Positions 1-54,847 of a DNA stretch of 54,847 nucleotides are shown piece by piece. This DNA comes from Escherichia coli. GTDB lineage: Bacteria; Pseudomonadota; Gammaproteobacteria; Enterobacterales; Enterobacteriaceae. The translations under genes were made by a program, and so were the position numbers. Under the pieces are notes generated by a model, which saw nothing but the letters and a program-made list of their open reading frames with translations, searched no databases and was not told the DNA's origin. Location of the stretch: the NCBI RefSeq assembly GCF_003334385.1, contig NZ_QOWN01000031.1. One strand, written 5' to 3'. Numbering within the stretch: position 1 is the first letter of the stretch; every line of letters begins with the position of its first letter.

Positions 1-1
1 G

Positions 2-739
2 TGGCTTGCGCAGTGCGGGCTGACGGTGGAGCAACTGGCCAGACAGGTGGAGCCGGAATACACACCGGCGCGAAAAGCTCATCTTTATCACTGCGACCAC
101 CGGGGACTGCCGCTGGCGCTTATCAGCGAAGACGGCAATACGGCGTGGAGCGCGGAATATGATGAATGGGGCAACCAGCTTAATGAGGAGAACCCGCATC
201 ATGTGTATCAGCCGTACCGTCTGCCAGGGCAGCAGCATGATGAGGAATCAGGGCTGTACTATAACCGTCACCGGTACTACGATCCGTTGCAGGGGCGGTA
301 TATTACTCAGGACCCGATGGGGTTGAAAGGGGGATGGAATTTATATCAGTATCCTTTAAATCCACTACAACAAATTGACCCTATGGGATTATTGCAGACT
401 TGGGATGATGCCAGATCTGGAGCATGTACGGGGGGAGTTTGTGGTGTTCTTTCACGTATAATAGGACCAAGTAAATTTGATAGTACTGCAGATGCTGCGT
501 TAGATGCTTTGAAAGAAACGCAGAATAGATCTCTATGTAATGATATGGAATACTCTGGTATTGTCTGTAAAGATACTAATGGAAAATATTTTGCATCTAA
601 GGCAGAAACTGATAATTTAAGAAAGGAGTCATATCCTCTGAAAAGAAAATGTCCCACAGGTACAGATAGAGTTGCTGCTTATCATACTCACGGTGCAGAT
701 AGTCATGGCGATTATGTTGATGAATTTTTTTTCAAGTAG
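2..739 (+). CDS. rhsD: Rhs protein C-terminal end (5' partial): conserved core end with DPxGL motifs followed by a variable C-terminal toxin domain
   Basis: Open frame from the window start; translation contains the typical Rhs core end ([25 protein letters not shown]), then a divergent tail; the following gene is ybbC as in K-12. Confidence 0.75.
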
Positions 740-938
740 CGATAAAAATCTTGTAAGAAGTAAAGATAATAATCTTGAAGCATTTTATCTCGCAACACCT
801 GATGGACGATTTGAGGCGCTTAATAATAAAGGAGAATATATTTTTATCAGAAATAGTGTCCCGGGATTGAGTTCAGTATGCATACCGTATCATGATTAAT
901 TTTAGTGCTTTTATTAGTGGGGCCTATAAGGAGATTCA

Positions 939-1307
939 ATGAAATATAGTTCAATATTTTCGATGCTTTCATTTTTTATACTATTTGTCTGTAATGAGAC
1001 AGCTGTTTACGGTTCTGATGAAAACATTATTTTTATGAGGTATGTGGAAAAATTACATTTAGATAAATACTCTGTTAAAAATACGGTAAAAACTGAAACA
1101 ATGGCGATACAATTAGCTGAAATATATGTTAGGTATCGCTATGGCGAACGGATTGCAGAAGAAGAAAAACCATATTTAATTACGGAACTACCAGATAGTT
1201 GGGTTGTTGAGGGAGCAAAGTTACCTTATGAAGTTGCGGGTGGTGTATTTATTATAGAAATTAATAAGAAAAATGGATGTGTTTTGAATTTCCTACATAG
1301 TAAATAA
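939..1307 (+). CDS. ybbC: Small protein following the Rhs C-terminal toxin, putative cognate immunity protein
   Basis: 122-aa ORF with AAGGAG ribosome-binding site upstream, AT-rich, position immediately after the Rhs C-terminus; length matches K-12 YbbC. Confidence 0.7.
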
Positions 1308-2017
1308 TGCTGGCGCTGATGGATGCGGATGGAAACATTGCGTGGAGCGGGGAGTATGATGAGTGGGGCAACCAGCTGAATGAAGAGAACCCGCATCACC
1401 TGCACCAGCCGTACCGGCTGCCGGGGCAGCAGTATGATAAGGAGTCGGGGCTGTACTACAACCGGAACCGGTACTACGATCCGTTGCAGGGGCGGTATAT
1501 CACTCAGGACCCGATAGGGCTGGAGGGGGGATGGAGTCTGTATGCGTATCCGCTGAATCCGGTGAATGGTATTGATCCATTAGGGTTAAGTCCCGCAGAT
1601 GTAGCGCTAATAAGAAGAAAAGATCAACTAAACCATCAAAGAGCATGGGATATATTATCTGATACTTATGAAGATATGAAGAGATTAAATTTAGGTGGGA
1701 CTGATCAATTTTTCCATTGTATGGCATTTTGTCGAGTGTCTAAATTAAATGACGCTGGTGTTAGCCGATCGGCGAAAGGGCTGGGTTATGAAAAAGAGAT
1801 TAGAGATTACGGGTTAAATCTGTTCGGTATGTACGGCAGAAAAGTAAAGCTATCCCATTCTGAAATGATTGAAGATAATAAAAAAGACTTGGCTGTAAAT
1901 GACCATGGGTTGACATGTCCATCAACAACAGATTGCTCAGATAGATGTAGTGATTATATTAATCCAGAGCATAAAAAAACGATAAAGGCTTTACAAGATG
2001 CTGGCTATCTCAAGTAA
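1307..2017 (+). pseudogene. ylbH: Orphan Rhs C-terminal module (displaced core fragment plus alternative toxin domain)
   Basis: Translation repeats the Rhs core end ([33 protein letters not shown]) and then diverges; start overlaps the ybbC stop; no full Rhs core upstream. Confidence 0.65.
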
Positions 2018-2234
2018 TCTATCAAAGATGATAATATTTATTTTTGCTATTATAATCATTGTTGTTTTATGCGTAATTACTTATCTTTATTTATACAAAG
2101 ATGAATCTCTTGTAAGTAAACATTACATAAACTATATGGCAATACCAGAAAATGATGGAGTTTTTACATGGCTCCCAGATTTTTTTTCCGCACGTAGCGG
2201 TGGATATATCAATATACACAAATGTAGAAGATGA
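1998..2234 (+). CDS. Small hydrophobic protein, possible immunity partner of the orphan Rhs module
   Basis: 78-aa ORF overlapping the end of the orphan module; strongly hydrophobic N-terminus ([22 protein letters not shown]); AT-rich. Confidence 0.35.
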
Positions 2235-2291
2235 TTATTTTTTTCTTATTTTTCCCTAACAAATGATGATGGGGGTAGGTTTAAGAAAACA

Positions 2292-2489
2292 TTGACAGTG
2301 AGGGCCAGGGAACAAGTGGCGAAAATCGTATCAAAGAATGATCCAGATACAAAAAAAGTGTGGTGTAAATATGGTAAGATACCAGGGCAAGGGGATGGTG
2401 TAAACCTTTTTTTTGTTGGTGAAATTAATGTTACGCATTATTTTATAACAAATATTGGAGCTGGATTGCCTGATGCTTGTGCAGAGTAA
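2292..2489 (+). CDS. Hypothetical small protein
   Basis: 65-aa ORF in AT-rich Rhs-associated DNA; no recognisable motif. Confidence 0.2.
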   Translation: MTVRAREQVAKIVSKNDPDTKKVWCKYGKIPGQGDGVNLFFVGEINVTHYFITNIGAGLPDACAE

Positions 2490-3003
2490 TTGCTTGAATT
2501 AAGAGTCTATCCCATATCGAAGTCGTCAACTTCGTAGTGAGGAAAAGTAAAATTCCTGACTGAGAAAAGACATGTCGGCTATTGTGTAAAGCCATATAGC
2601 TCAGACGATGAATATCTACTCGTATTCAGTTGTTTATTGAGGGTGAGTTCCGACCCTGAAACAACAAATAAAATGAACAGTCAGAGAGTTTACATAGAAT
2701 TGCACTGGTCTTTTACGATATCTGACATTGTGTAATACATATTCAGCCATGCATTAATTAAAATGTTACGTGTTTAATGTGAGTCCCTATCTGAAAATAA
2801 ATAATCCTTCCGGATTAAAATAAATTCTTGCCGGGAAAGAAAGAGGAAATAAACCATTAGCGGAAAACCAGCGGCACGCCAGGGTGACATGCCCCAGTAC
2901 GGCGGCCCGATAGTCCAGGGTTCAGCGGGGGTACTGATAGTCGCGCCGACTGCATCGAGAACTCCATACAACTTTTTACGGAACGTCACCTGATAAAATT
3001 TGT

Positions 3004-3411
3004 TCAGTATCGTCTTTTGAGATTCTCAAGGTTATGGAGTAACCAGACAGAACGGACACCACTGTCGGAGATAAAAACCCCCTGTTTACGCAGCTCGTTG
3101 CTGGCCCGGTGCTGACCATGTGTCGGGAAAGCGACGGCGTAATCAACAACAGCCTGTTCAGTTGCCTCATCGGTACGGTTCTTAAGGTTAGGAGCGCGGC
3201 GACTACGATTAATCTGCGCATCCACACCGCCTTCAGCGACCAGTTCGCGGTAACGATAAAACGTATCACGCGAAACGCCCATGATTTTACAGGCTTTTGA
3301 TACGTTGCTGAGTTCTTCAGCCAGATTGAGCAAACCGGCTTTGTGTTTGATGACGGGATTGGCAGTATGAAGCATGAGAGTTACCTCTTGTTTTGGATAA
3401 GGATTCGACAC
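3004..3411 (-). pseudogene. ylbG: Transposase-like helix-turn-helix fragment (truncated or frameshifted IS remnant)
   Basis: 135-aa ORF with an HTH-like segment (KACKIMGVSRDTFYRYRE); continues in overlapping minus-strand frames 2976-3269 and 2774-2989, suggesting a decayed gene. Confidence 0.45.
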
Positions 3412-3490
3412 TCATATCAAAACCGGTAACTCTCAACCTTTCAAGGCCATGTGTCAGATCAAGTCGCGACTAATACAAATACGTCCCTCA

Positions 3491-4600
<1,110 letters not shown>

Positions 4601-4653
4601 TCAAATCAGCTTGCGCGCTATTTTACGCGCCAACGCGCAAGGAAACTTGATTT

Positions 4654-5580
4654 TTAACTGCGTGGGTTGCCGAAAATTTCTAAAAATCCGCTGATTTCCG
4701 GCCTGCGCTGGGTAAACAAGGTCACAATATCTTCTACCGCTTTGCCGCTGCCAAATTTGCGCCATGCCAGACTCAATGGCGAAGGAGGGCGCATCGTTGG
4801 GATTACCCGGCTGACCAGTTGTTGATTATCGATCATTGACTGGCAAAGCGATTTTGGCAAAAAACCAATGCCAACGCCCGCCAGATGGGCGGCGATTTTC
4901 GTTTCCATATCGGGAACAATAATCTCTTTTTGCCCTGGCAATCGCCAGGCGACGCGTTTGGTTAAGGTGCGGGCGCTGTCTTCAATATTGACCGCCGGAA
5001 AGCGCCGCAACTGCGCTTCTGTTAGCGGCTCTTCAACGTTCGCCAGCGGATGATCCGCCGCCATGACAAAGCGCCATTGCACCGATCCTAAGGGATCAAG
5101 ACTAAAGGTATTTGCCAGCGCCTCAGTTCCCGTGACGCCGATAGCCAGCGAAAAACCTTCGTACAATAGCGAGTCCCAGACGCCCATATAGATTTGTCGG
5201 GAGATGTGAAACTGGGTAAAGGGGTAACGCTCATTCAGCCACGCCAGCAACTGGGCGACGGCCTGGGGGTTGTAGAGCAGGTTGTTGATGACAATATTCA
5301 CCTGGCGTTCCACGCCATCATTCACCTGTTGCAGCTCGCTTGGCATACTTTCCAGCCAGCTCAGCCAGTCTCTGGCCTGGGAAAGTAGATGCTCGCCAGC
5401 CGCTGTCAACGTCACGCTGCGAGTCGTACGGAAAAACAGCGCTACTCCGGTATTCTCTTCCAGAAGTTTAATGCGATAACTGATCGTCGCCGTGGTTTTA
5501 CATAATCGTTCTGCCGCTTTTGAAAAACTTCCTGTTTCAGCAACCGCAATGAAAGTCCGCAAGGTTTCTGGATCGAACAT
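4654..5580 (-). CDS. allS: LysR-family transcriptional activator of allantoin utilisation
   Basis: 308-aa ORF with N-terminal LysR HTH ([23 protein letters not shown]); divergent from allA. Confidence 0.85.
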
Positions 5581-5809
5581 CTTCAGGTATCCCCTTTTAA
5601 ATCCGCAAGTTGCGTGATTTTCTTATCCTCTGATTTATCAGTATTTTTACATGATAACCCTGTTCAATTTGTGGACTAAATCTAGTTTTGGAAAAATATT
5701 CCAGCTTTTGTATTGATGTTGTTCTCTTAAGGTTTTAGATTGCCTGTTATTGAAACCAAGCTGACCGGTCGGCGGTGGTTGAACGGAATTATGTTACAAG
5801 GACAAAAAG

Positions 5810-6292
5810 ATGAAACTTCAGGTATTACCGTTAAGTCAGGAAGCCTTTAGTGCTTATGGCGACGTAATCGAAACGCAGCAACGGGATTTTTTCCATATTA
5901 ACAATGGCCTGGTGGAGCGTTACCACGATTTGGCGCTGGTTGAGATTCTTGAGCAAGACCGTACGCTTATCAGCATTAACCGCGCGCAACCGGCGAATCT
6001 GCCGCTGACCATTCACGAACTCGAACGTCATCCGCTGGGTACTCAGGCCTTTATCCCGATGAAAGGTGAGGTGTTTGTGGTGGTCGTGGCGTTAGGTGAC
6101 GACAAACCAGACCTGTCAACGCTGCGGGCGTTTATCACCAACGGCGAACAGGGAGTGAATTACCATCGTAACGTCTGGCATCACCCACTTTTCGCCTGGC
6201 AGCGCGTCACCGATTTTCTGACCATCGATCGCGGCGGCAGTGACAACTGTGATGTTGAAAGTATTCCTGAACAGGAACTCTGTTTTGCGTGA
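5810..6292 (+). CDS. allA: Ureidoglycolate lyase
   Basis: 160-aa ORF; synteny allS-allA-allR. Confidence 0.85.
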
Positions 6293-6369
6293 CGCCTGCA
6301 ACCGACTTGCATAAGATAAACTAATTGTTCATTGTTTATGCTCACTTGTAGGTCGGAGTTAACGTAGGT

Positions 6370-7185
6370 ATGACGGAAGTTAGACGGCGCGGCAGGCCAG
6401 GACAGGCGGAGCCTGTGGCACAGAAGGGCGCACAGGCGTTAGAGCGGGGAATTGCGATTCTGCAATATTTGGAAAAAAGTGGGGGAAGTTCGTCGGTTAG
6501 CGATATTTCTCTCAATCTGGATTTGCCGCTCTCCACGACCTTTCGCTTGCTGAAGGTTTTACAGGCAGCGGATTTTGTCTATCAGGACAGTCAATTAGGC
6601 TGGTGGCATATAGGATTAGGTGTCTTTAACGTCGGTGCGGCGTACATCCATAACCGCGATGTCCTCTCCGTCGCCGGGTCGTTTATGCGCCGCCTGATGT
6701 TACTTTCCGGCGAAACGGTCAATGTCGCGATCCGTAACGGCAATGAAGCGGTATTAATTGGTCAGTTAGAGTGTAAATCGATGGTCAGGATGTGTGCGCC
6801 ACTGGGCAGTCGTCTGCCACTGCATGCTTCCGGTGCGGGCAAAGCGCTGCTTTATCCGCTGGCGGAAGAGGAGTTGATGAGCATCATTCTGCAAACCGGT
6901 TTGCAGCAGTTTACGCCAACTACGCTTGTGGATATGCCCACCTTGCTGAAGGACCTGGAACAAGCGCGTGAACTGGGCTATACCGTAGATAAAGAAGAGC
7001 ATGTTGTAGGTCTGAATTGCATAGCTTCAGCAATTTACGATGATGTCGGTAGTGTTGTTGCCGCTATCTCCATCTCCGGGCCTTCATCAAGACTGACAGA
7101 AGATCGTTTTGTCAGTCAGGGTGAGCTGGTCAGAGACACCGCCCGCGATATCAGCACGGCGTTGGGACTGAAAGCACATCCATAA
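6370..7185 (+). CDS. allR: IclR-family repressor of the allantoin regulon
   Basis: 271-aa ORF with IclR-type N-terminal HTH and C-terminal effector domain; synteny. Confidence 0.85.
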
Positions 7186-7274
7186 TGTCTGTCGCATCCC
7201 GCTCTGCGGAGCGGGTTTTTTTGACAAAATTTGAAAGTTGGAAAAATTTTCCAATAAATAGAGGTAGGAATAAA

Positions 7275-9056
7275 ATGGCAAAAATGAGAGCCGTTGACGC
7301 GGCAATGTATGTGCTGGAGAAAGAAGGTATCACTACCGCCTTCGGTGTTCCGGGAGCTGCAATCAATCCGTTCTACTCAGCGATGCGTAAGCACGGCGGT
7401 ATTCGTCACATTCTGGCGCGTCATGTGGAAGGTGCTTCGCACATGGCGGAAGGTTATACCCGCGCAACGGCAGGGAATATCGGCGTATGTCTGGGGACTT
7501 CCGGTCCTGCGGGCACGGACATGATCACCGCGCTCTATTCCGCTTCTGCTGATTCCATTCCTATTCTGTGCATTACCGGCCAGGCACCGCGCGCCCGTCT
7601 GCATAAAGAAGATTTTCAGGCCGTAGATATTGAAGCAATTGCTAAACCGGTCAGCAAAATGGCGGTTACAGTTCGTGAAGCGGCGCTGGTGCCTCGCGTG
7701 CTGCAACAGGCATTTCACCTGATGCGTTCTGGTCGTCCGGGTCCGGTACTGGTGGATTTACCGTTCGACGTTCAGGTTGCGGAAATCGAGTTTGATCCTG
7801 ACATGTACGAACCGCTGCCGGTCTACAAACCTGCTGCCAGCCGTATGCAGATCGAAAAAGCTGTAGAAATGTTAATCTAGGCCGAACGTCCGGTGATTGT
7901 TGCCGGGGGCGGGGTAATTAATGCTGACGCAGCTGCACTGTTACAACAGTTTGCTGAACTGACCAGCGTTCCGGTGATCCCAACGCTAATGGGCTGGGGC
8001 TGTATCCCGGACGATCATGAACTGATGGCCGGGATGGTGGGTCTGCAAACCGCGCATCGTTACGGTAACGCAACGCTGCTGGCGTCTGACATGGTGTTTG
8101 GTATCGGTAACCGTTTTGCTAACCGTCATACCGGCTCGGTAGAGAAATACACCGAAGGGCGCAAAATCGTTCATATTGATATTGAGCCGACGCAAATTGG
8201 TCGCGTGCTGTGTCCGGATCTCGGTATTGTCTCTGATGCTAAAGCGGCGCTGACACTGCTGGTTGAAGTGGCGCAGGAGATGCAAAAAGCGGGTCGTCTG
8301 CCGTGTCGTAAAGAATGGGTCGCCGACTGCCAGCAGCGTAAACGCACTTTGCTGCGCAAAACCCACTTCGACAACGTGCCGGTGAAACCGCAGCGCGTGT
8401 ATGAAGAGATGAACAAAGCCTTTGGTCGCGATGTTTGTTATGTCACCACCATTGGTCTGTCACAAATCGCTGCGGCACAAATGCTGCATGTCTTTAAAGA
8501 CCGCCACTGGATCAACTGTGGTCAGGCTGGTCCGTTAGGCTGGACGATTCCGGCTGCGCTAGGGGTTTGTGCCGCTGATCCGAAACGCAATGTGGTGGCG
8601 ATTTCTGGCGACTTTGACTTCCAGTTCCTGATTGAAGAGTTAGCTGTTGGCGCGCAGTTCAACATTCCGTACATCCATGTGCTGGTCAACAACGCTTATC
8701 TGGGGCTGATTCGTCAGTCACAACGCGCTTTTGACATGGACTACTGCGTGCAACTCGCTTTCGAGAATATCAACTCCAGTGAAGTGAATGGCTACGGTGT
8801 TGACCACGTAAAAGTAGCGGAAGGTTTAGGTTGTAAAGCTATTCGGGTCTTCAAACCGGAAGATATTGCGCCAGCCTTTGAACAGGCGAAAGCCTTAATG
8901 GCGCAATATCGGGTACCGGTAGTCGTGGAAGTTATTCTCGAGCGTGTGACCAATATTTCGATGGGCAGCGAACTGGATAACGTCATGGAATTTGAAGATA
9001 TCGCCGATAACGCAGCGGACGCACCGACTGAAACCTGCTTCATGCACTATGAATAA
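7275..9056 (+). pseudogene. gcl: Glyoxylate carboligase (TPP enzyme) interrupted by an in-frame TAG stop at 7878-7880
   Basis: Start [19 protein letters not shown] at 7275; reading frame ...[25 protein letters not shown] continues in the same frame to 9056; ORF track splits it into 7185-7880 and 7893-9056. Confidence 0.85.
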
Positions 9057-9068
9057 GGGAGATAAATA

Positions 9069-9845
9069 ATGTTACGTTTCTCTGCTAATTTATCGATGTT
9101 ATTTGGAGAATATGATTTTCTCGCCCGTTTTGAGAAAGCTGCGCAGTGTGGTTTTCGCGGCGTTGAATTTATGTTTCCTTATGACTACGACATTGAAGAA
9201 TTAAAACATGTGCTGGCGAGTAATAAACTCGAACATACGCTGCACAATTTACCGGCGGGTGACTGGGCGGCGGGGGAGCGCGGTATTGTCTGTATTCCTG
9301 GCCGTGAAGAAGAGTTTCGGGATGGCGTAGCAGCAGCGATTCGTTATGCCCGTGCGCTGGGTAATAAAAAAATTAACTGTCTGGTCGGTAAAACGCCGGC
9401 TGGTTTCAGCAGTGAACAGATTCACGCAACGCTTGTAGAAAACCTGCGTTATGCCGCGAATATGCTGATGAAAGAAGATATTTTATTACTGATTGAACCT
9501 ATTAACCATTTTGATATTCCTGGTTTCCATCTCACCGGAACTCGGCAGGCGCTGAAATTGATTGATGATGTTGGTTGCTGCAATTTGAAAATTCAGTATG
9601 ACATTTATCATATGCAGCGGATGGAAGGTGAATTAACCAACACCATGACTCAGTGGGCTGATAAAATTGGTCACCTGCAAATTGCCGATAATCCGCATCG
9701 CGGCGAACCGGGAACCGGAGAAATTAATTATGATTATCTCTTTAAGGTAATCGAAAATTCTGACTACAACGGTTGGGTTGGGTGTGAATATAAACCCCAA
9801 ACCACCACGGAAGCCGGTTTACGCTGGATGGATCCGTACCGTTAA
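9069..9845 (+). CDS. hyi: Hydroxypyruvate isomerase
   Basis: 258-aa ORF; synteny gcl-hyi-glxR. Confidence 0.85.
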   Translation: MLRFSANLSMLFGEYDFLARFEKAAQCGFRGVEFMFPYDYDIEELKHVLASNKLEHTLHNLPAGDWAAGERGIVCIPGREEEFRDGVAAAIRYARALGNKKINCLVGKTPAGFSSEQIHATLVENLRYAANMLMKEDILLLIEPINHFDIPGFHLTGTRQALKLIDDVGCCNLKIQYDIYHMQRMEGELTNTMTQWADKIGHLQIADNPHRGEPGTGEINYDYLFKVIENSDYNGWVGCEYKPQTTTEAGLRWMDPYR

Positions 9846-9944
9846 AACGTAACGCTATTCAGACAATGCTTTTTTAGGCCGCTAAGTTGGCAGGGGATCG
9901 TGTTGTCTGAATTCAGGAAAAGCGAAATTTAAAAGAGGTTAATT

Positions 9945-10823
9945 ATGAAACTGGGATTTATTGGCTTAGGCATTATGGGTACACCGATGGCCATTAATCT
10001 GGCGCGTGCCGGTCATCAATTACATGTCACGACCATTGGACCGGTTGCTGATGAATTACTGTCACTGGGTGCCGTCAGTGTTGAAACTGCTCGCCAGGTA
10101 ACGGAAGCATCGGACATCATTTTTATTATGGTGCCGGACACACCTCAGGTTGAAGAAGTTCTGTTCGGTGAAAATGGTTGTACCAAAGCCTCGCTGAAGG
10201 GCAAAACCATTGTTGATATGAGCTCCATTTCCCCGATTGAAACTAAGCGTTTCGCTCGTCAGGTGAATGAACTGGGCGGCGATTATCTCGATGCGCCAGT
10301 CTCCGGCGGTGAAATCGGTGCGCGTGAAGGGACGTTGTCGATTATGGTTGGCGGTGATGAAGCGGTATTTGAACGTGTTAAACCGCTGTTTGAACTGCTC
10401 GGTAAAAATATCACCCTCGTGGGCGGTAACGGCGATGGTCAAACCTGCAAAGTGGCAAATCAGATTATCGTGGCGCTCAATATTGAAGCGGTTTCTGAAG
10501 CCCTGCTATTTGCTTCAAAAGCCGGTGCGGACCCGGTACGTGTGCGCCAGGCGCTGATGGGCGGCTTTGCTTCCTCACGTATTCTGGAAGTTCATGGCGA
10601 GCGTATGATTAAACGCACCTTTAATCCGGGCTTCAAAATCGCTCTGCACCAGAAAGATCTCAACCTGGCACTGCAAAGTGCGAAAGCACTTGCGCTGAAC
10701 CTGCCAAACACTGCGAGCTGCCAGGAGTTATTTAATACCTGTGCGGCAAACGGTGGCAGCCAGTTGGATCACTCTGCGTTAGTGCAGGCGCTGGAATTAA
10801 TGGCTAACCATAAACTGGCCTGA
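9945..10823 (+). CDS. glxR: Tartronate semialdehyde reductase
   Basis: 292-aa ORF with N-terminal NAD-binding motif GFIGLGIMG. Confidence 0.85.
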   Translation: MKLGFIGLGIMGTPMAINLARAGHQLHVTTIGPVADELLSLGAVSVETARQVTEASDIIFIMVPDTPQVEEVLFGENGCTKASLKGKTIVDMSSISPIETKRFARQVNELGGDYLDAPVSGGEIGAREGTLSIMVGGDEAVFERVKPLFELLGKNITLVGGNGDGQTCKVANQIIVALNIEAVSEALLFASKAGADPVRVRQALMGGFASSRILEVHGERMIKRTFNPGFKIALHQKDLNLALQSAKALALNLPNTASCQELFNTCAANGGSQLDHSALVQALELMANHKLA

Positions 10824-10991
10824 TACCCGCAATAAAAATGGCCGATATCAGAAAATGAATCGGCCAGCAATATTAAAAAAGAAAGCAGCCAAAGATGTTG
10901 CTTCAGTATTAAAAATAATATTTTTATTTTATTTGTTCCTCATAGCTAGATTAAAACAACGTTATTCGATACGTGAAATTAAGAGGGATTT

Positions 10992-12446
10992 ATGGAACAT
11001 CAGAGAAAACTATTCCAGCAACGCGGCTATAGCGAAGATCTATTGCCGAAAACGCAAAGCCAGCGGACCTGGAAAACATTTAACTATTTTACCTTATGGA
11101 TGGGTTCGGTTCATAACGTTCCCAATTATGTGATGGTCGGCGGCTTTTTTATTCTCGGCTTGTCTACCTTTAGTATTATGCTGGCAATTATCCTCAGCGC
11201 CTTTTTCATTGCCGCGGTAATGGTATTAAACGGTGCTGCGGGCAGTAAATACGGTGTGCCTTTTGCCATGATCCTGCGTGCTTCTTACGGTGTACGTGGT
11301 GCACTGTTTCCCGGATTATTAAGGGGCGGAATTGCCGCCATCATGTGGTTTGGTTTGCAATGTTACGCGGGGTCACTGGCCTGCTTGATTCTGATTGGCA
11401 AAATCTGGCCGGGATTTTTAACTCTCGGTGGTGATTTCACTCTGTTAGGCCTTTCTCTACCGGGCTTAATTACTTTCTTAATCTTCTGGCTGGTCAACGT
11501 TGGTATAGGTTTTGGCGGTGGCAAAGTTTTAAATAAATTCACTGCCATTCTTAACCCGTGCATCTATATCGTTTTCGGCGGTATGGCGATTTGGGCGATT
11601 TCACTGGTCGGGATCGGTCCAATCTTTGACTACATTCCGAGCGGTATTCAGAAAGCAGAAAACGGTGGCTTCCTGTTCCTGGTGGTGATTAACGCGGTAG
11701 TTGCGGTCTGGGCGGCACCGGCGGTGAGCGCATCCGACTTTACGCAAAACGCCCACTCGTTTCGTGAGCAGGCGCTGGGGCAAACGCTGGGTTTAGTTGT
11801 GGCCTATATTCTGTTTGCGGTCGCCGGGGTATGTATTATTGCCGGAGCCAGTATTCACTGCGGCGCTGATACCTGGAACGTGCTGGATATTGTTCAGCGT
11901 TGGGACAGTCTGTTCGCCTCGTTCTTTGCGGTACTGGTTATTCTGATGACAACTATCTCCACTAACGCGACCGGTAATATTATTCCAGCCGGTTATCAGA
12001 TTGCCGCCATTGCACCGACAAAACTGACCTATAAAAACGGCGTACTGATTGCCAGTATTATCAGCTTGCTGATCTGCCCGTGGAAATTAATGGAAAATCA
12101 GGACAGCATTTATCTTTTCCTTGATATTATCGGCGGAATGCTTGGTCCGGTAATTGGTGTCATGATGGCGCATTATTTTGTGGTGATGCGCGGACAAATT
12201 AATCTTGATGAACTGTATACCGCACCTGGCGATTATAAATATTACGATAACGGTTTTAACCTCACTGCGTTTTCAGTAACTCTGGTGGCCGTTATTTTAT
12301 CTCTTGGCGGTAAGTTTATTCACTTTATGGAACCGTTATCGCGTGTTTCATGGTTTGTCGGCGTCATCGTCGCCTTTGCGGCCTACGCCTTATTAAAGAA
12401 ACGTACAACAGCAGAAAAAACAGGAGAGCAAAAAACCATAGGTTAA
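10992..12446 (+). CDS. ybbW: Putative allantoin permease (NCS1-family transporter)
   Basis: 484-aa polytopic membrane protein; synteny. Confidence 0.8.
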   Translation: MEHQRKLFQQRGYSEDLLPKTQSQRTWKTFNYFTLWMGSVHNVPNYVMVGGFFILGLSTFSIMLAIILSAFFIAAVMVLNGAAGSKYGVPFAMILRASYGVRGALFPGLLRGGIAAIMWFGLQCYAGSLACLILIGKIWPGFLTLGGDFTLLGLSLPGLITFLIFWLVNVGIGFGGGKVLNKFTAILNPCIYIVFGGMAIWAISLVGIGPIFDYIPSGIQKAENGGFLFLVVINAVVAVWAAPAVSASDFTQNAHSFREQALGQTLGLVVAYILFAVAGVCIIAGASIHCGADTWNVLDIVQRWDSLFASFFAVLVILMTTISTNATGNIIPAGYQIAAIAPTKLTYKNGVLIASIISLLICPWKLMENQDSIYLFLDIIGGMLGPVIGVMMAHYFVVMRGQINLDELYTAPGDYKYYDNGFNLTAFSVTLVAVILSLGGKFIHFMEPLSRVSWFVGVIVAFAAYALLKKRTTAEKTGEQKTIG

Positions 12447-12505
12447 TTAATCCCGATATTGAACATTGAGTTAAAAACCAATCTGTATTTTACAAGGAGT
12501 TTGTT

Positions 12506-13867
12506 ATGTCTTTTGATTTAATCATTAAAAACGGCACCGTTATTTTAGAAAACGAAGCTCGCGTTGTAGATATCGCCGTTAAAGGCGGAAAAATTGCTGC
12601 TATCGGTCAGGATCTGGGCGATGCAAAAGAAGTTATGGATGCGTCTGGTCTGGTGGTTTCGCCGGGCATGGTTGATGCGCACACCCATATTTCTGAACCG
12701 GGTCGTAGCCACTGGGAAGGTTATGAAACCGGTACTCGCGCAGCGGCAAAAGGTGGTATCACCACCATGATCGAAATGCCGCTCAACCAGCTGCCTGCAA
12801 CGGTTGACCGCGCTTCAATTGAACTGAAGTTCGATGCCGCTAAAGGCAAGCTGACTATTGATGCGGCACAACTCGGTGGCCTGGTGTCTTACAACATCGA
12901 CCGTCTGCATGAGCTGGATGAAGTGGGCGTTGTCGGCTTCAAATGCTTCGTTGCGACCTGTGGCGATCGCGGTATCGACAACGACTTCCGTGATGTAAAC
13001 GACTGGCAGTTCTTCAAAGGTGCGCAGAAGCTGGGCGAACTGGGTCAGCCGGTGCTGGTGCACTGCGAAAACGCGCTGATTTGTGACGAACTGGGCGAAG
13101 AAGCGAAGCGTGAAGGTCGCGTAACCGCTCATGACTATGTGGCTTCGCGTCCGGTATTTACCGAAGTGGAAGCAATTCGCCGCGTACTGTATCTGGCGAA
13201 AGTTGCTGGTTGCCGTCTGCACGTTTGCCACGTCAGCAGCCCGGAAGGTGTTGAGGAAGTGACTCGTGCACGTCAGGAAGGTCAGGACGTTACTTGTGAA
13301 TCCTGCCCGCATTACTTTGTACTGGATACCGATCAGTTCGAAGAAATCGGTACTCTGGCGAAGTGTTCACCGCCGATCCGCGATCTGGAAAACCAGAAAG
13401 GCATGTGGGAAAAACTGTTTAACGGTGAAATCGACTGCCTGGTTTCCGACCACTCTCCATGCCCGCCGGAAATGAAAGCCGGTAACATCATGAAAGCATG
13501 GGGCGGTATCGCCGGTCTGCAAAGCTGCATGGACGTGATGTTCGATGAAGCGGTACAGAAACGCGGTATGTCTCTGCCAATGTTCGGCAAATTAATGGCG
13601 ACTAACGCAGCAGATATTTTCGGTCTGCAGCAAAAAGGCCGTATCGCCCCAGGAAAAGATGCCGACTTCGTCTTCATTCAGCCGAATAGCAGCTATGTTC
13701 TTACCAATGACGATCTGGAATATCGCCACAAAGTCAGCCCGTATGTTGGCCGTACCATTGGCGCGCGTATCACGAAAACCATCTTACGTGGTGATGTGAT
13801 TTACGACATTGAACAGGGCTTCCCTGTTGCGCCGAAAGGTCAATTTATCCTTAAACATCAGCAGTAA
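12506..13867 (+). CDS. allB: Allantoinase
   Basis: 453-aa ORF with amidohydrolase metal-binding motifs (DAHTH near the N-terminus); synteny. Confidence 0.85.
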
Positions 13868-13923
13868 TCTGGCCCCTGCAATGCCCGTCCTTGCGGCGGG
13901 CATTCTCCGGTTAAGGTGTGTTT

Positions 13924-15225
13924 ATGTTCAATTTTGCAGTCAGCCGCGAAAGCCTGTTATCAGGATTTCAGTGGTTTTTCTTTATTTTTTGCAACACGGT
14001 TGTGGTTCCTCCTACGCTACTTTCTGCTTTTCAGTTGCCGCAAAGTAGCCTGCTTACGCTCACGCAATATGCTTTTCTTGCTACCGCACTGGCCTGCTTC
14101 GCTCAGGCGTTTTGCGGTCATCGTCGCGCTATTATGGAAGGGCCAGGTGGCCTGTGGTGGGGAACCATCCTTACTATCACCCTTGGTGAAGCATCGCGCG
14201 GGACACCGATCAACGATATCGCCACCAGCCTGGCAGTGGGGATTGCACTCTCCGGCGTGCTGACGATGTTGATTGGTTTTAGCGGATTAGGCCATCGCCT
14301 GGCACGGTTATTTACGCCGTCGGTGATGGTCTTGTTTATGTTGATGCTGGGCGCGCAGCTGACCACTATCTTTTTCAAAGGTATGCTCGGGCTGCCGTTT
14401 GGCATAGCCGACCCGAATTTTAAAATTCAGTTACCGCCGTTCGCGCTCTCGGTGGCGGTGATGTGCCTGGTACTGGCGATGATTATCTTCCTGCCGCAAC
14501 GTTTTGCCCGTTATGGCCTGCTGGTCGGCACCATAACCGGCTGGTTGTTGTGGTACTTTTGCTTTCCTTCTTCGCACTCGCTCTCCGGTGAGTTGCACTG
14601 GCAGTGGTTCCCGCTCGGCAGTGGCGGTGCTTTGTCGCCGGGAATTATTCTGACGGCGGTGATTACAGGTCTGGTAAATATCAGCAATACCTACGGTGCG
14701 ATTCGGGGCACGGATGTTTTTTATCCGCAGCAGGGCGCAGGGAATACGCGTTATCGTCGTAGCTTTGTGGCGACCGGATTTATGACGCTGATAACCGTAC
14801 CGCTGGCGGTAATTCCATTTTCACCGTTTGTTTCATCCATTGGTTTATTAACCCAGACTGGCGATTACACGCGGCGTTCGTTTATTTATGGCAGCGTTAT
14901 TTGCCTGCTGGTGGCGCTGGTTCCTGCACTCACGCGACTGTTTTGCAGTATCCCTTTACCCGTGAGTAGTGCGGTCATGCTGGTTTCTTATCTGCCTTTA
15001 CTCTTTTCCGCGCTGGTGTTTAGCCAGCAAATAACGTTTACCGCTCGCAATATTTATCGACTCGCATTGCCGTTATTTGTCGGCATATTTTTAATGGCAT
15101 TACCGCCTGTGTATCTGCAAGACCTTCCATTAACGCTTCGTCCTCTGCTCAGTAACGGCTTATTGGTCGGGATTTTACTGGCTGTTCTTATGGATAACCT
15201 TATTCCGTGGGAACGCATCGAATAA
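13924..15225 (+). CDS. ybbY: Putative purine/nucleobase permease
   Basis: Polytopic membrane protein; start chosen at MFNFAVSRES (the ORF track begins 2 codons earlier at 13918). Confidence 0.75.
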   Translation: MFNFAVSRESLLSGFQWFFFIFCNTVVVPPTLLSAFQLPQSSLLTLTQYAFLATALACFAQAFCGHRRAIMEGPGGLWWGTILTITLGEASRGTPINDIATSLAVGIALSGVLTMLIGFSGLGHRLARLFTPSVMVLFMLMLGAQLTTIFFKGMLGLPFGIADPNFKIQLPPFALSVAVMCLVLAMIIFLPQRFARYGLLVGTITGWLLWYFCFPSSHSLSGELHWQWFPLGSGGALSPGIILTAVITGLVNISNTYGAIRGTDVFYPQQGAGNTRYRRSFVATGFMTLITVPLAVIPFSPFVSSIGLLTQTGDYTRRSFIYGSVICLLVALVPALTRLFCSIPLPVSSAVMLVSYLPLLFSALVFSQQITFTARNIYRLALPLFVGIFLMALPPVYLQDLPLTLRPLLSNGLLVGILLAVLMDNLIPWERIE

Positions 15226-15246
15226 TTTGTTGAAAAAGGATTGATA

Positions 15247-16392
15247 ATGAAGATTGTCATTGCGCCAGACTCTTTTAAAGAGAGCTTAAGTGCAGAAAAA
15301 TGTTGTCAGGCAATTAAAGCCGGGTTTTCGACCCTCTTTCCCGATGCGAACTATATCTGTTTGCCGATAGCGGATGGCGGCGAAGGGACGGTGGATGCGA
15401 TGGTCGCCGCGACGGGCGGCAACATCGTGACGCTTGAAGTCTGCGGGCCGATGGGCGAAAAAGTGAATGCTTTTTATGGCCTTACCGGCGACGGGAAAAC
15501 GGCGGTGATTGAGATGGCGGCAGCAAGTGGCCTGATGCTGGTCGCGCCTGAAAAGCGTAATCCGTTGCTGGCCTCCAGTTTTGGTACGGGGGAGTTAATT
15601 CGTCATGCGCTGGATAACGACATTCGCCATATTATTCTCGGCATTGGCGGCAGTGCGACGGTCGACGGCGGTATGGGCATGGCGCAGGCGCTCGGTGTGC
15701 GTTTCCTTGATGCCGACGGTCAGGCGCTGGCGGCAAACGGTGGTAATTTAGCGCGCGTGGCAAGCATTGAGATGGATGAATGCGATCCGCGTCTGGCGAA
15801 TTGCCATATTGAAGTAGCATGTGACGTTGATAACCCGCTGGTAGGGGCACGCGGCGCGGCGGCGGTGTTTGGCCCGCAAAAAGGGGCAACGCCGGAGATG
15901 GTCGAAGAACTTGAACAGGGGCTGCAAAATTACGCCCGTGTTTTACAACAGCAAACTGAAATTAATGTCTGCCAGATGGCGGGCGGCGGCGCTGCGGGCG
16001 GTATGGGTATTGCGGCGGCGGTATTTCTCAATGCGGATATTAAACCGGGCATTGAAATTGTGTTGAATGCGGTCAATCTTGCGCAGGCAGTGCAGGGCGC
16101 AGCACTGGTGATTACCGGGGAAGGGCGCATCGACTCGCAAACGGCAGGCGGTAAAGCGCCGCTGGGTGTGGCGTCGGTGGCGAAGCAGTTTAATGTACCG
16201 GTGATTGGGATTGCTGGCGTATTGGGTGATGGCGTGGAAGTGGTGCACCAGTACGGCATTGACGCGGTATTCAGCATTTTGCCTCGTCTGGCACCTTTAG
16301 CCGAAGTGCTCGCCAGCGGTGAAACCAATCTCTTCAACAGCGCGCGAAATATTGCCTGCGCCATTAAAATAGGTCAGGGAATTAAAAACTAA
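15247..16392 (+). CDS. glxK: Glycerate kinase II
   Basis: 381-aa ORF starting [16 protein letters not shown]; glycerate kinase family; synteny. Confidence 0.85.
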
Positions 16393-16404
16393 CCCTTACC
16401 TTTA

Positions 16405-16560
16405 AAGCGGATGCGATTTATATCGCATAAGAGTGCAGTACTCATGCCGGATGCGGCATGAGTACCATATCCTTCCTGAAAATCGCGCAAATTCTATATA
16501 TTGCAGAGATCATGTAGGCCTGATAAGCGAAGCGCATCAGGCAATGTTACAAAAAAAGCC
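16405..16560. repeat. REP/palindromic-unit cluster between convergent glxK and allE
   Basis: Palindromes gtactcatgccggatgcggcatgagtac and gcctgataagcgaagcgcatcaggc, plus hairpin gccacggtataaaccgtggc. Confidence 0.6.
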
Positions 16561-16619
16561 ACGGTATAAACCGTGGCAAAATCCAACATAGCTAAAAATA
16601 ATCAGGCGAGTGGTATGAC

Positions 16620-17405
16620 TTAAATCTCTACGTCGCGGTTACAATCTTTCGAGTAAATATAGCTGAACGCTTCACCACGCCCTACACCATAACCAGCCTG
16701 TAAAGAATAAGCGCCCATAAAGATGTAATCGCCTTTTTTCACCGGGATCCAGTTATTGTCGAGGTTATAAACCCCCTGACCGGAAAGAATATAGGCACCG
16801 TGTTCCTGAACGTGTGTTTCGATATAACCGTGGCTGGCACCTGGTGCAAAAGAGAGGATATGCATGTTCATATCAAAACCTAACTCTTTGGGCAGAAAAT
16901 CCAGCAGAATAACATCGTCCATGCCTTCATAATGAATGCGTTCCAGTTCGCTGGCATTGCCAGAAACCAGCCACGGTGCATAGCCTTCTACCGGAACATA
17001 GCGGCGCTTATATAAAAAGATTTGGCTGTCTTCGGCCTGGGCGTTAACAAACGTCATTAAGGAGCCTGGCGGGCAATAAAGATAGCCACCTTCGCTTAAG
17101 GCAAATGTTTTGCCTTCGGCTTTGGCAGTGATATTTCCAGAGATCACATACAGGAACGTTTCAATGCCTTCGCCACCGAAGCCCTGTTGGTTGCCACCGT
17201 TTTGATGCAGTGTGACCAGATAATCAACAAAAGAGGCACCCAGCTTTGGCGTGGAGAGGATTGTCGCGTCACAATTTTCAAAGCCCGGAATAATATTTTT
17301 TACCAGACCATCCGGGGTTAACAGTGCGAAATTACCGTGTTTAACAATCGCACGGTTAGCCAGTAAATCTTCGCGGTAACCGGTGACGTTATTTAAATAT
17401 CCCAT
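16620..17405 (-). CDS. allE: Ureidoglycine aminohydrolase (cupin)
   Basis: 261-aa ORF; synteny upstream of allC. Confidence 0.8.
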   Translation of the reverse strand: MGYLNNVTGYREDLLANRAIVKHGNFALLTPDGLVKNIIPGFENCDATILSTPKLGASFVDYLVTLHQNGGNQQGFGGEGIETFLYVISGNITAKAEGKTFALSEGGYLYCPPGSLMTFVNAQAEDSQIFLYKRRYVPVEGYAPWLVSGNASELERIHYEGMDDVILLDFLPKELGFDMNMHILSFAPGASHGYIETHVQEHGAYILSGQGVYNLDNNWIPVKKGDYIFMGAYSLQAGYGVGRGEAFSYIYSKDCNRDVEI

Positions 17406-17415
17406 TTATGACTCC

Positions 17416-18651
17416 TTATTTCTGCCAGGCAAGTTGATAAAGCATGAGTGCCAACGTTTTGACCCCTTCGGCAAGGTCGGTAATATTGGTGCGTTCCGCC
17501 GGGTTATGGCTGATCCCGTTGATGCTGGGGATAAAAATCATGCAGGTTGGTACGCGAGGCGCGAAAATTTGCGCGTCGTGCCCGGCACCACTGTGCATCA
17601 CCCGGTAATTCAGTTTTTCTCTTTCACACAATTCTGTCAGGGTGGCGACCAGCTCCTTATTCATCGGCACGGGTTCTTCGTCCATCCATAAATCGATATC
17701 AATACCAATGTCCATTTCATCGCAAATCGCCCGCATGTCGTTTTCTAACTGTTGGGTGAAATCGCGCAGCACGGCAGCGTCGGTATGACGACAATCAATG
17801 GTGAACGTGGTTTTACCCGGCACCACATTTACCGTATTCGGGCGCGGCTCTACTTTGCCAAAGGTCAGAACCAGCGGATCGCCCATCCTTTTCGCTTTTT
17901 CGACCGACTGATGGCAAATGCGACTGAAAGCGTAAACTGTATCACGACGATAACCCATCGGCGTGGTGCCTGCATGGTTTGATTCGCCGTTCAGCGTTAC
18001 CGTATAACGACGCTGCCCGACAATTGCATTCACCACGCCAATTGATTGCCCATTACTTTCCAGCACACAGCCCTGTTCAATATGCAGTTCAACAAAGGCT
18101 TTAATATCCTGACGCGGAGTTAGTGGGGCGTTCGGAAGAGTAAATCCGCAAGCCTTCATCGCATCGACAAAACTATTTCCTTTGGCATCACAGATATTCC
18201 GCACGTCGTCAGGATTCGCCAGCCCAAAAATATTTTTACTGCCCCAGAAGACATACGGGAAGCGGCTGCCTTCTTCTTCTGCCATCGCCACCACTTCGAC
18301 CGTACGTAGCGGCGCGCCGTATTGCGTTTTCAGCCAGTCAATTGCCAGCCACGCCGCCAGCGCGCCGAATTGCCCGTCAAGGTTACCGCCGTTAACCACG
18401 GTATCGATATGCGAACCGCTCAGAACCACTTCCTGTGGATATTCGGTGCCATTCAGGCGACCGTATAAATTCCCCACTTCATCGAAACGTGTTTCCAGCC
18501 CGCTTGCTGCCATTCTTTTTTTAAATTGCTGCTGGGTTTCCAGCCATTCCGGCGAATAAAGTAAACGGGTCATCCCACCCGCTGGGTCAGCGCCAAAAGA
18601 GGAAAGCCAGGGCAGCGTTTCTTCTATAGCTTGACGGAAATGTGTAATCAT
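17416..18651 (-). CDS. allC: Allantoate amidohydrolase (M20 peptidase family)
   Basis: ORF 17416-18669; start taken at MITHFRQAIEE (411 aa). Confidence 0.85.
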   Translation of the reverse strand: MITHFRQAIEETLPWLSSFGADPAGGMTRLLYSPEWLETQQQFKKRMAASGLETRFDEVGNLYGRLNGTEYPQEVVLSGSHIDTVVNGGNLDGQFGALAAWLAIDWLKTQYGAPLRTVEVVAMAEEEGSRFPYVFWGSKNIFGLANPDDVRNICDAKGNSFVDAMKACGFTLPNAPLTPRQDIKAFVELHIEQGCVLESNGQSIGVVNAIVGQRRYTVTLNGESNHAGTTPMGYRRDTVYAFSRICHQSVEKAKRMGDPLVLTFGKVEPRPNTVNVVPGKTTFTIDCRHTDAAVLRDFTQQLENDMRAICDEMDIGIDIDLWMDEEPVPMNKELVATLTELCEREKLNYRVMHSGAGHDAQIFAPRVPTCMIFIPSINGISHNPAERTNITDLAEGVKTLALMLYQLAWQK

Positions 18652-18672
18652 AAGAAAGTCCTGTCTCAATAA

Positions 18673-19722
18673 TTATTGCGCAAAGGGATTTTTCGTTTCG
18701 TATGACGTGTTATAAAGCGCGTCGGAAATTAAATACTGGTAAATATCATCAACAATTTCGATGCCTTCGACGGCGGCTTTGCGTTGTTTAATATCCTGAT
18801 CCTGTCCGGGATAATAAACCTGATTAAAACCGGGCGCGGGGGTAATGGCATTTAATTCGCGCATGGTCTGGCTAAGATGTTGACGGAATAATTCGCTGGA
18901 GGAGAAAAAGTTCGGATTAATAACTATATGTAATTGCCCCAAATTACGCCCTGCGTGTAAATCGTCATACATCGAACTAACCTGTCGCCCGAACGGTAAG
19001 CCGAGTAAGACGCCTGAGAGGACGTCAATCATCATCATCAGGCCATACCCTTTTGGCCCGGCGGCGGGGAGCAGAGCATGTACCGCGAACGGATCGGTTG
19101 TTGGTACACCGTTTTTATCGACCGCCCAGGTATCCGGGATAGACATATTACGCGAGCGGGCGTCGAGCACTTTTCCCCATGCCTGTACGGTAGTCGCCAT
19201 ATCAAAGGTAAGGATCTCGTCGCCTTCTCCCGGCGCGGCAAAGGCCAGGGGGTTAGTACCGTAGTAAATTTCCGCGCCGCCAAACGGCACCACCATTGGA
19301 TCGGACTGGCACATCGAAATGCCAATGAATCCGGCGCGGGCTGCCTGCTGCACAAAATAAGAGATTGCGCCGCTGTGACCCATCCGGCTGATACCGACCA
19401 CCGCAACGCCATTTTGCTGGGCGGTTTTGATGGCATGTTCCATACCCATTTTCGCCGCGACCTGTCCGGCGGCATTGTCGGCATGTAAAATTGCCGAGCA
19501 CGGCCCGGTTTCCTCAAGACGAAACTCCGGTTCGCGGTTGGTGCCGCCTTTTGAAATGCGTTCCGCGTAGTATTCCACGCGCACCGCGCCATGAGAGTGG
19601 ATCCCTCTGGCATCGGCGTAAACCAATACTTCAGCCACGGTTGCAGCGTGCTCACGTTTTAACCCAGCCTGGCAGAGTTTATTCTCAATTAGCTGGTGGA
19701 GTGTTTCCCGACTGATTTTCAT
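18673..19722 (-). CDS. allD: Ureidoglycolate dehydrogenase
   Basis: 349-aa ORF; synteny allD-allC-allE. Confidence 0.85.
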   Translation of the reverse strand: MKISRETLHQLIENKLCQAGLKREHAATVAEVLVYADARGIHSHGAVRVEYYAERISKGGTNREPEFRLEETGPCSAILHADNAAGQVAAKMGMEHAIKTAQQNGVAVVGISRMGHSGAISYFVQQAARAGFIGISMCQSDPMVVPFGGAEIYYGTNPLAFAAPGEGDEILTFDMATTVQAWGKVLDARSRNMSIPDTWAVDKNGVPTTDPFAVHALLPAAGPKGYGLMMMIDVLSGVLLGLPFGRQVSSMYDDLHAGRNLGQLHIVINPNFFSSSELFRQHLSQTMRELNAITPAPGFNQVYYPGQDQDIKQRKAAVEGIEIVDDIYQYLISDALYNTSYETKNPFAQ

Positions 19723-20038
19723 CTGTCTTCCTTTTTAACGACGGTGTGAAGCATGACTGCAATTAACATACAGGGAAAATATCTGGATTATGTGATCCAG
19801 ACAGGCAAGAAAATATAGTTAGAATTTATTTGATAATCCGCTCACTTTTAACCTGATTTTTAAAACAACCACGCTTATTAAAAAATAATGAGTAATAGCC
19901 TGGCGGTTATTTGAATTCTTTTGTTAATAATTCCTGTGTGATATTCATCACCTTATTTACTCGTTGTCATCGATACCGTAATCGCCACATTAACACTGCT
20001 CGTGCAATTGCCATGGGTGCAATTTTTAAGGAGTTGTT

Positions 20039-21706
20039 ATGATCCACGCCTTTATTAAAAAAGGGTGTTTTCAGGATTCGGTCAGTTTAATGATTATTTC
20101 ACGAAAACTCAGCGAATCAGAAAATGTTGATGATGTTTCCGTAATGATGGGTACGCCCGCCAATAAAGCGTTATTAGATACCACAGGTTTCTGGCATGAC
20201 GATTTTAATAACGCCACGCCGAACGATATTTGCGTGGCAATTCGTAGCGAAGCGGCGGATGCGGGGATCGCGCAGGCGATTATGCAGCAGCTTGAAGAGG
20301 CGCTAAAACAACTGGCGCAGGGGTCAGGCTGCAGCCAGGCGTTGACGCAGGTGCGTCGCTGGGACAGTGCCTGTCAGAAATTACCCGACGCCAGTCTGGC
20401 GCTGATTTCAGTGGCTGGCGAGTATGCGGCGGAGCTGGCGAACCAGGCGCTGGATCGCAACCTCAACGTGATGATGTTCTCCGATAACGTCACGCTGGAA
20501 GATGAAATCCAACTTAAAAGCCGCGCGCGGGAAAAAGGCTTGCTGGTGATGGGGCCGGACTGCGGTACGTCGATGATTGCCGGCACGCCGCTGGCTTTTG
20601 CTAACGTGATGCCGGAAGGCAATATTGGCGTCATTGGCGCTTCCGGTACCGGGATTCAGGAACTGTGTTCGCAGATTGCGCTGGCAGGGGAGGGAATTAC
20701 TCACGCGATTGGCCTTGGCGGGCGCGACCTCAGCCGTGAAGTGGGCGGCATCAGTGCGCTGACGGCGCTGGAAATGCTCAGTGCAGACGAGAAAAGCGAA
20801 GTGCTGGCATTTGTTTCAAAACCGCCTGCCGAAGCTGTGCGTCTGAAAATTGTTAATGCCATGAAAGCAACCGGCAAACCGACGGTGGCGCTGTTTTTAG
20901 GTTATACCCCGGCGGTGGCCCGCGACGAGAATGTCTGGTTTGCCTCCTCGCTGGATGAGGCCGCACGCCTGGCTTGCCTGCTTTCACGCGTTACGGCGCG
21001 ACGTAACGCGATAACGCCTGCCAGCAGCGGATTTATTTGCGGTTTGTATACCGGCGGTACCCTGGCTGCCGAAGCGGCGGGATTACTTGCTGGACACCTT
21101 GGCGTGGAAGCCGACGATACCCATCATCACGGCATGATGCTCGACGCCGATGGTCACCAGATTATTGACCTCGGCGATGATTTCTACACCGTCGGGCGTC
21201 CCCATCCGATGATCGACCCAGCCTTACGCAATCAGTTAATTGCCGATCTCGGCGCTAAACCGCAAGTGCGCGTATTGCTGCTTGATGTCGTGATTGGCTT
21301 CGGTGCGACCGCCGATCCTGCCGCCTCGCTGGTAAGCGCCTGGCAAAAAGCCTGTGCTGCGCGTTCAGACAATCAACCACTGTATGCCATTGCCACGGTG
21401 ACAGGCACTGAACGTGACCCGCAATGCCGCTCGCAGCAAATCGCCACGCTGGAAGATGCGGGGATCGCGGTAGTGAGTTCGCTGCCGGAAGCCACCTTGC
21501 TGGCGGCGGCACTGATTCGTCCGCTTTCGCCTGCCACTCAGCAACACACACCGTCATTACTGGAAAACGTCGCCGTGATTAACATCGGATTACGCAGCTT
21601 TGCGCTGGAGCTACAAAGCGCCAGCAAACCGGTTGTGCATTACCAATGGTCGCCAGTCGCCGGCGGCAATAAAAAACTGGCTCGTTTATTAGAACGTTTG
21701 CAATAA
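20039..21706 (+). CDS. fdrA: FdrA protein (acyl-CoA synthetase/succinyl-CoA ligase-like)
   Basis: 555-aa ORF; synteny fdrA-ylbE-ylbF-ybcF. Confidence 0.8.
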   Translation: MIHAFIKKGCFQDSVSLMIISRKLSESENVDDVSVMMGTPANKALLDTTGFWHDDFNNATPNDICVAIRSEAADAGIAQAIMQQLEEALKQLAQGSGCSQALTQVRRWDSACQKLPDASLALISVAGEYAAELANQALDRNLNVMMFSDNVTLEDEIQLKSRAREKGLLVMGPDCGTSMIAGTPLAFANVMPEGNIGVIGASGTGIQELCSQIALAGEGITHAIGLGGRDLSREVGGISALTALEMLSADEKSEVLAFVSKPPAEAVRLKIVNAMKATGKPTVALFLGYTPAVARDENVWFASSLDEAARLACLLSRVTARRNAITPASSGFICGLYTGGTLAAEAAGLLAGHLGVEADDTHHHGMMLDADGHQIIDLGDDFYTVGRPHPMIDPALRNQLIADLGAKPQVRVLLLDVVIGFGATADPAASLVSAWQKACAARSDNQPLYAIATVTGTERDPQCRSQQIATLEDAGIAVVSSLPEATLLAAALIRPLSPATQQHTPSLLENVAVINIGLRSFALELQSASKPVVHYQWSPVAGGNKKLARLLERLQ

Positions 21707-21715
21707 GGGGTTCCC

Positions 21716-22975
21716 ATGTTTACATCAGTGGCGCAAGCCAATGCTGCGATTATCGAACAAATTCGTCGCGCTCGTCCACACTGGCTGGATGTGCAACCGG
21801 CTTCTTCACTTATCAGCGAACTAAACCAGGGCAAAACACTGCTTCACGCCGGGCCGCCAATGCGCTGGCAGGAGATGACCGGACCTATGAAAGGGGCGTG
21901 CGTGGGCGCATGTCTGTTCGAAGGTTGGGCGAAAGATGAAGCGCAGGCGCTGGCAATACTGGAGCAGGGGGAAGTGAACTTCATTCCTTGTCACCATGTG
22001 AATGCCGTCGGGCCAATGGGCGGTATTACTTCTGCCAGTATGCCGATGCTGGTGGTCGAGAACGTGACCGACGGCAACCGGGCGTACTGCAACCTCAACG
22101 AAGGTATCGGCAAAGTGATGCGTTTTGGCGCTTATGGCGAAGATGTCCTGACTCGCCATCGCTGGATGCGCGATGTGTTAATGCCAGTATTAAGCGCGGC
22201 GCTGGGGCGCATGGAGCACGGTATCGATCTCACGGCGATGATGGCGCAGGGCATTACCATGGGCGATGAGTTCCATCAACGCAATATTGCTTCCTCAGCA
22301 CTGTTAATGCGTACGCTGGCCCCACAAATTGCTCGCCTCGATCATGATAAACAGCACATTGCGGAAGTGATGGATTTCCTCAGCGTGACCGATCAGTTCT
22401 TCCTCAACCTCGCGATGGCCTACTGCAAGGCGGCGATGGATGCTGGCGCGATGATCCGCGCAGGCAGCATCGTTACGGCTATGACCCGCAACGGCAATAT
22501 GTTCGGGATTCGGGTAAGCGGGCTGGGTGAACGCTGGTTTACTGCGCCTGTAAACACTCCGCAAGGTCTGTTTTTCACCGGCTTCTCGCAGGAGCAGGCG
22601 AACCCGGATATGGGCGATAGCGCGATTACCGAAACCTTTGGTATCGGAGGTGCGGCAATGATCGCAGCGCCTGGCGTAACGCGCTTTGTCGGTGCGGGTG
22701 GCATGGAAGCGGCCAGGGCGGTATCTGAAGAGATGGCGGAAATTTACCTTGAACGCAATATGCAGTTGCAGATCCCAAGCTGGGATTTTCAGGGCGCCTG
22801 CCTGGGACTGGACATTCGTCGCGTGGTAGAAACCGGTATTACGCCACTCATCAATACCGGTATCGCCCATAAAGAGGCGGGGATCGGGCAGATTGGCGCA
22901 GGCACCGTGCGGGCACCGCTGGCGTGTTTTGAACAGGCGCTGGAAGCACTGGCTGAAAGCATGGGGATTGGTTGA
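21716..22975 (+). CDS. ylbE: DUF1116-family protein
   Basis: 419-aa intact ORF; synteny. Confidence 0.75.
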
Positions 22976-22985
22976 GGAACGCACA

Positions 22986-23801
22986 ATGACGATCATCCAT
23001 CCTCTGCTTGCCAGTAGTAGCGCACCGAATTATCGCCAGTCCTGGCGGTTAGCGGGAGTGTGGCGACGGGCGATTAACCTGATGACGGAAAGCGGCGAAC
23101 TGTTAACGCTGCATCGTAAGGGTAGTGGTTTCGGCCCCGGAGGATGGGTGCTTCGCCGCGCGCAATTCGATGCGTTATGCGGTGGATTATGCGGCAATGA
23201 ACGACCGCAGGTTGTGGCTCAAGGGATTCGCCTCGGGCGTTTCACGGTTAAACAGCCACAGCGTTATTGTTTGCTGCGTATTACGCCGCCTGCGCATCCT
23301 CAACCGCTTGCAGCTGCATGGATGCAACGCGCGGAGGAAACCGGGCTTTTCGGGCCACTGGCGATGGCGGCAAGCGATCCGCTGCCCGCTGAATTACGCC
23401 AGTTTCGTCACTGTTTTCAGGCCGCGCTCAATGGCGTTAAGACCGACTGGCGGCACTGGCTGGGTAAAGGACCCGGATTAACGCCAAGTCATGATGATAC
23501 GCTGAGCGGAATGCTGCTGGCGGCCTGGTATTATGGCGCTTTAGATGCGCGCTCTGGTCGCCAGTTTTTTGCCTGTTCCGACAATCTTCAACTCGTTACC
23601 ACAGCGGTGAGCGTCAGTTATTTACGCTACGCCGCGCAAGGATATTTCGCCTCGCCACTCCTGCACTTTGTTCATGCTCTGAGTTGCCCGAAACGTACCG
23701 CTGTTGCGATTGATTCGCTGCTGGCGCTGGGGCACACGTCAGGGGCAGATACGCTGCTGGGGTTCTGGCTTGGTCAACAATTATTACAAGGAACACCATG
23801 A
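22986..23801 (+). CDS. ylbF: Conserved protein of the oxamate/carbamate branch
   Basis: Start taken at [11 protein letters not shown] (271 aa); the ORF track extends upstream to 22893, overlapping ylbE. Confidence 0.75.
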
Positions 23802-24691
23802 AAACACTGGTTGTAGCTCTTGGGGGCAACGCCTTACTCCAGCGCGGCGAGGCGCTGACGGCAGAAAATCAATATCGCAATATCGCCAGTGCTGTACCCG
23901 CGCTGGCGCGCCTGGCCCGTTCTTATCGGCTGGCGATTGTTCACGGCAACGGGCCGCAGGTGGGGCTGCTGGCATTGCAGAATCTGGCGTGGAAAGAGGT
24001 AGAACCGTATCCGCTGGATGTGCTGGTGGCGGAAAGCCAGGGGATGATTGGCTATATGCTGGCACAGAGTTTGAGCGCACAGCCGCAGATGCCGCCCGTG
24101 ACGACGGTGCTGACGCGCATTGAGGTTTCGCCTGATGATCCGGCGTTTTTGCAGCCAGAGAAATTTATTGGTCCGGTTTATCAGCCAGAAGAACAAGAGG
24201 CACTGGAAGCGGCTTACGGCTGGCAGATGAAACGTGATGGTAAATATTTGCGCCGGGTGGTGGCGTCTCCGCAACCGCGTAAAATTCTCGACAGCGAAGC
24301 CATCGAGTTGTTGCTCAAAGAGGGGCATGTGGTGATTTGCAGTGGCGGCGGCGGTGTGCCTGTGACGGAAGATGGGGCAGGGAGTGAAGCGGTGATTGAT
24401 AAAGATCTCGCTGCTGCGTTGCTCGCTGAGCAGATTAACGCCGATGGGCTGGTGATCCTCACTGATGCTGATGCGGTATATGAAAACTGGGGAACGCCGC
24501 AGCAACGCGCCATTCGCCATGCCACACCGGATGAGTTAGCGCCATTTGCCAAAGCCGATGGTTCGATGGGGCCGAAGGTAACGGCGGTGAGTGGTTATGT
24601 CAGAAGCCGTGGTAAACCCGCGTGGATTGGGGCGTTATCGCGAATTGAAGAGACGCTGGCGGGCGAAGCGGGGACCTGTATTTCGCTGTAG
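23798..24691 (+). CDS. ybcF: Carbamate kinase-like protein
   Basis: 297-aa ORF with amino-acid kinase family features ([13 protein letters not shown]); synteny. Confidence 0.8.
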
Positions 24692-24699
24692 TCGTAGGC

Positions 24700-24880
<181 letters not shown>

Positions 24881-24885
24881 ACCAG

Positions 24886-25953
24886 TTAACCGAACTTACT
24901 CTGCGCCCAAATCACGCCGCTGGCATATTCCGGCGGCAGCAGCGGGATTAAGGCTTCCAGCGTCGCAGTCAGACGCGATGTGTCGCTGTCGGTCAAATTC
25001 AGATGCCCCACTTTACGCCCCGGACGGACTTCTTTGTCGTACCAGTGCAGATGCACCAGCGGCAATTTCAGCCAGTCATAATTCACATCGCTACCAATCA
25101 GATTGATCATCACCGACGGATTATTCACTACTGGTTGCGGTAACGGCAGATCGGTAATCGCCCGCAGATGCAGCTCAAACTGGCTGATGCTGGCACCGTT
25201 TTGCGTCCAGTGACCACTGTTATGCACACGCGGAGCCAGTTCGTTGATCAGCAGACCTTGCGGGGTGACAAAACACTCCATCGCCATCACGCCCACATAG
25301 CCCAGCTCCTGCATAATCGCCGACAGCATCTCTTCGGCTTGCGCCTGCTGCTGTGCGTTGGCCTGCGGAAAAGCGACGCTGGTGCGCAAAATACCGTCCT
25401 GATGCAGGTTATGCGTCAGCGGATAAAACACGGTGCTGCCATCAAAGCCGCGCGCGCCAACCAGCGACACTTCACCAGAGAAGTTTATGCCCTGCTCGAC
25501 AATACATTCGCCGTAGCATTCAGCCGGTAACTGTTCGGTTTCATCGGCGCGTAAACGCCATTGACCGCGTCCGTCATAGCCACCAGTGCGACGCTTAACA
25601 ATCGCCAGTTCACCTAAACGATCAAACACCGCAGGCCACTCGCTGCGATCGGCAAGTAACTGCCACGGCGCGGTCGGCAGGTGGAGCTTATCGAAAAGCT
25701 GCTTCTGAGTCAGACGGTCGGCAATAATCGGGAACACATCGCGGTTCACAAAGGCCGGATGGCGTGCCAGCTCGCGGGTTAATGCGGTTTCCGGCCAACG
25801 TTCGATCTCAGCGGTAATCACGCTTTGTTGAAAAGGCACCGCCGCCGGTTCAGCGTCCAGCCCGACCGGCCAGACAGCAATGCCTAACGGTTCGCCTGCC
25901 TGACGCAGCATACGGCCTAACTGCCCGTTACCGAGGACGCAAACCTGTTTCAT
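24886..25953 (-). CDS. purK: N5-carboxyaminoimidazole ribonucleotide synthase
   Basis: 355-aa ATP-grasp ORF beginning [16 protein letters not shown]; overlaps the purE stop. Confidence 0.9.
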
Positions 25954-26459
25954 GCCGCACCTCGCGGGTCCGGGTTTTCCAGCACTTCATCAGTTTGTGC
26001 TTTGCGCCAGTCATTCAGACGTTGGTGCAGTTCTTTATCATGAGTCGCAAGAATTTGTGCTGCCAGTAATGCCGCGTTTGCCGCGCCAGCTTTACCAATC
26101 GCCAGCGTACCCACCGGAATGCCGCGCGGCATTTGTACGATTGAGTAGAGGCTATCGACACCGCTCAGTGCGGCGCTCTGTACTGGTACGCCCAGCACCG
26201 GCACCAGCGTTTTGGCGGCAATCATGCCTGGCAGGTGCGCTGCGCCGCCTGCGCCCGCAATAATCACCTGATAACCGTTCTCTTCGGCGCTTTCGGCGAA
26301 GCTGAACAGTTTATCGGGGGTGCGGTGAGCAGAAACCACTTCAACGTGGTGCGGGACATTCAGGATTTCGAAGATTTCGGCGGCGAACTGCATGGTAGCC
26401 CAGTCGCTTTTGGACCCCATCACGATGGCGACACGCGCCGGATTATTGCGGGAAGACAT
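25950..26459 (-). CDS. purE: N5-carboxyaminoimidazole ribonucleotide mutase
   Basis: Start taken at [20 protein letters not shown] (169 aa) within ORF 25950-26486. Confidence 0.9.
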
Positions 26460-26576
26460 GCGTCTTAAAACTCCTGTGGTGCACAACTCTCGGCTTTAGA
26501 GGGCACAGAGAATAGCACGGAAAGAGAGTAAGGAAAACGGTTGCGTGGCTGTGAAATCAGCAAAGTTGCGGGTTTT

Positions 26577-27299
26577 TTAAAACGGAAAATGAATCAGCTC
26601 AACGTCATCCGCCGTGACTTTCACCATCGAACCTTCCGTATGCCAGGCACCCAGTACCACGCGAAAAGCAGGTTGCTGGTTGGCGATAAGTTCATGTACC
26701 GCCGGGCGATGGGTATGCCCGTGAATCAGCCATTGCACCTGATGTTTTTCCATCGCACTGACCACCGCGTTTTGGTTAACGTCCATGATCGCCAGCGATT
26801 TACTGCTGTTGGCTTCTTTGCTGTTCGCGCGCATTCGCGCGGCAATGCGTTTGCGCACAAACAATGGCAGAGCGAGGAATAGCGTCTGCAGCCAGGGTTT
26901 GTGGACTTTGGCGCGAAAAGCCTGATAACCCGCGTCATCGGTGCACAGCGTGTCGCCATGCATAATCAACACCCGACGACCATAAAGTTCGAGCACCTTT
27001 TCTTCCGGCAATAACGTCATGCCGCTTTCACGGGCAAAGCGTTTGCCGAGCAGAAAATCACGGTTGCCATGAATGAAATAACAGGGAACGCCGGAATCGG
27101 ACACCGCTTTGATCGCTGCCGCCATCTGGCGATGGAGTGGGTTGGGATCGTCGTCGCCAATCCACGCTTCAAACAGATCGCCAAGAATATACAGCGCGTC
27201 GGCCTTGCGAGCTTCCCCCGCTAAAAAACGCAGAAAACCGGCGGTGATCGCCGGTTCTTCCACGCAGAGATGAAGATCTGCAATAAAGAGTGTCGCCAC
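26577..27299 (-). CDS. lpxH: UDP-2,3-diacylglucosamine pyrophosphatase
   Basis: 240-aa calcineurin-like phosphoesterase ([11 protein letters not shown]...GNRD). Confidence 0.9.
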
Positions 27300-27301
27300 G
27301 A

Positions 27302-27796
27302 TTACTCGCTAACGGTCACGCTTTCAATGATAACGTCTTCTTTTGGCACGTCCTGGTGCATACCGCTACGACCGGTTGCAACACCTTTGATTTTGTCTAC
27401 CACGTCCATGCCTTCAACCACTTCAGCAAACACGCAGTAGCCCCAACCTTGCAGGCTTTCGCCAGAGAAGTTCAGGAAGTCGTTATCAACCACGTTGATG
27501 AAGAACTGTGCAGTTGCAGAGTGCGGAGCCTGAGTACGGGCCATTGCCAGCGTACCACGGGTATTTTTCAGACCGTTGTTGGCTTCGTTTTTGATCGGTT
27601 CTTTGGTGGCTTTTTGTTTCATGCCCGGTTCAAAACCGCCGCCCTGAATCATAAAGCCGTTGATAACACGGTGGAAAATGGTGTTGTTGTAAAAACCTTC
27701 GCGGCAGTAGTCCAGGAAGTTTTTAACTGTTTCAGGTGCTTTATCGTCAAAAGTTTTGATGACAATATCGCCGTGATTGGTGTGGAAAGTAACCAT
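27302..27796 (-). CDS. ppiB: Peptidyl-prolyl cis-trans isomerase B (cyclophilin)
   Basis: 164-aa [30 protein letters not shown]. Confidence 0.9.
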
Positions 27797-27969
27797 TTTT
27801 GCATCCTGTTCCGTTTGATTGGTGCTTCAACCCGGTTCGGGTCATATATAGGGTGGTGTTATAGCATAACCGCACGATCGGATCATCACGCAATGTATGC
27901 TGATTCGCGCGGGAAATATGGGTATTATACGCAACTCAATTACCCACACATGTCTAAACGGAATCTTCG

Positions 27970-29355
27970 ATGCTAAAAATCTTCAATACTCTGACACGCC
28001 AAAAAGAGGAATTTAAGCCTATTCACGCCGGGGAAGTCGGCATGTACGTGTGTGGAATCACCGTTTACGATCTCTGTCATATCGGTCACGGGCGTACCTT
28101 TGTTGCTTTTGACGTGGTTGCGCGCTATCTGCGTTTCCTCGGCTATAAGCTGAAGTATGTGCGCAACATTACCGATATCGACGACAAAATCATCAAACGC
28201 GCCAATGAAAATGGCGAAAGCTTTGTAGCGCTGGTGGATCGCATGATCGCCGAAATGCACAAAGATTTTGATGCGTTGAACATTCTGCGCCCGGATATGG
28301 AGCCGCGCGCGACGCACCATATCGCAGAAATTATTGAACTCACTGAACAACTGATCGCCAAAGGTCACGCTTATGTGGCGGACAACGGCGACGTGATGTT
28401 CGACGTCCCGACCGATCCGACATATGGCGTGCTGTCGCGTCAGGATCTCGACCAGCTGCAGGCAGGCGCGCGCGTTGACGTGGTCGACGACAAACGCAAC
28501 CCGATGGACTTCGTTCTGTGGAAGATGTCGAAAGAGGGCGAACCGAGCTGGCCGTCTCCGTGGGGCGCGGGCCGTCCAGGCTGGCACATTGAATGTTCGG
28601 CAATGAACTGCAAGCAGCTGGGTAACCACTTTGATATCCACGGCGGCGGTTCAGACCTGATGTTCCCGCACCACGAGAACGAAATCGCGCAGTCCACCTG
28701 TGCCCATGATGGTCAGTATGTTAACTACTGGATGCACTCCGGAATGGTGATGGTTGACCGCGAGAAGATGTCCAAATCGCTGGGTAACTTCTTTACCGTG
28801 CGCGATGTGCTGAAATACTACGATGCTGAAACCGTGCGTTACTTCCTGATGTCGGGCCACTATCGCAGCCAGCTGAACTACAGCGAAGAGAACCTGAAGC
28901 AGGCGCGTGCGGCGCTGGAGCGTCTCTACACTGCGCTGCGCGGCACCGATAAAACCGTTGCGCCTGCCGGTGGCGAAGCGTTTGAAGCGCGCTTTATTGA
29001 AGCGATGGACGACGATTTCAACACCCCGGAAGCCTATTCCGTGCTGTTTGATATGGCGCGTGAAGTGAACCGTCTGAAAGCAGAAGATATGGCAGCGGCG
29101 AATGCAATGGCATCTCACCTGCGTAAACTTTCCGCTGTATTGGGCCTGCTGGAGCAAGAACCGGAAGCGTTCCTGCAAAGCGGCGCGCAGGCAGACGGCA
29201 GCGAAGTGGCTGAGATTGAAGCGTTAATTCAACAGCGTCTGGATGCCCGTAAAGCGAAAGACTGGGCGGCGGCAGATGCGGCGCGTGACCGTCTTAACGA
29301 GATGGGGATCGTGCTGGAAGATGGCCCGCAAGGGACCACCTGGCGTCGTAAGTAA
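27970..29355 (+). CDS. cysS: Cysteinyl-tRNA synthetase
   Basis: 461-aa class I aaRS with HIGH (CHIGHGRT) and KMSKS motifs. Confidence 0.95.
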
Positions 29356-29365
29356 TTGCGCTATT

Positions 29366-29389
29366 GCCGGATGCGAGTTTTCGCATCCG
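29366..29389. terminator. Hairpin between convergent cysS and ybcI (likely bidirectional terminator/REP-like)
   Basis: ccggatgcgagttttcgcatccgg palindrome directly after the cysS stop. Confidence 0.5.
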
Positions 29390-29390
29390 G

Positions 29391-29912
29391 TTATCGTCTG
29401 TGCCACCACAACATTCCCATCAGTAGAATCCCCGGCAACCACACCCACATCAATTCAGAAATAATCACCTGATGCCCGTACGGCGTGGTGTAACGAGACA
29501 ATGCAAACGGCGCGACTTTAATCACCTGCCAGGGAGCGAAAAAGCGTTCATCTGACCACGGCCACAGCCAGCCAACCCCTTTACCGCCAGTGGTTACCGA
29601 ATCCAGCAAGCTGTGCGATAGCAACGAGACGGTTAAAAACAGCCAGCAGCGAATCAGCCCAGCCCTGAACCATCGGCGTCCAATCAGCACACATAACAGC
29701 GGGACAACAAACGCAAACACCAGCGAATGGGTAAACCCGCGATGACCAAAAACATTGCCGTAAGCAATGCCAAATTTAAACGACAATACGTCGGCGTCGG
29801 GCAGCATCGCCAGGATGATTCCGGCAAATAACAGACGCGGAGGGATGACTTTCGAACCCAACCCTAAACCAATGCATAGGGGAACGGCGGCGTGCGTAAT
29901 AACGGTTGGCAT
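29391..29912 (-). CDS. ybcI: Inner membrane protein (DUF457-like)
   Basis: 173-aa hydrophobic ORF; synteny. Confidence 0.75.
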   Translation of the reverse strand: MPTVITHAAVPLCIGLGLGSKVIPPRLLFAGIILAMLPDADVLSFKFGIAYGNVFGHRGFTHSLVFAFVVPLLCVLIGRRWFRAGLIRCWLFLTVSLLSHSLLDSVTTGGKGVGWLWPWSDERFFAPWQVIKVAPFALSRYTTPYGHQVIISELMWVWLPGILLMGMLWWHRR

Positions 29913-30019
29913 GATGGTCGCTTCGGCAAAATGTCGATGCTATCAGCATGGATGAACGGGGCGTAGAGGGCAAAAGTCTGAAAAGAGAACCGGCCTGTTG
30001 ATACAGGCCGGGAAAGGGA

Positions 30020-30232
30020 TCAGGCAACAACCTGTACGCTGTGACCTGCAAAACTCACTGTCTGACCGGCGACGATTTTGCAGCGTTTGCGCGTTTCAAC
30101 CGCGCCATCGACTTTCACCTGGCCTTCGGCAATCGCGATTTTCGCCTGCGCGCCGCTTTCGCTCCAGCCTTCCAGTTTCAGCAAGTCGCACAGCTCAACG
30201 TGCGGATGTTTACCTAAAGAAAATGTCGCCAT
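30020..30232 (-). CDS. ybcJ: S4-domain RNA-binding protein
   Basis: Start taken at MATFSLGKHPHVELCDLLK (70 aa) within ORF 30020-30286; located just downstream of folD. Confidence 0.75.
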   Translation of the reverse strand: MATFSLGKHPHVELCDLLKLEGWSESGAQAKIAIAEGQVKVDGAVETRKRCKIVAGQTVSFAGHSVQVVA

Positions 30233-30233
30233 G

Positions 30234-31100
30234 TTACTCACCCTGTGGATCATGATATTCAACGCACGCCTGTAGCGTGTTTTCAATCAGCGTGGCAACC
30301 GTCATCGGGCCAACGCCGCCGGGAACAGGCGTAATGTATGAGGCGCGTTTAGCCGCGTCTTCAAACACCACGTCGCCCACAACTTTGCCATTTTCCAGAC
30401 GGTTGATGCCGACATCAATCACAATTGCGCCTTCTTTGATCCAGTCACCAGGAATAAAGCCCGGCTTGCCGACGGCAACGATCAACAGATCGGCATTTTC
30501 TACGTGATGACGCAGATTTTTAGTGAAGCGGTGAGTCACGGTAGTGGTGCAACCTGCTAGCAGCAGTTCCATGCTCATCGGGCGGCCAACGATATTCGAT
30601 GCGCCAATCACCACGGCGTTGAGGCCGAAGGTATCAATGTTGTAACGCTCAAGCAGCGTGACGATGCCGCGCGGGGTGCAGGGACGCAGACGCGGCGCGC
30701 GCTGGCACAGGCGACCGACGTTATAAGGATGGAAACCGTCTACGTCTTTGTCCGGGTGAATACGTTCCAGTACTTTGACGTTATCAATACCCGCCGGTAA
30801 CGGCAGTTGAACCAGAATGCCATCAATGGTGTTGTCGGCATTCAGCGCATCGATAAGCTCCAGCAGCTCCGCTTCGCTGGTGGTTTCCGGGAGGTCATAA
30901 GAGCGGGAGACGAACCCGACTTCTTCACAAGCCTTGCGTTTGCTTGCGACATAAATTTGCGATGCAGGGTTACTACCCACCAGCACAACGGCCAGTCCTG
31001 GTGCCCGCAGTCCGGCTGCAATACGCGCCTGAACTTTTTGAGCAACTTCAGAGCGCACCTGCTGCGCAATCGTTTTACCGTCAATAATCTTTGCTGCCAT
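30234..31100 (-). CDS. folD: Bifunctional methylenetetrahydrofolate dehydrogenase/cyclohydrolase
   Basis: Start taken at [19 protein letters not shown] (288 aa); the ORF track extends to 31196. Confidence 0.9.
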
Positions 31101-31579
31101 CAGAGAGAGGATTCCATCTGTTACGTAGGTCGAAGGGGATGCGCCTATTTTGTCAGAAGCGGGGCGCGCTGTCAGGTTTCGTTTCAGATTTATCACGTGA
31201 AGCGACCTCTTGCGAAGGTTAGGCGCACCGTCGCTGAGGTCGCTGAGATTGAAAGCTTCATTTTTCGTCCATGATGGCGTTGTAAATCTGGAACTGACTT
31301 ATTTCCTTGTCTAAGGATTAAGATAATTTAAGAAATACCTGACAATATAAAAAGAATTTTCAGCCTGGTAATTTACCGCTTCAGGTCTATATTTGTGTTG
31401 AATATATTTTGCGCGGAAGTATTCATCTAACGGGGCTCTCTATTTTTTAGAATAGAGTGCATATTTTCAATTAAGACATTCTTAGAGGATAAAAAGGAAT
31501 TTACTACTATCAGTGTCTTAAATAAAGTAATCGGTTATATACGGATGTGGAGTCGATAAATGAGATTGAAGGAATATAT

Positions 31580-32122
31580 ATGAAATTAAGATTTATTTCG
31601 TCTGCGCTGGCTGCCGCACTATTCGCCGCTACGGGTAGTTATGCTGCCGTTGTAGATGGCGGTACAATTCACTTTGAAGGCGAACTGGTGAATGCTGCCT
31701 GTTCAGTGAATACTGACTCGGCAGACCAAGTTGTCACACTCGGTCAATATCGTACCGATATTTTCAATGCTGTTGGTAATACCTCTGCATTAATTCCATT
31801 CACCATTCAGTTGAACGACTGCGATCCTGTTGTTGCCGCTAATGCTGCCGTTGCATTTTCTGGTCAGGCTGATGCAATCAATGATAATTTATTGGCCATT
31901 GCATCCAGTACCAATACAACAACAGCAACGGGTGTCGGTATTGAAATACTTGATAATACATCCGCAATTCTCAAACCTGATGGGAATAGCTTCTCAACCA
32001 ACCAGAACTTGATCCCCGGGACCAACGTTCTTCATTTTTCTGCACGTTATAAAGGCACCGGTACAAGTGCATCAGCAGGGCAAGCAAATGCTGACGCGAC
32101 TTTTATTATGAGATACGAATAA
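31580..32122 (+). CDS. sfmA: Type 1-like fimbrial major subunit
   Basis: Start at [22 protein letters not shown] (signal peptide); fimbrial subunit fold; operon order A-C-D-H-F. Confidence 0.85.
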
Positions 32123-32341
32123 TCAAAACCACGTTGTTTTGAATTATATATCACGTCTTATAACAAAGTAATGTACCGGTTGTCTGAAGCGGTATGGTGG
32201 CAATGTAAATCGAAATCATGCTCACTTTGTATCATGCCGCTTTATTAAATGAAAAGGGAATGATGTGTTGTAAGAAACCAAAGCAATCATTTCTTTATAT
32301 TTCTTATTTTTGCCGTCAGGAATACACAAGGCGTATTAACT

Positions 32342-33034
32342 ATGATGACTAAAATAAAGTTATTGATGCTCATTATATTTTATTTAATCATTTCGGCCAG
32401 CGCCCATGCTGCCGGAGGGATCGCATTAGGTGCCACGCGTATTATTTATCCCGCTGATGCTAAACAGACTGCGGTATGGATTAGAAATAGCCATACCAAT
32501 GAGCGTTTTCTGGTCAATTCGTGGATTGAAAACAGCAGCGGTGTAAAAGAAAAGTCATTCATCATTACACCGCCACTATTTGTTAGTGAACCCAAAAGCG
32601 AAAATACTTTGCGTATTATTTACACCGGTCCACCGCTGGCGGCAGATCGTGAGTCTCTGTTCTGGATGAATGTTAAGACGATCCCTTCGGTAGATAAAAA
32701 TGCATTGAACGGCAGGAATGTTTTGCAACTGGCGATTTTATCGCGCATGAAGTTATTTCTCCGTCCAATTCAATTACAAGAATTACCCGCAGAAGCGCCG
32801 GACACACTCAAGTTTTCGCGATCCGGTAACTATATCAATGTTCATAATCCATCACCTTTTTATGTCACCCTGGTTAACTTACAAGTGGGCAGCCAAAAGT
32901 TGGGGAATGCTATGGCTGCACCCAGAGTTAATTCACAAATTCCCTTACCCTCAGGAGTGCAGGGAAAGCTGAAATTTCAGACCGTTAATGATTATGGTTC
33001 AGTAACCCCGGTCAGAGAAGTGAACTTAAACTAA
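32342..33034 (+). CDS. sfmC: Periplasmic fimbrial chaperone
   Basis: 230-aa PapD-like chaperone with signal peptide. Confidence 0.85.
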
Positions 33035-33064
33035 CCGAATCATCTGACAATATCAGAGCTAATT

Positions 33065-35674
33065 ATGAAAATACCCACTACTACGGATATTCCGCAGAGG
33101 TATACCTGGTGTCTGGCCGGAATTTGTTATTCATCTCTTGCCATTTTACCCTCCTTTTTAAGCTATGCGGAAAGTTATTTCAACCCGGCATTTTTATTAG
33201 AGAATGGCACATCCGTTGCTGATTTATCGCGCTTTGAGAGAGGTAATCATCAACCTGCGGGCGTGTATCGGGTGGATCTCTGGCGTAATGATGAGTTCAT
33301 TGGTTCACAGGATATCGTATTTGAATCGACAACAGAAAATACAGGTGATAAATCAGGTGGGTTAATGCCCTGTTTTAACCAGGTACTCCTTGAACGAATT
33401 GGCCTTAATAGCAGTGCATTTCCCGAGTTAGCCCAGCAGCAAAATAATAAATGCATCAATTTACTGAAAGCTGTACCTGATGCCACAATTAACTTTGATT
33501 TTGCAGCGATGCGCCTGAACATCACTATTCCTCAGATAGCGTTGTTGAGTAGCGCTCACGGTTACATTCCGCCTGAAGAGTGGGATGAAGGTATTCCTGC
33601 TTTACTCCTGAATTATAATTTCACTGGTAACAGAGGTAATGGTGACGATAGCTATTTTTTTAGTGAGCTCAGCGGGATTAATATTGGCCCGTGGCGTTTA
33701 CGCAACAATGGTTCCTGGAGCTATTTTCGCGGAAATGGGTATCATTCAGAACAGTGGAATAATATTGGCACCTGGGTACAGCGCGCCATTATTCCGCTGA
33801 AAAGTGAACTGGTAATGGGAGACGGCAATACAGGAAGTGATATTTTCGATGGTGTTGGATTTCGTGGTGTACGGCTTTACTCTTCCGATAATATGTATCC
33901 TGATAGCCAGCAAGGGTTTGCCCCAACAGTACGTGGGATTGCCCGTACGGCGGCCCAGCTAACGATTCGGCAAAATGGTTTTATTATCTATCAAAGCTAT
34001 GTTTCCCCCGGCGCTTTTGAAATTACAGATTTGCACCCGACATCTTCAAATGGCGATCTGGACGTCACCATCGACGAGCGCGATGGCAATCAGCAGAATT
34101 ACACTATTCCGTATTCAACAGTGCCAATTTTACAACGCGAAGGGCGTTTCAAATTTGACCTGACGGCGGGCGATTTTCGTAGCGGTAATAGTCAGCAATC
34201 ATCGCCTTTCTTTTTTCAGGGCACGGTACTCGGCGGTTTACCACAGGAATTTACTGCCTACGGCGGGACGCAATTATCTGCCAATTACACCGCCTTTTTA
34301 TTAGGGCTGGGGCGCAACCTCGGGAACTGGGGCGCAGTGTCGCTGGATGTGACCCATGCGCGCAGTCAGTTAGCCGACGATAGTCGTCATGAGGGGGATT
34401 CTATTCGCTTCCTCTATGCGAAATCGATGAACACCTTCGGCACCAATTTTCAGTTAATGGGTTACCGCTATTCGACACAAGGTTTTTATACCCTTGATGA
34501 TGTTGCGTATCGTCGAATGGAGGGGTACGAATATGATTACGATTACGACGGTGAGCATCGCGATGAACCGATAATCGTGAATTACCACAATTTACGCTTT
34601 AGCCGTAAAGACCGTTTGCAGTTAAATATTTCACAATCACTTAATGACTTTGGCTCGCTTTATATCTCTGGTACCCATCAAAAATACTGGAATACATCGG
34701 ATTCAGATACGTGGTATCAGGTGGGGTATACCAGCAGCTGGGTTGGCATCAGTTATTCGCTCTCATTTTCGTGGAATGAATCTGTAGGGATCCCCGATAA
34801 CGAACGTATTGTCGGACTTAATGTTTCAGTGCCTTTCAATGTTCTGACCAAACGTCGCTACACCCGGGAAAATGCGCTCGACCGCGCTTATGCCTCCTTT
34901 AACGCCAACCGTAACAGCAACGGGCAAAATAGCTGGCTGGCAGGTGTAGGTGGGACCTTACTGGAAGGCCACAACCTGAGTTATCACGTAAGCCAGGGTG
35001 ATACCTCGAATAATGGGTATACGGGCAGCGCCACGGCAAACTGGCAGGCCGCTTACGGTACGCTGGGGGTCGGGTATAACTACGACCGCGATCAACATGA
35101 CGTTAACTGGCAGCTGTCTGGCGGTGTGGTCGGGCATGAAAATGGCATAACGCTGAGCCAGCCTTTAGGGGATACCAATGTTTTGATTAAAGCGCCTGGC
35201 GCAGGCGGTGTACGCATTGAAAATCAAACTGGCATTTTAACCGACTGGCGCGGCTATGCGGTGATGCCGTATGCCACGGTTTATCGGTATAACCGTATCG
35301 CGCTTGATACCAATACGATGGGGAATTCCATCGATGTTGAAAAAAATATTAGCAGCGTTGTGCCGACGCAAGGCGCGTTGGTTCGTGCCAATTTTGATAC
35401 CCGCATAGGCGTGCGGGCGCTCATTACCGTTACCCAGGGCGGAAAACCGGTGCCGTTTGGATCACTGGTACGGGAAAACAGTACCGGAATAACCAGTATG
35501 GTGGGTGATGACGGGCAAGTTTATTTAAGTGGTGCGCCATTGTCTGGTGAATTACTGGTTCAGTGGGGAGACGGCGCGAACTCACGCTGCATTGCGCACT
35601 ATGTATTGCCGAAGCAAAGCTTACAGCAAGCCGTCACTGTTATTTCGGCAGTTTGCACACATCCTGGCTCATAA
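33065..35674 (+). CDS. sfmD: Fimbrial outer-membrane usher
   Basis: 869-aa usher-family ORF. Confidence 0.85.
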
Positions 35675-35686
35675 AGGAAATTATCA

Positions 35687-36694
35687 ATGAAGATAATCTG
35701 CAGATTATTATTGGCGATGGCATGTTTGTGTCTGGCAAACATATCCTGGGCTACTGTTTGTGCAAATAGTACTGGCGTAGCAGAAGATGAACACTATGAT
35801 CTCTCAAATATCTTTAATAGCACCAATAACCAGCCAGGGCAGATTGTTGTTTTACCGGAAAAATCCGGCTGGGTAGGTGTCTCAGCAATTTGTCCACCCG
35901 GCACGCTGGTGAATTATACATACCGTAGTTATGTCACCAACTTTATTGTTCAGGAAACTATCGATAATTATAAATATATGCAATTAAATGATTATCTATT
36001 AGGTGCGATGAGTCTGGTTGATAGTGTTATGGATATTCAGTTCCCCCCGCAAAATTATATTCGGATGGGAACAGATCCTAACGTTTCGCAAAACCTTCCA
36101 TTCGGGGTGATGGATTCTCGTTTAATATTTCGTTTAAAGGTTATTCGTCCCTTTATTAACATGGTGGAGATCCCCAGACAGGTGATGTTTACCGTGTATG
36201 TGACATCAACGCCTTACGATCCGTTGGTTACACCTGTTTATACCATTAGTTTTGGTGGCCGGGTTGAAGTACCGCAAAACTGCGAATTAAATGCCGGGCA
36301 GATTGTTGAATTTGATTTTGGTGATATCGGCGCATCGTTATTTAGTGCGGCAGGGCCGGGTAATCGACCTGCTGGTGTCATGCCGCAAACCAAGAGCATT
36401 GCGGTCAAATGTACGAATGTTGCTGCGCAGGCTTATTTAACAATGCGTCTGGAAGCCAGTGCCGTTTCTGGTCAGGCGATGGTGTCGGACAATCAGGATT
36501 TAGGTTTTATTGTCGCCGATCAGAACGATACGCCGATCACGCCTAACGATCTCAATAGCGTTATTCCTTTCCGTCTGGATGCAGCTGCGGCAGCCAATGT
36601 CACACTTCGCGCCTGGCCTATCAGTATTACCGGTCAAAAACCGACCGAAGGGCCGTTTAGCGCGCTGGGGTATTTACGCGTCGATTATCAATGA
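35687..36694 (+). CDS. sfmH: Fimbrial adhesin-like subunit
   Basis: 335-aa ORF with signal peptide, FimH-like position after the usher. Confidence 0.8.
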   Translation: MKIICRLLLAMACLCLANISWATVCANSTGVAEDEHYDLSNIFNSTNNQPGQIVVLPEKSGWVGVSAICPPGTLVNYTYRSYVTNFIVQETIDNYKYMQLNDYLLGAMSLVDSVMDIQFPPQNYIRMGTDPNVSQNLPFGVMDSRLIFRLKVIRPFINMVEIPRQVMFTVYVTSTPYDPLVTPVYTISFGGRVEVPQNCELNAGQIVEFDFGDIGASLFSAAGPGNRPAGVMPQTKSIAVKCTNVAAQAYLTMRLEASAVSGQAMVSDNQDLGFIVADQNDTPITPNDLNSVIPFRLDAAAAANVTLRAWPISITGQKPTEGPFSALGYLRVDYQ

Positions 36695-36704
36695 GGTACG
36701 GAGA

Positions 36705-37220
36705 ATGAGAAGAGTACTCTTTAGCTGTTTCTGCGGGCTACTGTGGAGTTCCAGTGGATGGGCAGTTGACCCTTTAGGAACGATTAATATCAATTTGCAC
36801 GGTAACGTTGTTGATTTCTCCTGTACCGTAAACACAGCGGATATTGATAAGACGGTAGATTTAGGCAGATGGCCTACGACACAACTACTGAACGCTGGCG
36901 ATACCACGGCACTCGTCCCTTTTAGCCTGCGGCTGGAGGGATGTCCTCCGGGTTCAGTTGCGATTTTATTTACGGGAACGCCGGCATCCGATACCAACCT
37001 GCTGGCTCTGGATGATCCCGCAATGGCACAAACCGTCGCCATCGAATTACGTAATAGCGATCGCTCCCGGCTCGCACTGGGGGAGGCGAGCCCGACTGAG
37101 GAAGTAGATGCAAATGGCAATGTCACACTAAACTTTTTTGCCAATTATCGAGCGTTAGCCAGCGGTGTTCGGCCAGGTGTGGCGAAAGCGGATGCGATAT
37201 TTATGATCAATTATAATTAA
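36705..37220 (+). CDS. sfmF: Minor fimbrial subunit
   Basis: Start at MRRVLFSCFCGLLWSSSGWA (171 aa) within ORF 36510-37220. Confidence 0.8.
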   Translation: MRRVLFSCFCGLLWSSSGWAVDPLGTININLHGNVVDFSCTVNTADIDKTVDLGRWPTTQLLNAGDTTALVPFSLRLEGCPPGSVAILFTGTPASDTNLLALDDPAMAQTVAIELRNSDRSRLALGEASPTEEVDANGNVTLNFFANYRALASGVRPGVAKADAIFMINYN

Positions 37221-37222
37221 TA

Positions 37223-37855
37223 TTATATTAATTCGTATAATTTGGCGTAGTCGATAAGCTCTACAATTGAATGCAAACCTAGCTTGCCATAAATATTAGA
37301 TTTATGCGCACTAACTGTTTTATTGCTAAGTAATAACTTATCGGCAATTTCTTTATTAGATAATCCGCTAACCAGATAACGTAATATGGTCACTTCACGA
37401 TTAGATAGCACAGTGACCGTTGAACTATTCGTACTACATTTATTGCTTTTTATATAGTTAAGCGTTTCGCTGGGAAAAAACGTGTATCCGGAGAGGATCA
37501 TCTGAACGGCATGAAAAATATCATTCTGATCATTGCATTTACTGACAAAACCGTTAGCACCAGCTTGTATCGCTCTGCCAGCATAAAAGCATTCTGATTT
37601 CGATGATAAAAATAACACTTTCACTGTGCTCTGGATTTGTTTGATCCTTTTCAGGAAGGTAAAACCGTCTGTTCCGGGCAAGTCTATATCCATAATGATT
37701 AAATCAACAGGACGGGTTCGGAGATAATCGATGGTTATGCGATAATCATCCGTTTTCAGGACAATCTGCAATTCACTGTTTTTTTGCAACAGAACTTCAA
37801 TAGACATTCTGATGATAGGATGAGTATCCATAATGATCACCGACGTTGGTTTCAT
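37223..37855 (-). CDS. fimZ: LuxR-family response regulator controlling fimbrial expression
   Basis: Start at MKPTSVIIMDTHPII (210 aa); receiver domain plus C-terminal LuxR HTH. Confidence 0.85.
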   Translation of the reverse strand: MKPTSVIIMDTHPIIRMSIEVLLQKNSELQIVLKTDDYRITIDYLRTRPVDLIIMDIDLPGTDGFTFLKRIKQIQSTVKVLFLSSKSECFYAGRAIQAGANGFVSKCNDQNDIFHAVQMILSGYTFFPSETLNYIKSNKCSTNSSTVTVLSNREVTILRYLVSGLSNKEIADKLLLSNKTVSAHKSNIYGKLGLHSIVELIDYAKLYELI

Positions 37856-38043
37856 AGTTACCAGTCTCATAGGAGCGGACAATTTTCCGTTAGGTCGGGA
37901 AATTGTACTTTGATACATGAAAATACGGGTTTTCTTGATTCAGACGCGCAGCGGTGTGCGTTTGTTTGCCGCTATAGCGAAATAAATCAGAAAATCAGAC
38001 GCGGTCGTTCACTTGTTCAGCAACCAGATCAAAAGCCATTGAC

Positions 38044-38070
38044 TCAGCAAGGGTTGACCGTATAATTCAC
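38044..38070 (+). promoter_or_regulatory. Putative argU promoter
   Basis: TTGACT (38044-38049), 15-nt spacer, TATAAT (38065-38070), about 28 nt upstream of the mature tRNA 5' end. Confidence 0.5.
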
Positions 38071-38097
38071 GCGATTACACCGCATTGCGGTATCAAC

Positions 38098-38174
38098 GCG
38101 CCCTTAGCTCAGTTGGATAGAGCAACGACCTTCTAAGTCGTGGGCCGCAGGTTCGAATCCTGCAGGGCGCGCCA
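38098..38174 (+). tRNA. argU: tRNA-Arg (anticodon UCU)
   Basis: 77-nt cloverleaf sequence gcgcccttagctcagttggatagagcaacgaccttctaagtcgtgggccgcaggttcgaatcctgcagggcgcgcca, anticodon loop cuUCUaa, encoded CCA end. Confidence 0.95.
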
Positions 38175-38189
38175 TTACAATTCAATCAG

Positions 38190-39353
38190 TTACGCCTTCT
38201 TTATATCCTCCATAATTCCAGAGTGGGACATATTTGGGACATTATCACCAAAAATGTCGTCTATTTTCCTCGCATGCTCTGTCAAATGATTAGGCGCAAG
38301 GTGAGCATACCTACGAACCATTTCTATGGACTCCCATCCGCCCATTTCCTGAAGCACTGATAATGGGACGCCTGACTGAATCAGCCAGCTTGCCCAGGTG
38401 TGTCTGAGGTCATGGAAACGGAAATCTTCAATTCCTGCACGACGACAAGCTGATAGCCATGATGTCTTGCTGTCGATGCGCATCTTCCTGACCGCAGGCG
38501 TTGATGTTCCATCTGCTCGCTTAGCCGCCTTGGTATGTACAAACACCCATTTGTGATGCTTGCCTATTTGATCACGCAACACTTTACAGGCGGTATCGTT
38601 CAGCGCCACACCAATGGCGCGGTTTGATTTGCTCTCTTCTGGATTCACCCAGGCAACTCGTCGCTGCATGTCGATTTGTTGCCATTCCAGATTTATGATG
38701 TTCGACTTTCTCAGACCAGTTGCCAGCGCAAACTTGACGACAGATTTCAGTGGTTCGGGGCACTCATCAATAAGGCGTTTTGCTTCCTCCTTTTCCAGCC
38801 ATCTGACTCGCTTGTTTCTGACCGCTGGTATCTTGATGACAGGCGCTTTTTCCAGCCACTTCCAGTCGCGTTCTGCAGCACGGAGAATGGCCTTTATCAT
38901 GGCAAGATGCTTTGCCTTTGTCTGAGTTGATACTGGCTTTGGTTCATAAACAGGCGGTTCTTTACCTTTCCTGATGGCGGCCTGAACTTTCTGTTTCCAT
39001 ATTTCTTTCGTCTTTCTGTTATGCATTCTGCTTACAGCAGAGTAAATCTTTGCCTCCGAGATATCTTTAAGCCTTATACCCTCAAAATGTTCAAGCCAGA
39101 ACTCAATCCGGCTTTTATCTGAATCGAGAGATTTTTTATCAGCTTTTTCCTCAAGCCATCTTAGGCAGGCCTCTTCAAAAGTGACATCAGGTAAATCCCC
39201 TAGCTTTTCTACTCGCCAGAGTTCTGCTTTTCGCTTGTCGTGCAACTCCTGAGCTTGCCGCTTGTCCTTTGTGCCAAGAGATTCCTTAATTCGTTTCCCG
39301 CCCGGGAGCGAATACGAGGCATACCATATTTCATTTCTGCGGAAGAGTGACAT
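38190..39353 (-). CDS. intD: Phage tyrosine integrase
   Basis: 387-aa [36 protein letters not shown] with C-terminal catalytic HxxR...Y region; adjacent to the tRNA. Confidence 0.9.
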
Positions 39354-39580
39354 TTTCTTTCCTCTGTTATGCCATCACCCGCGCTCACCTGGACAGTATG
39401 CAGCGGAGACTGAAGCGCCGCAATGCAGGCTTGCCGTGTTGTGAGGTAAGGAGATTTTGGCTTGGTTGGATCTTTACGTGTTGCCTGTAGGCGGCCTGTT
39501 CGTATCCAGTTGGTGGCGGTTGGTCTGGATATCTTAAGAAACTGACAGGCCTCATCGAGTGTGAGGCTGTATGATTCCAT
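39209..39580 (-). CDS. Excisionase-like HTH protein; ORF overlaps the integrase start, possibly decayed
   Basis: AlpA/Xis-like HTH ([26 protein letters not shown]); start taken at MESYSL; 145-nt overlap with int in another frame. Confidence 0.4.
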
Positions 39581-39830
39581 GGTTACCTCTGCTTTTTGAA
39601 CGCATGTCACGTAACTTCTTAATGTGTTCTGCCGTTTCGATCTCTTCTGCTATCCGATCTGCATCAGCTTTATTCACAGGTTCAAAGTCATGATTAAAGC
39701 GGAACATGCTGGCGATACATGTTCTGCCTTTTCGGATGTAGTGAACTTTGTTGTGGGTAGAACGCAGGATTTTGCAGGGAGTGCCGTGGTGGTCGACGTA
39801 CCAGGTGTTAGGAAAAATGATTCTGAACAT
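39552..39830 (-). CDS. Hypothetical phage protein
   Basis: 92-aa ORF in the int-proximal early-left region. Confidence 0.35.
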   Translation of the reverse strand: MFRIIFPNTWYVDHHGTPCKILRSTHNKVHYIRKGRTCIASMFRFNHDFEPVNKADADRIAEEIETAEHIKKLRDMRSKSRGNHGIIQPHTR

Positions 39831-40095
39831 TTTTACACCTCAGTTGGACGATGTTGAAATTTGCTGCTTTGAGGCCATCACAGTCCCCATTGTTTGTTCT
39901 TAAGTTCGATCTCCTCCTGGCAACTTGCACAAGTCCGACAACCCTGAACAGCCAGGCGTCTTGCTCATCTATCGGATCGCCACACTCACAACAATGAGTT
40001 GCGGATACAGTCTGGTAGTTCTGACGACGCATTTTTATTGCTGTATTGCGCTGTAATTCTTCGATTTCTGATGCTGAATCAATGATGTCTGCCAT
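39808..40095 (-). CDS. Possible TraR/DksA-type C4 zinc-finger protein
   Basis: CCECGDPIDEQ motif in a 95-aa ORF; call is by eye only. Confidence 0.35.
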   Translation of the reverse strand: MADIIDSASEIEELQRNTAIKMRRQNYQTVSATHCCECGDPIDEQDAWLFRVVGLVQVARRRSNLRTNNGDCDGLKAANFNIVQLRCKNVQNHFS

Positions 40096-40193
40096 CTTCC
40101 ATTAATCCCTGAATTGTTGGTTAATACGCTTGAGGATGAATGCGAACAATAAAAAAGGAGCCTGTAGCTCCCTGATGATTTTGCTTTTCATGT

Positions 40194-40508
40194 TCACCGT
40201 TCCTTAAAGACGCCGTTTAACATGCCGATCGCCAGGCTTAAATGAGTCGGTGTGAATCCCATCAGCGTTACCGTTTCGCGGTGCTTCTTAAGTACGCTAC
40301 GGCAAATGTCATCGACGTTTTTATCCGGAAACTGCTGTCTGGCTTTTTTGATTTCAGAATTAGCCTGACGGGCAATGCTGCGAAGGGCGTTTTCCTGCTG
40401 AGGTGTCATTGAACAAGTCCCATGTCGGCAAGCATAAGCACACAGAATATGAAGCCCGCTGCCAGAAAAATGCATTCCGTGGTTGTCATGCAGCCTCCCG
40501 ACGGGCAA
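40194..40508 (-). CDS. Hypothetical phage protein
   Basis: 104-aa ORF; the true start may be the internal MTPQQENALRSIARQ. Confidence 0.3.
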   Translation of the reverse strand: MPVGRLHDNHGMHFSGSGLHILCAYACRHGTCSMTPQQENALRSIARQANSEIKKARQQFPDKNVDDICRSVLKKHRETVTLMGFTPTHLSLAIGMLNGVFKER

Positions 40509-41043
40509 GAATCCTTGAGCCGAACGCCATCAACTCTCCACGATCAACGGTCGTAAAGTGGCAGTGTGTACGGGGGTATGGGTGCCAGATAATGAGCATC
40601 GAGCCTTTATTATTTCCACTGACGGGTTTCTCAGTGAGTGGGTTAATAAATGCCAGTCGTCCTGCCGTGATGAATCTGACCTCACTGGCGGTTTGTATCG
40701 CTTCATGAAACCATCCGACAGATGTGTCAGCAGGCAATAACATTACACATCCCACACTACTGAATTTGTTTTCAGTGGCTGCCTTTTTCACAAAAGGGGA
40801 AATATTGCTGTATGGTGGATTCAACCAGACATAACCAGAGGCATATCCCATTGCTTCAGGCCATGAAGTGGTTAATGTGTTCTGCTCCTGTGAGATAAAA
40901 AGCCGACATAGTCGGTTTTTTTCGCTGGCGGCAGCATCAAGTTGAAAAACGAACTCTGCATTAAGCGCAGCAAAAATCTCTGGTGGTGTGCGCCAGCTGT
41001 CGCGATGTTCGGCAGGAGTATTGCTTCCGGTGAAATCAGTCAT
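40486..41043 (-). CDS. Phage DNA N6-adenine methyltransferase
   Basis: 185-aa ORF with the amino-methyltransferase catalytic motif NPPY (VWLNPPYSN). Confidence 0.6.
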   Translation of the reverse strand: MTDFTGSNTPAEHRDSWRTPPEIFAALNAEFVFQLDAAASEKNRLCRLFISQEQNTLTTSWPEAMGYASGYVWLNPPYSNISPFVKKAATENKFSSVGCVMLLPADTSVGWFHEAIQTASEVRFITAGRLAFINPLTEKPVSGNNKGSMLIIWHPYPRTHCHFTTVDRGELMAFGSRILARREAA

Positions 41044-41193
41044 ACAGCCCCCGTTTATTATTTATCGCCTCAGCCAGCCGCTGTGCTTTCAGTGGATTTC
41101 TGATAACAGAAAGGCCGGGAAATACCCAGCCTCGCTTTGTAACGGAGTAGATGAAAGTGATCGCGCCTACCCGGATATTATCGTGAGGATGCT

Positions 41194-41874
41194 TCATCGC
41201 CATTGCTCCCCAAATACAAAACCAATTTCAGCCAGTGCCACGTCCATTTTTTCGATGAACTCCGGCACCATCTCGTCAAAATTCGCCATGTACTTTTCAT
41301 TCCGCTCAATCACGACATAATGCAGGCCTTCACGCTTCATACGCGGGTCATAGTTGGCAAAGTACCAGGCATCTTTTCGCGTCACCCACATGCTGTACTG
41401 CACCTGGGCCATGTAAGCCGACTTTATGGCCTCGAAACCACCGAGCCGGAATTTCATGAAATCCCGGGAGGTAAACGGGCATTTCAGTTCAAGGCCGTTG
41501 CCGTCACTGCATAAACCATCGGGAGAGCAGGCGGTGCGCATACTTTCGTCGCGATAGATGATCGGGGATTCAGTAACATTCACGCCGGAAGTGAATTCAA
41601 ACAGGGTTCTGGCGTCGTTCTCGTACTGTTTTCCCCAGGCCAGCGCCTTAGCATTAACTTCCGGAGCCACACCGGTGCAAACCTCAGCCAGCAGGGTGTG
41701 GAAGTAGGACATTTTCATGTCAGGCCACTTCTTTCCTGAGCGGGGCTTTGCTATCACGTTGTGAACTTCTGAAGCGGTGATGACGCCGAGCCGTAATTTG
41801 TGCCATGCATCATCCCCCTGTTCGACAGCTCTCACGTCGATCCCGGTACGCTGCAGGATAATGTCCGGTGTCAT
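41194..41874 (-). CDS. exo: Lambda-type 5'-3' exonuclease (Red alpha)
   Basis: 226-aa translation matches lambda Exo as I recall it nearly residue for residue ([40 protein letters not shown]...). Confidence 0.9.
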
Positions 41875-42656
41875 GCTGCCACCTTCTGCTCAGTGGCTTT
41901 CTGTTTCAGGAATCCAAGAGCTTTCACTGCTTCGGCCTGTGTCAGTTCTGACGATGCGCGAATGTCGCGGCGAAATATCTGGGAACAGAGCGGCAATAAG
42001 TCGTCATCCCATGTTTTATCCAGGGCGATCAGCAGAGTGTTAATCTCCTGCATGGTTTCATCGTTAACCGGAGTGATGTCGCGTTCTGGCTGACGTTCTG
42101 CAGTGTATGCAGTATTTTCGACAATGCGCTCGGCTTCATCCTTGTCATAGATACCAGCAAATCCGAAGGCCAGGCGGGCACACTGAATCATGGCTTTATG
42201 CCGTAACATCCGTTTGGGATGCGACTGCCACGGGCCGGTGATTTCTCTGCCTTCGCGGGTTTTGAATGGTTCGCGTCGGCATTCATCCATCCACTCGGTA
42301 ACGCAGATCGGATGATTACGGTCCTTGCGGTAAATCCGGCATGTACAGGATTCATTGTCCTGCTCAAAGTCCATGCCATCAAACTGCTGGTTTTCATTGA
42401 TGATGCGGGACCAGCCATCAACGCCCACCACCGGAACGATGCCGTTCTGCTTATCAGGGAAGGCGTAAATTTCTTTCGTCCACGGATTAAGGCCGTATTG
42501 GTTGGCGACGATCAGCAATGCGATGAACTGCGCATCGCTGGCATCGCCTTTAAATGCTGTCTGGCGAAGAGTGGTGATCAGTTCCTGTGGGTCGACAGAA
42601 TCCATGCCGACACGTTCAGCCAGCTTCCCAGCCAGCGTTGCGAGTGCTGTACTCAT
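41871..42656 (-). CDS. bet: Lambda-type single-strand annealing protein (Red beta)
   Basis: 261-aa translation [66 protein letters not shown] matches lambda Bet as I recall it. Confidence 0.9.
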
Positions 42657-42661
42657 CCGTT

Positions 42662-42958
42662 TTATACCTCTGAATCAATATCAACCTGGTGGTGAGCAAT
42701 GGTTTCAACCATGTACTGGATGTGTTCTGCCATGCGCTCCTGAAACTCAACATCGTCATCAAACGCACGGGTAATGGCTTTTTTGCTGGCCCCGTGGCGT
42801 TGCAAATGATCGATGCATAGCGATTCAAACAGGTGCTGGGGCAGGCCTTTTTCCATGTCGTCTGCCAGTTCTGCCTCTTTCTCTTCACGGGCGATCTGCT
42901 GGTAGTGACGCGCCCAGCTCTGAGCCTCAAGACGATCCTGAATGTAATAAGCGTTCAT
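42662..42958 (-). CDS. gam: Gam host-nuclease (RecBCD) inhibitor, short form
   Basis: 98-aa translation [56 protein letters not shown] matches lambda GamS as I recall it. Confidence 0.85.
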
Positions 42959-43035
42959 GGCTGAACTCCTGAAAATGGCTGTGAAAATAGCGCCCGCGAA
43001 ATGCCAGGCTGATTAGGAAAACAGGAAAGGGGGGG

Positions 43036-43446
43036 TTAGTGATTCAGGCCGTTACCGCGTCCGTCGAGAAAAACTTCCACGAGCAAATCACGGGTATAAG
43101 TGCGCTCGATGCCGCGATGCAGATAAAGCCGTCCGCGTAAATTAGCTGATGCTGTCCAGGTACCATCTTTGTGTTTGACCAGCATTCCTGGCATGACCGC
43201 GCCGCGATTAACGGTCTGCGTTCCGTAATGTTGATGAACCATAAAAACTCCTGCCCGTAAGCTGGGCTGCTGAACATATAGAGACTTCTGCGCGTATTCA
43301 GGCGGTGGATGGCCGCCGGTTGTCATAACTAAGCCGCCTCGTTGAAGCGACTGAGGTATGAAATGTTGAGTTAATTTCAGCTGGTCACACCGACGTTCAC
43401 GCGTCCGTTTCACCCCTCGCACTCCCCGAAGCCTGCTGAAATTCAA
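43036..43446 (-). CDS. First gene downstream of the putative pL; arginine-rich N-terminus, possible N-like antiterminator or kil/cIII-position protein
   Basis: 136-aa ORF; N-terminal RLRGVRGVKRTRERR resembles an arginine-rich RNA-binding motif; position relative to OL/pL. Confidence 0.35.
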   Translation of the reverse strand: MNFSRLRGVRGVKRTRERRCDQLKLTQHFIPQSLQRGGLVMTTGGHPPPEYAQKSLYVQQPSLRAGVFMVHQHYGTQTVNRGAVMPGMLVKHKDGTWTASANLRGRLYLHRGIERTYTRDLLVEVFLDGRGNGLNH

Positions 43447-43463
43447 ACTGCGGATCTAAGCGG

Positions 43464-43515
43464 TCATCGCAACGGTGAATCAGGTAGTTGCCGTATCGTT
43501 GTGTTGTTGCGATGA
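43464..43515. promoter_or_regulatory. 10-bp perfect inverted repeat in the leader between the putative pL and the first early-left gene
   Basis: tcatcgcaac (43464-43473) and gttgcgatga (43506-43515) separated by 32 nt. Confidence 0.35.
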
Positions 43516-43519
43516 ACTT

Positions 43520-43600
43520 ATTTAAAACTATAGTTGTTTTATCGTCAACAACAAAAGTTGTTTTATTGGTTGTTTTAGATATAACTGGTTGTATTTAGGA
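43520..43600 (-). promoter_or_regulatory. Putative OL/pL: leftward promoter embedded in GTTGTT/AACAAC operator half-sites
   Basis: Minus-strand gttgTTGACGataaaacaactatagttTTAAAT is a near copy of the pR-side sequence; palindrome aacaacaaaagttgtt at 43555-43570. Confidence 0.5.
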
Positions 43601-43677
43601 TGGATTTATTTTGTGACTTGCATCGCACAGCGATAACTGAAGCGAGGTCGTGGTGGTTTTTTGAACTGTTTGTGTGA

Positions 43678-43705
43678 TGAGGGGAGGCAAAAGAAAACCC
43701 GGCAC
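43678..43705 (-). terminator. Rho-independent terminator ending the cI-defence-candidate transcript
   Basis: Minus strand cccggccgtcgtgccggg stem-loop (6-bp GC stem) followed by ttttctttt, 15 nt after the stop of the 287-aa ORF. Confidence 0.6.
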
Positions 43706-43719
43706 GACGGCCGGGGAAA

Positions 43720-44583
43720 TCATTTCGCATCTACAATAAATAACCTGTTTATCTGGCCTTTTTTAACAGTAGCCTTTGCGGTTATAGTGAATACTGCAGA
43801 TGGATCACCTTTGGTTGATATATATGCACTAAGAGCTCTAATATACGGGTTATTCTTCTTTCCTGCAGCTGGATCGCTAATTTCAGCAGTGATTCTCTTT
43901 TTTGAGTCATCACCATCTAAAATTATTTTAGCTGTCATATTTTGTGCATCAAATTCTGTAAGAAAAGCACGATACTCACGAAGACCGAGAACTTCATCAT
44001 CATCAAGCCTATCAATTTCAGCTTTATCTCTCTCGTTAACTTTTAGAAGGCAGCCGTCAACATTTGTTGCAACACTTATCTGATCGCAAGTATTACCAAT
44101 AGGTGATACTGCCTGCCTTACAGAGGGGCGAAGCTCTACAGCCATTCGGTCAATCAAAGAGATCAACTTATCAATGGTTCCAGCATCCTTGTTTCCCAGT
44201 GCCTCTATGGCCTTTTCAAGTGACTGCTGCAAAGCTTTCATTTCATCTTTCTTGTTAGAATTTCTCGCAAAAATATATTGTAGTATTGCGCCAAGTATAG
44301 TTGCGGCGATCCCCGAGAACAACTGGTTCTGAGTGGCGAAGTTAAGAACTGCTTCAAGAGTAAAGCAGTTAGCTTTTGCTTCGCGTGCGTAAACCTTAAC
44401 TTCCTGATAATTAATGTATTTACTATATTTTTGTGTAACAGAGAAAGAAGCTGCTGTTGAGAGAACTTTAGAAAAACCCTTTAGGGATTCTCCTAGGCAG
44501 TTCAAATCTATTTCATGATTTAAAGCATCTTTTCCGTCATACCTAAGAGAGATTTTTATATCCTGTAAAGCGTCACAATCCAT
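43720..44583 (-). CDS. Unknown-function 287-aa protein at the rexAB-equivalent immunity-region locus; candidate lysogen-expressed anti-phage/superinfection-exclusion protein
   Basis: Directly downstream of and co-oriented with the cI-like repressor; visibly AT-rich versus flanks; central hydrophobic segment [19 protein letters not shown]; followed by an intrinsic terminator; no motif I can assign. Confidence 0.55.
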
Positions 44584-44649
44584 AAATCGCTCTCGTCTAA
44601 TTCTAATTAAATTTACTATCCCCTAAACGACTCATCAGCACAGTACTGA

Positions 44650-45339
44650 TTATCCATGTTTCCTGTACGTCTGGGGCATGCTCCCAATAACCTTACCGAA
44701 GATGAACACACGGTTCATCTCGTCTTTCTCGATCGGGTCCCACGGTGAGTAGCTCTTGTTATCAGAGATAACCAGCAGCTTATCCTTCATCATTTGCAGG
44801 CGCTTTACATGGGCTGTGTCGTCGTACAGAAACGCATAGATACCATCACCGTCGAAAGATTTAACCGTGATATCAACGAACAGCAGATCACCTGGTTCGA
44901 TCGTTCCTGACATGCTGTCACCACGCACGTTAATGATGCGGATATTTTCCGCCTTCCTACCATCGAACATGTGACGAGCATCGTCAAACGAGTACTCAAC
45001 CGAGCGTAGAACTTCTACAAACTCACGGTTGATGACTCCCGGCCCAGCACTGACTTCTATATCAAGAACGTCAATCTTGAAGTATTTGGAATGGCTGACA
45101 GTTGATTGTATTGGTTGCACTGTACTGTCTGACATATTTCCAACGCCAGAAGATAACCATTCTGCGCGCACACCCAAAGCGTTCGCGATCTCCACGATTT
45201 TAGTTGTTTGATTAGCTTTCCCTGTTTCGATTTTCTGAATAGCAGCCTGGCTAACCCCGACCAAATCCCCAAGCGCCTTTTGTGTAAGGCCTCGCGCTAA
45301 TCTGGCTTCTTTAAGTCTTTCTGAGAGTGTTGTTTTCAT
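44650..45339 (-). CDS. cI-like prophage repressor (HTH plus S24 LexA-like autopeptidase domain)
   Basis: Start taken at MKTTLSERLKEARLARGLTQKALGDLVGVSQAAIQKIETG (XRE HTH); C-terminal domain with GDSM motif (NVRGDSMSGTIEPGD) and a downstream lysine (HVKRLQ); divergent from cro. Confidence 0.8.
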   Translation of the reverse strand: MKTTLSERLKEARLARGLTQKALGDLVGVSQAAIQKIETGKANQTTKIVEIANALGVRAEWLSSGVGNMSDSTVQPIQSTVSHSKYFKIDVLDIEVSAGPGVINREFVEVLRSVEYSFDDARHMFDGRKAENIRIINVRGDSMSGTIEPGDLLFVDITVKSFDGDGIYAFLYDDTAHVKRLQMMKDKLLVISDNKSYSPWDPIEKDEMNRVFIFGKVIGSMPQTYRKHG

Positions 45340-45443
45340 AGTCCAAATGTACAACCAAGGTTTTATTCCATCAAACGAAAATGGTTGTTGACTAAAAACA
45401 ACCATAGTTTTAATCTTGATTCAAATTAACCACGGAGGTTGTT
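45340..45443. promoter_or_regulatory. Putative OR region with pR (and presumably pRM) between cI and cro
   Basis: Palindrome ATGGTTGTTgactaaaAACAACCAT (45381-45405); TTGACT (45388-45393), 17-nt spacer, TAATCT (45411-45416); additional GGTTGTT/AACAACC half-sites at about 45350 and 45437. Confidence 0.6.
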
Positions 45444-45674
45444 ATGAACCCAGCTATCAAAACAGCGATCAATATCGTTGGTTCACAAAAGAAACTGGGC
45501 GCTGCTTGCGAAGTTTCACAGCAGGCCGTCTATAAGTGGCTTCACAACAAAGCAAAGGTATCCCCTGAACATGTCGGCAGCATTGTTACGGCTACTGGTG
45601 GAGTAGTGAAGGCATACCAGATTCGCCCGGATCTTCCGAAGTTGTTTCCACACACCGAAAAGAACGCAGCTTAA
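45444..45674 (+). CDS. Cro-like small DNA-binding protein
   Basis: 76-aa ORF divergent from cI with GGAGG ribosome-binding site; HTH-like segment LGAACEVSQQAVYKWL. Confidence 0.65.
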   Translation: MNPAIKTAINIVGSQKKLGAACEVSQQAVYKWLHNKAKVSPEHVGSIVTATGGVVKAYQIRPDLPKLFPHTEKNAA

Positions 45675-45743
45675 ATTTCCATTTCACGCTCTTTAACAAT
45701 AAGCAATCAACTTAACAGTCAATTCAAACTAAAGGAGTCAATT

Positions 45744-46283
45744 ATGCAACCACTTACATACCAACAGACTAGCGGATTTAGCCCGACTGCGGTGATAAAT
45801 CGTTCTCAAACAAAACAGGTGCCAGGCCACGAAAAAATCCGTGATGCCGTCCGCGCCTGGTCGGCTGTAGATAATCAGGATGTCGTTGCCACACTCATTG
45901 TGAATGAGTATCGGGAGCAGGGCGGCGGCACCATCGATTTCCCTGATGATGTCAGCCGTGCACGCCAGAAGCTGTTCCGCTTCCTCGATAACAAATTCGA
46001 TTCTGAAAAATACCGAAATAACGTGCGTGAACTGACCCCGGCAATTCTGGCGGTACTACCGCTGGAATATCGCGGTTACCTGGTTGAGCAGGATAGCTTC
46101 ATGGCTAGGTTGGCTGAAATGGAAAAGGAACTCAGTGAGGCAAAACAGGCTGTCATTCTCAACGCACCACGCCACCAGAAACTGAAGGAAATTAGTGAAG
46201 GTATTGTGTCGATGTTTCGTGTGGACCCAGATCTGGCTGGTCCATTGATGGCGATGGTTACTACCATGCTGGGGGCGATATGA
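45744..46283 (+). CDS. Protein at the cII position (possibly YdaT-like regulatory protein)
   Basis: 179-aa ORF between cro and O; family assignment uncertain. Confidence 0.35.
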   Translation: MQPLTYQQTSGFSPTAVINRSQTKQVPGHEKIRDAVRAWSAVDNQDVVATLIVNEYREQGGGTIDFPDDVSRARQKLFRFLDNKFDSEKYRNNVRELTPAILAVLPLEYRGYLVEQDSFMARLAEMEKELSEAKQAVILNAPRHQKLKEISEGIVSMFRVDPDLAGPLMAMVTTMLGAI

Positions 46284-46369
46284 CAGGTTCAGAAATGGCG
46301 AAAGCCGGTCTGCTGGAACAGAACCGACTTTCAGGTGCAAATCGTAACACACTCATTGCGGGAGGAATT

Positions 46370-47299
46370 ATGGCAAACACTGCTGAGATATTCAATTTTC
46401 CAGTGCCGGATGCGGCACAAAAGGAGCCGCGCGTGGCAGATCTCGATGATGGTTATACGCGCATTGCAAATGAGTTGCTGGAAGCTGTAATGCTGGCCGG
46501 ATTAACACAGCACCAGCTTCTGGTCTTCCTGGCTGTCATGCGCAAAACATATGGCTTTAATAAAAAACTGGATTGGGTGAGCAACGAGCAACTTTCCGAG
46601 TTGACCGGGATATTGCCGCACAAGTGTTCTGCTGCAAAAAGTGTTCTGGTAAAGCGTGGGATTTTTATTCAGAGCGGGCGGAATATCGGCATTAATAATG
46701 TGGTCAGTGAATGGTCAACATTACCCGAATCAGGTAAGAAAAATAAAGTTTACCTGAAAGAGGTAAATTTACCTGAATCAGGTAAGAAAAGTTTACCCAA
46801 ATCAGGTAAAGACGTTTACCCGAATCAGGTAAACACAAAAGACAAACTAACAAAAGACAATATAAAACCTTTTTCGTCCGAGAATTCTGGCGAATCCTCT
46901 GACCAGCCAGAAAACGATCTTCCTGTGGTGAAACCGGATGCTGCAATTCAGAGCGGCAGCAAGTGGGGGACAGCAGAAGACCTGACCGCCGCAGAGTGGA
47001 TGTTTGACATGGTGAAGACCATCGCGCCATCAGCCAGAAAACCGAATTTTGCAGGGTGGGCTAACGATATCCGCCTGATGCGTGAACGTGACGGACGTAA
47101 CCACCGCGACATGTGTGTACTGTTCCGCTGGGCATGCCAGGACAACTTCTGGTCCGGTAACGTGCTGAGTCCGGCCAAACTCCGCGACAAGTGGACCCAG
47201 CTCGAAATCAACCGTAACAAGCAACAGGCAGGCATGATAGCCAGCAAACCAAAACTCGACCTGACAAACACTGACTGGATTTACGGGGTGGATTTATGA
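46370..47299 (+). CDS. Replication initiator protein O
   Basis: Start taken at MANTAEIFNFPVPD; N-terminal region resembles lambda O (VADLDDGYTRIANELLEA...LAVMRKTYGFNK); contains iterons internally. Confidence 0.8.
   Translation: MANTAEIFNFPVPDAAQKEPRVADLDDGYTRIANELLEAVMLAGLTQHQLLVFLAVMRKTYGFNKKLDWVSNEQLSELTGILPHKCSAAKSVLVKRGIFIQSGRNIGINNVVSEWSTLPESGKKNKVYLKEVNLPESGKKSLPKSGKDVYPNQVNTKDKLTKDNIKPFSSENSGESSDQPENDLPVVKPDAAIQSGSKWGTAEDLTAAEWMFDMVKTIAPSARKPNFAGWANDIRLMRERDGRNHRDMCVLFRWACQDNFWSGNVLSPAKLRDKWTQLEINRNKQQAGMIASKPKLDLTNTDWIYGVDL
46721..46833 (+). repeat. Replication origin iterons inside the O gene
   Basis: Five copies of about 19 bp TTTACC(C/T)(G/A)AATCAGGTAA(G/A), followed by an A-rich stretch (acaaaagacaaactaacaaaagacaatataaaacc). 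Confidence 0.75.
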
Positions 47300-47997
47300 A
47301 AAACATCGCCGCACAGATGGTTAACTTTGACCGTGAGCAGATGCGTCGGATCGCCAACAACATGCCGGAACAGTACGACGAAAAGCCGCAGGTACAGCAG
47401 GTAGCGCAGATCATCAACGGTGTGTTCAGCCAGTTACTGGCAACTTTCCCGGCGAGCCTGGCTAACCGTGACCAGAATGAACTGAACGAAATCCGCCGCC
47501 AGTGGGTTCTGGCTTTCCGGGAAAATGGGATCACCACGATGGAACAGGTTAACGCTGGAATGCGCGTAGCCCGTCGGCAGAATCGACCATTCCTGCCATC
47601 ACCCGGGCAGTTTGTTGCCTGGTGCCGGGAAGAAGCATCCGTTACCGCCGGGCTGCCAAACGCCAGCGAGCTGGTTGATATGGTTTACGAGTATTGCCGG
47701 AAGCGTGGCCTGTATCCGGACGCAGAGTCTTATCCATGGAAATCAAACGCGCACTACTGGTTGGTTACCAACCTGTACCAGAACATGCGGGCCAATGCGC
47801 TGACTGACGCGGAATTACGGCGTAAAGCTGCCGATGAGCTGACCTGTATGACCGCGCGAATTAACCGTGGTGAGGCGATACCTGAACCAGTAAAACAACT
47901 TCCTGTCATGGGCGGTAGACCTTTAAATCGTGCACAGGCTTTGGCGAAGATCGCAGAAATCAAAGCTAAGTTCGGACTGAAAGGAGCAAGTGTATGA
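47296..47997 (+). CDS. Replication protein P (DnaB helicase loader)
   Basis: 233-aa translation matches lambda P as I recall it (MKNIAAQMVNFDREQMRRIANNMPEQYDEKPQVQQVAQIINGVFSQLLATFPASLANRD). Confidence 0.85.
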   Translation: MKNIAAQMVNFDREQMRRIANNMPEQYDEKPQVQQVAQIINGVFSQLLATFPASLANRDQNELNEIRRQWVLAFRENGITTMEQVNAGMRVARRQNRPFLPSPGQFVAWCREEASVTAGLPNASELVDMVYEYCRKRGLYPDAESYPWKSNAHYWLVTNLYQNMRANALTDAELRRKAADELTCMTARINRGEAIPEPVKQLPVMGGRPLNRAQALAKIAEIKAKFGLKGASV

Positions 47998-48287
47998 CGG
48001 GCAAAGAGGCAATTATTTATTACCTGGGGACGCATAAGAGCTTCTGTGCGCAGGACGTTGCCGCGGTAACAGGCGCAACAGTAACCAGCATAAATCAGGC
48101 TGCGGCTAAAATGGCGCGGGCAGGAATCTTGGTCATTGATGGTAAGGTCTGGCGAACGGTGTATTACAGATTCGCTACCAGGGAAGAACGGGAAGGAAAG
48201 GTGAGCACTAACCTGATTTTTAAGGAGTGTCGCCAGAGTGCCGCGATGAAGCGGGTGTTGATGGTTTGGGGGAGGGTAGGGGTATGA
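47994..48287 (+). CDS. ren: Ren protein
   Basis: 97-aa translation MTGKEAIIYYLGTHKSFCAQDVAAVTGATVTSINQAAAKMARAGILVIDGKVWRTVYYRFATREEREGK matches lambda Ren as I recall it. Confidence 0.8.
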   Translation: MTGKEAIIYYLGTHKSFCAQDVAAVTGATVTSINQAAAKMARAGILVIDGKVWRTVYYRFATREEREGKVSTNLIFKECRQSAAMKRVLMVWGRVGV

Positions 48288-48484
48288 GCATGATGGATTT
48301 CGCAGAAACTAAAAAGGCTATCGACGCCATCACAACCGACTGGTCTATCCGAGGACCGTATCACGAAGACGACGGGAAATATTACGCCTTGCTTCGTGGA
48401 GAGTGGGTTGGTGGCGGGTATATCGGAAAACGGAAAGCCCTTGATGCCATTCTCGAAAAGTTAATCCAGGAGGCCGCCCAATGA
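48284..48484 (+). CDS. Hypothetical nin-region protein
   Basis: Start taken at MSMMDFAETKKAIDAITTDW within ORF 48227-48484. Confidence 0.4.
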   Translation: MSMMDFAETKKAIDAITTDWSIRGPYHEDDGKYYALLRGEWVGGGYIGKRKALDAILEKLIQEAAQ

Positions 48485-48696
48485 GCAACATCGACAAACC
48501 GTGAACTGGTGGATGCCGCCATTGAATTGGCCGGAGAGTTTTATGCGATGCAGGGCTATTCGCATCGTCCTGGCTTCAAGTATTGGCAATCTCCGCACCC
48601 GCATGAGCGCCTGTGCTTTGAAATGGCTTGTGTGGCATTCGAAACCATTCGCGGCTCAGATGTAATGGACGCCGTATCTGAGTTGGAGGATGAAGA

Positions 48697-49110
48697 ATGA
48701 GCAACATCGACAAACGCGCATTACGTGAAATCGCTGAGGCAGCAGTTGGTGCACATGAGCGCCTTAGTGTTATGCCGCCTGATGACATTTTCGATATCTC
48801 ACTGGCAGAAGGAACTCAGCTTGATGCAGATATCACTGCCTTGAGCGCGCTGAACTCCGCAGCCAACCCAGCCACAGTGCTGGCGCTGCTGGATGAGCTG
48901 GAAGCCAAAGACCAGAGGATTGCTGTGCTGACCGAATCGCTCAAGCAGACGGTTTCAGGATACAAATCCTGCCTGCGTACCGGACATGAGCGCATTCTTG
49001 ACCTTGGCGGTGACTGTGACGCGCCAGAAGTGATGATTGCAGGCAATCCTGACATTCAGCAGGCGCAGAAGCTGATCGCCGCCGCATCCGGTAAAGGAGA
49101 GGCATCATGA
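48697..49110 (+). CDS. Hypothetical phage protein, possibly Ead/Ea22-like N-terminal module
   Basis: 137-aa ORF MSNIDKRALREIAEAAVGAHERL...ALLDELEAKDQRIAVL (coiled-coil-like); the same first 6 codons recur at 48481 in a truncated copy. Confidence 0.4.
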   Translation: MSNIDKRALREIAEAAVGAHERLSVMPPDDIFDISLAEGTQLDADITALSALNSAANPATVLALLDELEAKDQRIAVLTESLKQTVSGYKSCLRTGHERILDLGGDCDAPEVMIAGNPDIQQAQKLIAAASGKGEAS

Positions 49111-49151
49111 GCACTATTACCAAACAATGACTGCAGCAGAAAATTGCCGAC

Positions 49152-49913
49152 ATGGAAGCAGCCAGAGATGAAATCCCGTTCGGTCTGGACGAAGGCGACA
49201 GCAACACGCTGGCGGCACTGCGTATCGCGCTGGCATCGCTCGAAGCGGAGCCTGCCATTCACCGGTGGCGTCGTGTGACCTCTGAGCCATACGGCCCCTA
49301 TCCTTGGCATTATGGTGATTTTATCGGCTTCTCAAAGCCCGTTGATGGGATTGAGGATGAGTATTTTTACTCCGCCCCGCCAGAGCCAGCCAATGCCGAA
49401 ACCGTAGCCTGGCTGTGGTCACACAGGAAACACCCGAGCGAAGTCACGCTTGTTCGCCCTGAAGATGATGAGAGAGCGGAGGGTGCTCACTGGTCTGGCT
49501 GGAGTTGTCAGGCGCTTTATGCAGCACCGCCAGTTCCGGTATCTGTGCCCACATTCGAGAAATGGTGTGAGTTGACTGAGCAGAAACCTGTCGGATGGGG
49601 GCGTGATGCTATGAAAGAAGCGTATGACGGATGCCGCGACGCCATGCTTCAGGGTGCCGAAAAAGCCGAGTCGCCCACCACCATGCAGACCGCGCCAGCC
49701 CTAGATTCTTCGCCAAAAATTTCCGAGTCGCCCGTCAGCAACTCTCCGGTGATTCCGGATGGTTGGGTGCTGGTTCCTAAGGAGCCAACTCCAGAAATGC
49801 GTGAGGCGTACCATCAGGCGCAGGAAGAGTGTGAAGATGGCGGTAGATTATGGAGCCCAGACCACCAATGGAAGGCCATGATCGCAGCAGCACCGCAGCA
49901 GGAGGCGAAGTGA
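49152..49913 (+). CDS. Hypothetical phage protein, possibly Ea22-like C-terminal part
   Basis: 253-aa ORF with PTPEMREAY motif near the C-terminus; separated from the preceding ORF by stops in all frames. Confidence 0.35.
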   Translation: MEAARDEIPFGLDEGDSNTLAALRIALASLEAEPAIHRWRRVTSEPYGPYPWHYGDFIGFSKPVDGIEDEYFYSAPPEPANAETVAWLWSHRKHPSEVTLVRPEDDERAEGAHWSGWSCQALYAAPPVPVSVPTFEKWCELTEQKPVGWGRDAMKEAYDGCRDAMLQGAEKAESPTTMQTAPALDSSPKISESPVSNSPVIPDGWVLVPKEPTPEMREAYHQAQEECEDGGRLWSPDHQWKAMIAAAPQQEAK

Positions 49914-49964
49914 TTATGTCGTGACAGCATAATTGCGATGTCAACGATAAGCAGAGGTTTGAAA

Positions 49965-50159
49965 ATGAAATCACAATCACCAGTGCAGCATGAAGTTAAC
50001 ATCGACGGCAAAGAGTATGTTGTCACAGTAGTCCAAACCGGCAAGTCAACGTGGAGGGCATGGGGAGATTCCTGGGGGCGCCATATAGTCGAAACAGGTT
50101 CTAGCGAACATAGCGCGCTTTCTCATTGGAAAGCAAAAGCTTTAGTTATGAATGGGTAG
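49965..50159 (+). CDS. Hypothetical small protein
   Basis: Start taken at MKSQSPVQHEVNIDGKEYVV within ORF 49938-50159. Confidence 0.3.
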   Translation: MKSQSPVQHEVNIDGKEYVVTVVQTGKSTWRAWGDSWGRHIVETGSSEHSALSHWKAKALVMNG

Positions 50160-50182
50160 CGCGGAAACTTTGAAGGTATAAT

Positions 50183-50208
50183 CCCCTCAAATAATCGAGG
50201 GGGTTTTT
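50183..50208 (+). terminator. Intrinsic terminator hairpin directly abutting the start of the following cargo gene
   Basis: cccctcaaataatcgagggg followed by gttttt; the 3' arm overlaps the probable ribosome-binding site of the ORF starting at 50209. Confidence 0.5.
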
Positions 50209-50718
50209 ATGTCTGGTTGGGATAACGGTATAGATGCAGTTTCTGCGATTGCAGCTATCGCATCTGCGGTAGCAACTTATTTAGCATGGCGATCCTCAGA
50301 AGCTAGCAGGGCCACATCCGAAAAAGCTTTGCAGTTGCAAGGAAAGCAGTATTTGTACGAGACATTAAAAGCTTGCGCTGAGAGAGCGAATTCATACTCA
50401 AAAGGAAAGAAAGGGGCTGACTGGAGCTTTCATGACGCAGCCAATATTGTTCGATGTTTGAACATGGCAATGGGGAGCATAATAAATTACTCAGATACCA
50501 ACAATCAGGATGCAATGAAAGGTCTGAAGCAATTCTTTATTAGCCAATTAAACATGGAGCTTTTTGAAGAGCTCAACTATGAGGTTGGGCCTGATGCCTT
50601 CTTTCACGGAGAGGAGCTAACCAGCATGACGAGCGATATTTACTCGCAGTGGTTAAACATTATTTCATTCTTTAACCTCATGATTGTCACAGATGATGAC
50701 CTCGCCGATGAAACATAG
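50209..50718 (+). CDS. Unknown-function 169-aa membrane-anchored protein; moron-like cargo
   Basis: N-terminal hydrophobic helix (IDAVSAIAAIASAVATYLAW); AT-rich; insulated by an upstream hairpin and a 187-bp downstream spacer; occupies the variable locus that carries emrE/ybcKLM in K-12 DLP12. Confidence 0.5.
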   Translation: MSGWDNGIDAVSAIAAIASAVATYLAWRSSEASRATSEKALQLQGKQYLYETLKACAERANSYSKGKKGADWSFHDAANIVRCLNMAMGSIINYSDTNNQDAMKGLKQFFISQLNMELFEELNYEVGPDAFFHGEELTSMTSDIYSQWLNIISFFNLMIVTDDDLADET

Positions 50719-50905
50719 CTTGATTGATTTTCCATAATCAACCCGCCATAATCATGTCATCGGAGCCTGAACAACTCCGGTGACTTCTGCGCTAAACGGG
50801 GACGTTTATGCGCATATACAATCCAAACTCTCTTCTCCCTTCACAGATGCAGAAATGCACCTGCGTTTTTTTGCATCCAACGTTTGACCTCTGCGGAGGT
50901 GAAGC

Positions 50906-51361
50906 GTGAACCTCCCACAAGACGGTATCAAATTGCATCGCGGTAACTTCACCGCTATCGGTCAGCAGATCCAGCCTTATCTGGAGGACGGAAAATGCTT
51001 TCGCATGGTGCTTAAACCGTGGCGTGAGAAACGCAGTCTTTCCCAGAATGCACTCAGCCACATGTGGTACAGCGAAATCAGTGAATACCTCATCAGCAGG
51101 GGTAAAACGTTCGCCACTCCAGCTTGGGTAAAAGATGCTCTCAAACACACATATCTCGGTTATGAAACCAAAGACTTGGTTGATGTCGTAACCGGTGAGA
51201 TCACCACTATCCAGTCGTTACGCCATACCTCCGATCTTGATACCGGAGAGATGTATATCTTCCTGTGTAAGGTTGAAGCCTGGGCGGTGAATATTGGCTG
51301 CCACCTGACTATTCCGCAGAGCTGCGAGTTCCAGCTGCTCCGCGACAAACAGGAGGAGTAA
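50906..51361 (+). CDS. ybcN: DLP12-type NinB-position protein (DNA base-flipping protein)
   Basis: 151-aa translation [50 protein letters not shown] matches K-12 YbcN as I recall it; GTG start with GGAGG ribosome-binding site. Confidence 0.8.
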
Positions 51362-51531
51362 TGGCTACACCGCTTATTCGTGTCATGAACGGACACATCT
51401 ACAGAGTACCAAATCGTCGTAAGCGTAAACCGGAGCTGAAGCCTTCCGAAATACCAACACTGCTCGGATATACCGCCAGCCTGGTTGATAAAAAATGGTT
51501 GCGACTGGCAGCAAGGAGGAATCATGGCTGA
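51361..51531 (+). CDS. ninE: NinE-like protein
   Basis: 56-aa [59 protein letters not shown]; not in the ORF track because it is under 60 aa. Confidence 0.7.
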   Translation: MATPLIRVMNGHIYRVPNRRKRKPELKPSEIPTLLGYTASLVDKKWLRLAARRNHG

Positions 51532-51814
51532 TTTGAGAAAAGCAGCGCGTAGTCGGGAATGCCAGGTAAGAATCCCTGGCGTATGTAATGGCAACCCTGA
51601 AACGTCTGTACTGGCACATATCCGGCTGACTGGATTGTGCGGCACCGGTACCAAACCGCCAGACCTGATTGCCACCATTGCATGTTCTGCCTGCCACGAC
51701 GAAATCGACCGCCGCACACATTTTGTCGATGCTGCATATGCAAAAGAATGCGCGCTGGAAGGTATGGCGAGAACACAGGTTATCTGGCTGAAAGAGGGGG
51801 TTATTAAGGCGTGA
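51524..51814 (+). CDS. ybcO: DUF1364-family putative nuclease
   Basis: Start at [28 protein letters not shown] (96 aa); Cys-rich; overlaps the ninE end. Confidence 0.75.
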
Positions 51815-52173
51815 ATACCTACAGCATCACATTACCCTGGCCTCCGAGCAATAATCGCTATTACCGCCATAATCGCGGGCGCACGCACGTCAGCGCAGAG
51901 GGGCAGGCATACCGCGATAACGTCGCCCGAATCATTAAAAACGCAATGCTGGATATCGGCCTGGCTATGCCTGTGAAAATCCGCATTGAGTGCCACATGC
52001 CGGATCGCCGTCGCCGTGACCTGGATAATCTGCAAAAAGCCGCTTTTGACGCACTCACTAAAGCAGGTTTCTGGCTGGATGATGCTCAGGTCGTTGATTA
52101 CCGCGTTGTGAAGATGCCTGTTACCAAAGGTGGGAGGCTGGAACTGACCATCACCGAAATGGGGAATGAATGA
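51811..52173 (+). CDS. rusA: Holliday junction resolvase RusA
   Basis: 120-aa translation [31 protein letters not shown] matches K-12 RusA as I recall it. Confidence 0.9.
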
Positions 52174-52310
52174 TGTTTGAGTTTTATATGGCAGAACGTC
52201 TTCGCCACCGCTGGGGGCGTCTGCGCTTATATCGTTTCCCCGGTTCTGTTTTGACCGATTACCGAATACTGAAGAATTACGCCAAAACCCTGACAGGAGC
52301 AGGAGTATGA
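52170..52310 (+). CDS. ylcG: Small protein YlcG
   Basis: 46-aa [49 protein letters not shown] overlapping the rusA stop. Confidence 0.6.
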
Positions 52311-52395
52311 AGTCAGAGATAACAATCAACTAATACTGTTTCGTTGATTTTTGCTTGTAATTGGCGTTCTGGTCTGATTTTTGTGGAGTAAGTTG

Positions 52396-52779
52396 ATGCG
52401 TGATATTCAGATGGTTCTTGAGCGTTGGGGAGCGTGGGCGGCTAATAATCATGAAGATGTGACCTGGTCGTCCATTGCCGCCGGTTTTAAGGGATTAATT
52501 ACTTCAAAAGTAAAATCTCGCCCGCAATGTTGTGACGATGACGCGATGATCATTTGCGGGTGCATGGCCCGTCTGAAAAAGAACAACAGCGATTTGCACG
52601 ATTTATTAGTAGATTATTATGTAGTCGGTATGACATTCATGTCACTGGCAGGTAAGCATTGCTGCTCTGATGGTTATATCGGGAAAAGGTTACAGAAGGC
52701 TGAGGGCATAATTGAAGGGATGTTAATGGCATTAGATATCCGGTTAGAGATGGATATCGTTGTTAATAACTCTAATTAA
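52396..52779 (+). CDS. quuD: Q-like late-gene antiterminator
   Basis: Start at [22 protein letters not shown] (127 aa); Cys-rich zinc-binding region [12 protein letters not shown]. Confidence 0.8.
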
Positions 52780-52799
52780 TACGCCAATTATTTACTAAA

Positions 52800-52965
52800 A
52801 GTTATTAAAAATGGGGCGTTGAAACGCCCCCAAAAATAAAGGGTAATATATAACAGAAGGTTTGTATAGTTAGAAGCAAGGTTGTGCTTCTAAAGGAAGT
52901 GGCTTGAGGGAGCCACTTATATGTTGGGGAGGCAAAGCCTCCCACAACATATCTTTTAGTAATCA
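52800..52965 (-). terminator. Cluster of stem-loops downstream of nmpC (terminator region)
   Basis: Hairpins ggggcgttgaaacgcccc (T-run on the minus strand), gaagcaaggttgtgcttc, gtggcttgagggagccac, gttggggaggcaaagcctcccacaac. Confidence 0.55.
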
Positions 52966-52967
52966 AA

Positions 52968-54050
52968 TTAGAACTGGTAAACCATACCTACAGCAACGAT
53001 ATCATCGGTAGCAACGCCAGATGCTTTCGTGAAATCGCTCTTATCAATCAGGTTGATTTTGTAGTCAACAAAAGTGGACATATTTTTGTTGAAGTAATAG
53101 GTTGCACCTACATCAACATATTCAACCAGGTCCTGATCACCCCAAACACCCAAGTCTTTTCCTTTAGAATGCAGGTAAGCAACGGATGGACGCAGGCCGA
53201 AGTCGAACTGATATTGTGCAACAGCTTCGAAGTTTTGTGCTTTGTTGGCAATATGGTTATTACCAAAAACAGTCATGTTCTGGGTTTCAGAATAGGTGGT
53301 GGCCAGATAGATGTTGTTCGCATCATATTTCAGACCAGCTGCCCATACTTCAGCATTTTGACCAGAAGCATTCAGACCGTTGTTACCGTAGATAACCTGA
53401 TTATTAGTGCGATCAGATTTAGCATAGGTTGCACCCACGCCGAATCCTTCATACTCATAAGTAGTTGAGAAACCGAAACCATCGCCATTAGCTTCAGTTA
53501 CTTCATTTCGGTCATTTTTGCCCTGATACTGAGCTGCAAAGTTCAGGCCATCAACCAGACCAAAGAAGTCGTTGTTACGATAAGTTGCAACACCTGTGGT
53601 GCGACCAGTCATGAATACATCTGTTTGGGTCCAGGTATCGCCACCGAATTCTGGCAGAACGTCAGTCCACGCACCGATGTCGTATGCTACACCGTAGTTA
53701 CGGCCGTAATCGATTGAGCCGTAGTCACCGAATTTCAGGCCTGCAAATGCAAGACGGGTTTTGTCTTTGGAGGAACCTTGAGATTCAGCGCGGTTGCCTT
53801 TGAATTCATATTCCCACTGACCGAAACCAGTCAGTTGATCGTTGATTTGGGTTTCACCTTTGAAGCCAAGACGGGCATAAGTAGTATCACCATCATCTGC
53901 ATCATTAGAGGAGAAGTAGTGCTTAGCATTAACTTTCCCGTACAGATCCAGCTTGTTACTGTCTTTATTATAAATTTCAGCTGCCTGAGCAGACATCGCC
54001 ATCAGTACTGATGCAGCTACAGCAGAAATTGCCACTGTTAATTTTTTCAT
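52968..54050 (-). CDS. nmpC: OmpC-family general porin, uninterrupted
   Basis: 360-aa ORF with signal peptide [23 protein letters not shown], beta-barrel porin sequence ending in the typical C-terminal F (VGMVYQF); lies between quuD and essD. Confidence 0.85.
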
Positions 54051-54638
54051 CGTGAGCCCTTTTTTTTGAACTATTATTAAAAAATGATGTCACTGCGCGA
54101 TAAATATTCATCTAATCAATGTGATTATTTCAAGATGTAAGTTTTAGTTTCTCATTTAATTTGTGAAGTAGATCTCTATTTTTATCTGAACTTTTTCTAT
54201 CGAAACCTATTTATGGCTCTTATTTGAACAAAAATAAACCTATTAGCTAATTTATATTAATGGCTGTTATTTATGGGGGTTCTATAATTCGGCAGTTTAA
54301 TTTAAATCAACTAAAAATAACCTCTGAAATTATTTATTGGTTATTTGTTGAGGTTTTCTTATGTATTTGTGGTGGTGTTTTGAACACTCGGTAGCATTCT
54401 CATAAATATCATTCAGTGGTTTACGTACGTAAAAAATTGGTTATGCTGTTAAGAGTGGTTACTTCGTCACACAGCTTAAACCCGCCGTCGAGCTGGTTTT
54501 TCCATTTTTTGAGTCTCGATATTAGCTGATAACTCAATACCTGAGTTATTCACTGACTCCGAGTCTGTTACGTTTCTGCTTTTTTGCGATACGTTGTATT
54601 CCCTCAATTTACACCCGCTTTGTCTGCGAGGTGGGGTT

Positions 54639-54847
54639 ATGAAATCCATGGATAAGTTAACAACGGGTGTCGCCTATGGCACCTCAGCAGGTAGTGCCGG
54701 TTACTGGTTTTTACAGCTGCTCGATAAAGTCACGCCCTCACAGTGGGCAGCAATAGGTGTGCTGGGTAGCCTGGTATTTGGCCTGCTGACGTACCTGACA
54801 AACCTTTATTTCAAGATTAAAGAAGATAAGCGCAAGGCTGCGAGAGG
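54639..54847 (+). CDS. essD: Phage holin (3' partial at the window end)
   Basis: [68 protein letters not shown] matches K-12 EssD as I recall it; the ORF runs off the window. Confidence 0.75.

Follow-up and report, generated by a model that had tools for sequence, protein, structure and literature searches.

The window analyzed here, a stretch of 54,847 nucleotides of Escherichia coli DNA, contains a region in which a cI-type repressor gene on the minus strand and a cro gene on the plus strand diverge from an intergenic region of 104 bp (Table 1). The cleavage domain of cI contains Ala98-Gly99, Ser142 and Lys179 (its GDSM and VKRL motifs align with the catalytic Ser and Lys of UmuD), and the nearest solved structure to its DNA-binding domain is that of the 434 repressor (E 7.6e-10; residues 5–67, gapless, 1PER/2OR1). 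The helix VSQQAVYKW of the Cro-type protein shares its S-Q-x-A start with cI. The gene at the CII position encodes a product named 'toxin YdaT domain-containing protein' in RefSeq; a phmmer search of this protein against solved chains gave no detectable similarity, and YdaT-type sites (TTGATT-N6-AATCAA) show no overall enrichment (5 found, 4.1 expected). On the other side of cI lies a cargo gene, at a position occupied by other genes in related phages. No N-like ORF occurs between pL and kil, and the pL leader gave no indication of a put- or nut-like RNA, having no significant structure (fold z-score -0.6) and no paralogue right of cro, with no Rfam match in the region; the N antiterminator gene and the nut sites that follow both early promoters in the lambdoid early operons were thus not found, although N is dispensable for the operator assignments made below.

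Table 1. Features of the immunity region, with coordinates in the window (L084, L085 and L087 are the three related phages, L084 being from Klebsiella and L087 from Erwinia).
Feature	Coordinates	Strand	Description
OL cassette, replaced in Perceval	43512..43600		identity to Perceval 40-65% inside, 90-100% on both sides
Left paralogous element, putative pL core (-35 to -10)	43520..43552	-	holds OL1 and the edge of OL2
pL -10, putative	43520..43525	-	TTAAAT, 17-nt spacer; TTAAAT or TTTAAT at same position in four phages
OL1, predicted operator	43524..43537		AAAACTATAGTTGT (reverse complement ACAACTATAGTTTT); between pL -35 and -10; matrix score 18.8, third
pL -35, putative	43543..43548	-	TTGACG; TTGAC(G/T/A/A) beside OL2, same position in window, L084, L085, L087
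OL2, predicted operator	43548..43561		ACAACAAAAGTTGT; abuts pL -35; matrix score 16.2, fourth
Extra lone half-site	43567..43573	+	TGGTTGT; between OL2 and candidate OL3
OL3, candidate	43579..43592		reverse complement ACAACCAGTTATAT; single good half-site
Terminator-like hairpin	43698..43715	-	end of cI-cargo transcription unit; six G-C pairs then T-run; conserved in Perceval
Cargo gene between cI and OL, 287 aa	43720..44583	-	DUF7946 + DUF7947 (Pfam); phrog_5147, unknown function; GC ~39%
cI-type repressor, 229 aa	44650..45339	-	HTH_3 (9-62) + Peptidase_S24 (95-218), Pfam; phrog_4, E 6e-73
PRM -10, putative	45346..45351	-	TACATT; TA..TT hexamer at same position in four phages
OR3, predicted operator	45351..45364		ACAACCAAGGTTTT; over PRM -10 and spacer; matrix score 19.2, second; register kept in relatives
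PRM -35, putative	45369..45374	-	TTGATG; directly adjoins OR2; TTG invariant in four phages; 17-nt spacer
OR2, predicted operator	45375..45388		ACGAAAATGGTTGT (reverse complement ACAACCATTTTCGT); matrix score 13.4, sixth
Right paralogous element, putative pR core	45384..45416	+	-35 TTGACT (45388-93), -10 TAATCT (45411-16), 17-nt spacer
OR1, predicted operator	45398..45411		ACAACCATAGTTTT; between pR -35 and -10; matrix score 19.8, top in window
Cro-type (YdaS-like) lytic repressor, 76 aa	45444..45674	+	phrog_35, E 1.5e-27
CII-position gene, YdaT domain, 179 aa	45744..46283	+	phrog_163, CII-like activator, E 4e-67

An earlier sequence-only reading of this DNA had drawn attention to two near-identical elements of about 33 bp, pointing away from each other on either side of the repressor gene. 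Both strings are present: the right one, GTTGTTGACTAAAAACAACCATAGTTTTAATCT, lies exactly where it was placed (45384-45416, plus strand), and the left one, GTTGTTGACGATAAAACAACTATAGTTTTAAAT, is at 43520-43552 on the minus strand, 5 nt away from the 43525-43557 given for it. Their near-identity holds at 31 of 33 positions (31 identities over 33–34 columns of a global alignment, one indel each), as do their divergent orientation around the cI-like gene, their -35-like hexamers (TTGACG and TTGACT) and their AACAAC/GTTGTT words. Local alignment extends the left/right paralogy to ~115 nt, and an inverted repeat of 19 nt, 95% complementary, connects the left and right sites. The spaced palindrome GTTGTT-N6-9-AACAAC occurs twice in the window, at these two elements, and in none of 100 shuffles, so the similarity of the elements exceeds chance. 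The bare 7-mer GGTTGTT, with 10 occurrences against 7.4 expected, shows no enrichment in the window.

For comparison, four phages (the window and three relatives) were picked by repressor similarity. The relatives, which come from other genera (Klebsiella, Salmonella and Erwinia), keep the cI helix VSQA(A/N)IQK in DNA-binding domains that are 61–74% identical. The positions of the promoter hexamers are kept in all three diverged phages, the pR -10 appearing at the same position as TATTCT, TATATT or TATAAT, and a heteroimmune relative (below) has these regions exchanged together with the DNA-binding domain of the repressor and cro. This evidence supports the earlier assignment of the elements to pL/OL and pR/OR, that is, as putative cores of two early promoters that diverge around the immunity region and have paralogous operators. 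The hexamers depart from consensus, and a simple promoter scan called neither pR nor pL; pL was missed because of its non-consensus -10. The end of OR3 is exactly 11 nt from the cI ATG in all four phages, and the putative PRM -10 is just 6 nt before that ATG, which implies that the cI mRNA is probably leaderless. Predicted transcript starts are at about 45423 on the plus strand for pR and, on the minus strand, at about 43513 for pL and at 45339 for PRM.

As judged from the sequence, the conserved unit of both control regions is a 14-bp pseudo-palindrome, A[C/A]AAC[C/T]A·T[A/G]GTT[G/T]T, of the type found in phage 434, with a constant geometry of two ACAAC-type halves and a 4-bp gap. Each region has several predicted sites, not one: there are three in OR, at a spacing of 23/24 bp, and in OL two firm sites spaced by 24 bp together with a weak third candidate. 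The exact pattern has five matches in 55 kb, four of them inside OL/OR. Across 40 half-sites, A is found at positions 1 and 4 in every case (40/40 each), A at position 3 in 36 and C at position 5 in 37, while position 2 is C in 26 and A in 13; the central 4 bp of the sites are variable and polymorphic. A scoring matrix was trained solely on the OR sites of the Klebsiella, Salmonella and Erwinia phages, with the sites of the window and all OL sites excluded. When this matrix was applied to the ~55,000 positions of the window, its four highest scores fell on OR1, OR3, OL1 and OL2, with OR2 in sixth place; the OL pair, on which it was not trained, was likewise detected in each relative as well as in the window (four phages), and scanning of the heteroimmune control yielded no cluster of sites.

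The less certain sites deserve separate description. OR2, which adjoins the PRM -35 and overlaps the pR -35 by 1 nt, is weak in its outer half (TTCGT) and is outscored by a chance site in host DNA (23801); its 14-mer is found as an identical copy in the Klebsiella phage L084 and as ACAACTATCTTCGT in the Erwinia phage L087. Candidate OL3 is weak and uncertain because its matrix score is <8.2; an ACAACC half-site is located upstream of OL2, at a distance of 31–32 bp in the window, L084 and L085 and of 41 bp in L087, and OL3 and OL2 of 434 are likewise spaced by 31 bp in the curated record. Within the extra lone half-site next to it, two loci have a variant (ACAGC). A fourth site that might overlie the ribosome-binding site of cro (45429-42) was rejected, since its score of 9.9 is within chance (5.5 hits of at least 10 are expected per shuffled window) and its conservation can be attributed to translation signals.

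In each of the three relatives, the three OR sites lie just as far from the cI ATG as in the window and the two OL sites are again spaced by 24 bp, despite divergence of the DNA around them. A scan of viral contigs added 80 loci, in all of which cI is 100% identical; being for that reason of no use for divergence, these loci served as a test of polymorphism. Among 82 loci with identical cI, the varying positions number 2 of 50 in half-sites, 7 of 20 in the central base pairs and 38 of 174 in the flanks (Fisher p=0.001), although conservation in both comparisons partly reflects shared ancestry, because repressor similarity was the basis for choosing the phages and the polymorphic loci are close relatives of one another. 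Natural variants in OR1 and OL1 of these loci are confined to the central 4 bp, and OL2 shows no variation across 73 loci. Searching proteins with the N-terminal domain yielded mainly fragments. The short region upstream of cI in Yersinia phage YP3, whose helix is near-identical (VSQGAIQK), contains zero ACAAC sites, and thus similarity of the helix alone fails to predict the sites.

The heteroimmune phage Perceval provides the converse comparison. Between flanks that are 90–100% identical to the window, four parts of this phage have all been replaced: the OL core, OR, the N-terminal domain of cI, and cro. Its OL carries another word, AATAGCAA..GTATT, which is common to its own OR, and its Cro is 46% identical to that of the window, versus 80, 68 and 63% for the three phages with the same operators. 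Phage 4A7, like Perceval, has a different cI from the window, and PhiR5_1, PhiR34_1, PhiR47_2 and Turner have the same cI. The operators thus co-vary with the repressor and Cro, as required by exchange of a module that defines immunity. The layout of the sequence, its conservation, this co-variation and the protein families are direct observations.

The best explanation of these observations, and one that very probably holds, is that the divergent pL and pR cores are embedded in multipartite 14-bp operators of a lambdoid prophage bound by its cI. As an operator, the GGTTGTT-spaced palindrome of the sequence-only reading did not survive comparison: it is, by its position, the right half of OR2 facing the left half of OR1, so that the conspicuous long palindrome appears as a by-product of neighboring sites, and in the relatives it is disrupted or displaced. 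The reading was right about the core word, GTTGT, and the specificity is to that extent approximately readable from the sequence, but the unit to which the word belongs is the 14-bp pseudo-palindrome. It is distinctly unlikely that GGTTGTT-N7-AACAACC (45383-45403, with a counterpart at 43533-43552) over the -35 of each promoter is a single operator in its own right, even though in OR of the window it forms a perfect inverted repeat whose arms are 9 bp long (ATGGTTGTT/AACAACCAT) and GTTGTT-N6-9-AACAAC is found nowhere but in both regions. The spacer of its GTTGT-ACAAC core is 9 bp in OR versus 10 bp in OL of one and the same phage, and 10 bp in OR of the Erwinia phage; a T-run within it differs in length by 1 nt in 2 of 82 loci with identical cI; and in OR of the Salmonella phage one arm is gone (AACAC). 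A rigid dimer should not accept such a varying spacer, whereas the 4-bp gap within every 14-mer is constant. A domain of the 434 type, moreover, binds 14-bp sites, and the long palindrome would leave the conserved sites at 45351-64 and the second OL site unexplained.

Operators of lambda size, AAAAC-N7-GTTTT (45395-45411 and 43524-43540), have in their favor the length of the lambda operator, 17 bp, and two perfect matches and one with a single mismatch, all in OL/OR; but the pattern shows weak overall enrichment (7 occurrences, 3.2 expected) and fits OR3 and OR2 poorly. This model was rejected as very unlikely because its outer pentamer is not conserved, AAAAC becoming AATAC, ATAAC or GATAC in relatives that keep the inner ACAAC. 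That the palindrome instead folds into a hairpin, as RNA or DNA, and acts between cI and cro as a terminator-like structure in both directions rather than as a protein-binding site, is suggested by its folding energy of -10.8 kcal/mol (z = -3.85) and by a scan that flags it as terminator-like on both strands. Stable as it is in the window, the hairpin lacks conservation, the Klebsiella phage giving -2.8 kcal/mol and the Salmonella phage a different and non-significant fold, and because it is upstream of the predicted pR and PRM starts the main transcripts would not contain it; this interpretation is extremely unlikely and was likewise rejected. Resemblance among phage early promoters is frequent, and the similarity of pL and pR might in principle stem from a common promoter ancestor or from a recent event of gene conversion, with no common repressor. 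Conservation, however, covers the ACAAC/GTTGT pentamers and not the hexamers alone; some sites, namely OR3 and the OL2 that precedes the -35, lie beyond the promoter cores; and in the heteroimmune phage both regions change along with the repressor domain. This explanation is therefore highly improbable as well.

Under the preferred explanation, operators bound by cI, the region would work as an ordinary phage immunity switch of a lambda-like prophage. Dimers of cI, a 434-type helix-turn-helix fused to a self-cleaving S24 domain, would bind the 14-bp sites, of which OR1 would fill the pR spacer and touch the pR -10, and OR3 would cover the PRM -10 and spacer, 11 nt ahead of the probably leaderless cI start. 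Such binding would shut pL and pR off in the lysogen; cI at OR2 would stimulate PRM, while at high concentration cI at OR3 would repress it. RecA-stimulated self-cleavage at Ala98-Gly99 would lift repression, and during lytic growth the YdaS-type Cro would presumably use the same sites. Binding, the order of occupancy, activation and looping are modeled here on lambda and 434.

Comparison with known lambdoid operators, which the sequence-only reading had proposed, places the layout of the sites with the 14-bp type of 434, although their sequence corresponds neither to 434 immunity nor to the operator word of prophage CP-933P. Among solved structures, the DNA-binding domain nearest to that of cI in the window belongs to the 434 repressor (2OR1, 1RPE and 1PER), whose C-terminal domain is likewise of the S24 type, and in both systems the homologous DNA-binding domain is paired with 14-bp twofold sites that have a conserved outer ACAA and a non-conserved center. 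The operators of 434 begin with ACAA and have a variable, A/T-rich center, and its OR likewise contains three sites about two helical turns apart. Curated spacings in 434 are 22/23, 23 and 31 bp, compared with 23/24, 24 and 31 in the window, where sites are thus 1 bp further apart but the OL layout is almost the same. The central bases of 434 sites are recognized by indirect readout (PMC3317979), which the polymorphic center of the sites in the window fits. The two systems do not share the recognition-helix residues and operator sequence that would define a common immunity: the helix is S-Q-A-A-I-Q-K in the window versus T-Q-Q-S-I-E-Q in 434, and position 5 of the half-site is C (37/40) rather than the G, T or A of 434, with A tolerated at position 2 in the window type; the phage would therefore be expected to be heteroimmune to 434. 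Further differences from 434 are an apparently leaderless cI, where 434 has an annotated 18-nt PRM leader with a ribosome-binding site, a YdaS-type Cro, a YdaT-domain protein at the cII position, and no N gene or nut site.

Divergent cI and cro, a helix-turn-helix repressor with an S24 domain, a multi-site OR, a paralogous OL and co-variation of operators with repressor are all characters of lambdoid immunity. In lambda, divergent PRM and pR share three operators, cI is leaderless and its repressor is SOS-cleavable, and rexAB occupies the cargo position. The window resembles lambda in the placement of the OR2 and OR3 centers, ~42 bp and ~18 bp respectively upstream of the predicted PRM start, and in the placement of its paralogous OL, at a distance of 1.9 kb beyond cI and a cargo slot that corresponds to the rexAB position. 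The operators of lambda, however, are 17 bp long, and the N-terminal fold of its cI belongs to a different family with an N-terminal arm; the operator sequence, Cro and CII-position protein of the window are unrelated to those of lambda.

The PaaR2/YdaS/YdaT switch of CP-933P, a cryptic prophage of E. coli O157:H7, is also of lambdoid type and resembles the window in its YdaS-type Cro, the YdaT protein that replaces CII, its OR and OL operator sets, its leaderless repressor gene and the identical hexamers of its PR and PL (PMC8630535; PMC9986795). Unlike the repressor of the window, PaaR2 leads a toxin-antitoxin operon, paaR2-paaA2-parE2. The CP-933P operator word is GTTTAGTAA, in 18-bp repeats (PMC8630535), and bears no relation to the word ACAAC/GTTGT of the window, whose repressor is of the S24 cI type and not of the PaaR2 type.

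In the literature searched by operator strings and by the names of the relatives (a search outside subscription journals), no prior description of the operator sequence was found, and it appears to be undescribed. We lean slightly toward regarding the locus as an experimentally uncharacterized immunity specificity among the commonest in E. coli, in which a natural 434-type variant (Q-A-A-I-Q-K) may read ACAAC[C/T]A, not ACAA[G/T], with an early left operon that lacks N and, between cI and OL, a cargo slot of highly variable content. Understanding of lambdoid switches would be unchanged, but if this interpretation is true, the Klebsiella, Salmonella and Erwinia members, which have the same operators and diverged proteins, could provide a series of natural specificity swaps for probing the recognition code of 434. 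The cI-OR-cro module occurs in 1,517 of 5,426 complete E. coli genomes, and definition at the sequence level of its operators, promoters and probable repressor contacts would thus apply to about a quarter of sequenced E. coli and to several newly isolated lambdoid phages, with uses in predicting prophage superinfection immunity, annotating prophage control regions and engineering.

The two near-identical, divergent elements that flank cI are arranged as in a textbook lambdoid switch, most like that of phage 434. The sequence-only reading was right about the kind of arrangement (pL/OL and pR/OR), although not about the operator unit. The right element has exactly the sequence and position first reported; the left element exists as well, but lies 5 nt further left than had been given. 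Alignment bears out their near-identity (31 identities, one indel each), and the likeness extends over ~115 nt. A search of the 54.8 kb for GTTGTT-N6-9-AACAAC returned two sites, namely the two elements (0 in 100 shuffles); the bare 7-mer GGTTGTT shows no enrichment across the window.

Features of the switch and its surroundings; operators and promoters are predicted
Feature	Position	Strand	Remarks
tRNA gene	38098-38171	+	Rfam search
Integrase-sized ORF	38190-39353		adjoins tRNA gene
exo, bet, gam, kil		minus	before left element in region order
Left element	43520-43552	minus	GTTGTTGACGATAAAACAACTATAGTTTTAAAT
OL1	43524-43537		exact match
OL2	43548-43561		exact match
pL	43548-43543, 43525-43520		TTGACG, TTAAAT; hexamers kept in relatives
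Cargo gene terminator	43698-43715
Cargo gene	43720-44583		287 aa, low GC (~39%), own terminator; between left element and cI
cI			229 aa, HTH_3 and Peptidase_S24 domains; between cargo gene and right element
PRM	45374-45369, 45351-45346		TTGATG, 17-nt spacer, TACATT; 6 nt before cI ATG
OR3	45351-45364		exact match
OR2	45375-45388		two mismatches
OR1	45398-45411		exact match
Right element	45384-45416	plus	GTTGTTGACTAAAAACAACCATAGTTTTAATCT
pR	45388-45393, 45411-45416		-35 TTGACT, 17-nt spacer, -10 TAATCT
Cro			76 aa, YdaS type; beyond right element
YdaT-domain protein	45744-46283	+	cII position, after Cro; O and P next

Words of the type ACAAC/GTTGT repeat at regular intervals in the element regions, and the pattern A[C/A]AAC-N4-GTT[G/T]T is matched exactly at five places in the window. 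Four of these places are OL1, OL2, OR3 and OR1; the mismatched OR2 lies midway between the two exact OR sites. Spacing is 23 and 24 bp at OR and 24 bp at OL. Given this regular 14-mer layout, the GGTTGTT palindrome that had been taken for the operator is a composite of facing halves, the right half of OR2 and the left half of OR1. The half-site consensus (n=40) is A(40/40)-C/A(26/13)-A(36)-A(40)-C(37)-C/T-A(32).

Relatives were found by tblastn with the cI DNA-binding domain, which is 74% identical in a Klebsiella phage and 61% identical in both a Salmonella and an Erwinia phage; all three keep the recognition helix VSQA(A/N)IQK. In each, three 14-mers lie at distances from the cI ATG equal to those in the window (exactly 11 nt from the end of OR3), and downstream of cI there are two further sites with a spacing of 24 bp. 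A weight matrix trained solely on the nine OR sites of these relatives gives OR1, OR3, OL1 and OL2 the four best scores in the whole window and OR2 the sixth, and picks out the untrained OL pair in each relative; a heteroimmune control yields no site cluster. In 82 loci from viral contigs and phages that encode identical cI, variable positions number 2/50 in half-sites (one of the two being a homopolymer alignment artefact), 7/20 in central bases and 38/174 in flanking DNA (Fisher p ~0.001). The Cro proteins of phages with the same operators are 63–80% identical, and their helix opens with the same S-Q-x-A motif. A lone 14-mer in host DNA at 23801-23814 (+), AAAACACTGGTTGT, also matches the pattern exactly; it is probably a chance match, because its matrix score of 14.8 is within what the top matches in shuffled sequence reach (mean 13.9).

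Other readings of the repeats fare less well. As an operator unit, the palindrome has an inconstant core spacer (in the window, 9 bp at OR and 10 bp at OL; in the Erwinia phage, 10 bp at OR) and has lost one arm in the Salmonella phage OR; as a hairpin it is stable in the window (-10.8 kcal/mol), but unstable in relatives and upstream of the inferred transcript starts. A 17-bp AAAAC-N7-GTTTT site was rejected, its outer pentamer not being conserved. Promoter ancestry alone leaves unexplained both the sites outside the promoter cores and the exchange of modules seen in the heteroimmune phage Perceval, which is 90–100% identical to the window on either side of OL and 40–65% identical across 43512-43600. 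Perceval also differs in the cI N-terminal domain, OR and cro, and its OL and OR have a different word in common (AATAGCAA..GTATT); from these comparisons, both elements travel together with the repressor. Yersinia phage YP3 has an almost identical helix, VSQGAIQK, and no ACAAC-type sites in the 48-bp region upstream of its cI (L086 2444-2491); its operator would have been altered by the Ala-to-Gly change or else by a difference in genome architecture.

Both pR and pL were missed by a simple promoter scan because their -10 hexamers are weak; at the pR -10 position relatives have TATTCT, TATATT or TATAAT. The proximity of the PRM TACATT to the ATG implies that cI mRNA would be leaderless. Lambda cI mRNA is leaderless, and relative to an inferred PRM start at 45339 the centres of OR2 and OR3 lie ~42 and ~18 bp upstream, offsets that match lambda geometry. 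In CP-933P, too, the repressor mRNA is leaderless (PMC8630535).

In the comparison with known lambdoid operators that had been proposed, 434 came closest. The N-terminal domain of 434 repressor is the nearest solved domain to the window's cI (gapless, E ~1e-9), and the curated 434 operators are 14-bp ACAA-N6-TTGT sites spaced 22/23 at OR, 23 between OL2 and OL1 and 31 between OL3 and OL2, versus 23/24 and 24 here; a candidate OL3 is the ACAACC half-site that lies at a distance of 31 bp from OL2. The recognition helices differ (SQAAIQK in the window, TQQSIEQ in 434), which fits a different fifth operator base and heteroimmunity. Readout of the central bases in 434 sites is indirect (PMC3317979), matching the polymorphic A/T-rich centre of the window's sites. 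The characterised CP-933P YdaS/YdaT switch, in contrast, has a different repressor and operator word, GTTTAGTAA. Literature searches with operator strings, ACAAC plus operator terms and the relatives' names, covering few subscription journals, returned no description.

The window is host chromosome as far as the tRNA gene, which probably marks the prophage attachment site, and the adjoining integrase-sized ORF, followed by a lambdoid early region; the host part has Rfam matches to the enterobacterial sRNAs ES036 and STnc480 (16479-16613, +). The cI protein contains Ala98-Gly99; when it is aligned with UmuD, the serine of its GDSM and the lysine of its VKRL fall on the catalytic dyad. Among complete E. 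coli genomes, 1,517 of 5,426 carry the cI-OR-cro module at ≥80% query coverage, and it also occurs in six deposited phages, PhiR5_1 and PhiR34_1 among them.

The stretch between pL and kil (43326-43520, -) lacks an N-like antiterminator gene, and the ~190-nt pL leader does not fold significantly (z = -0.6) and has no Rfam match and no nut- or put-like paralogue right of cro. The cI-OL interval (43600-44650) is a cargo hotspot: in 73 loci whose cI is identical, OL lies 284 to 1894 nt from the cI stop, and these lengths sort into at least seven size classes. Annotated cargos of relatives include HipA/HipD, GevT/GevA and RexA/RexB, and the slot can also be empty. The window's 287-aa protein (DUF7946 and DUF7947) matches PADLOC PDC-S42 weakly (E 1.5e-4), and its gene is a candidate for a defence or exclusion function expressed from the prophage. 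For the YdaT-domain protein no solved relative was detected. A perfect TTGATT-N6-AATCAA palindrome at 50724-50741 has the sequence of the YdaT operator consensus from CP-933P; it comes after a 169-aa ORF and before a 151-aa ORF (50906-51361, NinB-like by eye). A copy with two mismatches (45416-45433) is flanked by the pR -10 on one side and the cro ribosome-binding site on the other.

Follow-up and report, generated by a model that had tools for sequence, protein, structure and literature searches.

A long YdaT-family protein at the cII position of an Escherichia coli lambdoid prophage is a phi80-type CII, with a predicted target upstream of the nin/Q genes

The 179-aa ORF following the cro-like gene of this prophage is a phi80-type CII, a transcription factor of the YdaT family that is common, already described and of normal size for its kind. 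Family membership, fold, gene context and a conserved recognition helix all place it there. We consider it likely, with good confidence, that this protein binds inverted repeats of the TTGATT-N6-AATCAA type, raises cI transcription and favours lysogeny. While the gene itself was already known, a perfect box of this type at the promoter of the nin operon is the new lead.

The DNA analysed (54.8 kb in full, hereafter the window) was identical to a chromosome segment of E. coli SCU-104. A lambdoid prophage makes up the right-hand third of the window and adjoins a tRNA-Arg gene and intD, which is the DLP12-type arrangement. The cro-like gene (45444..45674, plus strand, 76 aa; ATG 45444, TAA 45674) encodes a YdaS-family protein with matches to Pfam YdaS_toxin (PF15943, E 4.9e-17), more weakly to P22_Cro and HTH_3, and to PHROG 35, 'transcriptional repressor' (E 1.5e-27). 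The cII gene follows on the same strand after a gap of 69 bp (45744..46283, 179 aa; ATG 45744, TGA 46283), with an AGGAG Shine-Dalgarno sequence 7 nt 5' of its start. The gap also holds the sequence CGCTCTTTAACAA (45687..45699, plus strand), which we read from the sequence and take to be boxA-like. Divergent from the cro-like gene lies the gene for a cI-like repressor with HTH and S24 peptidase domains (44650..45339, minus strand). This repressor matched PHROG 4 (E 5e-73) from residue 23 of a longer ORF, and RefSeq has an S24 family peptidase at the same coordinates. Adjoining cI is a 287-aa gene whose product showed 62% identity to that of phi80 gene 40A in a tblastn search of the window, and lambda-type O and P genes lie to the right of the 179-aa ORF. 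Such a context, after a YdaS/Cro-type gene, with a divergent repressor and with replication genes downstream, fits the YdaT family.

The 179-aa ORF matched Pfam YdaT_toxin (PF06254, E 1.4e-29, residues 67-154) and PHROG 163, 'CII-like transcriptional activator' (E 3.9e-67, residues 17-179). RefSeq has the same ORF as WP_001182903.1, a 'toxin YdaT domain-containing protein', so the original prediction was right that a YdaT-like protein follows the cro-like gene. In a translated search of phage genomes, the annotated cII of Escherichia phage PhiR34_1 was 100% identical to the ORF. Identity to other named cII products was 66% for phi80 (residues 1-179, the full length), 67% for mEp237 and 52% for HK225 and HK639, and it ranged from 52% to 73% when CobraSix was included with the latter three. 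YdaT-like and cII-type are therefore not alternatives, although the earlier reading had treated clear homology to a cII-type activator as evidence against itself; such homology was found to phi80 cII and not to lambda CII.

At a DNA identity of at least 90%, 2214 of 5426 complete E. coli genomes (about 41%) carried the gene. Homologues in Citrobacter, Klebsiella, Enterobacter, Leclercia and Salmonella shared 65-73% identity at 100% query coverage and were 179-180 aa long. Because these homologues of the same length align end to end, the length is real and not an ORF-calling artefact. The named phi80-type CIIs fall into the same length class (179-181 aa) and have in common with the protein an N-terminal extension MxSLxYQ, the recognition helix and the tail PLMxMVxxMLG. 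The two genes together span 45444-46283, and the second of them is, as had been pointed out, longer than lambda CII (97 aa). However, the description 'unusually large' does not hold, since this size is normal for the phi80-type subgroup and the gene is so widespread.

Compared as a single sequence, the protein matched the solved YdaT structures weakly (8bt1, E 0.002; 3c4r, E 0.004). A profile of 32 homologues matched them in the PDB with E values of 1.2e-21 and 1e-19, respectively. The AlphaFold2 model, based on the alignment of these 32 homologues, had a mean pLDDT of 84. When it was searched against the PDB with Foldseek, only 8bt1 and 3c4r were confident matches (probability 1.00, target-normalised TM-score 0.67-0.70, 26-27% identity). 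In the model, residues 1-25 are predicted to be disordered and are followed by a POU-like domain of five helices (29-43, 45-58, 70-82, 88-104 and 107-113). Helix 45-58, an 11-residue loop (59-69) and the recognition helix 70-82 (SRARQKLFRFLDN) make up the helix-turn-helix of this domain, which had been thought to be lacking. The loop between helix 2 and the recognition helix measures 9-23 residues across the YdaT family (PMC9986795), and this unusually long turn, a family trait, explains why the motif is not visible by eye.

The recognition helix QK(L/I)FR(F/W)LD is common to the 179-aa protein and its YdaT homologues. F78 and R79 were nearly invariant among the 32 homologues, and Arg79 aligns with R57 of Rac YdaT and with an Arg of CP-933P YdaT. 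An amphipathic long helix (119-138) was predicted with high confidence in the monomer model and corresponds to the four-helix-bundle helix of CP-933P YdaT. By analogy, the 179-aa protein would form a tetramer through this helix. Two extra C-terminal helices (143-159 and 162-178) and a conserved hydrophobic tail (PLMAMVTTMLGAI) occur in the phi80-type subgroup only.

Two members of the YdaT family have been studied experimentally, and the 179-aa protein resembles both. CP-933P YdaT (8BT1; also 3C4R) belongs to the same Pfam family, has the same POU-like HTH with a long helix 2-3 loop and a long helix behind it, and is encoded after ydaS, as here. The recognition helices of the two proteins are nearly identical (QKIFRWLD in CP-933P against QKLFRFLD here). 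However, with 141 aa CP-933P YdaT is shorter, having neither the N-terminal extension of 25 residues nor the two C-terminal helices, and is only 26-27% identical to the 179-aa protein. Rac YdaT (E. coli K-12 b1358) is of the same family and keeps the DNA-contacting Arg (R57 in Rac, R79 here). However, it too is a short form (140 aa), regulates the host gene rcsA and is toxic when overexpressed. Rac and CP-933P YdaT are only 30% identical to each other.

CP-933P YdaT is a tetramer held by an antiparallel four-helix bundle of its long helix, and footprinting showed it to protect the inverted repeat TTGATT-N6-AATCAA where ydaS meets ydaT. In vivo, it turns on PRE933P, a leftward promoter that is otherwise silent, and no toxicity was seen. 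An mBio paper has described it as homologous to the CII of phi80. The site of Rac YdaT is ATGATT-N6-AATCAA, placed over the ydaT start codon, and from there the protein raises the reverse promoter for racR (PracR4) 29-fold; H56 and R57 are needed, and the double mutation abolishes DNA binding. Weak operators between the repressor and cro genes are bound as well, and racR expression is lowered from there. The CP-933P box is bound by Rac YdaT in vitro, and the Rac-box promoter is activated by both proteins in vivo.

The Pfam names YdaT_toxin and YdaS_toxin, which the RefSeq name follows, suggest a YdaS/YdaT toxin-antitoxin pair in which the 179-aa protein would be the toxin and the cro-like protein its antitoxin, and overexpressed Rac YdaT does cause filamentation and cell death. 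We regard this explanation as very improbable. The fold is that of an HTH transcription factor, and the two genes occupy, between cI and O/P, precisely the places that cro and cII have in a lambdoid prophage. In addition, the toxicity of Rac YdaT is explained by misregulation of rcsA, CP-933P YdaT was non-toxic, and YdaS/YdaT has been explicitly rejected as a toxin-antitoxin system (PMC5917428). The literature on the homologues thus gives no support for the toxin role that had been proposed (PMC8630535, PMC5917428, PMC9986795).

Lambda CII offers a different kind of comparison. It shares with the 179-aa protein the place after cro and before O, and by analogy probably also the role of a tetrameric, pR-driven HTH protein that promotes lysogeny; an antisense oop-type RNA is encoded beside both cII genes. 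However, lambda CII binds direct repeats TTGC-N6-TTGC, and none was found in the prophage; three matches to this motif in the window all lay outside the prophage, against 4.7 expected by chance. Homology between the two proteins was rejected (BLASTP E 0.38; hhalign probability 1.9%), and Phage_CII was not among the domains matched by the ORF in the Pfam scan. We conclude that the 179-aa protein, although without detectable sequence homology to lambda CII, is probably its functional analogue.

The PHROG family name 'CII-like' and the RefSeq start of O at 46280, which overlaps the cII stop codon (ATGA), might instead be read as signs of a diverged lambda-type CII, or of an accessory or N-terminal part of the replication initiator O. 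That this is so seems hardly credible in view of the rejected homology, the missing Phage_CII match and the absence of TTGC-N6-TTGC repeats from the prophage. Furthermore, the overlap with cII is probably an annotation artefact, because the O-like profile does not match the annotated O before residue 31 and because the alignment places the lambda O start at 46370.

The 86 bp between the end of cII and 46370 contain a minus-strand promoter and a hairpin. The promoter (TTGAAT-17-CATAAT, 46367..46395, minus strand), found in a promoter scan and assigned by us to an oop/M3-like antisense RNA, lies where the sequence aligns with the beginning of lambda O; we named it pO-like on the assumption that lambda pO occupies such a position. 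The hairpin (46299..46333, minus strand; -26.2 kcal/mol, z-score -2.9), a stable element of the same predicted RNA, lies between the cII stop codon and the likely O start at 46370. No Rfam match was found for this oop-like RNA. M3 RNA is annotated at the equivalent position in the phi80 and HK639 records, where the phi80 record describes it as 'homolog of lambda oop RNA'. Unlike lambda oop, which overlaps the 3' end of cII, the oop-like RNA here would not overlap cII.

The suggestion that the lysis-lysogeny circuitry of this prophage differs from that of lambda is therefore borne out in part. The CII is unrelated in sequence, its oop-like RNA lies off cII, TTGC-N6-TTGC repeats are lacking in the prophage, and no homologue of cIII, the stability partner of CII in lambda, nor of lambda N or phi80 N, was found by tblastn anywhere in the window. 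However, the layout is common to both, with cI followed by cro-cII-O-P in the opposite direction, although several components are unlike.

Among the closest known systems is that of phi80, with its cII likewise placed after a cro analogue, an oop/M3-like RNA between cII and the replication genes, and a gene 40A homologue beside cI. However, the cI and cro alleles and the operators are unlike those of phi80, and the prophage here has lambda-type O and P.

Four degenerate YdaT-box-like sites, each with two mismatches to WTGATW-N6-WATCAW, were found near cro and cII. These are TTGACTAAAAACAACCAT in the pR/operator region (45388..45405), TTGATTCAAATTAACCAC 11 bp upstream of the cro start codon (45416..45433), TTAACAATAAGCAATCAA in the cro-cII gap (45693..45710) and GTGATAAATCGTTCTCAA over cII codons 17-22 (45792..45809). 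Four such sites in 422 bp (45388-45809) compare with about 0.2 expected from the window-wide rate, a post hoc estimate. In mEp237 cII, the position equivalent to 45792 carries ATGATAAATCGCAATCAA, with one mismatch. The 45792 site is also close to where the short YdaT genes begin, which have their box over the start codon: such a start-codon box occurs in Rac, in CP-933P-type loci and in an unrelated short YdaT locus with the perfect sequence TTGATATATGGATATCAA. About 26 related loci have a different cro allele; in these, the cro ATG is spanned by a perfect TTGATAATGACAAATCAA, which lies shortly past pR. Rac likewise combines several weak operators at the repressor/cro region with one strong box and activates its repressor gene from a distance. 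In contrast to CP-933P, where a perfect box covers the ydaT start codon, the prophage here has degenerate boxes nearby and a perfect one 4.4 kb downstream.

In the most likely scheme, which rests on analogy with the tested homologues, cII would be transcribed from pR directly after the cro-like (YdaS-type) gene. Its product would bind TTGATT-N6-AATCAA-type inverted repeats and activate an establishment promoter. The bound protein would then raise leftward transcription of cI and move the infected cell towards lysogeny. Some observations speak against this scheme. No perfect box is present at the protein's own locus, where the sites nearest to the ORF start are the two-mismatch ones at 45693 and 45792, whereas Rac, CP-933P and another short YdaT have a perfect or near-perfect box at the start codon. 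There is also no convincing leftward promoter near cII: a consensus scan of 44500-46500 found no pRE-like promoter and returned only the pO-like one, and on the minus strand around the cII start we saw no more than weak -10 candidates that are not conserved, such as a CATAAT overlapping the start codon. Furthermore, identity to the solved homologue is only 26-27%, and the protein carries 25 additional residues at the N-terminus and two additional helices at the C-terminus. Near int, a search for a pI-type site gave no match better than one with two mismatches at 39690, as would be expected by chance.

Alternatively, the protein could be mainly a repressor that delays lytic development through the nin/Q box and the weak pR boxes, with little or no function at an establishment promoter. 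The one perfect site falls over both the -35 hexamer and the spacer of its promoter, a position typical of repressors, and the other cro allele has its perfect box across the cro ATG, just past pR. A purely repressive role would also fit the empty scan for leftward promoters near cII and the lowering of racR expression by Rac YdaT from the intergenic region. However, we consider this unlikely, since both tested homologues activate transcription of the repressor gene (from PRE933P and PracR4) and the phi80 gene bears the name cII, which is presumably a genetic assignment. Our preferred reading thus remains that of a phi80-type CII that raises cI transcription.

The perfect YdaT box of the window, TTGATTTTCCATAATCAA (50724..50741), is its only exact match to TTGATT-N6-AATCAA, the sequence defined experimentally for CP-933P and Rac YdaT, and is predicted to be bound by the 179-aa protein with high affinity. 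This one perfect box compares with 0.055 expected in the window for the degenerate form WTGATW-N6-WATCAW. The box supplies the -35 hexamer of a sigma-70-like promoter (TTGATT-N17-CATAAT, 50724..50752, plus strand) and two thirds of its 17-bp spacer. This promoter lies upstream of ylcH-ybcN(ninB)-ninE-ybcO-rusA-ylcG-Q, where ylcH is a small ORF and Q encodes the late-gene antiterminator. The record of phage 82 (X92588) lists these -35 and -10 elements too, marked as putative. The position of the box between -35 and -10 makes repression the likelier outcome of binding.

Viral contigs were searched with a narrow alignment of 13 sequences, and the box, followed after 5 nt by the -10, was found in 45 of 80 contigs with a phi80-type cII, 3.9-8.6 kb downstream of that gene. 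By comparison, box and promoter were found in none of 80 viral contigs, of the same total sequence length, that carry a lambda-type cII. The nin-type box was also absent from all 80 CP-933P-type loci, which represent a single lineage and therefore carry little weight. All 26 phage-database records with the box-bearing leader encode a phi80-type cII, except for phage 82, whose partial record does not cover the cII region; they include the distant phages HK639, CobraSix, KO-TP1, phi80 and HK225. The nin module is a different one in mEp237 and in a Klebsiella phage, yet in both a one-mismatch box lies upstream of a related leader.

Counting half-sites and spacer, 17 variants of the box were found, of which 16 have the left half TTGATT. 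The right half-site is AATCAA or TATCAA, and the -10 is conserved in all variants. The nin box of the prophage here is TTGATT/AATCAA, while the phi80-type variant is TTGATA/TATCAA. Covariation of the half-site variant (TTGATT versus TTGATA) with the recognition helix was considered and rejected, because HK225 and HK639 have identical recognition helices and different half-site variants. This lack of covariation suggests that position 6 is probably tolerated rather than discriminating.

On these grounds we tentatively propose, giving it slightly less than an even chance, that the nin/Q box is a second, previously unnoticed target of phi80-type CII/YdaT proteins, and that its occupancy would directly shut down the nin genes and Q and replace, at the DNA level, the antisense mechanism of lambda paQ. 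In the scheme given above, the 179-aa protein would then also occupy this box, repress its promoter and delay the late genes as paQ does in lambda, a step that is more speculative than activation of cI. The phages to which this reading applies are ones without a detectable N or cIII. The left half-site is at the same time the -35 hexamer, so that part of its conservation is explained otherwise. Moreover, modules that descend together, rather than a functional tie, could account for the linkage between nin box and cII, and the ligand of the box could be a factor encoded within the nin module itself.

Transcripts from the nin promoter would begin with two hairpins (50757-50783 and 50790-50812), in which 6 of 18 predicted pairs showed compensatory changes and the first loop (CCUGAACAA) was nearly constant. 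No Rfam match was found for this leader. A phi80-type nut site was rejected as an identity for the leader hairpin, as the phi80 nutL core (CACGTAAACGTG) is unrelated.

Our analysis indicates that a gene labelled a toxin in databases is the usual lysogeny regulator in a group of E. coli prophages that is very common, and that its size and hard-to-see HTH are traits of the family rather than anomalies. If the nin/Q box is indeed bound, phages of the phi80/82/HK639 kind would couple the lysogeny decision to their late genes by direct contact of a repressor instead of an antisense RNA. The same box and leader occur in DLP12 of E. coli K-12 at 572284, upstream of ylcH, and Rac YdaT may therefore act on that operon. 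Regulatory cross-talk would then exist between unrelated cryptic prophages of K-12, with the YdaT of Rac acting on the ylcH-rusA-quuD operon of DLP12.

A putative regulatory target of the 179-aa phi80-type CII protein lay well downstream of its gene. A perfect match to the YdaT box, TTGATTTTCCATAATCAA, was found with a promoter (TTGATT-N17-CATAAT) at 50724-50752, upstream of the ylcH-ybcN-ninE-ybcO-rusA-ylcG-Q genes, and the -35 element and spacer of this conserved promoter themselves constitute the box. The combination of box and promoter occurred in 45 of 80 viral contigs with phi80-type cII loci versus none of 80 with lambda-type cII loci. The box also marks the exact left edge of the homology shared with related phages. 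Five nucleotides ahead of it ends a 169-aa ORF (50209-50718, plus strand) that matches PHROG 1779, a family of unknown function. Gene content at this position varies among related phages and, because they carry different genes there, the ORF looks like an inserted moron.

Two hairpins were predicted in the leader of the nin promoter (50753-50909). The first (50757-50783) has the conserved loop CCUGAACAA, and the second (50790-50812) has a GGGA loop and contains the start codon of ylcH, a 33-aa ORF at 50808-50909. Compensatory changes were found in six of the 18 predicted pairs of the two hairpins, which matched no Rfam family. In the phage 82 record, the first inverted repeat of the leader is labelled as a "possible regulator-binding site". 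Elsewhere in the window, Rfam identified the host sRNAs ES036 and STnc480 (16479-16613) and a tRNA (38098-38171; tRNA-Arg in RefSeq) that directly precedes the prophage integrase gene.

The annotated O start (46280) overlaps cII (ATGA), and the lambda O start aligned with position 46370, suggesting that the annotated start is probably 90 nt too early. A minus-strand promoter (TTGAAT-17-CATAAT, within 46284-46395) and a stable hairpin (46299-46333), the latter between cII and position 46370, match an RNA annotated as M3 in phi80 and HK639, which the phi80 record describes as an oop homologue. The M3-like RNA of the window prophage does not overlap cII.

In the immunity region, the cI-cro gap contains an operator-like inverted repeat, ATGGTTGTT/AACAACCAT (45381-45405), and an operator-like direct repeat, ACAACCAAGGTTTTATTC and ACAACCATAGTTTTAATC (at 45351 and 45398). 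The OR sites of this immunity type probably correspond to these repeats, which lie within 45351-45415. The element CGCTCTTTAACAA at 45687-45699, 3' of the cro-like gene, resembles boxA. By tblastn, neither N (of lambda or phi80) nor lambda cIII had a detectable homologue anywhere in the window. Immediately downstream of cI, where lambda carries rexAB, lies a 287-aa gene (43720-44583, minus strand) with 62% identity to phi80 protein 40A and a match to the functionally uncharacterised PHROG 5147. This gene may act in exclusion or defence and be expressed in the lysogen.

Perfect boxes were also found in other prophages. TTGATAATGACAAATCAA occurs at 3016-3033 of the comparison locus L021 and in about 25 other IMG/VR loci, where the cro start codon falls within the box spacer, a geometry seen at the ydaT start codon in Rac and CP-933P. 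These related prophages share their cII with the window prophage but have another cro allele. The K-12 cryptic prophage DLP12 carries TTGATTTTGGGAAATCAA (6285-6302 of L175, the DLP12 region; NC_000913 572284-572301) with the same leader, upstream of ylcH-ybcN-ninE-ybcO-rusA-ylcG-quuD. The paper on Rac YdaT makes no mention of the DLP12 box. Since DLP12 has both the perfect box and the same leader, its operon is predicted to be cross-regulated by Rac YdaT.

What the first reader, a model, noticed from the sequence alone, without database searches (positions are those of the whole stretch)
46721..46833. Origin iterons embedded in the O gene
Five direct repeats of about 19 bp (TTTACCYRAATCAGGTAAR, each internally palindromic) followed by an A-rich stretch are the sequence-level signature of a lambda-type ori. 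The iteron sequence differs from lambda ori as I recall it, implying a distinct O specificity while P is lambda-like, which is a chimeric replication module.
Basis: partly seen in the sequence, partly recalled or inferred. Interest (0 to 1): 0.3.

Follow-up and report, generated by a model that had tools for sequence, protein, structure and literature searches.

The report
Lambdoid prophage origin with non-lambda iterons
This is the ordinary replication origin of a lambda-like prophage: five binding sites for the phage's own initiator protein sit inside that protein's gene. This version is found in nearly half of complete E. coli genomes, so it is real but not new.

Summary
Five copies of TTACCYRAAWSAGGTAA lie at 46721-46832, where 0.09 matches are expected by chance. 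An A-rich tract follows them (24 of 38 bases are A). The repeats sit in the middle of a lambda O-type initiator gene, and the last four are spaced 19/24/23 bp, against 20/24/23 in lambda. They are read in two reading frames, so the repeat is a DNA feature, not a protein one.

The interpretation also holds. The iteron arms (TTACC/GGTAA) differ from lambda's (TCCCTC/GAGGGA). The O N-terminal DNA-binding domain is 48% identical to lambda O. The O C-terminal part and P are each 98% identical to lambda. The switch lies inside O, at about 46863-46879, just right of the A-rich tract.

This is routine lambdoid mosaicism. A Klebsiella phage pairs the same iterons and N-domain with a different O C-terminal part and an AAA ATPase gene in place of P. 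The allele occurs in 2453 of 5426 complete E. coli genomes and in 16 deposited phage genomes, where the gene is annotated as O. O binding and origin firing are inferred by homology, not shown. Interest is low.

The parts
46721..46737 (+). Iteron 1 (TTACCCGAATCAGGTAA), the extra upstream copy, 29 bp before iteron 2
   Evidence: There is no lambda counterpart in the alignment. The equivalent copy in Klebsiella phage ST11-VIM1phi8.2 is degenerate (TTACCCATAAAAGGTAC).
46750..46766 (+). Iteron 2 (TTACCTGAAAGAGGTAA), with a divergent centre
   Evidence: It aligns with lambda iteron 1.
46769..46785 (+). Iteron 3 (TTACCTGAATCAGGTAA), the most symmetric copy (16 of 17 positions)
   Evidence: It aligns with lambda iteron 2.
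46793..46809 (+). Iteron 4 (TTACCCAAATCAGGTAA)
   Evidence: It aligns with lambda iteron 3.
46816..46832 (+). Iteron 5 (TTACCCGAATCAGGTAA), next to the A-rich tract
   Evidence: It aligns with lambda iteron 4.
46833..46870 (+). A-rich tract (24 A in 38 nt), the presumed DNA-unwinding element. It contains CACAAAAGACA and ACAAAAGA, which are invariant across six lambdoid origins.
   Evidence: The unwinding role is inferred from lambda (papers read).
46873..46894 (+). Right-hand segment TTCGTCCGAGAATTCTGGCGAA, an imperfect palindrome that differs at one base from the lambda sequence at the same position. The lambda-type DNA starts here.
   Evidence: That this segment is part of ori in lambda is from my own memory. 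It was not tested.
46370..47299 (+). O-type replication initiator gene of 309 aa. Public records mostly annotate it from the upstream ATG at 46280 (339 aa).
   Evidence: Pfam Phage_rep_O at residues 21-115, E=1.2e-33. phrog_277 'replication initiation O-like', E=1.5e-163. The lambda O alignment starts at the Met at 46370, a GGAGGA lies 5 nt upstream, and the Klebsiella and SEN34 O genes start at this position.
46430..46714 (+). Coding region of the O N-terminal Phage_rep_O domain, the presumed iteron-binding domain
   Evidence: The N-domain (alignment columns 1-117) is 48% identical to lambda and 81% identical to Klebsiella phage ST11-VIM1phi8.2, which has the same iterons.
47296..47997 (+). 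P-type helicase loader gene, 233 aa
   Evidence: 229 of 233 residues identical to lambda P. phrog_109 'P-like helicase loader', E=1e-98.

Best explanation
The array is the replication origin of a lambdoid prophage inserted at the tRNA-Arg(TCT) gene of an E. coli chromosome. By analogy with lambda, dimers of the prophage's own O protein bind each palindromic iteron through the N-terminal Phage_rep_O domain. The bound array then strains and opens the A-rich tract on its right. The lambda-type C-terminal part of O recruits the P-DnaB complex, which loads the host helicase. The iterons and the O N-domain form one specificity cassette that differs from lambda's. The C-terminal part of O and P form a second, lambda-type cassette. 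The two are joined at about 46863-46879. What is shown here is the anatomy, the homology, the joint, and the DNA-level constraint on the iterons. O binding, unwinding and origin firing are inferred.
For: - Repeats are far above chance, and each is an inverted repeat.
- Position and register match lambda: the array aligns with annotated lambda iterons 1-4, with spacing 19/24/23 against 20/24/23, followed by CACAAAAGACA..ACAAAAGA, which is invariant in lambda, P22, HK97, SEN34 and a Klebsiella phage.
- The surrounding gene is an O-type initiator, followed by a P gene 98% identical to lambda P.
- The repeat units are read in two frames (0,2,0,0,2), giving LPESGK or VYLKEVN/VYPNQVN. The repetition is therefore kept at the DNA level.
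- Against Klebsiella phage ST11-VIM1phi8.2, iterons 2-5 are 65/68 identical, while the N-domain coding DNA is 273/346 identical (Fisher p=0.0005) and its third codon positions are 67/115 identical.
- N-domain and C-part relationships disagree. N-domain: Klebsiella phage 81%, lambda 48%. C-part: lambda 98%, Klebsiella phage 18%. The joint was mapped base by base.
- The same O allele (97-98% DNA identity) is in 16 deposited phage genomes. The identical five-iteron array was checked directly in phage Perceval and in 69 of 80 IMG/VR loci.
- Published work on lambda and Stx phages supports the mechanism: O dimers bind each iteron, an O-some forms, the AT-rich region unwinds, and the N-terminal part of O binds DNA while the C-terminal part binds P (PMC7466680, PMC6022878). 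Different lambdoid initiators carry different iterons inside their own genes (PMC8022706).
Against: - There is no direct evidence of O binding or origin firing for this iteron type. No solved structure matches the protein, and no paper in the searchable library contains the iteron sequence.
- Among 43 closely related haplotypes, the iterons are no less polymorphic than the flanking coding DNA (7/85 against 42/426 variable sites, p=0.84). The constraint shows up only at greater divergence.
- The prophage sits at the DLP12 site, where prophages are often defective (my own knowledge). The window ends before the structural genes, so the viability of this particular copy is unknown.
Confidence: 0.9

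Rival explanations
1. The repeats are a protein-level repeat in the flexible linker of O (LPESGK-like units) and have no role as DNA sites.
For: The array encodes a low-complexity, lysine- and serine-rich stretch between the two conserved parts of O. Three of the five units translate as LP[EK]SGK.
Against: Two of the five units are read in another frame and give unrelated peptides (VYLKEVN, VYPNQVN). Only one of the four spacings is a multiple of 3. Each unit is a DNA palindrome, which a peptide repeat does not need. The units are conserved at the nucleotide level beyond the level of the folded domain's coding DNA. The array is in register with the experimentally established lambda iterons.
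Confidence: 0.02
2. The site is a genuine origin by descent, but in this chromosome it belongs to a decaying, non-inducible prophage and no longer fires.
For: The prophage occupies the tRNA-Arg/intD site used by the defective prophage DLP12 of K-12 (the DLP12 link is from my own knowledge). The window ends at 54847, inside the prophage. In two IMG/VR relatives, slippage within the iteron array truncates O, so decay at this locus does happen.
Against: In this window O (309 aa), P (233 aa), the cI-like repressor, the cro-like gene and the CII-like gene are all intact ORFs. The iteron array is identical to the majority form found in 69 of 80 IMG/VR loci.
Confidence: 0.07
3. The sequence difference from lambda iterons does not change function, and lambda O and this O recognise each other's origins. 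There would then be no separate specificity.
For: Unit length (about 19 bp), spacing and the A-rich tract are nearly the same as in lambda. Specificity was not tested here.
Against: The arm sequences share almost nothing (TTACC against TCCCTC), and the N-domain is 48% identical. The Klebsiella phage with an 81% identical N-domain keeps the same iterons, while P22 (59%), SEN34 (61%), HK97 (43%) and lambda (48%) have different ones. From my own memory, the classical lambda-phi80 and lambda-82 hybrid genetics showed that origin recognition is type-specific and determined by the N-terminal half of O.
Confidence: 0.02

Closest known systems
Bacteriophage lambda ori and its O/P replication module
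   Same: - Iterons lie inside the O gene, each about 19 bp with dyad symmetry.
- Spacing of the four iterons nearest the A-rich tract is 19/24/23 against 20/24/23.
- The conserved A-rich tract is present.
- The right-hand TTCGTC..GGCGAA segment differs at one base.
- The O C-terminal part is 98% identical and P is 98% identical.
   Different: - Five iterons rather than four.
- Arms are TTACC/GGTAA rather than TCCCTC/GAGGGA.
- The O N-terminal domain is only 48% identical.
O gene of Klebsiella phage ST11-VIM1phi8.2 (MK448234.1)
   Same: It has the same iteron core (TTACCCGAATCAGGTAA three times, plus two variants), an N-domain 81% identical, and the same A-rich motif.
   Different: The O C-terminal part is unrelated (18% identity). 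The downstream gene is annotated as an AAA family ATPase, not a P-type loader. The same specificity cassette is therefore joined to a different partner cassette.
Salmonella phage P22 gene 18 and its internal ori
   Same: It has four iterons inside the initiator gene with TTACC-like and GGTAAA-like arms, the same A-rich motif, and an N-domain 59% identical. A published description says P22 has four repeats of about 20 bp that differ from lambda's (PMC8022706).
   Different: The iterons are not the same: at up to 4 mismatches, only one site in the P22 locus matches the core. The arms appear to sit about 2 bp closer together (by eye). The C-terminal part is unrelated (16%), and the partner gene 12 is annotated as similar to the DnaB helicase, not a P-type loader.
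Stx phages 933W and P27 (six-iteron lambda-type origins)
   Same: They are lambdoid origins with more than four iterons. The extra copies lie on the side away from the AT-rich region and lengthen O. Those copies are bound weakly but are required for plasmid replication (PMC7466680).
   Different: Stx iterons are of the lambda sequence type. Here the extra copy belongs to a different specificity type, and whether it is needed is unknown.
Phage 82 ori. This is a lead from memory only, from the work of Moore, Denniston and Blattner (1981, Gene 14:91) and Grosschedl and Hobom (1979).
   Same: As I recall, phage 82 pairs a non-lambda iteron type with a lambda-compatible P function, which is the arrangement seen here. 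The prophage also carries DLP12-type late-region genes (rusA, quuD), which I recall as being closely related to those of phage 82.
   Different: Not verifiable here. No phage 82 origin sequence turned up among the phage-collection hits, and the papers are not held.

Membership tests
Lambda-type (O/P) phage replication origin located inside the initiator gene | Array of at least 3-4 direct repeats of about 19 bp, each with internal dyad symmetry, inside the initiator's coding sequence | tested here: met
   Five units at 46721-46832, arms perfectly complementary, 0.09 matches expected by chance. They lie inside the O ORF.
Lambda-type (O/P) phage replication origin located inside the initiator gene | Repeat spacing and register comparable to lambda, not locked to the reading frame | tested here: met
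   19/24/23 against lambda 20/24/23. Frames are 0,2,0,0,2. The array aligns column for column with the annotated lambda iterons.
Lambda-type (O/P) phage replication origin located inside the initiator gene | A+T-rich, A-strand-biased tract immediately beside the last iteron | tested here: met
   46833-46870 has 24 A in 38 nt. The motif CACAAAAGACA..ACAAAAGA is invariant across six origins.
Lambda-type (O/P) phage replication origin located inside the initiator gene | Initiator with an N-terminal Phage_rep_O domain | tested here: met
   PF04492 at residues 21-115, E=1.2e-33. phrog_277, E=1.5e-163.
Lambda-type (O/P) phage replication origin located inside the initiator gene | Lambda-type O C-terminal domain with a P-type helicase loader gene immediately downstream | tested here: met
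   O C-part 98% and P 98% identical to lambda.
Lambda-type (O/P) phage replication origin located inside the initiator gene | The initiator binds the iterons and replication starts here | not testable with these tools
   This needs footprinting, gel shifts or replication assays. The only indirect support is nucleotide-level conservation of the iterons and the presence of the allele in deposited phage genomes.
Lambda ori specificity type (origins recognised by lambda O itself, as in lambda, 434, 21 and Stx phages) | Iterons of the ATCCCTCAAAACGAGGGA type | tested here: not met
   No such units are present. The arms are TTACC/GGTAA. Megablast similarity to phages whose origin is annotated as lambda-type (434 and 21) begins only at window 46823-46833 (query 544-554), right of the iterons.
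P22 gene 18 ori specificity type | Same iteron sequence and a closely related N-domain | tested here: not met
   The arms are related but only one P22 site comes within 4 mismatches of the core. The N-domain is 59% identical.
Phage 82 ori specificity type | Identity of the iterons to the published phage 82 origin | not testable with these tools
   No phage 82 origin sequence or paper was reachable.

The most novel reading that the evidence does not exclude
The TTACC-type iteron and N-domain cassette may be an O specificity class that has never been characterised by experiment, although it is very common in E. coli. The invariant A-rich motif at its right edge (CACAAAAGACA..ACAAAAGACAAT) may also act as the shared stretch of homology where recombination swaps specificity cassettes between different helicase-recruiting partners: lambda P-type here, an AAA ATPase in a Klebsiella phage. 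The origin itself would then be the module boundary.
Probability: 0.35. Interest if true: 0.25.

Novelty: already known. Interest (0 to 1): 0.1.

Why it matters
It matters little beyond annotation. In the public records examined, this allele is annotated only as 'replication protein O' or 'replication protein', with no rep_origin or iteron features. The exact iteron coordinates and consensus given here could be transferred to thousands of E. coli prophages. They mark a replication-specificity (incompatibility) type that differs from lambda's. The six-origin comparison gives a clean worked example of how lambdoid replication modules recombine inside the initiator gene, next to the origin.

Tried and rejected
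- Polymorphism test. I compared variable sites in the iterons with the flanking coding DNA across 43 closely related IMG/VR haplotypes. There was no difference (7/85 against 42/426, p=0.84), because divergence is too shallow. Constraint appeared only against the roughly 80%-identical Klebsiella phage.
- Solved structures. A sequence search with O found nothing at E<=0.01.
- Literature search. Full-text search for the iteron strings found no papers.
- Phage 82. Its origin sequence was not among the phage-collection hits. Two guessed accessions next to the phage 434 and phage 21 records do not exist in the collection. Zahn and Blattner 1985 (PMC554704) is not held. The phage 82 link therefore remains a recollection.
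- RNA families. The Rfam scan at gathering thresholds gave three matches elsewhere in the window and none in the origin region. At E<=1 over 46150-46950 it gave only hits far below threshold. The array is not a known structured RNA.
- Related loci. Searching viral contigs with the N-domain returned only near-identical copies at 98-100%. This was useful for prevalence and copy-number variants but not for covariation between the protein and its sites.
- Single outlying match. The iteron-like site at 9734-9750 on the - strand (2 mismatches) is isolated and consistent with chance.

Full report
**Observation.** The sequence at 46721-46832 contains five direct copies of a 17-nt core, TTACCYRAAWSAGGTAA. 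They start at 46721, 46750, 46769, 46793 and 46816. A pattern search with up to two mismatches finds nine matches in the 54.8-kb window. Eight of them are in this array, because the units are palindromic and also match on the minus strand. Dinucleotide-preserving shuffles give 0.09 matches on average and never more than one. Each unit has perfectly complementary 5-bp arms (TTACC/GGTAA) around a 7-bp centre. The tract that follows, 46833-46870, has 24 A in 38 bases, GC near 0.33 and a strong positive AT skew. Only two details of the consensus differ: copy 1 starts ATTACC, and copy 2 has a divergent centre.

**Context.** The array lies inside an ORF at 46280-47299 whose product has a Pfam Phage_rep_O domain (E=1.2e-33) and matches PHROG 277, 'replication initiation O-like' (E=1.5e-163).
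- The next gene, 47296-47997, is 229/233 identical to lambda P.
- Upstream are a CII-like gene, a cro-like gene and a divergently transcribed S24-peptidase repressor.
- The whole unit is a lambdoid prophage inserted next to tRNA-Arg(TCT) at 38098-38174 in an E. coli chromosome. This is the same layout as the intD...rusA...quuD prophage of strain SCU-104, whose copy of the O N-terminal half is 100% identical.

**Comparison with lambda and other lambdoid origins.** In the lambda record the four ori iterons are annotated inside O with start-to-start spacing 20/24/23. Here the four iterons nearest the A-rich tract are spaced 19/24/23, and an extra copy lies 29 bp upstream. An alignment of six origins places the iterons in the same columns. 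The six are this window, lambda, P22, HK97, Salmonella phage SEN34 and Klebsiella phage ST11-VIM1phi8.2. The alignment also shows an invariant CACAAAAGACA...ACAAAAGA motif immediately to their right. The iteron sequences themselves differ by type:

| Origin | Iteron arms |
|---|---|
| lambda | TCCCTC/GAGGGA |
| this window and the Klebsiella phage | TTACC/GGTAA |
| P22 | a related TTACC/CGGTAA form |
| HK97 and SEN34 | TTAGC/GCTAA |

**The repeat is a DNA signal, not a peptide repeat.**
- The units fall in two reading frames (0,2,0,0,2) and translate as LPESGK, VYLKEVN, LPESGK, LPKSGK and VYPNQVN.
- Against the Klebsiella phage, iterons 2-5 are 65/68 identical, while the N-domain coding DNA is 273/346 identical (p=0.0005) and its third codon positions are 67/115 identical.
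- Among very close relatives this constraint is not detectable.

**Chimerism.** The N-terminal domain of O is 48% identical to lambda O and 81% identical to the Klebsiella phage protein. The C-terminal part is 98% identical to lambda O and 18% identical to the Klebsiella one. Base-by-base alignment puts the end of the Klebsiella-like similarity at 46862. The start of near-identity to lambda is at about 46880, with two mismatches in the next 120 bases. The joint therefore lies just right of the A-rich tract. Two cassettes result:
- N-domain, iterons and A-rich tract travel together as a specificity cassette.
- The right-hand segment, the O C-domain and P travel together as a partner cassette.

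The other origins show that these cassettes combine freely. SEN34 pairs TTAGC-type iterons with a lambda-type C-part and P. P22 and HK97 pair their iterons with a DnaB-like helicase gene. The Klebsiella phage pairs the TTACC cassette with an AAA ATPase gene. The published view is the same: the N-terminal part of O binds DNA, the C-terminal part binds P, and different lambdoid initiators recognise different iterons inside their own genes (PMC6022878, PMC8022706, PMC7466680).

**Mechanism.** By homology with lambda, O dimers bind each iteron, the assembled O-some distorts the DNA and opens the adjacent A-rich tract, and the O C-domain recruits P-DnaB (papers read). Anatomy, homology, the joint and sequence constraint are shown here. 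Binding, unwinding and firing are inferred. The separate specificity from lambda is also inferred. It rests on the unrelated arm sequences, the diverged N-domain, and the fact that the only compared phage with the same iterons has the closest N-domain (81%).

**Prevalence and novelty.**
- The N-terminal half with its iterons occurs in 2453 of 5426 complete E. coli genomes, nearly all at 95% identity or more.
- The full O gene is 97-98% identical in 16 deposited phage genomes, including Perceval, 4A7, Lambda_4C10, 1W, 3W, Turner and several PhiR phages. All annotate it as O.
- At least 589 IMG/VR stretches encode a relative. Of the 80 best loci, 76 have five iterons with the same spacing, and 69 have exactly the same five sequences.
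- The exact protein is in NCBI, in a 90%-identity cluster of 7825 members.

No record examined annotates the iterons of this allele, and no searchable paper contains their sequence. I recall that phage 82 is the classical case of a non-lambda origin working with a lambda-compatible P, but I could not retrieve its sequence to compare. The kind of element and its modular chimerism are textbook, so I rate it already known and of low interest.

**Rivals.** Three alternatives were considered:
- A pure peptide repeat is excluded by the frame analysis.
- A vestigial origin in a decaying prophage cannot be excluded for this copy, but all early genes are intact and the array is the majority form.
- Cross-recognition by lambda O is unlikely given the arm sequences, but it was not tested.

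Noticed in passing
window 46280-46369: The O ORF is usually annotated from the ATG at 46280 (339 aa), overlapping the stop of the upstream gene. Homology to lambda O starts at the Met at 46370, a GGAGGA lies 5 nt upstream of that ATG, and the Klebsiella and SEN34 O genes start at the equivalent position. The 309-aa form is probably the real protein. Both forms exist in NCBI.
   Followed up: partly
window 46300-46395, minus strand: There may be an oop-like antisense RNA. A promoter-like site on the minus strand (TTGAAT-17-CATAAT with a TG, 46395..46367) overlaps the start of O, as lambda's pO does. A strong hairpin follows on the minus strand at about 46332-46300 (108-nt fold z=-2.1). No clear T-run follows it and there is no Rfam match.
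   Followed up: partly
window 45744-46283 (+): The gene in the cII position encodes a 179-aa protein. PHROGs calls it a CII-like activator (phrog_163, E=3.9e-67), and RefSeq calls it 'toxin YdaT domain-containing protein'. It is nearly twice the length of lambda CII (294-bp gene in the lambda record).
   Followed up: no
window 43720-44583 (-): A 287-aa gene of unknown function lies just downstream of the cI-like repressor gene, on the same strand. This is where I recall lambda carrying rexAB. It matches phrog_5147 (unknown function, E=1.5e-178) and has a weak PADLOC hit to the candidate defence protein PDC-S42 (E=1.5e-4). It may be a prophage-encoded defence or exclusion gene.
   Followed up: partly
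L037 1852-2006 and L012 1852-1940 (IMG/VR relatives): These are copy-number variants of the iteron array. L037 has seven iterons through a 43-bp duplication of units 2-3. L012 has four through a 23-bp deletion that removes one unit. Both changes shift the frame and truncate O, at 149 and 169 aa. Slippage between iterons therefore occurs, and only in-frame changes could survive in a working phage.
   Followed up: yes
window 38098-38174 and 16479-16613: The prophage abuts tRNA-Arg(TCT), the same site as in strain SCU-104, where an integrase annotated intD lies immediately beside the tRNA. The left 38 kb of the window is host chromosome, with matches to the enterobacterial sRNAs STnc480 and ES036 at about 16.5 kb.
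   Followed up: no

What the first reader, a model, noticed from the sequence alone, without database searches (positions are those of the whole stretch)
48478..49913. Degenerate tandem paralogs in the nin-side cargo region
The 21-bp sequence aatgagcaacatcgacaaac occurs twice (about 48480 and 48696). The first copy opens a reading frame that terminates after 7 codons (MSNIDKP-stop), while a +1 frame continues as a 63-aa ORF. The second copy starts an intact 137-aa ORF (MSNIDKRALREIAEAAV...). This suggests a duplicated gene family with one frameshifted copy. The following 253-aa ORF begins after stops in all three frames and has a PTPEM motif reminiscent of Ead/Ea22-like proteins, so the 48697-49913 pair might be a split Ea22-like gene. 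The pattern suggests active recombinational shuffling in this cargo hotspot.
Basis: seen in the sequence. Interest (0 to 1): 0.4.

Follow-up and report, generated by a model that had tools for sequence, protein, structure and literature searches.

The report
Two broken prophage cargo genes
The repeated 20-base sequence is a standard gene-start cassette that lambda-like phages place in front of many unrelated small genes, and the odd reading frames around it are two ordinary strain-specific knock-outs (an 11-base deletion and a stop codon) in accessory genes of a decaying E. coli prophage.

Summary

**Setting.** The window is E. coli chromosome. It carries a lambda-like prophage at the tRNA-Arg/DLP12 site. 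Between ren and ninB lies a chain of small genes joined by ATGA stop/start overlaps.

**Gene 1 (48481-48700).** It is frameshifted. Near-identical prophages encode an intact 76-aa protein. The window lacks 11 bp (GACAAACCAAT), lost between two 8-bp direct repeats (GACAAACC).

**Not a paralog of gene 2.** Gene 1 shares only the first six codons with gene 2 (hhalign probability 0.3%; no Pfam hit).

**The 20-mer.** It is a conserved module-boundary cassette: the upstream gene ends ...AAQ-TGA and the next gene starts MSNIDK. It occurs at 120 or more viral loci, ahead of dozens of unrelated proteins.

**Gene 2 (48697-49110).** It is a complete Ead/Ea22 protein with the family's usual ...KGE end.

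**The 253-aa ORF.** It is not the second half of gene 2. It is a separate 268-codon EaA-like gene that starts at ATG 49107, with TGG changed to TGA at codon 8 (49128-49130). That base is the only difference from strain SCU-104 in 2001 bases.

**Relatives.** They carry about eight to ten other independent lesions in this block, while the flanking genes stay intact. The substitution pattern looks neutral.

**Verdict.** Ordinary prophage decay at a known kind of mosaic junction. Low interest.

The parts
48284..48484 (+). 66-aa gene upstream of the block (g66). It ends ...QEAAQ-TGA and supplies the upstream half of boundary cassette copy 1.
   Evidence: PGAP CDS WP_000062289.1, identical in all 18 relatives examined. 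No nucleotide change in 201 nt. No PHROG, NCBIfam or PADLOC match.
48469..48499 (+). Boundary cassette copy 1: Shine-Dalgarno GGAGG, the ATGA stop/start overlap and the codons MSNIDK.
   Evidence: The same junction caggaggccgcccaATGAGCAACATCGACAAAC is seen in mEp390, Bas106 and an O19:H7 prophage, and in 120 or more viral loci.
48481..48700 (+). Gene 1, a pseudogene in this strain. It belongs to a 76-aa small-protein family predicted to form three helices, and is frameshifted here by an 11-bp deletion.
   Evidence: The intact allele is MSNIDKPMTNRELVDAAIELAG...EDEE in strain C8 and others. About 70 homolog clusters are mostly stand-alone proteins of 66-81 aa. It matches phrog_4132. The AF2 model has pLDDT 91.
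48481..48504 (+). The 7-codon remnant ORF MSNIDKP-TGA created by the deletion.
48493..48500 (+). The surviving copy of the 8-bp direct repeat GACAAACC. The intact allele reads ATC-GACAAACCAAT-GACAAACC-GTG, so one repeat plus its 3-bp spacer (11 bp) is missing here.
   Evidence: Alignment with C8 and G1/2 and with 10 and then 16 genomes. The deletion is shared with SCU-104, LR-62-2, GCA_012504395.1 and ERR1948963.
48509..48700 (+). 63-aa remnant ORF (GTG start) that holds the conserved core of gene 1 from residue 14 onward.
   Evidence: PGAP calls it WP_250112340.1 in SCU-104. The invariant family columns begin at A16. There is no Shine-Dalgarno upstream, and the GTG lies 4 nt after the mini-ORF stop.
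48685..48715 (+). Boundary cassette copy 2 (GGAGG..ATGA..MSNIDK), heading gene 2.
   Evidence: Megablast matches to mEp213, mEp043, Louie and Dewey start exactly here (query 497).
48697..49110 (+). Gene 2: an intact 137-aa Ead/Ea22-family protein that ends ...GKGEAS.
   Evidence: Pfam PF13935, E = 3.4e-23, model positions 1-113 of 139. PGAP names it 'ead/Ea22-like family protein'. This exact allele is on 164 contigs.
49107..49913 (+). Gene 3, a pseudogene in this strain. It is a 268-codon EaA-like mosaic gene whose start overlaps the gene 2 stop as ATGA.
   Evidence: Translation gives MSTITKQ*LQQK.... Relatives have W at codon 8 and PGAP annotates the full 807-nt CDS there. Homologs are stand-alone proteins. 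The N- and C-terminal modules match annotated EaA proteins, and phi80 has a full-length homolog at 31% identity.
49128..49130 (+). TGA nonsense codon (TGG to TGA, a G to A change at 49130) at codon 8 of gene 3.
   Evidence: It is the only difference from SCU-104 across 48200-50200. The same allele is in GCA_012504395.1 and Logan ERR1948963. The 253-aa product is on 4 contigs, against 103 and 448 contigs for two intact alleles.
49152..49913 (+). 253-aa remnant ORF of gene 3, starting at the internal Met16.
49965..50159 (+). Unannotated 64-aa ORF (orf64), the last member of the block.
   Evidence: It is called as a gene in Logan contig L012. It carries a 1-bp deletion in 2018-06-4CC and is fused to gene 3 in S51. 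No family match.
50180..50205 (+). Terminator-like hairpin with a T run that closes the block, just before the 169-aa gene.
   Evidence: 9-pair stem, 5 G-C pairs, TTTTT tail.

Best explanation
**What it is.** The region is a string of small accessory ('ea-type') genes: g66, gene 1, gene 2, gene 3 and orf64. It sits between ren and ninB in the early-right operon of a lambda-like prophage integrated at the tRNA-Arg/DLP12 site of E. coli. From O through gene 3, each gene start overlaps the previous stop as ATGA.

**The 20-nt repeat.** It is not a trace of gene duplication. It is a short conserved module-boundary cassette: the upstream gene ends ...AAQ-TGA, and the downstream gene has a Shine-Dalgarno sequence, an ATG and the codons MSNIDK. 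Lambdoid and P22-like phages carry it in front of dozens of unrelated genes. It most likely serves as a patch of homology at which modules are exchanged (inferred). In this window two adjacent, unrelated genes each carry the cassette.

**The degenerate frames.** They are two ordinary loss-of-function mutations in this strain's lineage:
1. An 11-bp deletion in gene 1, of the kind produced by replication slippage between two 8-bp direct repeats GACAAACC. One repeat comes from the cassette codons D-K-P. The other comes from the gene's own codons M-T-N-R. The deletion is shown; the slippage mechanism is inferred.
2. A G to A transition that turns Trp8 (TGG) of gene 3 into TGA (shown).

**Genes 2 and 3.** Gene 2 is a complete Ead/Ea22 protein. 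Gene 3 is a separate EaA-like gene. They are not two halves of one gene.

**Evolution of the block.** It evolves as if unconstrained in resident prophages. Relatives carry many other independent lesions.
For: **Context**
- The window is collinear with strain SCU-104, with 21 SNPs after position ~2200.
- The prophage runs tRNA-Arg, intD ... O, P, ren, then the cargo block, then ybcN/ninB, ninE, ybcO, rusA, Q.
- All six junctions from O to gene 3 are ATGA overlaps.

**The cassette**
- After MSNIDK come 64 different 12-residue continuations, in products of about 60-300 aa. The preceding gene usually ends ..(E/G)AAQ.
- Tandem cassette-headed genes also occur in loci L128 and L098.
- Homology to other phages starts at the cassette.

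**Gene 1**
- An intact 76-aa allele is present in 15 of the 18 complete genomes examined at this site.
- The deletion maps between GACAAACC repeats.
- The intact allele is on 743 contigs, against 28 for the 63-aa remnant.

**Gene 3**
- Every relative has TGG.
- The TGA allele was recovered from independent samples.

**No paralogy:**

**No split gene:**

**Decay in 17 near-identical complete genomes plus the window**
- Gene 1: the 11-bp deletion, a +T insertion and E46*.
- Gene 2: G39* and ATG to ATA at the start.
- Gene 3: W8* and E188*.
- orf64: a 1-bp deletion.
- An 18th genome, S51, has a deletion that fuses gene 3 to orf64.
- Substitutions are 16 nonsynonymous to 7 synonymous, close to the neutral expectation.
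- g66 has no change in 201 nt. P, ren and the 169-aa gene are annotated intact everywhere.
- By the SCU-104 annotation the same prophage has other pseudogenes: TraR/DksA, a truncated HTH gene and a tail gene.

**Literature**
- Short conserved boundary sequences are a proposed route to mosaic joints (Clark et al. 2001 and Susskind & Botstein 1978, as cited in PMC3029335).
- Phage recombinases exchange DNA with the DLP12 nin region at low homology (PMC3945230).
Against: - No experiment shows that recombination happens at this cassette. Its conservation could partly reflect selection on the Shine-Dalgarno sequence, the start and an N-terminal peptide.
- 'Pseudogene' is inferred from sequence. The 63-aa ORF keeps every invariant residue of the family and starts 4 nt after the mini-ORF stop. 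UGA followed by C is a weak terminator in E. coli (my recollection of Poole et al. 1995), and read-through by tRNA-Trp would restore the original residue. Some product from either gene is therefore not excluded.
- The functions of genes 1 and 3 are unknown.
- The lesion survey covers 18 of the 25 complete genomes that hold the block. It is not mapped on a host phylogeny, so 'independent' rests on different sites and haplotypes only.
Confidence: 0.9

Rival explanations
1. Genes 1 and 2 are tandem paralogs of one duplicated family, one copy frameshifted. The 137-aa and 253-aa ORFs are two halves of a split Ea22-like gene.
For: Both genes share 20 identical nucleotides and MSNIDK at the start. 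There is a weak REL/REI..AA resemblance (E = 0.005 for the single pairwise comparison). PGAP names two gene 3 relatives 'ead/Ea22-like family protein' (P0099 and P0106).
Against: - hhalign probability is 0.33%.
- Genes 1 and 3 have no Ead_Ea22 Pfam match.
- The leaders in the gene 1 family are hypervariable, so the MSNIDKP leader is a graft.
- The same 20-mer heads dozens of unrelated proteins.
- Gene 2 has the complete domain and the canonical KGE end.
- Gene 3 homologs are stand-alone.
- mEp390 and Bas106 have the same two-gene junction.
- The break in gene 3 is an in-frame stop inside gene 3, not between the two genes.
Confidence: 0.03
2. The lesions are leaky rather than null. Ribosomes ending the 7-codon mini-ORF reinitiate at GTG 48509, giving a nearly complete gene 1 protein. 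UGA at 49128 is read through as Trp, or ribosomes reinitiate at ATG 49152. Both genes would then still work at reduced level.
For: - GTG 48509 lies 4 nt after the TGA of the mini-ORF.
- The 63-aa ORF keeps all invariant columns (A16 onward) and most of helix 1, which spans residues 10-27.
- PGAP annotates it as a CDS.
- The stop context is UGA-C, which from my memory of the E. coli termination-context literature is the weakest.
Against: - Neither GTG 48509 nor ATG 49152 has a Shine-Dalgarno sequence upstream.
- Other lineages carry plainly destructive lesions in the same genes: a +T frameshift at codon 53, E46*, E188* and a large deletion. Loss is therefore tolerated.
- The substitution pattern is near neutral.
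- Nearly invariant residues M8, N10, E12 and L13 are lost from the gene 1 remnant.
Confidence: 0.15
3. Adaptive loss. The block is costly to the lysogen or to the prophage, and its inactivation is positively selected. That would explain why most copies carry a lesion.
For: - 14 of the 18 complete genomes examined carry at least one lesion in genes 1-3.
- There are roughly eight to ten independent disruptive events in about 1.65 kb.
- P, ren, g66 and the 169-aa gene show none.
- Secondary lesions pile up in lineages that already have a first hit.
Against: - The 16:7 nonsynonymous-to-synonymous ratio and the share of disruptive changes are about what neutral decay gives.
- The lesions define a few clades, so many carriers descend from few events.
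- Intact alleles are far more common in public data: 743 contigs for gene 1, and 448 plus 103 for gene 3.
- The prophage has pseudogenes elsewhere too.
Confidence: 0.12
4. A sequencing or assembly artefact produced the frameshift and the stop codon.
For: Single-base and short-indel errors do occur in assemblies.
Against: - The 11-bp deletion is present in independent assemblies from the USA and Ecuador (SCU-104, LR-62-2) and in two draft or read-derived assemblies.
- The TGA allele, with all 2001 nt identical, is in GCA_012504395.1 and in Logan ERR1948963. That contig was seen in 7 samples.
- The deletion is not in a homopolymer.
Confidence: 0.02

Closest known systems
Lambda Ea22 / P22 EaD proteins (Pfam Ead_Ea22, PF13935)
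   Same: Gene 2 matches the family HMM (E = 3.4e-23). It begins with the usual M-S-x-I-x-K-x-A-L-R-E type N-terminus and ends with the K-G-E motif noted for Ea22 proteins (PMC7093339). Like them it is a small early-operon accessory gene with a variable C-terminal part (PMC10834534).
   Different: It lies between ren and ninB in the rightward operon, not between exo and xis. At 137 aa it is shorter than lambda Ea22 (182 aa). Its pro-lysogenic role is untested. Genes 1 and 3 are not members.
EaA-type mosaic proteins of P22-like and lambdoid phages (for example mEp390 gp31 'EaA protein'; a phi80 hypothetical protein)
   Same: Residues 1-70 of gene 3 resemble the N-termini of annotated EaA proteins. 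Residues 200-268 resemble the mEp390 EaA C-terminus (...NSPVIPDGWVLVP...AMIAAAPQQE). phi80 has a full-length homolog at 31% identity. The preceding gene ends ...GKGEAS* and is joined by ATGA to MSTIT..., exactly as in mEp390.
   Different: Gene 3 itself has no DUF550 or DUF551 Pfam domain. The middle part differs. In this strain the gene carries a stop at codon 8.
Short conserved boundary sequences at module joints of lambdoid phages (Clark et al. 2001 on HK620; Susskind & Botstein 1978; as cited in PMC3029335)
   Same: A 20-33 nt sequence spanning a stop/start overlap is conserved across many phages while the genes on either side vary. Similarity blocks break at it.
   Different: I did not check whether this particular cassette (..AAQ-TGA / MSNIDK) is among those described in that paper, which is not in the searchable library. 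Here two copies lie 216 nt apart in tandem. That arrangement was seen in only 2 of the 120 viral loci returned (L128, L098).
DLP12 cryptic prophage of E. coli K-12 (intD ... ybcN-ninE-ybcO-rusA-ylcG-quuD)
   Same: Same integration site next to tRNA-Arg. Same nin genes ybcN, ninE, ybcO, rusA, ylcG and quuD. Both show pseudogenisation.
   Different: In SCU-104 this prophage is nearly full length (exo-bet-gam, cI-like repressor, O, P, ren, head and tail genes), and it carries the extra ren-ninB cargo block. The comparison with K-12 DLP12 rests on gene names and my own knowledge, not on an alignment.

Membership tests
Ead/Ea22-like (PF13935): gene 2 | Significant match to the family HMM | tested here: met
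   E = 3.4e-23, residues 2-100, model positions 1-113 of 139.
Ead/Ea22-like (PF13935): gene 2 | C-terminal K/R-G-E motif (PMC7093339) | tested here: met
   Ends ...GKGEAS*. 60 of 108 distinct cassette-headed ORFs end the same way.
Ead/Ea22-like (PF13935): gene 2 | Central coiled coil and tetramer formation (PMC10834534) | not tested
   No coiled-coil or structure prediction was run for gene 2.
Ead/Ea22-like (PF13935): gene 2 | Location in the exo-xis region of the leftward early operon | tested here: not met
   It lies between ren (47994-48287) and ninB/ybcN (50906-51361).
Ead/Ea22-like (PF13935): gene 2 | Pro-lysogenic effect on phage development | not testable with these tools
   Needs deletion and infection assays like those in PMC7093339.
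Ead/Ea22-like (PF13935): gene 1 | Homology to the family beyond the shared start | tested here: not met
   No Pfam match even at E <= 10. hhalign of the gene 1 family against gene 2 gives probability 0.33%, with 8 aligned columns. BLASTP aligns only residues 1-18.
Ead/Ea22-like (PF13935): gene 3 | Significant match to the family HMM | tested here: not met
   No Pfam family at E <= 10. None of the 120 listed homologs carries PF13935.
Split gene (gene 2 + gene 3 as one ancestral ORF) | Relatives in which the two parts are one continuous ORF | tested here: not met
   Gene 3 homologs are stand-alone, mostly about 230-320 aa, and many cover the whole query. All 17 complete relatives that retain a full-length gene 3, plus mEp390 and Bas106, show two genes joined by an ATGA or short overlap.
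Pseudogene by slipped-strand deletion: gene 1 | An intact allele in near-identical relatives, a deletion flanked by direct repeats, and a disrupted frame | tested here: met
   The intact 76-aa ORF is in C8 and 14 other genomes. The intact allele reads ATC[GACAAACCAAT]GACAAACCGTG. 11 is not a multiple of 3.
Nonsense pseudogene: gene 3 | A sense codon at the same position in all relatives, in the same frame as an upstream start | tested here: met
   The other genomes have TGG, the window has TGA. ATG 49107, TGA 49128 and ATG 49152 are in one frame.
Programmed frameshift or stop-codon read-through | The shift or stop site is conserved among homologs, and a slippery or stimulatory sequence is present | tested here: not met
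   Homologs have uninterrupted ORFs. The sequence AAA-CCG-TGA has no slippery run. Stimulatory RNA structures were not examined.
Conserved module-boundary sequence of lambdoid phages | The same short sequence at gene borders in many phages, with unrelated genes on either side | tested here: met
   120 or more viral loci with 64 different continuations after MSNIDK. The upstream genes end ..AAQ. There are three annotated examples.
Conserved module-boundary sequence of lambdoid phages | Recombination actually takes place at the sequence | not testable with these tools
   Only indirect evidence: similarity blocks to mEp213, mEp043, Louie and Dewey begin at 48696. No gene 1-less g66-gene 2 joint exists among complete E. 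coli genomes.
EaA-like proteins: gene 3 | Similarity to annotated EaA proteins, and the DUF550 domain of P22 EaA | tested here: inconclusive
   The N- and C-terminal modules match EaA proteins at 46-72% identity over 47-70 residues. There is no DUF550 or DUF551 Pfam match in gene 3 itself.

The most novel reading that the evidence does not exclude
The ren-ninB block (gene 1, the Ead/Ea22 gene, the EaA-like gene and orf64) acts as one functional unit. It would be needed only during lytic growth, or be costly in the lysogen. It would then be knocked out repeatedly and independently once the prophage is resident, so the lesions mark ongoing domestication rather than random decay. The 7-codon mini-ORFs might also leave residual, down-tuned expression.
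Probability: 0.12. Interest if true: 0.35.

Novelty: already known. Interest (0 to 1): 0.1.

Why it matters
It matters little beyond annotation.

- **Annotation fix.** 48481-48700 and 49107-49913 should be annotated as pseudogenes of a 76-aa gene and a 268-aa gene. The 63-aa and 253-aa ORFs should not be treated as independent genes.
- **Repeat interpretation.** The 20-mer should not be read as evidence of paralogy.
- **Illustration of a boundary cassette.** The region is a clean example of a short boundary cassette shared by many unrelated phage accessory genes.
- **Ea22 K/R-G-E ending.** The comparison suggests a simple reason for this conserved ending: it encodes the ribosome-binding site of the next gene.

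Tried and rejected
- **Family searches.** NCBIfam and PADLOC gave no hit for any of the six proteins of the block. PHROGs gave only families of unknown function. Pfam found nothing for gene 1 or gene 3.
- **Solved structures by sequence.** Nothing for the gene 1 family. For gene 2 only a chance-level hit, E = 0.7.
- **Structure of gene 1.** The AlphaFold model is confident (pLDDT 91, three helices). Foldseek against the PDB gave no match with E <= 0.001; the best was E = 0.35, TM 0.36. No function could be read from the fold.
- **RNA families.** Rfam found none in 47900-51000.
- **Gene 1-less joint.** I looked for g66 joined directly to gene 2, which would show cassette-mediated excision. All 25 full-coverage hits in complete E. 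coli genomes are two-piece matches that still include gene 1.
- **Programmed +1 frameshift or read-through.** Considered and rejected, because intact alleles are the majority and there is no slippery site.
- **Sequencing error.** Rejected, because the alleles recur in independent assemblies.
- **Promoter scan.** No more sites than in the shuffles.
Full report
**Observation**

The 20-nt string AATGAGCAACATCGACAAAC occurs at 48480-48499 and 48696-48715 and nowhere else in the window. No match arose in 100 shuffles. With the upstream GGAGG the repeat extends to 31 nt at 84% identity.

- ATG 48481 gives MSNIDKP and then TGA.
- A 63-aa ORF from GTG 48509 runs in the +1 frame to 48700.
- ATG 48697 opens a 137-aa ORF ending at 49110.
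- A 253-aa ORF runs 49152-49913, and stops lie upstream of it in all three frames.

One point was missed. ATG 49107 overlaps the stop of the 137-aa ORF as ATGA. It is in the same frame as TGA 49128 and ATG 49152.

**Context**

- The window is E. coli chromosome. After position ~2200 it is collinear with strain SCU-104, with 21 SNPs.
- A lambda-like prophage sits next to tRNA-Arg (38098-38174), with intD at 38190-39353. This is the DLP12 site.
- The region of the finding lies downstream of O, P and ren, and upstream of ybcN/ninB, ninE, ybcO, rusA and Q. 'Nin-side cargo' is therefore correct.
- From O through gene 3, all six junctions are ATGA stop/start overlaps.
- A terminator-like hairpin at 50180-50205 closes the block.

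**Gene 1 (48481-48700)**

- Twenty-four complete E. coli genomes hold the whole 2-kb region at 98.7% identity or more. A 25th, S51, holds it with part of gene 3 and orf64 deleted.
- In strain C8 and others the first cassette opens an intact 76-aa ORF, MSNIDKPMTNRELVDAAIELAG...EDEE.
- Alignment shows that the window lacks 11 bp. The intact allele reads ATC-GACAAACCAAT-GACAAACC-GTG. One copy of the 8-bp direct repeat GACAAACC plus its 3-bp spacer is gone. This is the signature of replication slippage.
- The deletion is shared with SCU-104, LR-62-2 and two draft assemblies. It is real and inherited.
- The intact allele is much commoner in public data: 743 contigs against 28.

**Are genes 1 and 2 paralogs? 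No.**

- BLASTP aligns only residues 1-18.
- hhalign of the gene 1 family against gene 2 gives probability 0.33%.
- Gene 1 has no Pfam match.
- Its roughly 70 homolog clusters are mostly stand-alone proteins of 66-81 aa. Their conserved core starts at M8 (MTNRELVDAAIELAG), and the few residues before it differ from one homolog to the next. The MSNIDKP leader is therefore a graft.

**What the 20-mer is**

- In mEp390, Bas106 and an O19:H7 prophage, the same sequence caggaggccgcccaATGAGCAACATCGACAAAC joins an upstream gene ending ...EAAQ* to a downstream gene starting MSNIDK.
- After MSNIDK there are 64 different continuations, in products of about 60-300 aa. The upstream gene nearly always ends ..AAQ.
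- Megablast matches to mEp213, mEp043, Louie and Dewey begin exactly at 48696.
- This is a short conserved module-boundary sequence. The idea goes back to Susskind & Botstein and to Clark et al. 2001, as cited in PMC3029335. Phage recombinases are known to exchange DNA with the DLP12 nin region at low homology (PMC3945230).
- Tandem cassette-headed genes also occur in viral loci L128 and L098.
- No g66-gene 2 joint lacking gene 1 was found among complete E. coli genomes.

**Genes 2 and 3**

Gene 2 (137 aa):
- It is an Ead_Ea22 protein: E = 3.4e-23, model positions 1-113 of 139.
- It ends ...GKGEAS, the K/R-G-E ending noted for Ea22 proteins (PMC7093339).
- Of 108 distinct cassette-headed ORFs, 60 end this way. 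All 60 have the next start codon within a few bases of their stop. This is a normal gene end.

Gene 3:
- It starts at ATG 49107. Relatives have an uninterrupted 268-codon CDS.
- The window has TGG changed to TGA at codon 8. This is the only difference from SCU-104 in 2001 nt.
- The same allele occurs in GCA_012504395.1 and ERR1948963. It is rare: 4 contigs, against 103 and 448 for two intact alleles.
- It has no Pfam domain.
- Its homologs are stand-alone proteins, and none of the 120 listed carries PF13935.
- Its terminal modules match annotated EaA proteins.
- mEp390 has the same EaD-like/EaA junction between two separate genes.

**Decay of the block**

I examined 17 near-identical complete genomes plus the window. 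An 18th genome, S51, was read separately.

| Gene | Disruptive lesions seen |
|---|---|
| Gene 1 | 11-bp deletion; +T insertion; E46* |
| Gene 2 | G39*; start codon ATG to ATA |
| Gene 3 | W8*; E188*; in S51 a deletion that fuses it to orf64 |
| orf64 | 1-bp deletion; lost as a separate gene in S51 by the fusion to gene 3 |

- Only C8, QDFD216, MIN9 and 50EVAW have all of genes 1-3 intact.
- Point substitutions are 16 nonsynonymous to 7 synonymous, about the neutral ratio.
- g66 has no change in 201 nt. P, ren and the 169-aa gene are annotated intact in all genomes examined.
- By the SCU-104 annotation the prophage also has a frameshifted TraR/DksA gene, a truncated HTH gene and a tail gene with an internal stop.
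- The simplest reading is relaxed selection on dispensable cargo in an ageing prophage. Adaptive loss is possible but not required.

**Residual function**

- GTG 48509 lies 4 nt after the mini-ORF stop. The 63-aa ORF keeps all invariant residues and most of the first helix of a confident three-helix model.
- UGA followed by C is a weak terminator, from my own knowledge of E. coli termination contexts.
- Some leaky expression cannot be excluded. Neither remnant start has a Shine-Dalgarno sequence, and other lineages tolerate clearly destructive lesions.

**Function**

Only gene 2 has a characterised family. Ea22 proteins are early proteins with a central coiled coil, and lambda Ea22 is a tetramer. 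They favour lysogeny (PMC7093339, PMC10834534). Nothing informative was found for genes 1 and 3 or orf64.

**Verdict**

The frameshift and the recombinational mosaic are right. 'Tandem paralogs' and 'split Ea22 gene' are wrong. What is there is an ordinary pair of strain-lineage pseudogenes at a known kind of mosaic junction. The intact genes are already annotated in RefSeq, and PGAP already flags several of the lesions in relatives as pseudogenes. Interest is low.

Noticed in passing
window 49090-49110; viral loci L026-L145: The K/R-G-E ending of Ea22 proteins, described as of unknown significance in PMC7093339, coincides with the Shine-Dalgarno sequence of the next gene (AAA GGA GAG ... ATG). 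Of 108 distinct cassette-headed ORFs, 60 end with [KR]GE. All 60 have a start codon within -4 to +12 nt of their stop.
   Followed up: partly
window 50209-50718: A 169-aa ORF (phrog_1779, unknown function) with a hydrophobic N-terminal segment. Its protein accession is the same in every relative examined. It lies directly after a terminator-like hairpin (50180-50205), which looks like a moron. No PADLOC, NCBIfam or other functional match.
   Followed up: partly
window 39515-39580 and 39878-40095: Other pseudogenes in the same prophage, from the SCU-104 annotation at identical coordinates: a truncated helix-turn-helix gene next to int, and a frameshifted TraR/DksA-family gene. Beyond the window, SCU-104 has a tail gene with an internal stop.
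   Followed up: no
window 47296, 47994, 48284, 48481, 48697, 49107: Six consecutive ATGA stop/start overlaps link O, P, ren, g66, gene 1, gene 2 and gene 3. This suggests tight translational coupling along the operon.
   Followed up: yes
L010 (E. coli S51), corresponding to window ~49453-50020: In strain S51 a deletion fuses gene 3 in frame, at about residue 115, to the middle of orf64 (...SEVTLV|TVVQTGKSTW...). The result is a 160-aa chimera that PGAP annotates as a normal CDS.
   Followed up: partly
L007 (E. coli QEC11-421), corresponding to window 48699: The gene 2 start codon is ATA instead of ATG, yet PGAP assigns the same protein accession as in strains with ATG.
   Followed up: no
window 16479-16613: Rfam hits to the sRNAs ES036 (16479-16521) and STnc480 (16547-16613) lie in the intergenic gap between glxK and allE, in the host chromosome part of the window.
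   Followed up: no
window 1-2200: The first ~2.2 kb (rhsD/ybbC region) does not match SCU-104 position for position, while the rest of the window differs by only 21 SNPs. This is probably an Rhs-tip variant or an indel.
   Followed up: no
window 49965-50159: A 64-aa ORF with a plausible ribosome-binding site. PGAP does not annotate it in the RefSeq relatives, but another gene caller does. It has no family match.
   Followed up: partly

Follow-up and report, generated by a model that had tools for sequence, protein, structure and literature searches.

A single-gene cassette with a structured leader and a predicted inner-membrane product in the ren-to-ylcH/ninB slot of an Escherichia coli lambdoid prophage

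A stretch of Escherichia coli DNA of 54,847 nucleotides (contig NZ_QOWN01000031.1, assembly GCF_003334385.1; hereafter the window) carries a cassette of about 545 bp (50177–50718) that consists of a structured leader and a single gene. The cassette occupies the variable ren-to-ylcH/ninB slot of a lambdoid prophage that resembles DLP12 and is integrated at argU, and its gene encodes a 169-residue protein of PHROG 1779, a small temperate-phage family found only in Enterobacterales and without known function. We hold with high confidence the gene, its family and the selection acting on it, the predicted topology of the product, the hairpin and the conservation of the leader, the cassette borders and the hotspot. 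Promoter activity, expression in the lysogen and an exclusion function are what we infer beyond this. The whole chain, in which start-dependent exposure of the Shine–Dalgarno (SD) sequence would yield a lysogen-expressed membrane factor that excludes or aborts other phages, is tentative, and we place it somewhat short of an even chance. Positions below refer to the window, and the features lie on its plus strand.

The open reading frame at 50209–50718 that the first-pass annotation had singled out is present in the ORF list, starts with ATG and encodes 169 residues. In strain SCU-104, whose sequence is 100% identical, its product is annotated as WP_000017329.1, and in 26 complete E. coli genomes the annotation reads hypothetical protein. 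Of 5426 complete E. coli genomes, 26 contain the window allele and at least 201 a member of the PHROG 1779 family. Comparison with eight diverged alleles (dS 0.36–2.7) yielded dN/dS values of 0.08–0.26, on the strength of which the reading as a pseudogene or chance ORF was dropped; the gene is real and under constraint. It had also been described as AT-rich, a description staked on a GC content that differs from the flanks. The difference exists and is moderate: the gene has a GC content of 43.1%, whereas ninB has 50.0%, the 253-aa ORF upstream 57.5% and the window as a whole 49.2%. At third codon positions, the GC fraction was 0.46, as compared with 0.57–0.60 in the flanking genes.

The PHROG 1779 profile matched the protein over its full length (residues 3–167 of 169, E = 2.5e-77), and its distant relatives likewise matched this profile. 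At 90% identity, the family forms 29 clusters in a set of 5.8 billion proteins, and it has 36 representatives in a set of 1.84 billion. Members are about 150–180 residues long, except for fragments and one 288-aa fusion (P0056). Pfam-A gave no match for the 169-aa protein even at E ≤ 10, and nothing significant for 35 relatives together with the fusion. NCBIfam and a sequence profile search of the PDB likewise returned no match for the protein. PADLOC-DB 2.0, scanned up to E = 10, returned no family, and the 20 relatives scanned against PADLOC gave only scattered, inconsistent matches (E ≥ 0.0018). Foldseek retrieved nothing but the protein's own family from AFDB50 and no match at E ≤ 0.001 from BFVD; as modelled, the fold is without known relative. 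No known defence or exclusion protein was matched in PADLOC, the Sie, Imm and Abi families of Pfam, NCBIfam, the PDB or BFVD. Homology to a nin-region protein of known function, on which the first-pass annotation would have given up its view, was sought and none was found. A literature search turned up nothing on ylcH or on the PHROG 1779 family.

Four of the structural matches bear the UniProt name 'DUF4760 domain-containing protein'. Three of them, one from Citrobacter and two from Pantoea, are clear relatives (21–55% identical), and the fourth is marginal (E = 0.065). The size class of DUF4760 proteins, about 150–200 residues, is similar as well. The DUF4760 HMM (PF15956), however, matched neither the 169-aa protein (E ≤ 10) nor the 35 relatives (E ≤ 0.1), and the precomputed Pfam column was empty for every hit, so that the link consists of the UniProt names only. 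DUF4760 is itself an uncharacterised bacterial and viral family, for which we found one paper with a gene table entry only, and membership would add nothing mechanistic.

Inspection of the protein sequence confirmed the N-terminal hydrophobic helix noted earlier. The best 19-residue Kyte–Doolittle window spans residues 8–26 with a score of 1.74, and the score reaches at least 1.6 in 28 of 35 relatives. The mean number of Lys and Arg residues flanking the helix in the 35 relatives is 0.17 before it and 3.2 after it, and this topology signature is common to all 35. From hydropathy and charge bias, we predict a membrane helix (codons 8–27, 50230–50289) that is oriented N-out/C-in according to the positive-inside rule. 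The product would then be a single-pass inner-membrane protein, with an acidic periplasmic tail of about eight N-terminal residues and, as predicted for PHROG 1779 proteins generally, an all-helical cytoplasmic domain of about 130 residues. A Sec signal peptide in place of an anchor was dropped, since the N-terminal flank is acidic and contains neither Lys nor Arg. The helix carries the small-residue motif S12-A16-A20, in which A20 is nearly invariant across the family. The conservation of this sequence suggests specific helix–helix contacts beyond a mere anchor. In the AF2 model (pLDDT 77.9), the fold is all-alpha and residues 6–64 form a single long helix; the confidence is low at residues 1–40. 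At the C-terminus, the protein ends in the acidic tail T-D-D-D-L-A-D-E-T (codons 161–169, 50689–50715; alignments A1 and A2), for which the family consensus is T-D-E-D-L-x-D and which occurs in about 70% of the members. No Asp, Glu, His or Cys residue is conserved family-wide. Since no catalytic-type residues are conserved in the domain of about 130 residues, the protein most likely functions at the inner membrane face as a binding protein and not as an enzyme.

The right border of the cassette is sharp. Phage 82 and many other lambdoid phages share homology with the window from 50724 onwards, six bases past the stop codon, which places the junction, a feature without strand, at 50719–50723. 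The slot had been proposed to be a cargo-exchange hotspot, and this view holds: different phages carry different cargo in the ren-to-ylcH/ninB interval. In K-12 DLP12, the interval bears emrE, ylcJ, ybcK, ybcL and ybcM, in accordance with the earlier claim. PhiR30_1 has an acyltransferase and a lipoprotein, Perceval a recombinase and a hydrolase, and PhiR26_1 has PD-lambda-1, Rha and a PHROG 1779 homologue. The DLP12 genes and PD-lambda-1 thus share the interval and the same ylcH–ninB leader end with the cassette, while the genes themselves are unrelated to it. No PADLOC model matches the 169-aa protein, in contrast to PD-lambda-1, which is a recognised defence system.

Outside this slot, PHROG 1779 genes were found in the nin regions of PR operons, in distal PL regions, at a locus with an Ogr/Delta-like gene and an integrase, and in P1-like phage-plasmids, and no partner gene is conserved across these settings. 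In the window, an ORF at 49938–50159 (orf73) lies between a DUF551-like gene and the cassette. Its status is uncertain: it is mosaic, PGAP does not annotate it, it has no PHROG, PADLOC or NCBIfam match, and its last 46 residues also end a 160-aa protein of strain S51. As a conserved partner it was dropped, because it is a mosaic piece that is absent upstream of the other alleles.

Cargo of this slot could also serve the host with no role in phage conflict, as a stress, envelope or colonisation factor. The predicted membrane location would suit such a role, and the same slot bears emrE, a ybcL-like periplasmic protein, lipoproteins and porins elsewhere (the K-12 and PhiR30_1 intervals). A gene of host physiology should, however, have chromosomal relatives. 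The gp15/YebO case illustrates a phage protein that does have one (PMC3594210). Every one of the more than 20 PHROG 1779 contexts inspected was a temperate phage or a phage-plasmid, and none was core chromosome. We therefore consider a host-fitness role very unlikely.

The gene is preceded by a hairpin that the first-pass annotation had described as strong and as overlapping the ribosome-binding site, and both statements proved right. The hairpin, AAUCCCCUC[AAAUAAUC]GAGGGGGUU (50180–50205, loop in brackets), has nine pairs and an 8-nt loop and is followed by TTT-ATG. Its 3' arm contains GAGGGGG (50197–50203), the SD sequence of the 169-aa ORF, located 5 nt before the ATG, and its 5' arm is the anti-SD. 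The folding energy is −14.2 kcal/mol (z = −3.65), and none of 200 shuffled sequences folded as well. Five other alleles keep an equivalent hairpin, with energies of −15.9 to −17.1 kcal/mol and z values of −2.5 to −5.3. The loops differ among these alleles, and the lengths of the C-run and the G-run match each other. In the MAFFT alignments A3 and A4, indels shift some stems out of register, and the stems were listed sequence by sequence.

Five T residues (50204–50208) follow the G-rich arm and give the hairpin of the window allele its terminator-like look. One could take it for a plain intrinsic terminator of the nin region, similar to tR2, which closes the upstream block. The gene would then be expressed through read-through only, and the TATAAT sequence and the SD overlap would be incidental. 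Terminators do occur in the nin regions of lambdoid phages. The terminator scan flags the site, the T-run comes after nine pairs of which five are G-C, the hairpin begins 21 nt after an ORF stop codon, and a similar hairpin with a T-run precedes the homologue at locus L011. The T-run is, however, interrupted in three of the six alleles (ATTATT, GTATT and TTATT), which nevertheless keep the stem, the SD sequence and the TATAAT. Terminator-like patterns are not enriched in the region either (6 found versus 3.8 ± 1.9 expected), and an 8-nt loop with a short U tract predicts weak termination. A plain terminator is thus quite unlikely in our judgement, and the hairpin was dropped as a conserved terminator because the U tract is not conserved. 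For the window allele, it should be added that no N antiterminator is recognisable in the prophage, so that a hairpin of this terminator-like kind could indeed restrict read-through.

On its left, the conserved cassette is bounded by a perfect −10-like TATAAT (50177–50182), which is fused to the anti-SD arm. The sequence GTATAATCCC is invariant in six diverged alleles (alignment A3), in which silent sites approach saturation and only 27.5% of third codon positions are invariant; the probability of ten consecutive invariant sites is about 2.5e-6. Since its would-be pairing sequence varies, the TATAAT is constrained as a sequence and not as a stem. No conserved −35 element precedes it, there is no properly placed TG of an extended −10, and a sigma-70 consensus scan, applied to the window and to three other contexts, called no promoter ahead of the gene. 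Folding calculations separated the two conceivable transcripts: an RNA starting at 50189 was no more structured than its shuffles (z = −0.44), whereas the read-through RNA kept the hairpin (z = −2.83), with the SD sequence paired in the centroid fold.

Our proposal combines these elements. In the lysogen, weak transcription from the TATAAT would start just past the anti-SD arm and produce an mRNA with a free SD sequence, and the repressed prophage would make the 169-aa protein at a low level. Read-through transcripts of the early operon would carry the whole hairpin, and their SD sequence would be hidden; the hairpin of the window allele is followed by five U and may also bring about their partial termination. 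In its strictest form, the proposal would make PHROG 1779 a new inner-membrane family of exclusion or abortive-infection factors whose translation is gated by the transcript start, on in the lysogen and off in the lytic cycle. Only the mRNA from the cassette's own weak promoter would expose the ribosome-binding site, and early read-through RNA would be silent or terminated. We regard this strict form as unlikely.

The genomic contexts allow another account, in which the gene belongs to early lytic expression as an accessory gene instead of being a moron. It would close an ead/Ea22–DUF551 accessory block that is transcribed after induction or infection from PR (in other phages from PL). The hairpin would then serve translational coupling or attenuation, its anti-SD arm being melted by ribosomes that terminate on the upstream ORF. 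The protein would act in lytic growth, in the lysis–lysogeny decision or in anti-defence, for example by binding a host inner-membrane protein. The PHROG 1779 gene is co-directional with the early operon in every context, and in many phages it is indeed the last gene of a co-directional ead/Ea22–DUF551 block. Upstream genes of the Ea22-like and DUF551 types are present in the window and at loci L004, L020–L023, L031 and L032. Often only 34–38 bp separate the gene from an upstream DUF551 gene whose stop codon directly adjoins the leader, a layout in keeping with operon expression and translational coupling. At four loci (L020, L023, L027 and L028), the upstream stop codon is found 2 nt before the TATAAT; the upstream gene at L023 is a DUF551 gene. 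At L005, the gene overlaps its upstream neighbour. The PL contexts place it among delayed-early accessory genes, and the fact that no canonical promoter was called also fits.

On the other hand, an early-lytic role leaves unexplained an invariant TATAAT whose pairing partner varies. The closest stop codon upstream in the window (50157–50159) belongs to the ORF that PGAP skips and is located 21 nt before the 5' arm; given the footprint of a ribosome, one that terminates there would be too distant to melt that arm. The GC content of the gene is below that of the neighbouring Ea22 and DUF551 genes. In most contexts, the gene is flanked by intergenic gaps, unlike the tightly packed early genes that surround it. 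An early-lytic accessory gene is accordingly a possibility to which we give clearly less than an even chance. Co-transcription with the early operon stays a live alternative to an own promoter, given the co-directional position in the accessory block and a DUF551 stop codon that lies 2 nt ahead of the leader.

The layout had been called that of an insulated moron. Morons are defined as added DNA of deviating GC content that has its own promoter and terminator and is expressed from the repressed prophage (PMC3594210). The description stands as far as added DNA and GC content are concerned. The border at 50719–50724, the varied cargo and the frequency of the allele relative to that of the downstream leader (26 versus 2957 of 5426 complete E. 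coli genomes) mark the cassette as added DNA, and its GC content deviates from both ninB and the upstream ORF. As to an own promoter, the TATAAT is invariant in six alleles, yet it has neither a −35 nor an extended −10 element and was not called by the scan. The insulation fails on the downstream side. There is no terminator between the stop codon and the ninB leader: no terminator-like site was found at 50719–50844, and the next one lies inside ylcH. At L005 and L011/L012, the homologue is followed by a strong terminator.

The region behind the gene (50719–50905) had been read as a non-coding spacer of 187 bp, which is wrong, since it holds ylcH, a promoter-like site and two covarying hairpins. 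The 33-aa ylcH (orf33 of phage 82; 50808–50909) overlaps with its stop codon the GTG start of ninB (ybcN) at 50906. The window YlcH is 85% identical to that of K-12; the gene is annotated in SCU-104, and as orf33 in phage 82, and diverged leaders retain an ORF of 32–33 residues at this place. The ylcH–ninB leader starts, outside the cargo, with the promoter-like TTGATT-17-CATAAT (50724–50752), which also forms a palindrome (TTGATT..AATCAA). In the phage 82 annotation, this site is listed as a putative −35 and −10, and it is kept downstream of many different upstream cargos.

The first leader hairpin, GTCATCGGAG[CCTGAACAA]CTCCGGTGAC (50756–50784), appears as a 'possible regulator-binding site' in the phage 82 annotation. 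Among nine distinct variants, its stem measures 4–10 bp (7–10 bp in eight of them) and the stem sequences differ, while the loop is closely similar in most of the nine. A varying stem with a mostly kept loop speaks for a single-stranded structure and against a duplex operator. A loop of the ylcH–ninB leader reads CCUGAACAA. An additional copy of nut boxB was considered for this hairpin and dropped, as no other hairpin in the window bears the loop motif; this reading also lacks support from N, for which no gene was recognised. In the second hairpin (50789–50813), the loop GGGA is the SD sequence of ylcH and the 3' arm carries its start codon. The stems covary around this fixed loop (TAAACG/CGTTTA, CGCATTTAAG/CTTAAATGCG, GCCTGGGAG/CTTCTAGGC and others). 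A terminator-like hairpin with a T-run follows inside ylcH (50845–50868), and the terminator scan called an equivalent site in PhiR26_1. Rfam models gave nothing in 49000–52000, at the gathering threshold or at E ≤ 5. An assignment of the leader hairpins to the put antiterminator RNA of HK022 (putL/putR) was dropped for lack of sequence similarity; blastn-short of the leader against HK022 24000–36000 returned chance matches of 9–13 nt only.

Two known exclusion proteins invite comparison with the 169-aa protein. The HK97 gp15 moron is an inner-membrane superinfection-exclusion protein (Cumby et al. 2012, summarised in PMC3594210). Both genes are small single-gene insertions in lambdoid prophages that have a GC content off the flanks, a predicted inner-membrane product, no partner gene and a range limited to Enterobacteriaceae. 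The two proteins differ in having no sequence or profile similarity. The gp15 gene belongs to the tail operon, is related to YebO and has demonstrated prophage expression, whereas the present gene is an early-region gene without chromosomal relatives, with a putative promoter only and no downstream terminator. SieB of P22 and lambda is a membrane protein of the PL operon that aborts superinfecting phage. It resembles the 169-aa protein as the product of a lambdoid early-region gene that is co-directional with the early operon and encodes N-terminal hydrophobic segments, and members of PHROG 1779 are also found in PL operons. The 169-aa protein matches no Pfam family even at E ≤ 10, a result that would cover SieB if Pfam has a family for it. 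SieB also differs in size and in the number of hydrophobic helices, and no internal-start immunity product is evident in the 169-aa gene. By analogy with gp15 or SieB, the most likely role of the protein would be interference with superinfecting or competing phages at the membrane, as superinfection exclusion or abortive infection.

The conserved structured ylcH–ninB leader constitutes the right border of the hotspot and is usable as an anchor for cataloguing the cargo of this slot across genomes. At least 3.7% of complete E. coli genomes, O104:H4 among them, carry a PHROG 1779 gene, and the family extends to P1-like phage-plasmids. Should its function prove to be other than exclusion or abortive infection, the gene would be one more hypothetical accessory gene at a well-known lambdoid mosaic junction. 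The cassette leader, with a −10 fused to an anti-SD hairpin, would exemplify a simple insulation of early-operon cargo from lytic transcription. If the protein is an exclusion or abortive-infection factor, a single-gene, membrane-anchored family would be added to the prophage defences.

The window carries a DLP12-like lambdoid prophage, which is integrated adjoining tRNA-Arg(tct) (38098–38174). E. coli SCU-104 is 100% identical to the window across the region around the 169-aa gene (50209–50718, +; WP_000017329.1). Its gene order is repressor, cro-like, YdaT, O, P, ren, small ORFs, an ead/Ea22-like gene, a 268-aa hypothetical protein, the 169-aa hypothetical protein WP_000017329.1, a 33-aa hypothetical protein, ybcN (ninB), ninE, ybcO, rusA, ylcG, quuD, and a porin. 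Just upstream of the porin gene (52968–54050, −), the DNA at 53900–54400 is very AT-rich (GC 27–33%). Outside the prophage, 16479–16613 gave Rfam gathering-score matches to the enterobacterial sRNAs ES036 (CssrF) and STnc480.

The cassette, consisting of a structured leader and the 169-aa gene (50177–50718), has a sharp right border and lies within a true cargo hotspot. As the first-pass annotation had stated, the same interval of K-12 DLP12 is occupied by other cargo (emrE, ylcJ, ybcK, ybcL, and ybcM). The homology of phage 82 and many lambdoid phages to the window begins at 50724, six bases past the cargo stop codon, and the stretch from this point is matched in 2957 of 5426 complete E. coli genomes. 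The ren-to-ninB interval of phage PhiR26_1 (L003 743–2245) holds an annotated PD-lambda-1 defence gene on the opposite strand, then Rha, and lastly a homologue that is 46% identical to the 169-aa protein; recognised defence cargo therefore shares the hotspot. Upstream of the cassette, orf73 (49938–50159) was not called by PGAP, has no family match, and is absent at other loci. Over its final 46 aa, it shares 98% identity with the C-terminal end of a 160-aa protein from the DUF551 block of strain S51, and it therefore has the appearance of a mosaic remnant that was inserted between the DUF551-like gene and the cassette. As a fragment missing elsewhere, orf73 was rejected as a conserved partner gene.

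The 187 bp following the gene had been described as a non-coding spacer, which proved wrong. They contain ylcH (50808–50909; orf33 of phage 82, annotated in SCU-104, 85% identical to K-12 YlcH), whose stop codon overlaps the ninB GTG start, a promoter-like site, and two hairpins. The promoter-like TTGATT-17-CATAAT (50724–50752) lies ahead of ylcH, and its half-sites TTGAT..ATCAA are conserved. Hairpin 1 (50756–50784) has a closely similar loop, CCUGAACAA in most variants, on a stem that is maintained at 4–10 bp in nine distinct variants (7–10 bp in eight) through compensatory changes. In hairpin 2, the stem covaries; the ylcH Shine–Dalgarno (SD) sequence lies in the loop and the start codon in the 3′ arm. 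This ylcH–ninB leader (50724–50909), also present at the comparison loci L001, L003, L004, L018, L020, and L023–L028, is a structured element that is conserved behind many different cargos. Given the homology from 50724 and its frequency among the genomes, the 187 bp represent the conserved right border of the hotspot rather than a spacer belonging to the cargo. The leader has no Rfam family and no similarity to HK022 put, and the prophage contains no second copy of the hairpin 1 loop motif.

The 169-aa ORF itself was found as described, and its AT-richness was borne out: at 43.1%, its GC content lies below that of ninB (50.0%), the upstream 253-aa ORF (57.5%), and the window (49.2%). Its GC3 of 0.46 compares with 0.57–0.60. 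Comparison with eight alleles gave dN/dS values of 0.08–0.26, with dS up to saturation, which indicates a functional protein; the gene is real and under selection. Along its entire length, the product matches PHROG 1779, a family of unknown function (E 2.5e-77); no match was obtained in Pfam, even at E ≤ 10, or in NCBIfam, PADLOC, and PDB sequences. The family is small: a set of 5.8 billion proteins contains 29 clusters of it (90% identity), and a set of 1.84 billion contains 36 representatives (50% identity). UniProt applies the name DUF4760 to four of the AFDB50 matches, of which three are clear relatives and one is marginal (E 0.065). We set this membership aside and treat DUF4760 as a name, because the Pfam HMM matches 0 of the 35 members scanned.

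The PHROG 1779 member is predicted to be bitopic in the membrane and to carry a helical, non-enzymatic domain on the cytoplasmic side. The N-terminal hydrophobic helix noted at first pass was confirmed by a hydropathy maximum of 1.74 at residues 8–26, and a corresponding segment occurs in 35/35 aligned members (score ≥ 1.6 in 28/35). In these 35 members, the N-flank of the helix is acidic and has almost no Lys or Arg (mean K+R 0.17, net charge −1.1), and a basic C-flank follows the helix (mean K+R 3.2, net charge +1.9). By the positive-inside rule, these charges predict an N-out/C-in orientation, which places the helical domain in the cytoplasm. The segment has a conserved small-residue pattern, S-A-[IV]-[AG]-[AGT]-[IVF]-[AG]-[SA]-A, suggesting specific helix packing beyond mere hydrophobicity. 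An AlphaFold model built on the 35-sequence alignment (pLDDT 77.9) is all-alpha. A single long helix spans residues 6–64, and the core (approximately residues 41–160) averages a pLDDT of 75–95 per ten-residue block. Residues A20, S33, Q44, L53, A57, N61, W72, A87, I91, F110, L114, P128, and W148 are nearly invariant, the C-terminal T-D-E-D-L-x-D occurs in approximately 70% of members, and the family alignment has no conserved acidic, His, or Cys position. Full-length members have approximately 150–180 aa; shorter fragments and one 288-aa protein also occur. The latter (P0056, L009 6001–6867) carries approximately 140 extra N-terminal residues with several hydrophobic helices, for which Pfam gave no match, suggesting that a larger membrane module can be joined to the domain of this family.

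The family is phage-restricted. In every context seen, it lies inside temperate elements and is co-directional with an early operon, and the named sources are all Enterobacterales (Escherichia, Enterobacter, Serratia, Scandinavium, Citrobacter, Hafnia, Pantoea, and an Erwinia phage). Lambdoid phages whose replication modules are of the O/P or DnaB type (the window, S51, PEC422, O104:H4, PhiR26_1, PhiR5_1, and several metagenomic contigs) carry members immediately ahead of the ylcH/ninB leader; PhiR26_1 and PhiR5_1 have PD-lambda-1 and/or Rha upstream. Other members were found after O/P in another lambdoid, between recombination genes and xis/int in PL operons, and in a 51-kb Enterobacter phage-plasmid. 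One lies beside a reverse-transcriptase/SLATT pair at a locus with Ogr/Delta-like, DNA polymerase III theta-like, and integrase genes. P1-like IncY phage-plasmids (~93–98 kb) of E. coli, E. albertii, and E. marmotae carry a 154-aa member just before phd/doc (L031 4920–5384), preceded by Ea22-like and DUF551 genes. An ead/Ea22-like gene followed by DUF551 is a frequent upstream neighbourhood, and no conserved partner gene was found across the contexts inspected. Of the 5426 complete E. coli genomes, 26 contain the window allele and at least 201 contain a family member, with no plasmid-borne copies among these; only 3 of 50,697 phage records contain the family. A deleted prophage of E. coli 2020CK-00188 (L015 3488–3997) has gam joined almost directly to the gene. 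Its homology starts at window position 50222 (codon 5), so the leader is lost there, and the ORF as annotated starts with GTG and carries a new N-terminus.

A conserved hairpin ahead of the gene sequesters the SD and incorporates an invariant −10-like hexamer. The hairpin proposed at first pass, with arms AAUCCCCUC and GAGGGGGUU around the loop AAAUAAUC, is present at 50180–50205 and is followed by UUU-AUG. It dominates the ensemble (−14.2 kcal/mol, z −3.65; 0/200 shuffles equally stable) and is picked up by a terminator scan. Its 3′ arm does overlap the ribosome-binding site, GAGGGGG being the only SD for the ATG. Six alleles (proteins 71–82% identical to the window, dS 0.36–1.9 among the six sequences) share the leader (upstream ORF stop)-TG-TATAAT-C4-6TC-[variable loop]-GAG4-6-(A/T-rich, 4–6 nt)-ATG, although the DNA further upstream differs. 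The hairpin forms in each (−14.2 to −17.1 kcal/mol, z −2.5 to −5.3), and the C-run and G-run lengths vary in step. Only three of them retain an uninterrupted U tract, which termination requires. GTATAATCCC is invariant in the six alleles, versus 27.5% invariant third codon positions in the same sequences (P ~2.5e-6 for ten neutral sites). The would-be pairing partner of TATAAT varies (TTTTT, ATTATT, GTATT, TTTT, TTATT); therefore, the constraint on the hexamer acts on its sequence rather than on stem pairing. Unrelated leaders precede the more distant PhiR26-type and Serratia alleles. A −10-like hexamer in the 5′ arm and the SD in the 3′ arm recur there on weak or AU-rich stems, which is only suggestive.

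Transcription starts approximately 7 nt past a −10 element, so a start from TATAAT is predicted at ~50189, just beyond the anti-SD arm. An RNA beginning at 50189 shows no excess of structure over shuffles (z −0.44), and the read-through RNA retains the hairpin (z −2.83). In the predicted fold of the window allele, the read-through RNA gains a 10-bp helix (50160–50169 with 50238–50247). This long-range complementarity (CGCGGAAACU/AGUUUCUGCG) encloses the whole translation-initiation region, is seen only in the window allele's upstream context, and could be chance. We infer that TATAAT may act as a weak promoter used in the lysogen, that the hairpin may silence or terminate read-through transcripts, and that the protein may interfere with other phages at the membrane. 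We regard lysogeny-specific translational gating of a new exclusion family, as a whole, as rather improbable. The main alternative is that the gene is a delayed-early member of the Ea22/DUF551 block, in which the hairpin would enforce translational coupling. It is favoured by the co-orientation with the early operon and by the several phages in which the upstream stop codon is only 2 nt from the leader, but the invariance of TATAAT, the 21-nt distance from the upstream stop codon in the window, and the lower GC content of the gene speak against it.

Compared with the published definition of a moron (PMC3594210), the cassette is added DNA of deviating GC content. Regarding an own promoter, the invariant TATAAT of the six alleles has no conserved −35 element or correctly placed TG, and a consensus promoter scan upstream of the gene called none; no downstream terminator was found in the window. 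The first-pass observation was largely right apart from the spacer, and its reading as an insulated moron is supported in part. In function, the nearest parallels are HK97 gp15 and SieB, two small membrane proteins from lambdoid prophages by which other phages are excluded or aborted; neither is homologous to the 169-aa protein. We class the gene as uncharacterised accessory cargo of a prophage, located at a mosaic junction that is already known.

Between the CI-like repressor (44650–45405, −) and Kil (43036–43446), at 43000–45700, we recognised no N-type antiterminator. The gene adjoining the repressor encodes a 287-aa protein of phrog_5147 (function unknown). The prophage may be N-independent, which, if true, puts more weight on internal promoters and terminators in the PR operon. 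If N is truly absent, terminator-like structures in this operon would matter more than in lambda, and this would explain why the ninB–Q block has its own conserved promoter-like leader.

Follow-up and report, generated by a model that had tools for sequence, protein, structure and literature searches.

The end of the window, by which we mean the whole 54,847-nucleotide stretch of DNA analysed here, carries a porin gene of the nmpC/lc type on the minus strand (52968..54050). On one side lies quuD (52396..52779, plus strand), a Q-type late antiterminator gene, and on the other essD (54639..54847, plus strand), a holin gene cut by the window end; both neighbors are annotated in E. coli SCU-104 and O104:H4. 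The quuD gene was 100% identical at the nucleotide level to K-12 quuD, and essD was 97.6% identical to its K-12 counterpart. QuuD shared 78% amino-acid identity with the Q protein of the 933W-like phage 06-3462 and was matched by the solved Q protein of phage 21 with an E-value of 7.6e-7. Further upstream, rusA (51811-52173) is an open frame of 120 codons in both the window and SCU-104; in O104:H4 2011C-3493 rusA is annotated as frameshifted, and the terminase gene is frameshifted as well.

The porin reading frame starts with ATG and runs uninterrupted through 360 codons to a stop in the open reading frame listing. In a profile search Pfam Porin_1 covered the protein over model positions 1-337 of 337 (E 4e-152), and the solved OmpK37, OmpC and PhoE structures were matched across residues 23-360 at E ~1e-135. 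Residues 1-23, encoded at 53982-54050 on the minus strand, are the signal peptide annotated for the Lc porin of phage PA-2, and the sequence contains a PEFGGD constriction-loop motif (as VLPEFGGD) and a C-terminal YQF. From profile and motifs, the product is predicted to be a general-diffusion porin of the OmpC/OmpF/PhoE family, and by its matches to solved porins it would form a trimeric 16-stranded beta-barrel with pore activity. It shares with OmpC, OmpF, PhoE and OmpK37 the full-length Porin_1 fold family, the PEFGGD motif and the C-terminal Phe, and differs from them in being phage-borne and in having its own control region. A preliminary description of this DNA had called the gene complete at 360 residues with a signal peptide and had placed it between quuD and essD on the opposite strand, all of which was borne out. 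Precise alignment to Lc and NmpC revealed neither of the defects that it had named as refuting, a frameshift or a truncation, since all differences were substitutions or in-frame indels.

The same description reported no insertion sequence in the gene, and alignment to the K-12 prophage DLP12 agrees. Window positions 52339-53006 aligned with positions 3900-4568 of the K-12 locus (L002), and window 53026-54847 with L002 5787-7607; the window is thus colinear with DLP12 on both flanks of IS5B and carries no insertion there. In K-12, IS5B lies after codon 346 of nmpC, and the equivalent insertion point (53026..53029) is empty here. K-12 has TTAG duplicated on either side of IS5, whereas the window reads TTCG at 53026-53029; the gene strand therefore has CGAA instead of CTAA, and the K-12 IS5 target is absent from this allele. 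In other respects DLP12 resembles the window, as it belongs to the same argU-site prophage family with the same gene order, and its promoter, IpeX region and pR' block correspond. The phage 434B recombinant bears the IS5-disrupted nmpC of K-12.

Over 22 kb (window 32700-54847) the sequence was 99.97% identical to E. coli SCU-104, where a full-length lambdoid prophage lies next to tRNA-Arg and an integrase, at the same site as DLP12 in K-12. Of 5426 complete E. coli genomes, 2405 contained the 2148-bp quuD-nmpC-essD stretch in one piece at a coverage of 80% or higher; in 103 records, O104:H4 outbreak strains among them, identity reached 99% or more. The stretch was also present in 36 phage records, and functional temperate phages (ev099, ev243, the PhiR series, mEp332 and PA-2) carry the module. 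Intact nmpC copies have been noted before, e.g. in EAEC 042 (PMC2808357). The gene is named "ompC: porin OmpC" by RefSeq/PGAP, and OmpD, OmpC, NmpC or "hypothetical protein" in the phage records. Neither the IpeX region nor pR' was annotated in the prophage and phage records of the porin module that were examined.

The AT-rich region between nmpC and essD

The preliminary description had noted an AT-rich region of approximately 590 bp between nmpC and essD and had presumed that it holds the nmpC promoter and, in the other orientation, the late promoter for essD. This divergent control region (54051..54638, 588 bp) had a GC content of 0.255-0.385, lower than that of nmpC (0.42-0.52) and of the nin region (about 0.50-0.545), and was 90% identical to K-12 overall. 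A consensus sigma-70 scan of 54051-54638 called no promoter, and both promoters were placed by homology instead, each within the presumed region.

The 92 bp upstream of the nmpC ATG are the same as in K-12 except for one extra A in an A-run, and they fall within the region that drives transcription in K-12. The core nmpC promoter, PnmpC, was assigned to a block at 54091..54133 (minus strand) that is identical to K-12. The consensus scan made no call there, and on our own reading the hexamers, which match the consensus weakly, are TTGAAA at 54133-54128 and an AT-rich -10 element at about 54103-54109, with a candidate start at G 54096 or 54098. In K-12 the nmpC transcript starts at a G, the published start having been confirmed by 5' RACE, and either deletion of -199 to -1 or a transcription block after the start codon abolishes the effect of the nmpC promoter (PMC11677980). 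Upstream of this block, at 54159..54179 (minus strand), lies ATAGAGATCTACTTCACAAAT, the CRP-binding site annotated in PA-2 as a misc_binding feature (J02580 1363-1383), which was identical in the window, K-12 and PA-2. CRP is listed as an activator of PnmpC in K-12, and OmpR, IHF and MprA as repressors (PMC11677980).

An intact gene could nevertheless be silent, held off by nucleoid proteins on the AT-rich region or by OmpR, IHF and small RNAs, in which case a lysogen would have no porin phenotype under ordinary conditions. The composition fits such silencing, with a GC content of 0.255-0.345 across 54000-54500, and H-NS could bind the low-GC stretch upstream of nmpC (25-35% GC). The three listed repressors also agree with it, nmpC mRNA is a reported target of RybB, and the title of Prilipov et al. 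1998 describes E. coli B nmpC as "quiescent". Against silence, K-12 has an active promoter of identical sequence, from which a transcript was detected by 5' RACE and whose removal lowers IS5 transposition (PMC11677980). A reported role of NmpC in the heat resistance of a food isolate, as cited in PMC4563881, also argues against it, as does the frame kept open in the 36 phage records although the variable part of the gene diverges by 13-19% at the nucleotide level. We consider a silent gene unlikely on balance.

In the opposite orientation, a distant-homology search of phage genomes with the 590 bp found only 54419-54501 to be common to hundreds of Stx-phage records, in which the matches sit at or just beyond the end of Q. 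The matching stretch of phage 06-3462 carries an annotated pR' and a rho-independent terminator just past Q. Column-by-column mapping from 06-3462 placed the late promoter pR' (TTTACG, 16 nt, TATGCT) at 54420..54447 on the plus strand, and the late promoter proposed for essD thus has a homologue that is annotated as pR' and is accompanied by a related Q. Each hexamer has 4 of 6 consensus matches, giving 8 of 12 in total, under the scan threshold of 9.

Immediately downstream, the segment at 54450..54474 (plus strand) corresponds to the conserved start of the late transcript and is a candidate Q-utilisation or pause site. Its first part, TAAGAGTGGTTAC (54450-54462), showed no change between the window, K-12, the 933W-like phage and SfII. 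The distal "CRP site" of the 1986 PA-2 record (J02580 1067-1087) corresponds to the other strand of window 54454-54474, at the late-transcript start, and its conservation may be due to late-promoter function and not to CRP binding. Stx phages have pR' right behind Q, but an additional copy at that place, next to quuD, was looked for and rejected: the TAAGAGTGGTTAC core has one exact occurrence in the window, at 54450, and the homology hits cover only 54419-54501.

With a single pR' at 54420, the porin module (52780 to about 54418) separates Q from its promoter as an inserted segment. Stx phages of the 933W/H19B type share with the window the homologous -35/-10 block, the TAAGAGTGGTTAC segment, the hairpin that follows and a Q with 78% identity. 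However, their pR' overlaps the end of Q, whereas in the window 1.64 kb containing IpeX, nmpC and PnmpC separate the Q stop at 52779 from pR', and, unlike in the Stx phages, there is no tRNA or stx cargo after pR' within the window. Just upstream of the pR' block of SfII (L005 121-1143) lies an unrelated gene on the opposite strand, encoding 340 aa and belonging to phrog_9879, a family with no assigned function. The site upstream of pR' seems to take varied cargo. A second outer-membrane cargo gene, for an LpxR-like outer-membrane lipid A deacylase, was observed in phage 434B (L007 3635-4594), on the opposite strand and upstream of Q.

The terminator annotated in 06-3462 mapped to a terminator-like hairpin at 54481..54503 (plus strand), which is weakened in the window. 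Its stem reads GCTGG in the window, PA-2 and ev099, and GCGGG in K-12, the 933W-like phage and SfII; the G-to-T change at 54493 creates a C-T mismatch at the middle pair of a 5-bp G+C stem. The 63-nt segment of the window folded at -8.9 kcal/mol, compared with -18.6 kcal/mol for the roughly corresponding K-12 segment and -21.9 kcal/mol for the 933W-like phage. Such a mismatch might raise Q-independent readthrough into essD. In DLP12 the hairpin after pR' is intact, unlike in the window, and 16 bp of the essD leader that the window and PA-2 retain (TGCTTTTTTGCGATAC, window 54577-54592) are deleted. The lysis genes of DLP12 are reported to be under RpoE control, and we therefore also tried a sigma-E-type pattern (GAACTT, 15-18 nt, TCNRA), which had no match near essD. 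Our literature search on essD antitermination in DLP12, and on the PA-2 porin with OmpC, found nothing.

Hairpins downstream of nmpC and the IpeX region

The 191 nt at the 3' end of nmpC, counted from the stop codon, folded at -67.7 kcal/mol, compared with a mean of -35.1 kcal/mol for shuffled sequences (z -8.2), and none of 200 shuffles folded as well as the native sequence. The fold contained four hairpins, the first three at about 52919-52952, 52897-52918 and 52870-52893 and the last at 52813-52830. By the rule of the terminator scan only the fourth is a terminator, as it is followed by a U-run and the other three are not. We assigned the intrinsic terminator of the nmpC-ipeX transcript to 52802..52830 (minus strand), where GGGGCGTTTCAACGCCCC, with 7 pairs of which 6 are G-C, precedes ATTTTTAATA. 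The preliminary description had spoken of multiple terminator hairpins after nmpC. The four hairpins stand, and terminator function is confined to the last; the others mostly make up the body of a published small RNA, IpeX.

The IpeX small RNA was reported by Castillo-Keller, Vuong and Misra in 2006, and its position in the literature is immediately downstream of the porin stop (PMC12197685). In both PA-2 and K-12, IpeX RNA reduces host OmpC and OmpF (PMC12197685, PMC3617542, PMC5069750, PMC10690425). The 188-nt stretch after nmpC in the window occupies the position where the literature puts IpeX, and was 94.7% identical to K-12 (179 of 189 columns); identity to PA-2 was 93.7%, and mean column identity among nine phage and prophage copies was 96%. 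A count of 167 nt from the base after the nmpC stop ends at 52801, which is the end of the terminator U-run, so the 3' region of the window fits the published IpeX length. On fold, homology and length, we place the IpeX region, as the 3' UTR of the nmpC transcript, at 52801..52967 (minus strand), with ends that we infer.

The window thus resembles the IpeX loci of K-12 and PA-2 in its position directly 3' of the porin stop, in its ~94-95% identity and in the ~167 nt that lead to a terminator. It differs from K-12 by ~10 substitutions or indels, several of which fall in hairpin stems or loops. A 14-nt inverted repeat (52792-52805 and 52949-52962, 93% complementary) flanks the entire IpeX region; one arm lies past the terminator U-run and would therefore not be contained in the terminated RNA.

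The 3' hairpins might instead be mere terminators or insulators against quuD transcription, with no small-RNA function in this allele. One true terminator is indeed present, and when 50000-54847 was searched against all of Rfam, with E-values up to 1 accepted, none of its curated models gave a hit. Stem changes in the fold were few, and wobble or disruptive, with no compensatory changes seen among the nine copies, which at 96% mean identity vary too little for covariation. In contrast, three of the four hairpins have no U-run, and the region retains 94-95% identity to the IpeX regions of K-12 and PA-2 (PMC12197685, PMC5069750, PMC10690425). The 3' intergenic stretch was also better conserved than the adjoining coding sequence, with a mean pairwise identity across nine sequences of 94.9%, whereas the gene past nucleotide 300 averaged 87.5%. 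Together these make a purely insulating role very unlikely, and we keep the assignment to IpeX; its processing and the repression of OmpC and OmpF in the window strain would follow by analogy with K-12 and PA-2.

Relationship to NmpC and Lc and the mosaic allele

For comparison at the protein level, K-12 NmpC was rebuilt in silico by removing IS5 together with one copy of the 4-bp target duplication, which gave 365 aa. The window porin was identical to the rebuilt NmpC in 331 of 368 aligned columns (~90%), and the same count, 331 of 368 (~90%), was obtained with PA-2 Lc (GenBank J02580), whereas identity to K-12 OmpC was 61%. Within residues 1-148 there were no differences from K-12 NmpC and one from PA-2 Lc. 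Lc of PA-2 (Blasband, Marcotte and Schnaitman 1986) has the same position and orientation beside the lysis genes and an identical signal peptide, and PA-2 and the window also share the promoter-proximal sequence, the CRP site and the G-to-T change in the stem of the hairpin that follows pR'. Lc is 365 aa long compared with 360 aa for the window porin, and the two differ by substitutions and three in-frame indels that form five short clusters, all within the C-terminal two-thirds.

Judged by this identity and by its position between Q and S in the same orientation, the gene is an NmpC/Lc phage-borne porin, in agreement with the name nmpC given in the preliminary description. At 61% identity to K-12 OmpC, the RefSeq label "ompC" is a family-level name only. 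That the gene is an extra chromosomal copy of ompC, as the label and a passing score with the NCBIfam "porin OmpC" subfamily model (515 bits, cut-off 484) would have it, is next to impossible given its ~90% identity to Lc and NmpC, its position between Q and the holin gene in a prophage bounded by tRNA-Arg and an integrase, and its presence in packaged phage genomes.

Divergence within the gene was uneven. The first 300 nt of nmpC were 99% identical to K-12, and the remainder was 83% identical overall, ranging from 63 to 93% per 60-nt block. Among the nine phage and prophage copies, mean pairwise identity fell from 97% in the first 300 nt to 87.5% over the rest of the gene. The first 300 nt were also 99-100% identical to K-12, PA-2, Kati and mEp332, with the remainder at only 81-87%. 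The coding sequence of phage ev099 was 100% identical to that of the window. The near-fixed first 300 nt beside a remainder at 81-87% suggest recombination inside the gene, of which this allele would be a mosaic product. The five variable stretches of the porin lie at about precursor residues 181-187, 219-235, 271-275, 302-318 and 343-355, and by the topology of OmpF and OmpC we take these to be the surface loops L4-L8.

One possibility is that the porin gene is a cassette that can be exchanged. Its promoter, its first 300 nt (99%) and the IpeX tail (90-96%) would then be nearly fixed, and the loop-encoding remainder (81-87% identity) would be swapped by recombination among lambdoid phages; separately, the weakened pR' hairpin could allow Q-independent leakage into the lysis genes. 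This reading is speculative, and we would give it perhaps one chance in a few. If the cassette proposal is true, lysogens would gain new surface-loop variants and with them changed phage, colicin or antibody recognition, and regulation and the knock-down of host porins would stay the same across loop variants.

Proposed working of the module

Very probably the locus is a module of porin cargo in a full-length lambdoid prophage at argU, with PnmpC, IpeX and pR' arranged as described above. The prophage would be the intact counterpart of the defective DLP12 of K-12, and the module lies between Q and the late promoter on the opposite strand. The analysis shows the integrity and family of the gene, its synteny, the conservation of its control sequences, the fold of the RNA and where the pR' homologue lies, and the scheme that follows builds on them. 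Because nmpC has its own promoter, it could be transcribed in a lysogen while the phage genes are repressed. PnmpC would then give an nmpC-ipeX transcript ending at 52802-52830. From this transcript a 360-aa precursor with a 23-aa signal peptide would be translated, yielding a mature general-diffusion porin of 337 aa that would be exported and put into the outer membrane. The highly structured 3' tail of ~167 nt would be processed and act as IpeX, lowering host OmpC and OmpF. The expected net effect in the window strain, if nmpC is expressed there, is that the phage porin partly replaces the host porins, with a change in phage and colicin receptors and in permeability. On induction, QuuD would modify RNA polymerase at pR', and the modified polymerase would read through the terminator close by and on into essD-rrrD-rzpD.

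Already known from the literature are lc and nmpC, the place of both genes in lambdoid phages, the disruption by IS5 in K-12 and the IpeX RNA, and the module itself is ordinary, as it occurs in one piece in nearly half of the complete E. coli genomes. Only the cassette-like mosaic of the allele and the G-to-T change at 54493 are mildly interesting. The analysis also has value for annotation, as the RefSeq label "ompC" hides the phage-cargo origin of the porin gene, and the IpeX region and pR' are missing from the annotation of these records. Strains with an intact module may differ in their levels of OmpC and OmpF, and such differences could in turn alter phage susceptibility and beta-lactam permeability. 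The presence of an intact nmpC module is thus relevant when the porin phenotypes of clinical isolates are read.
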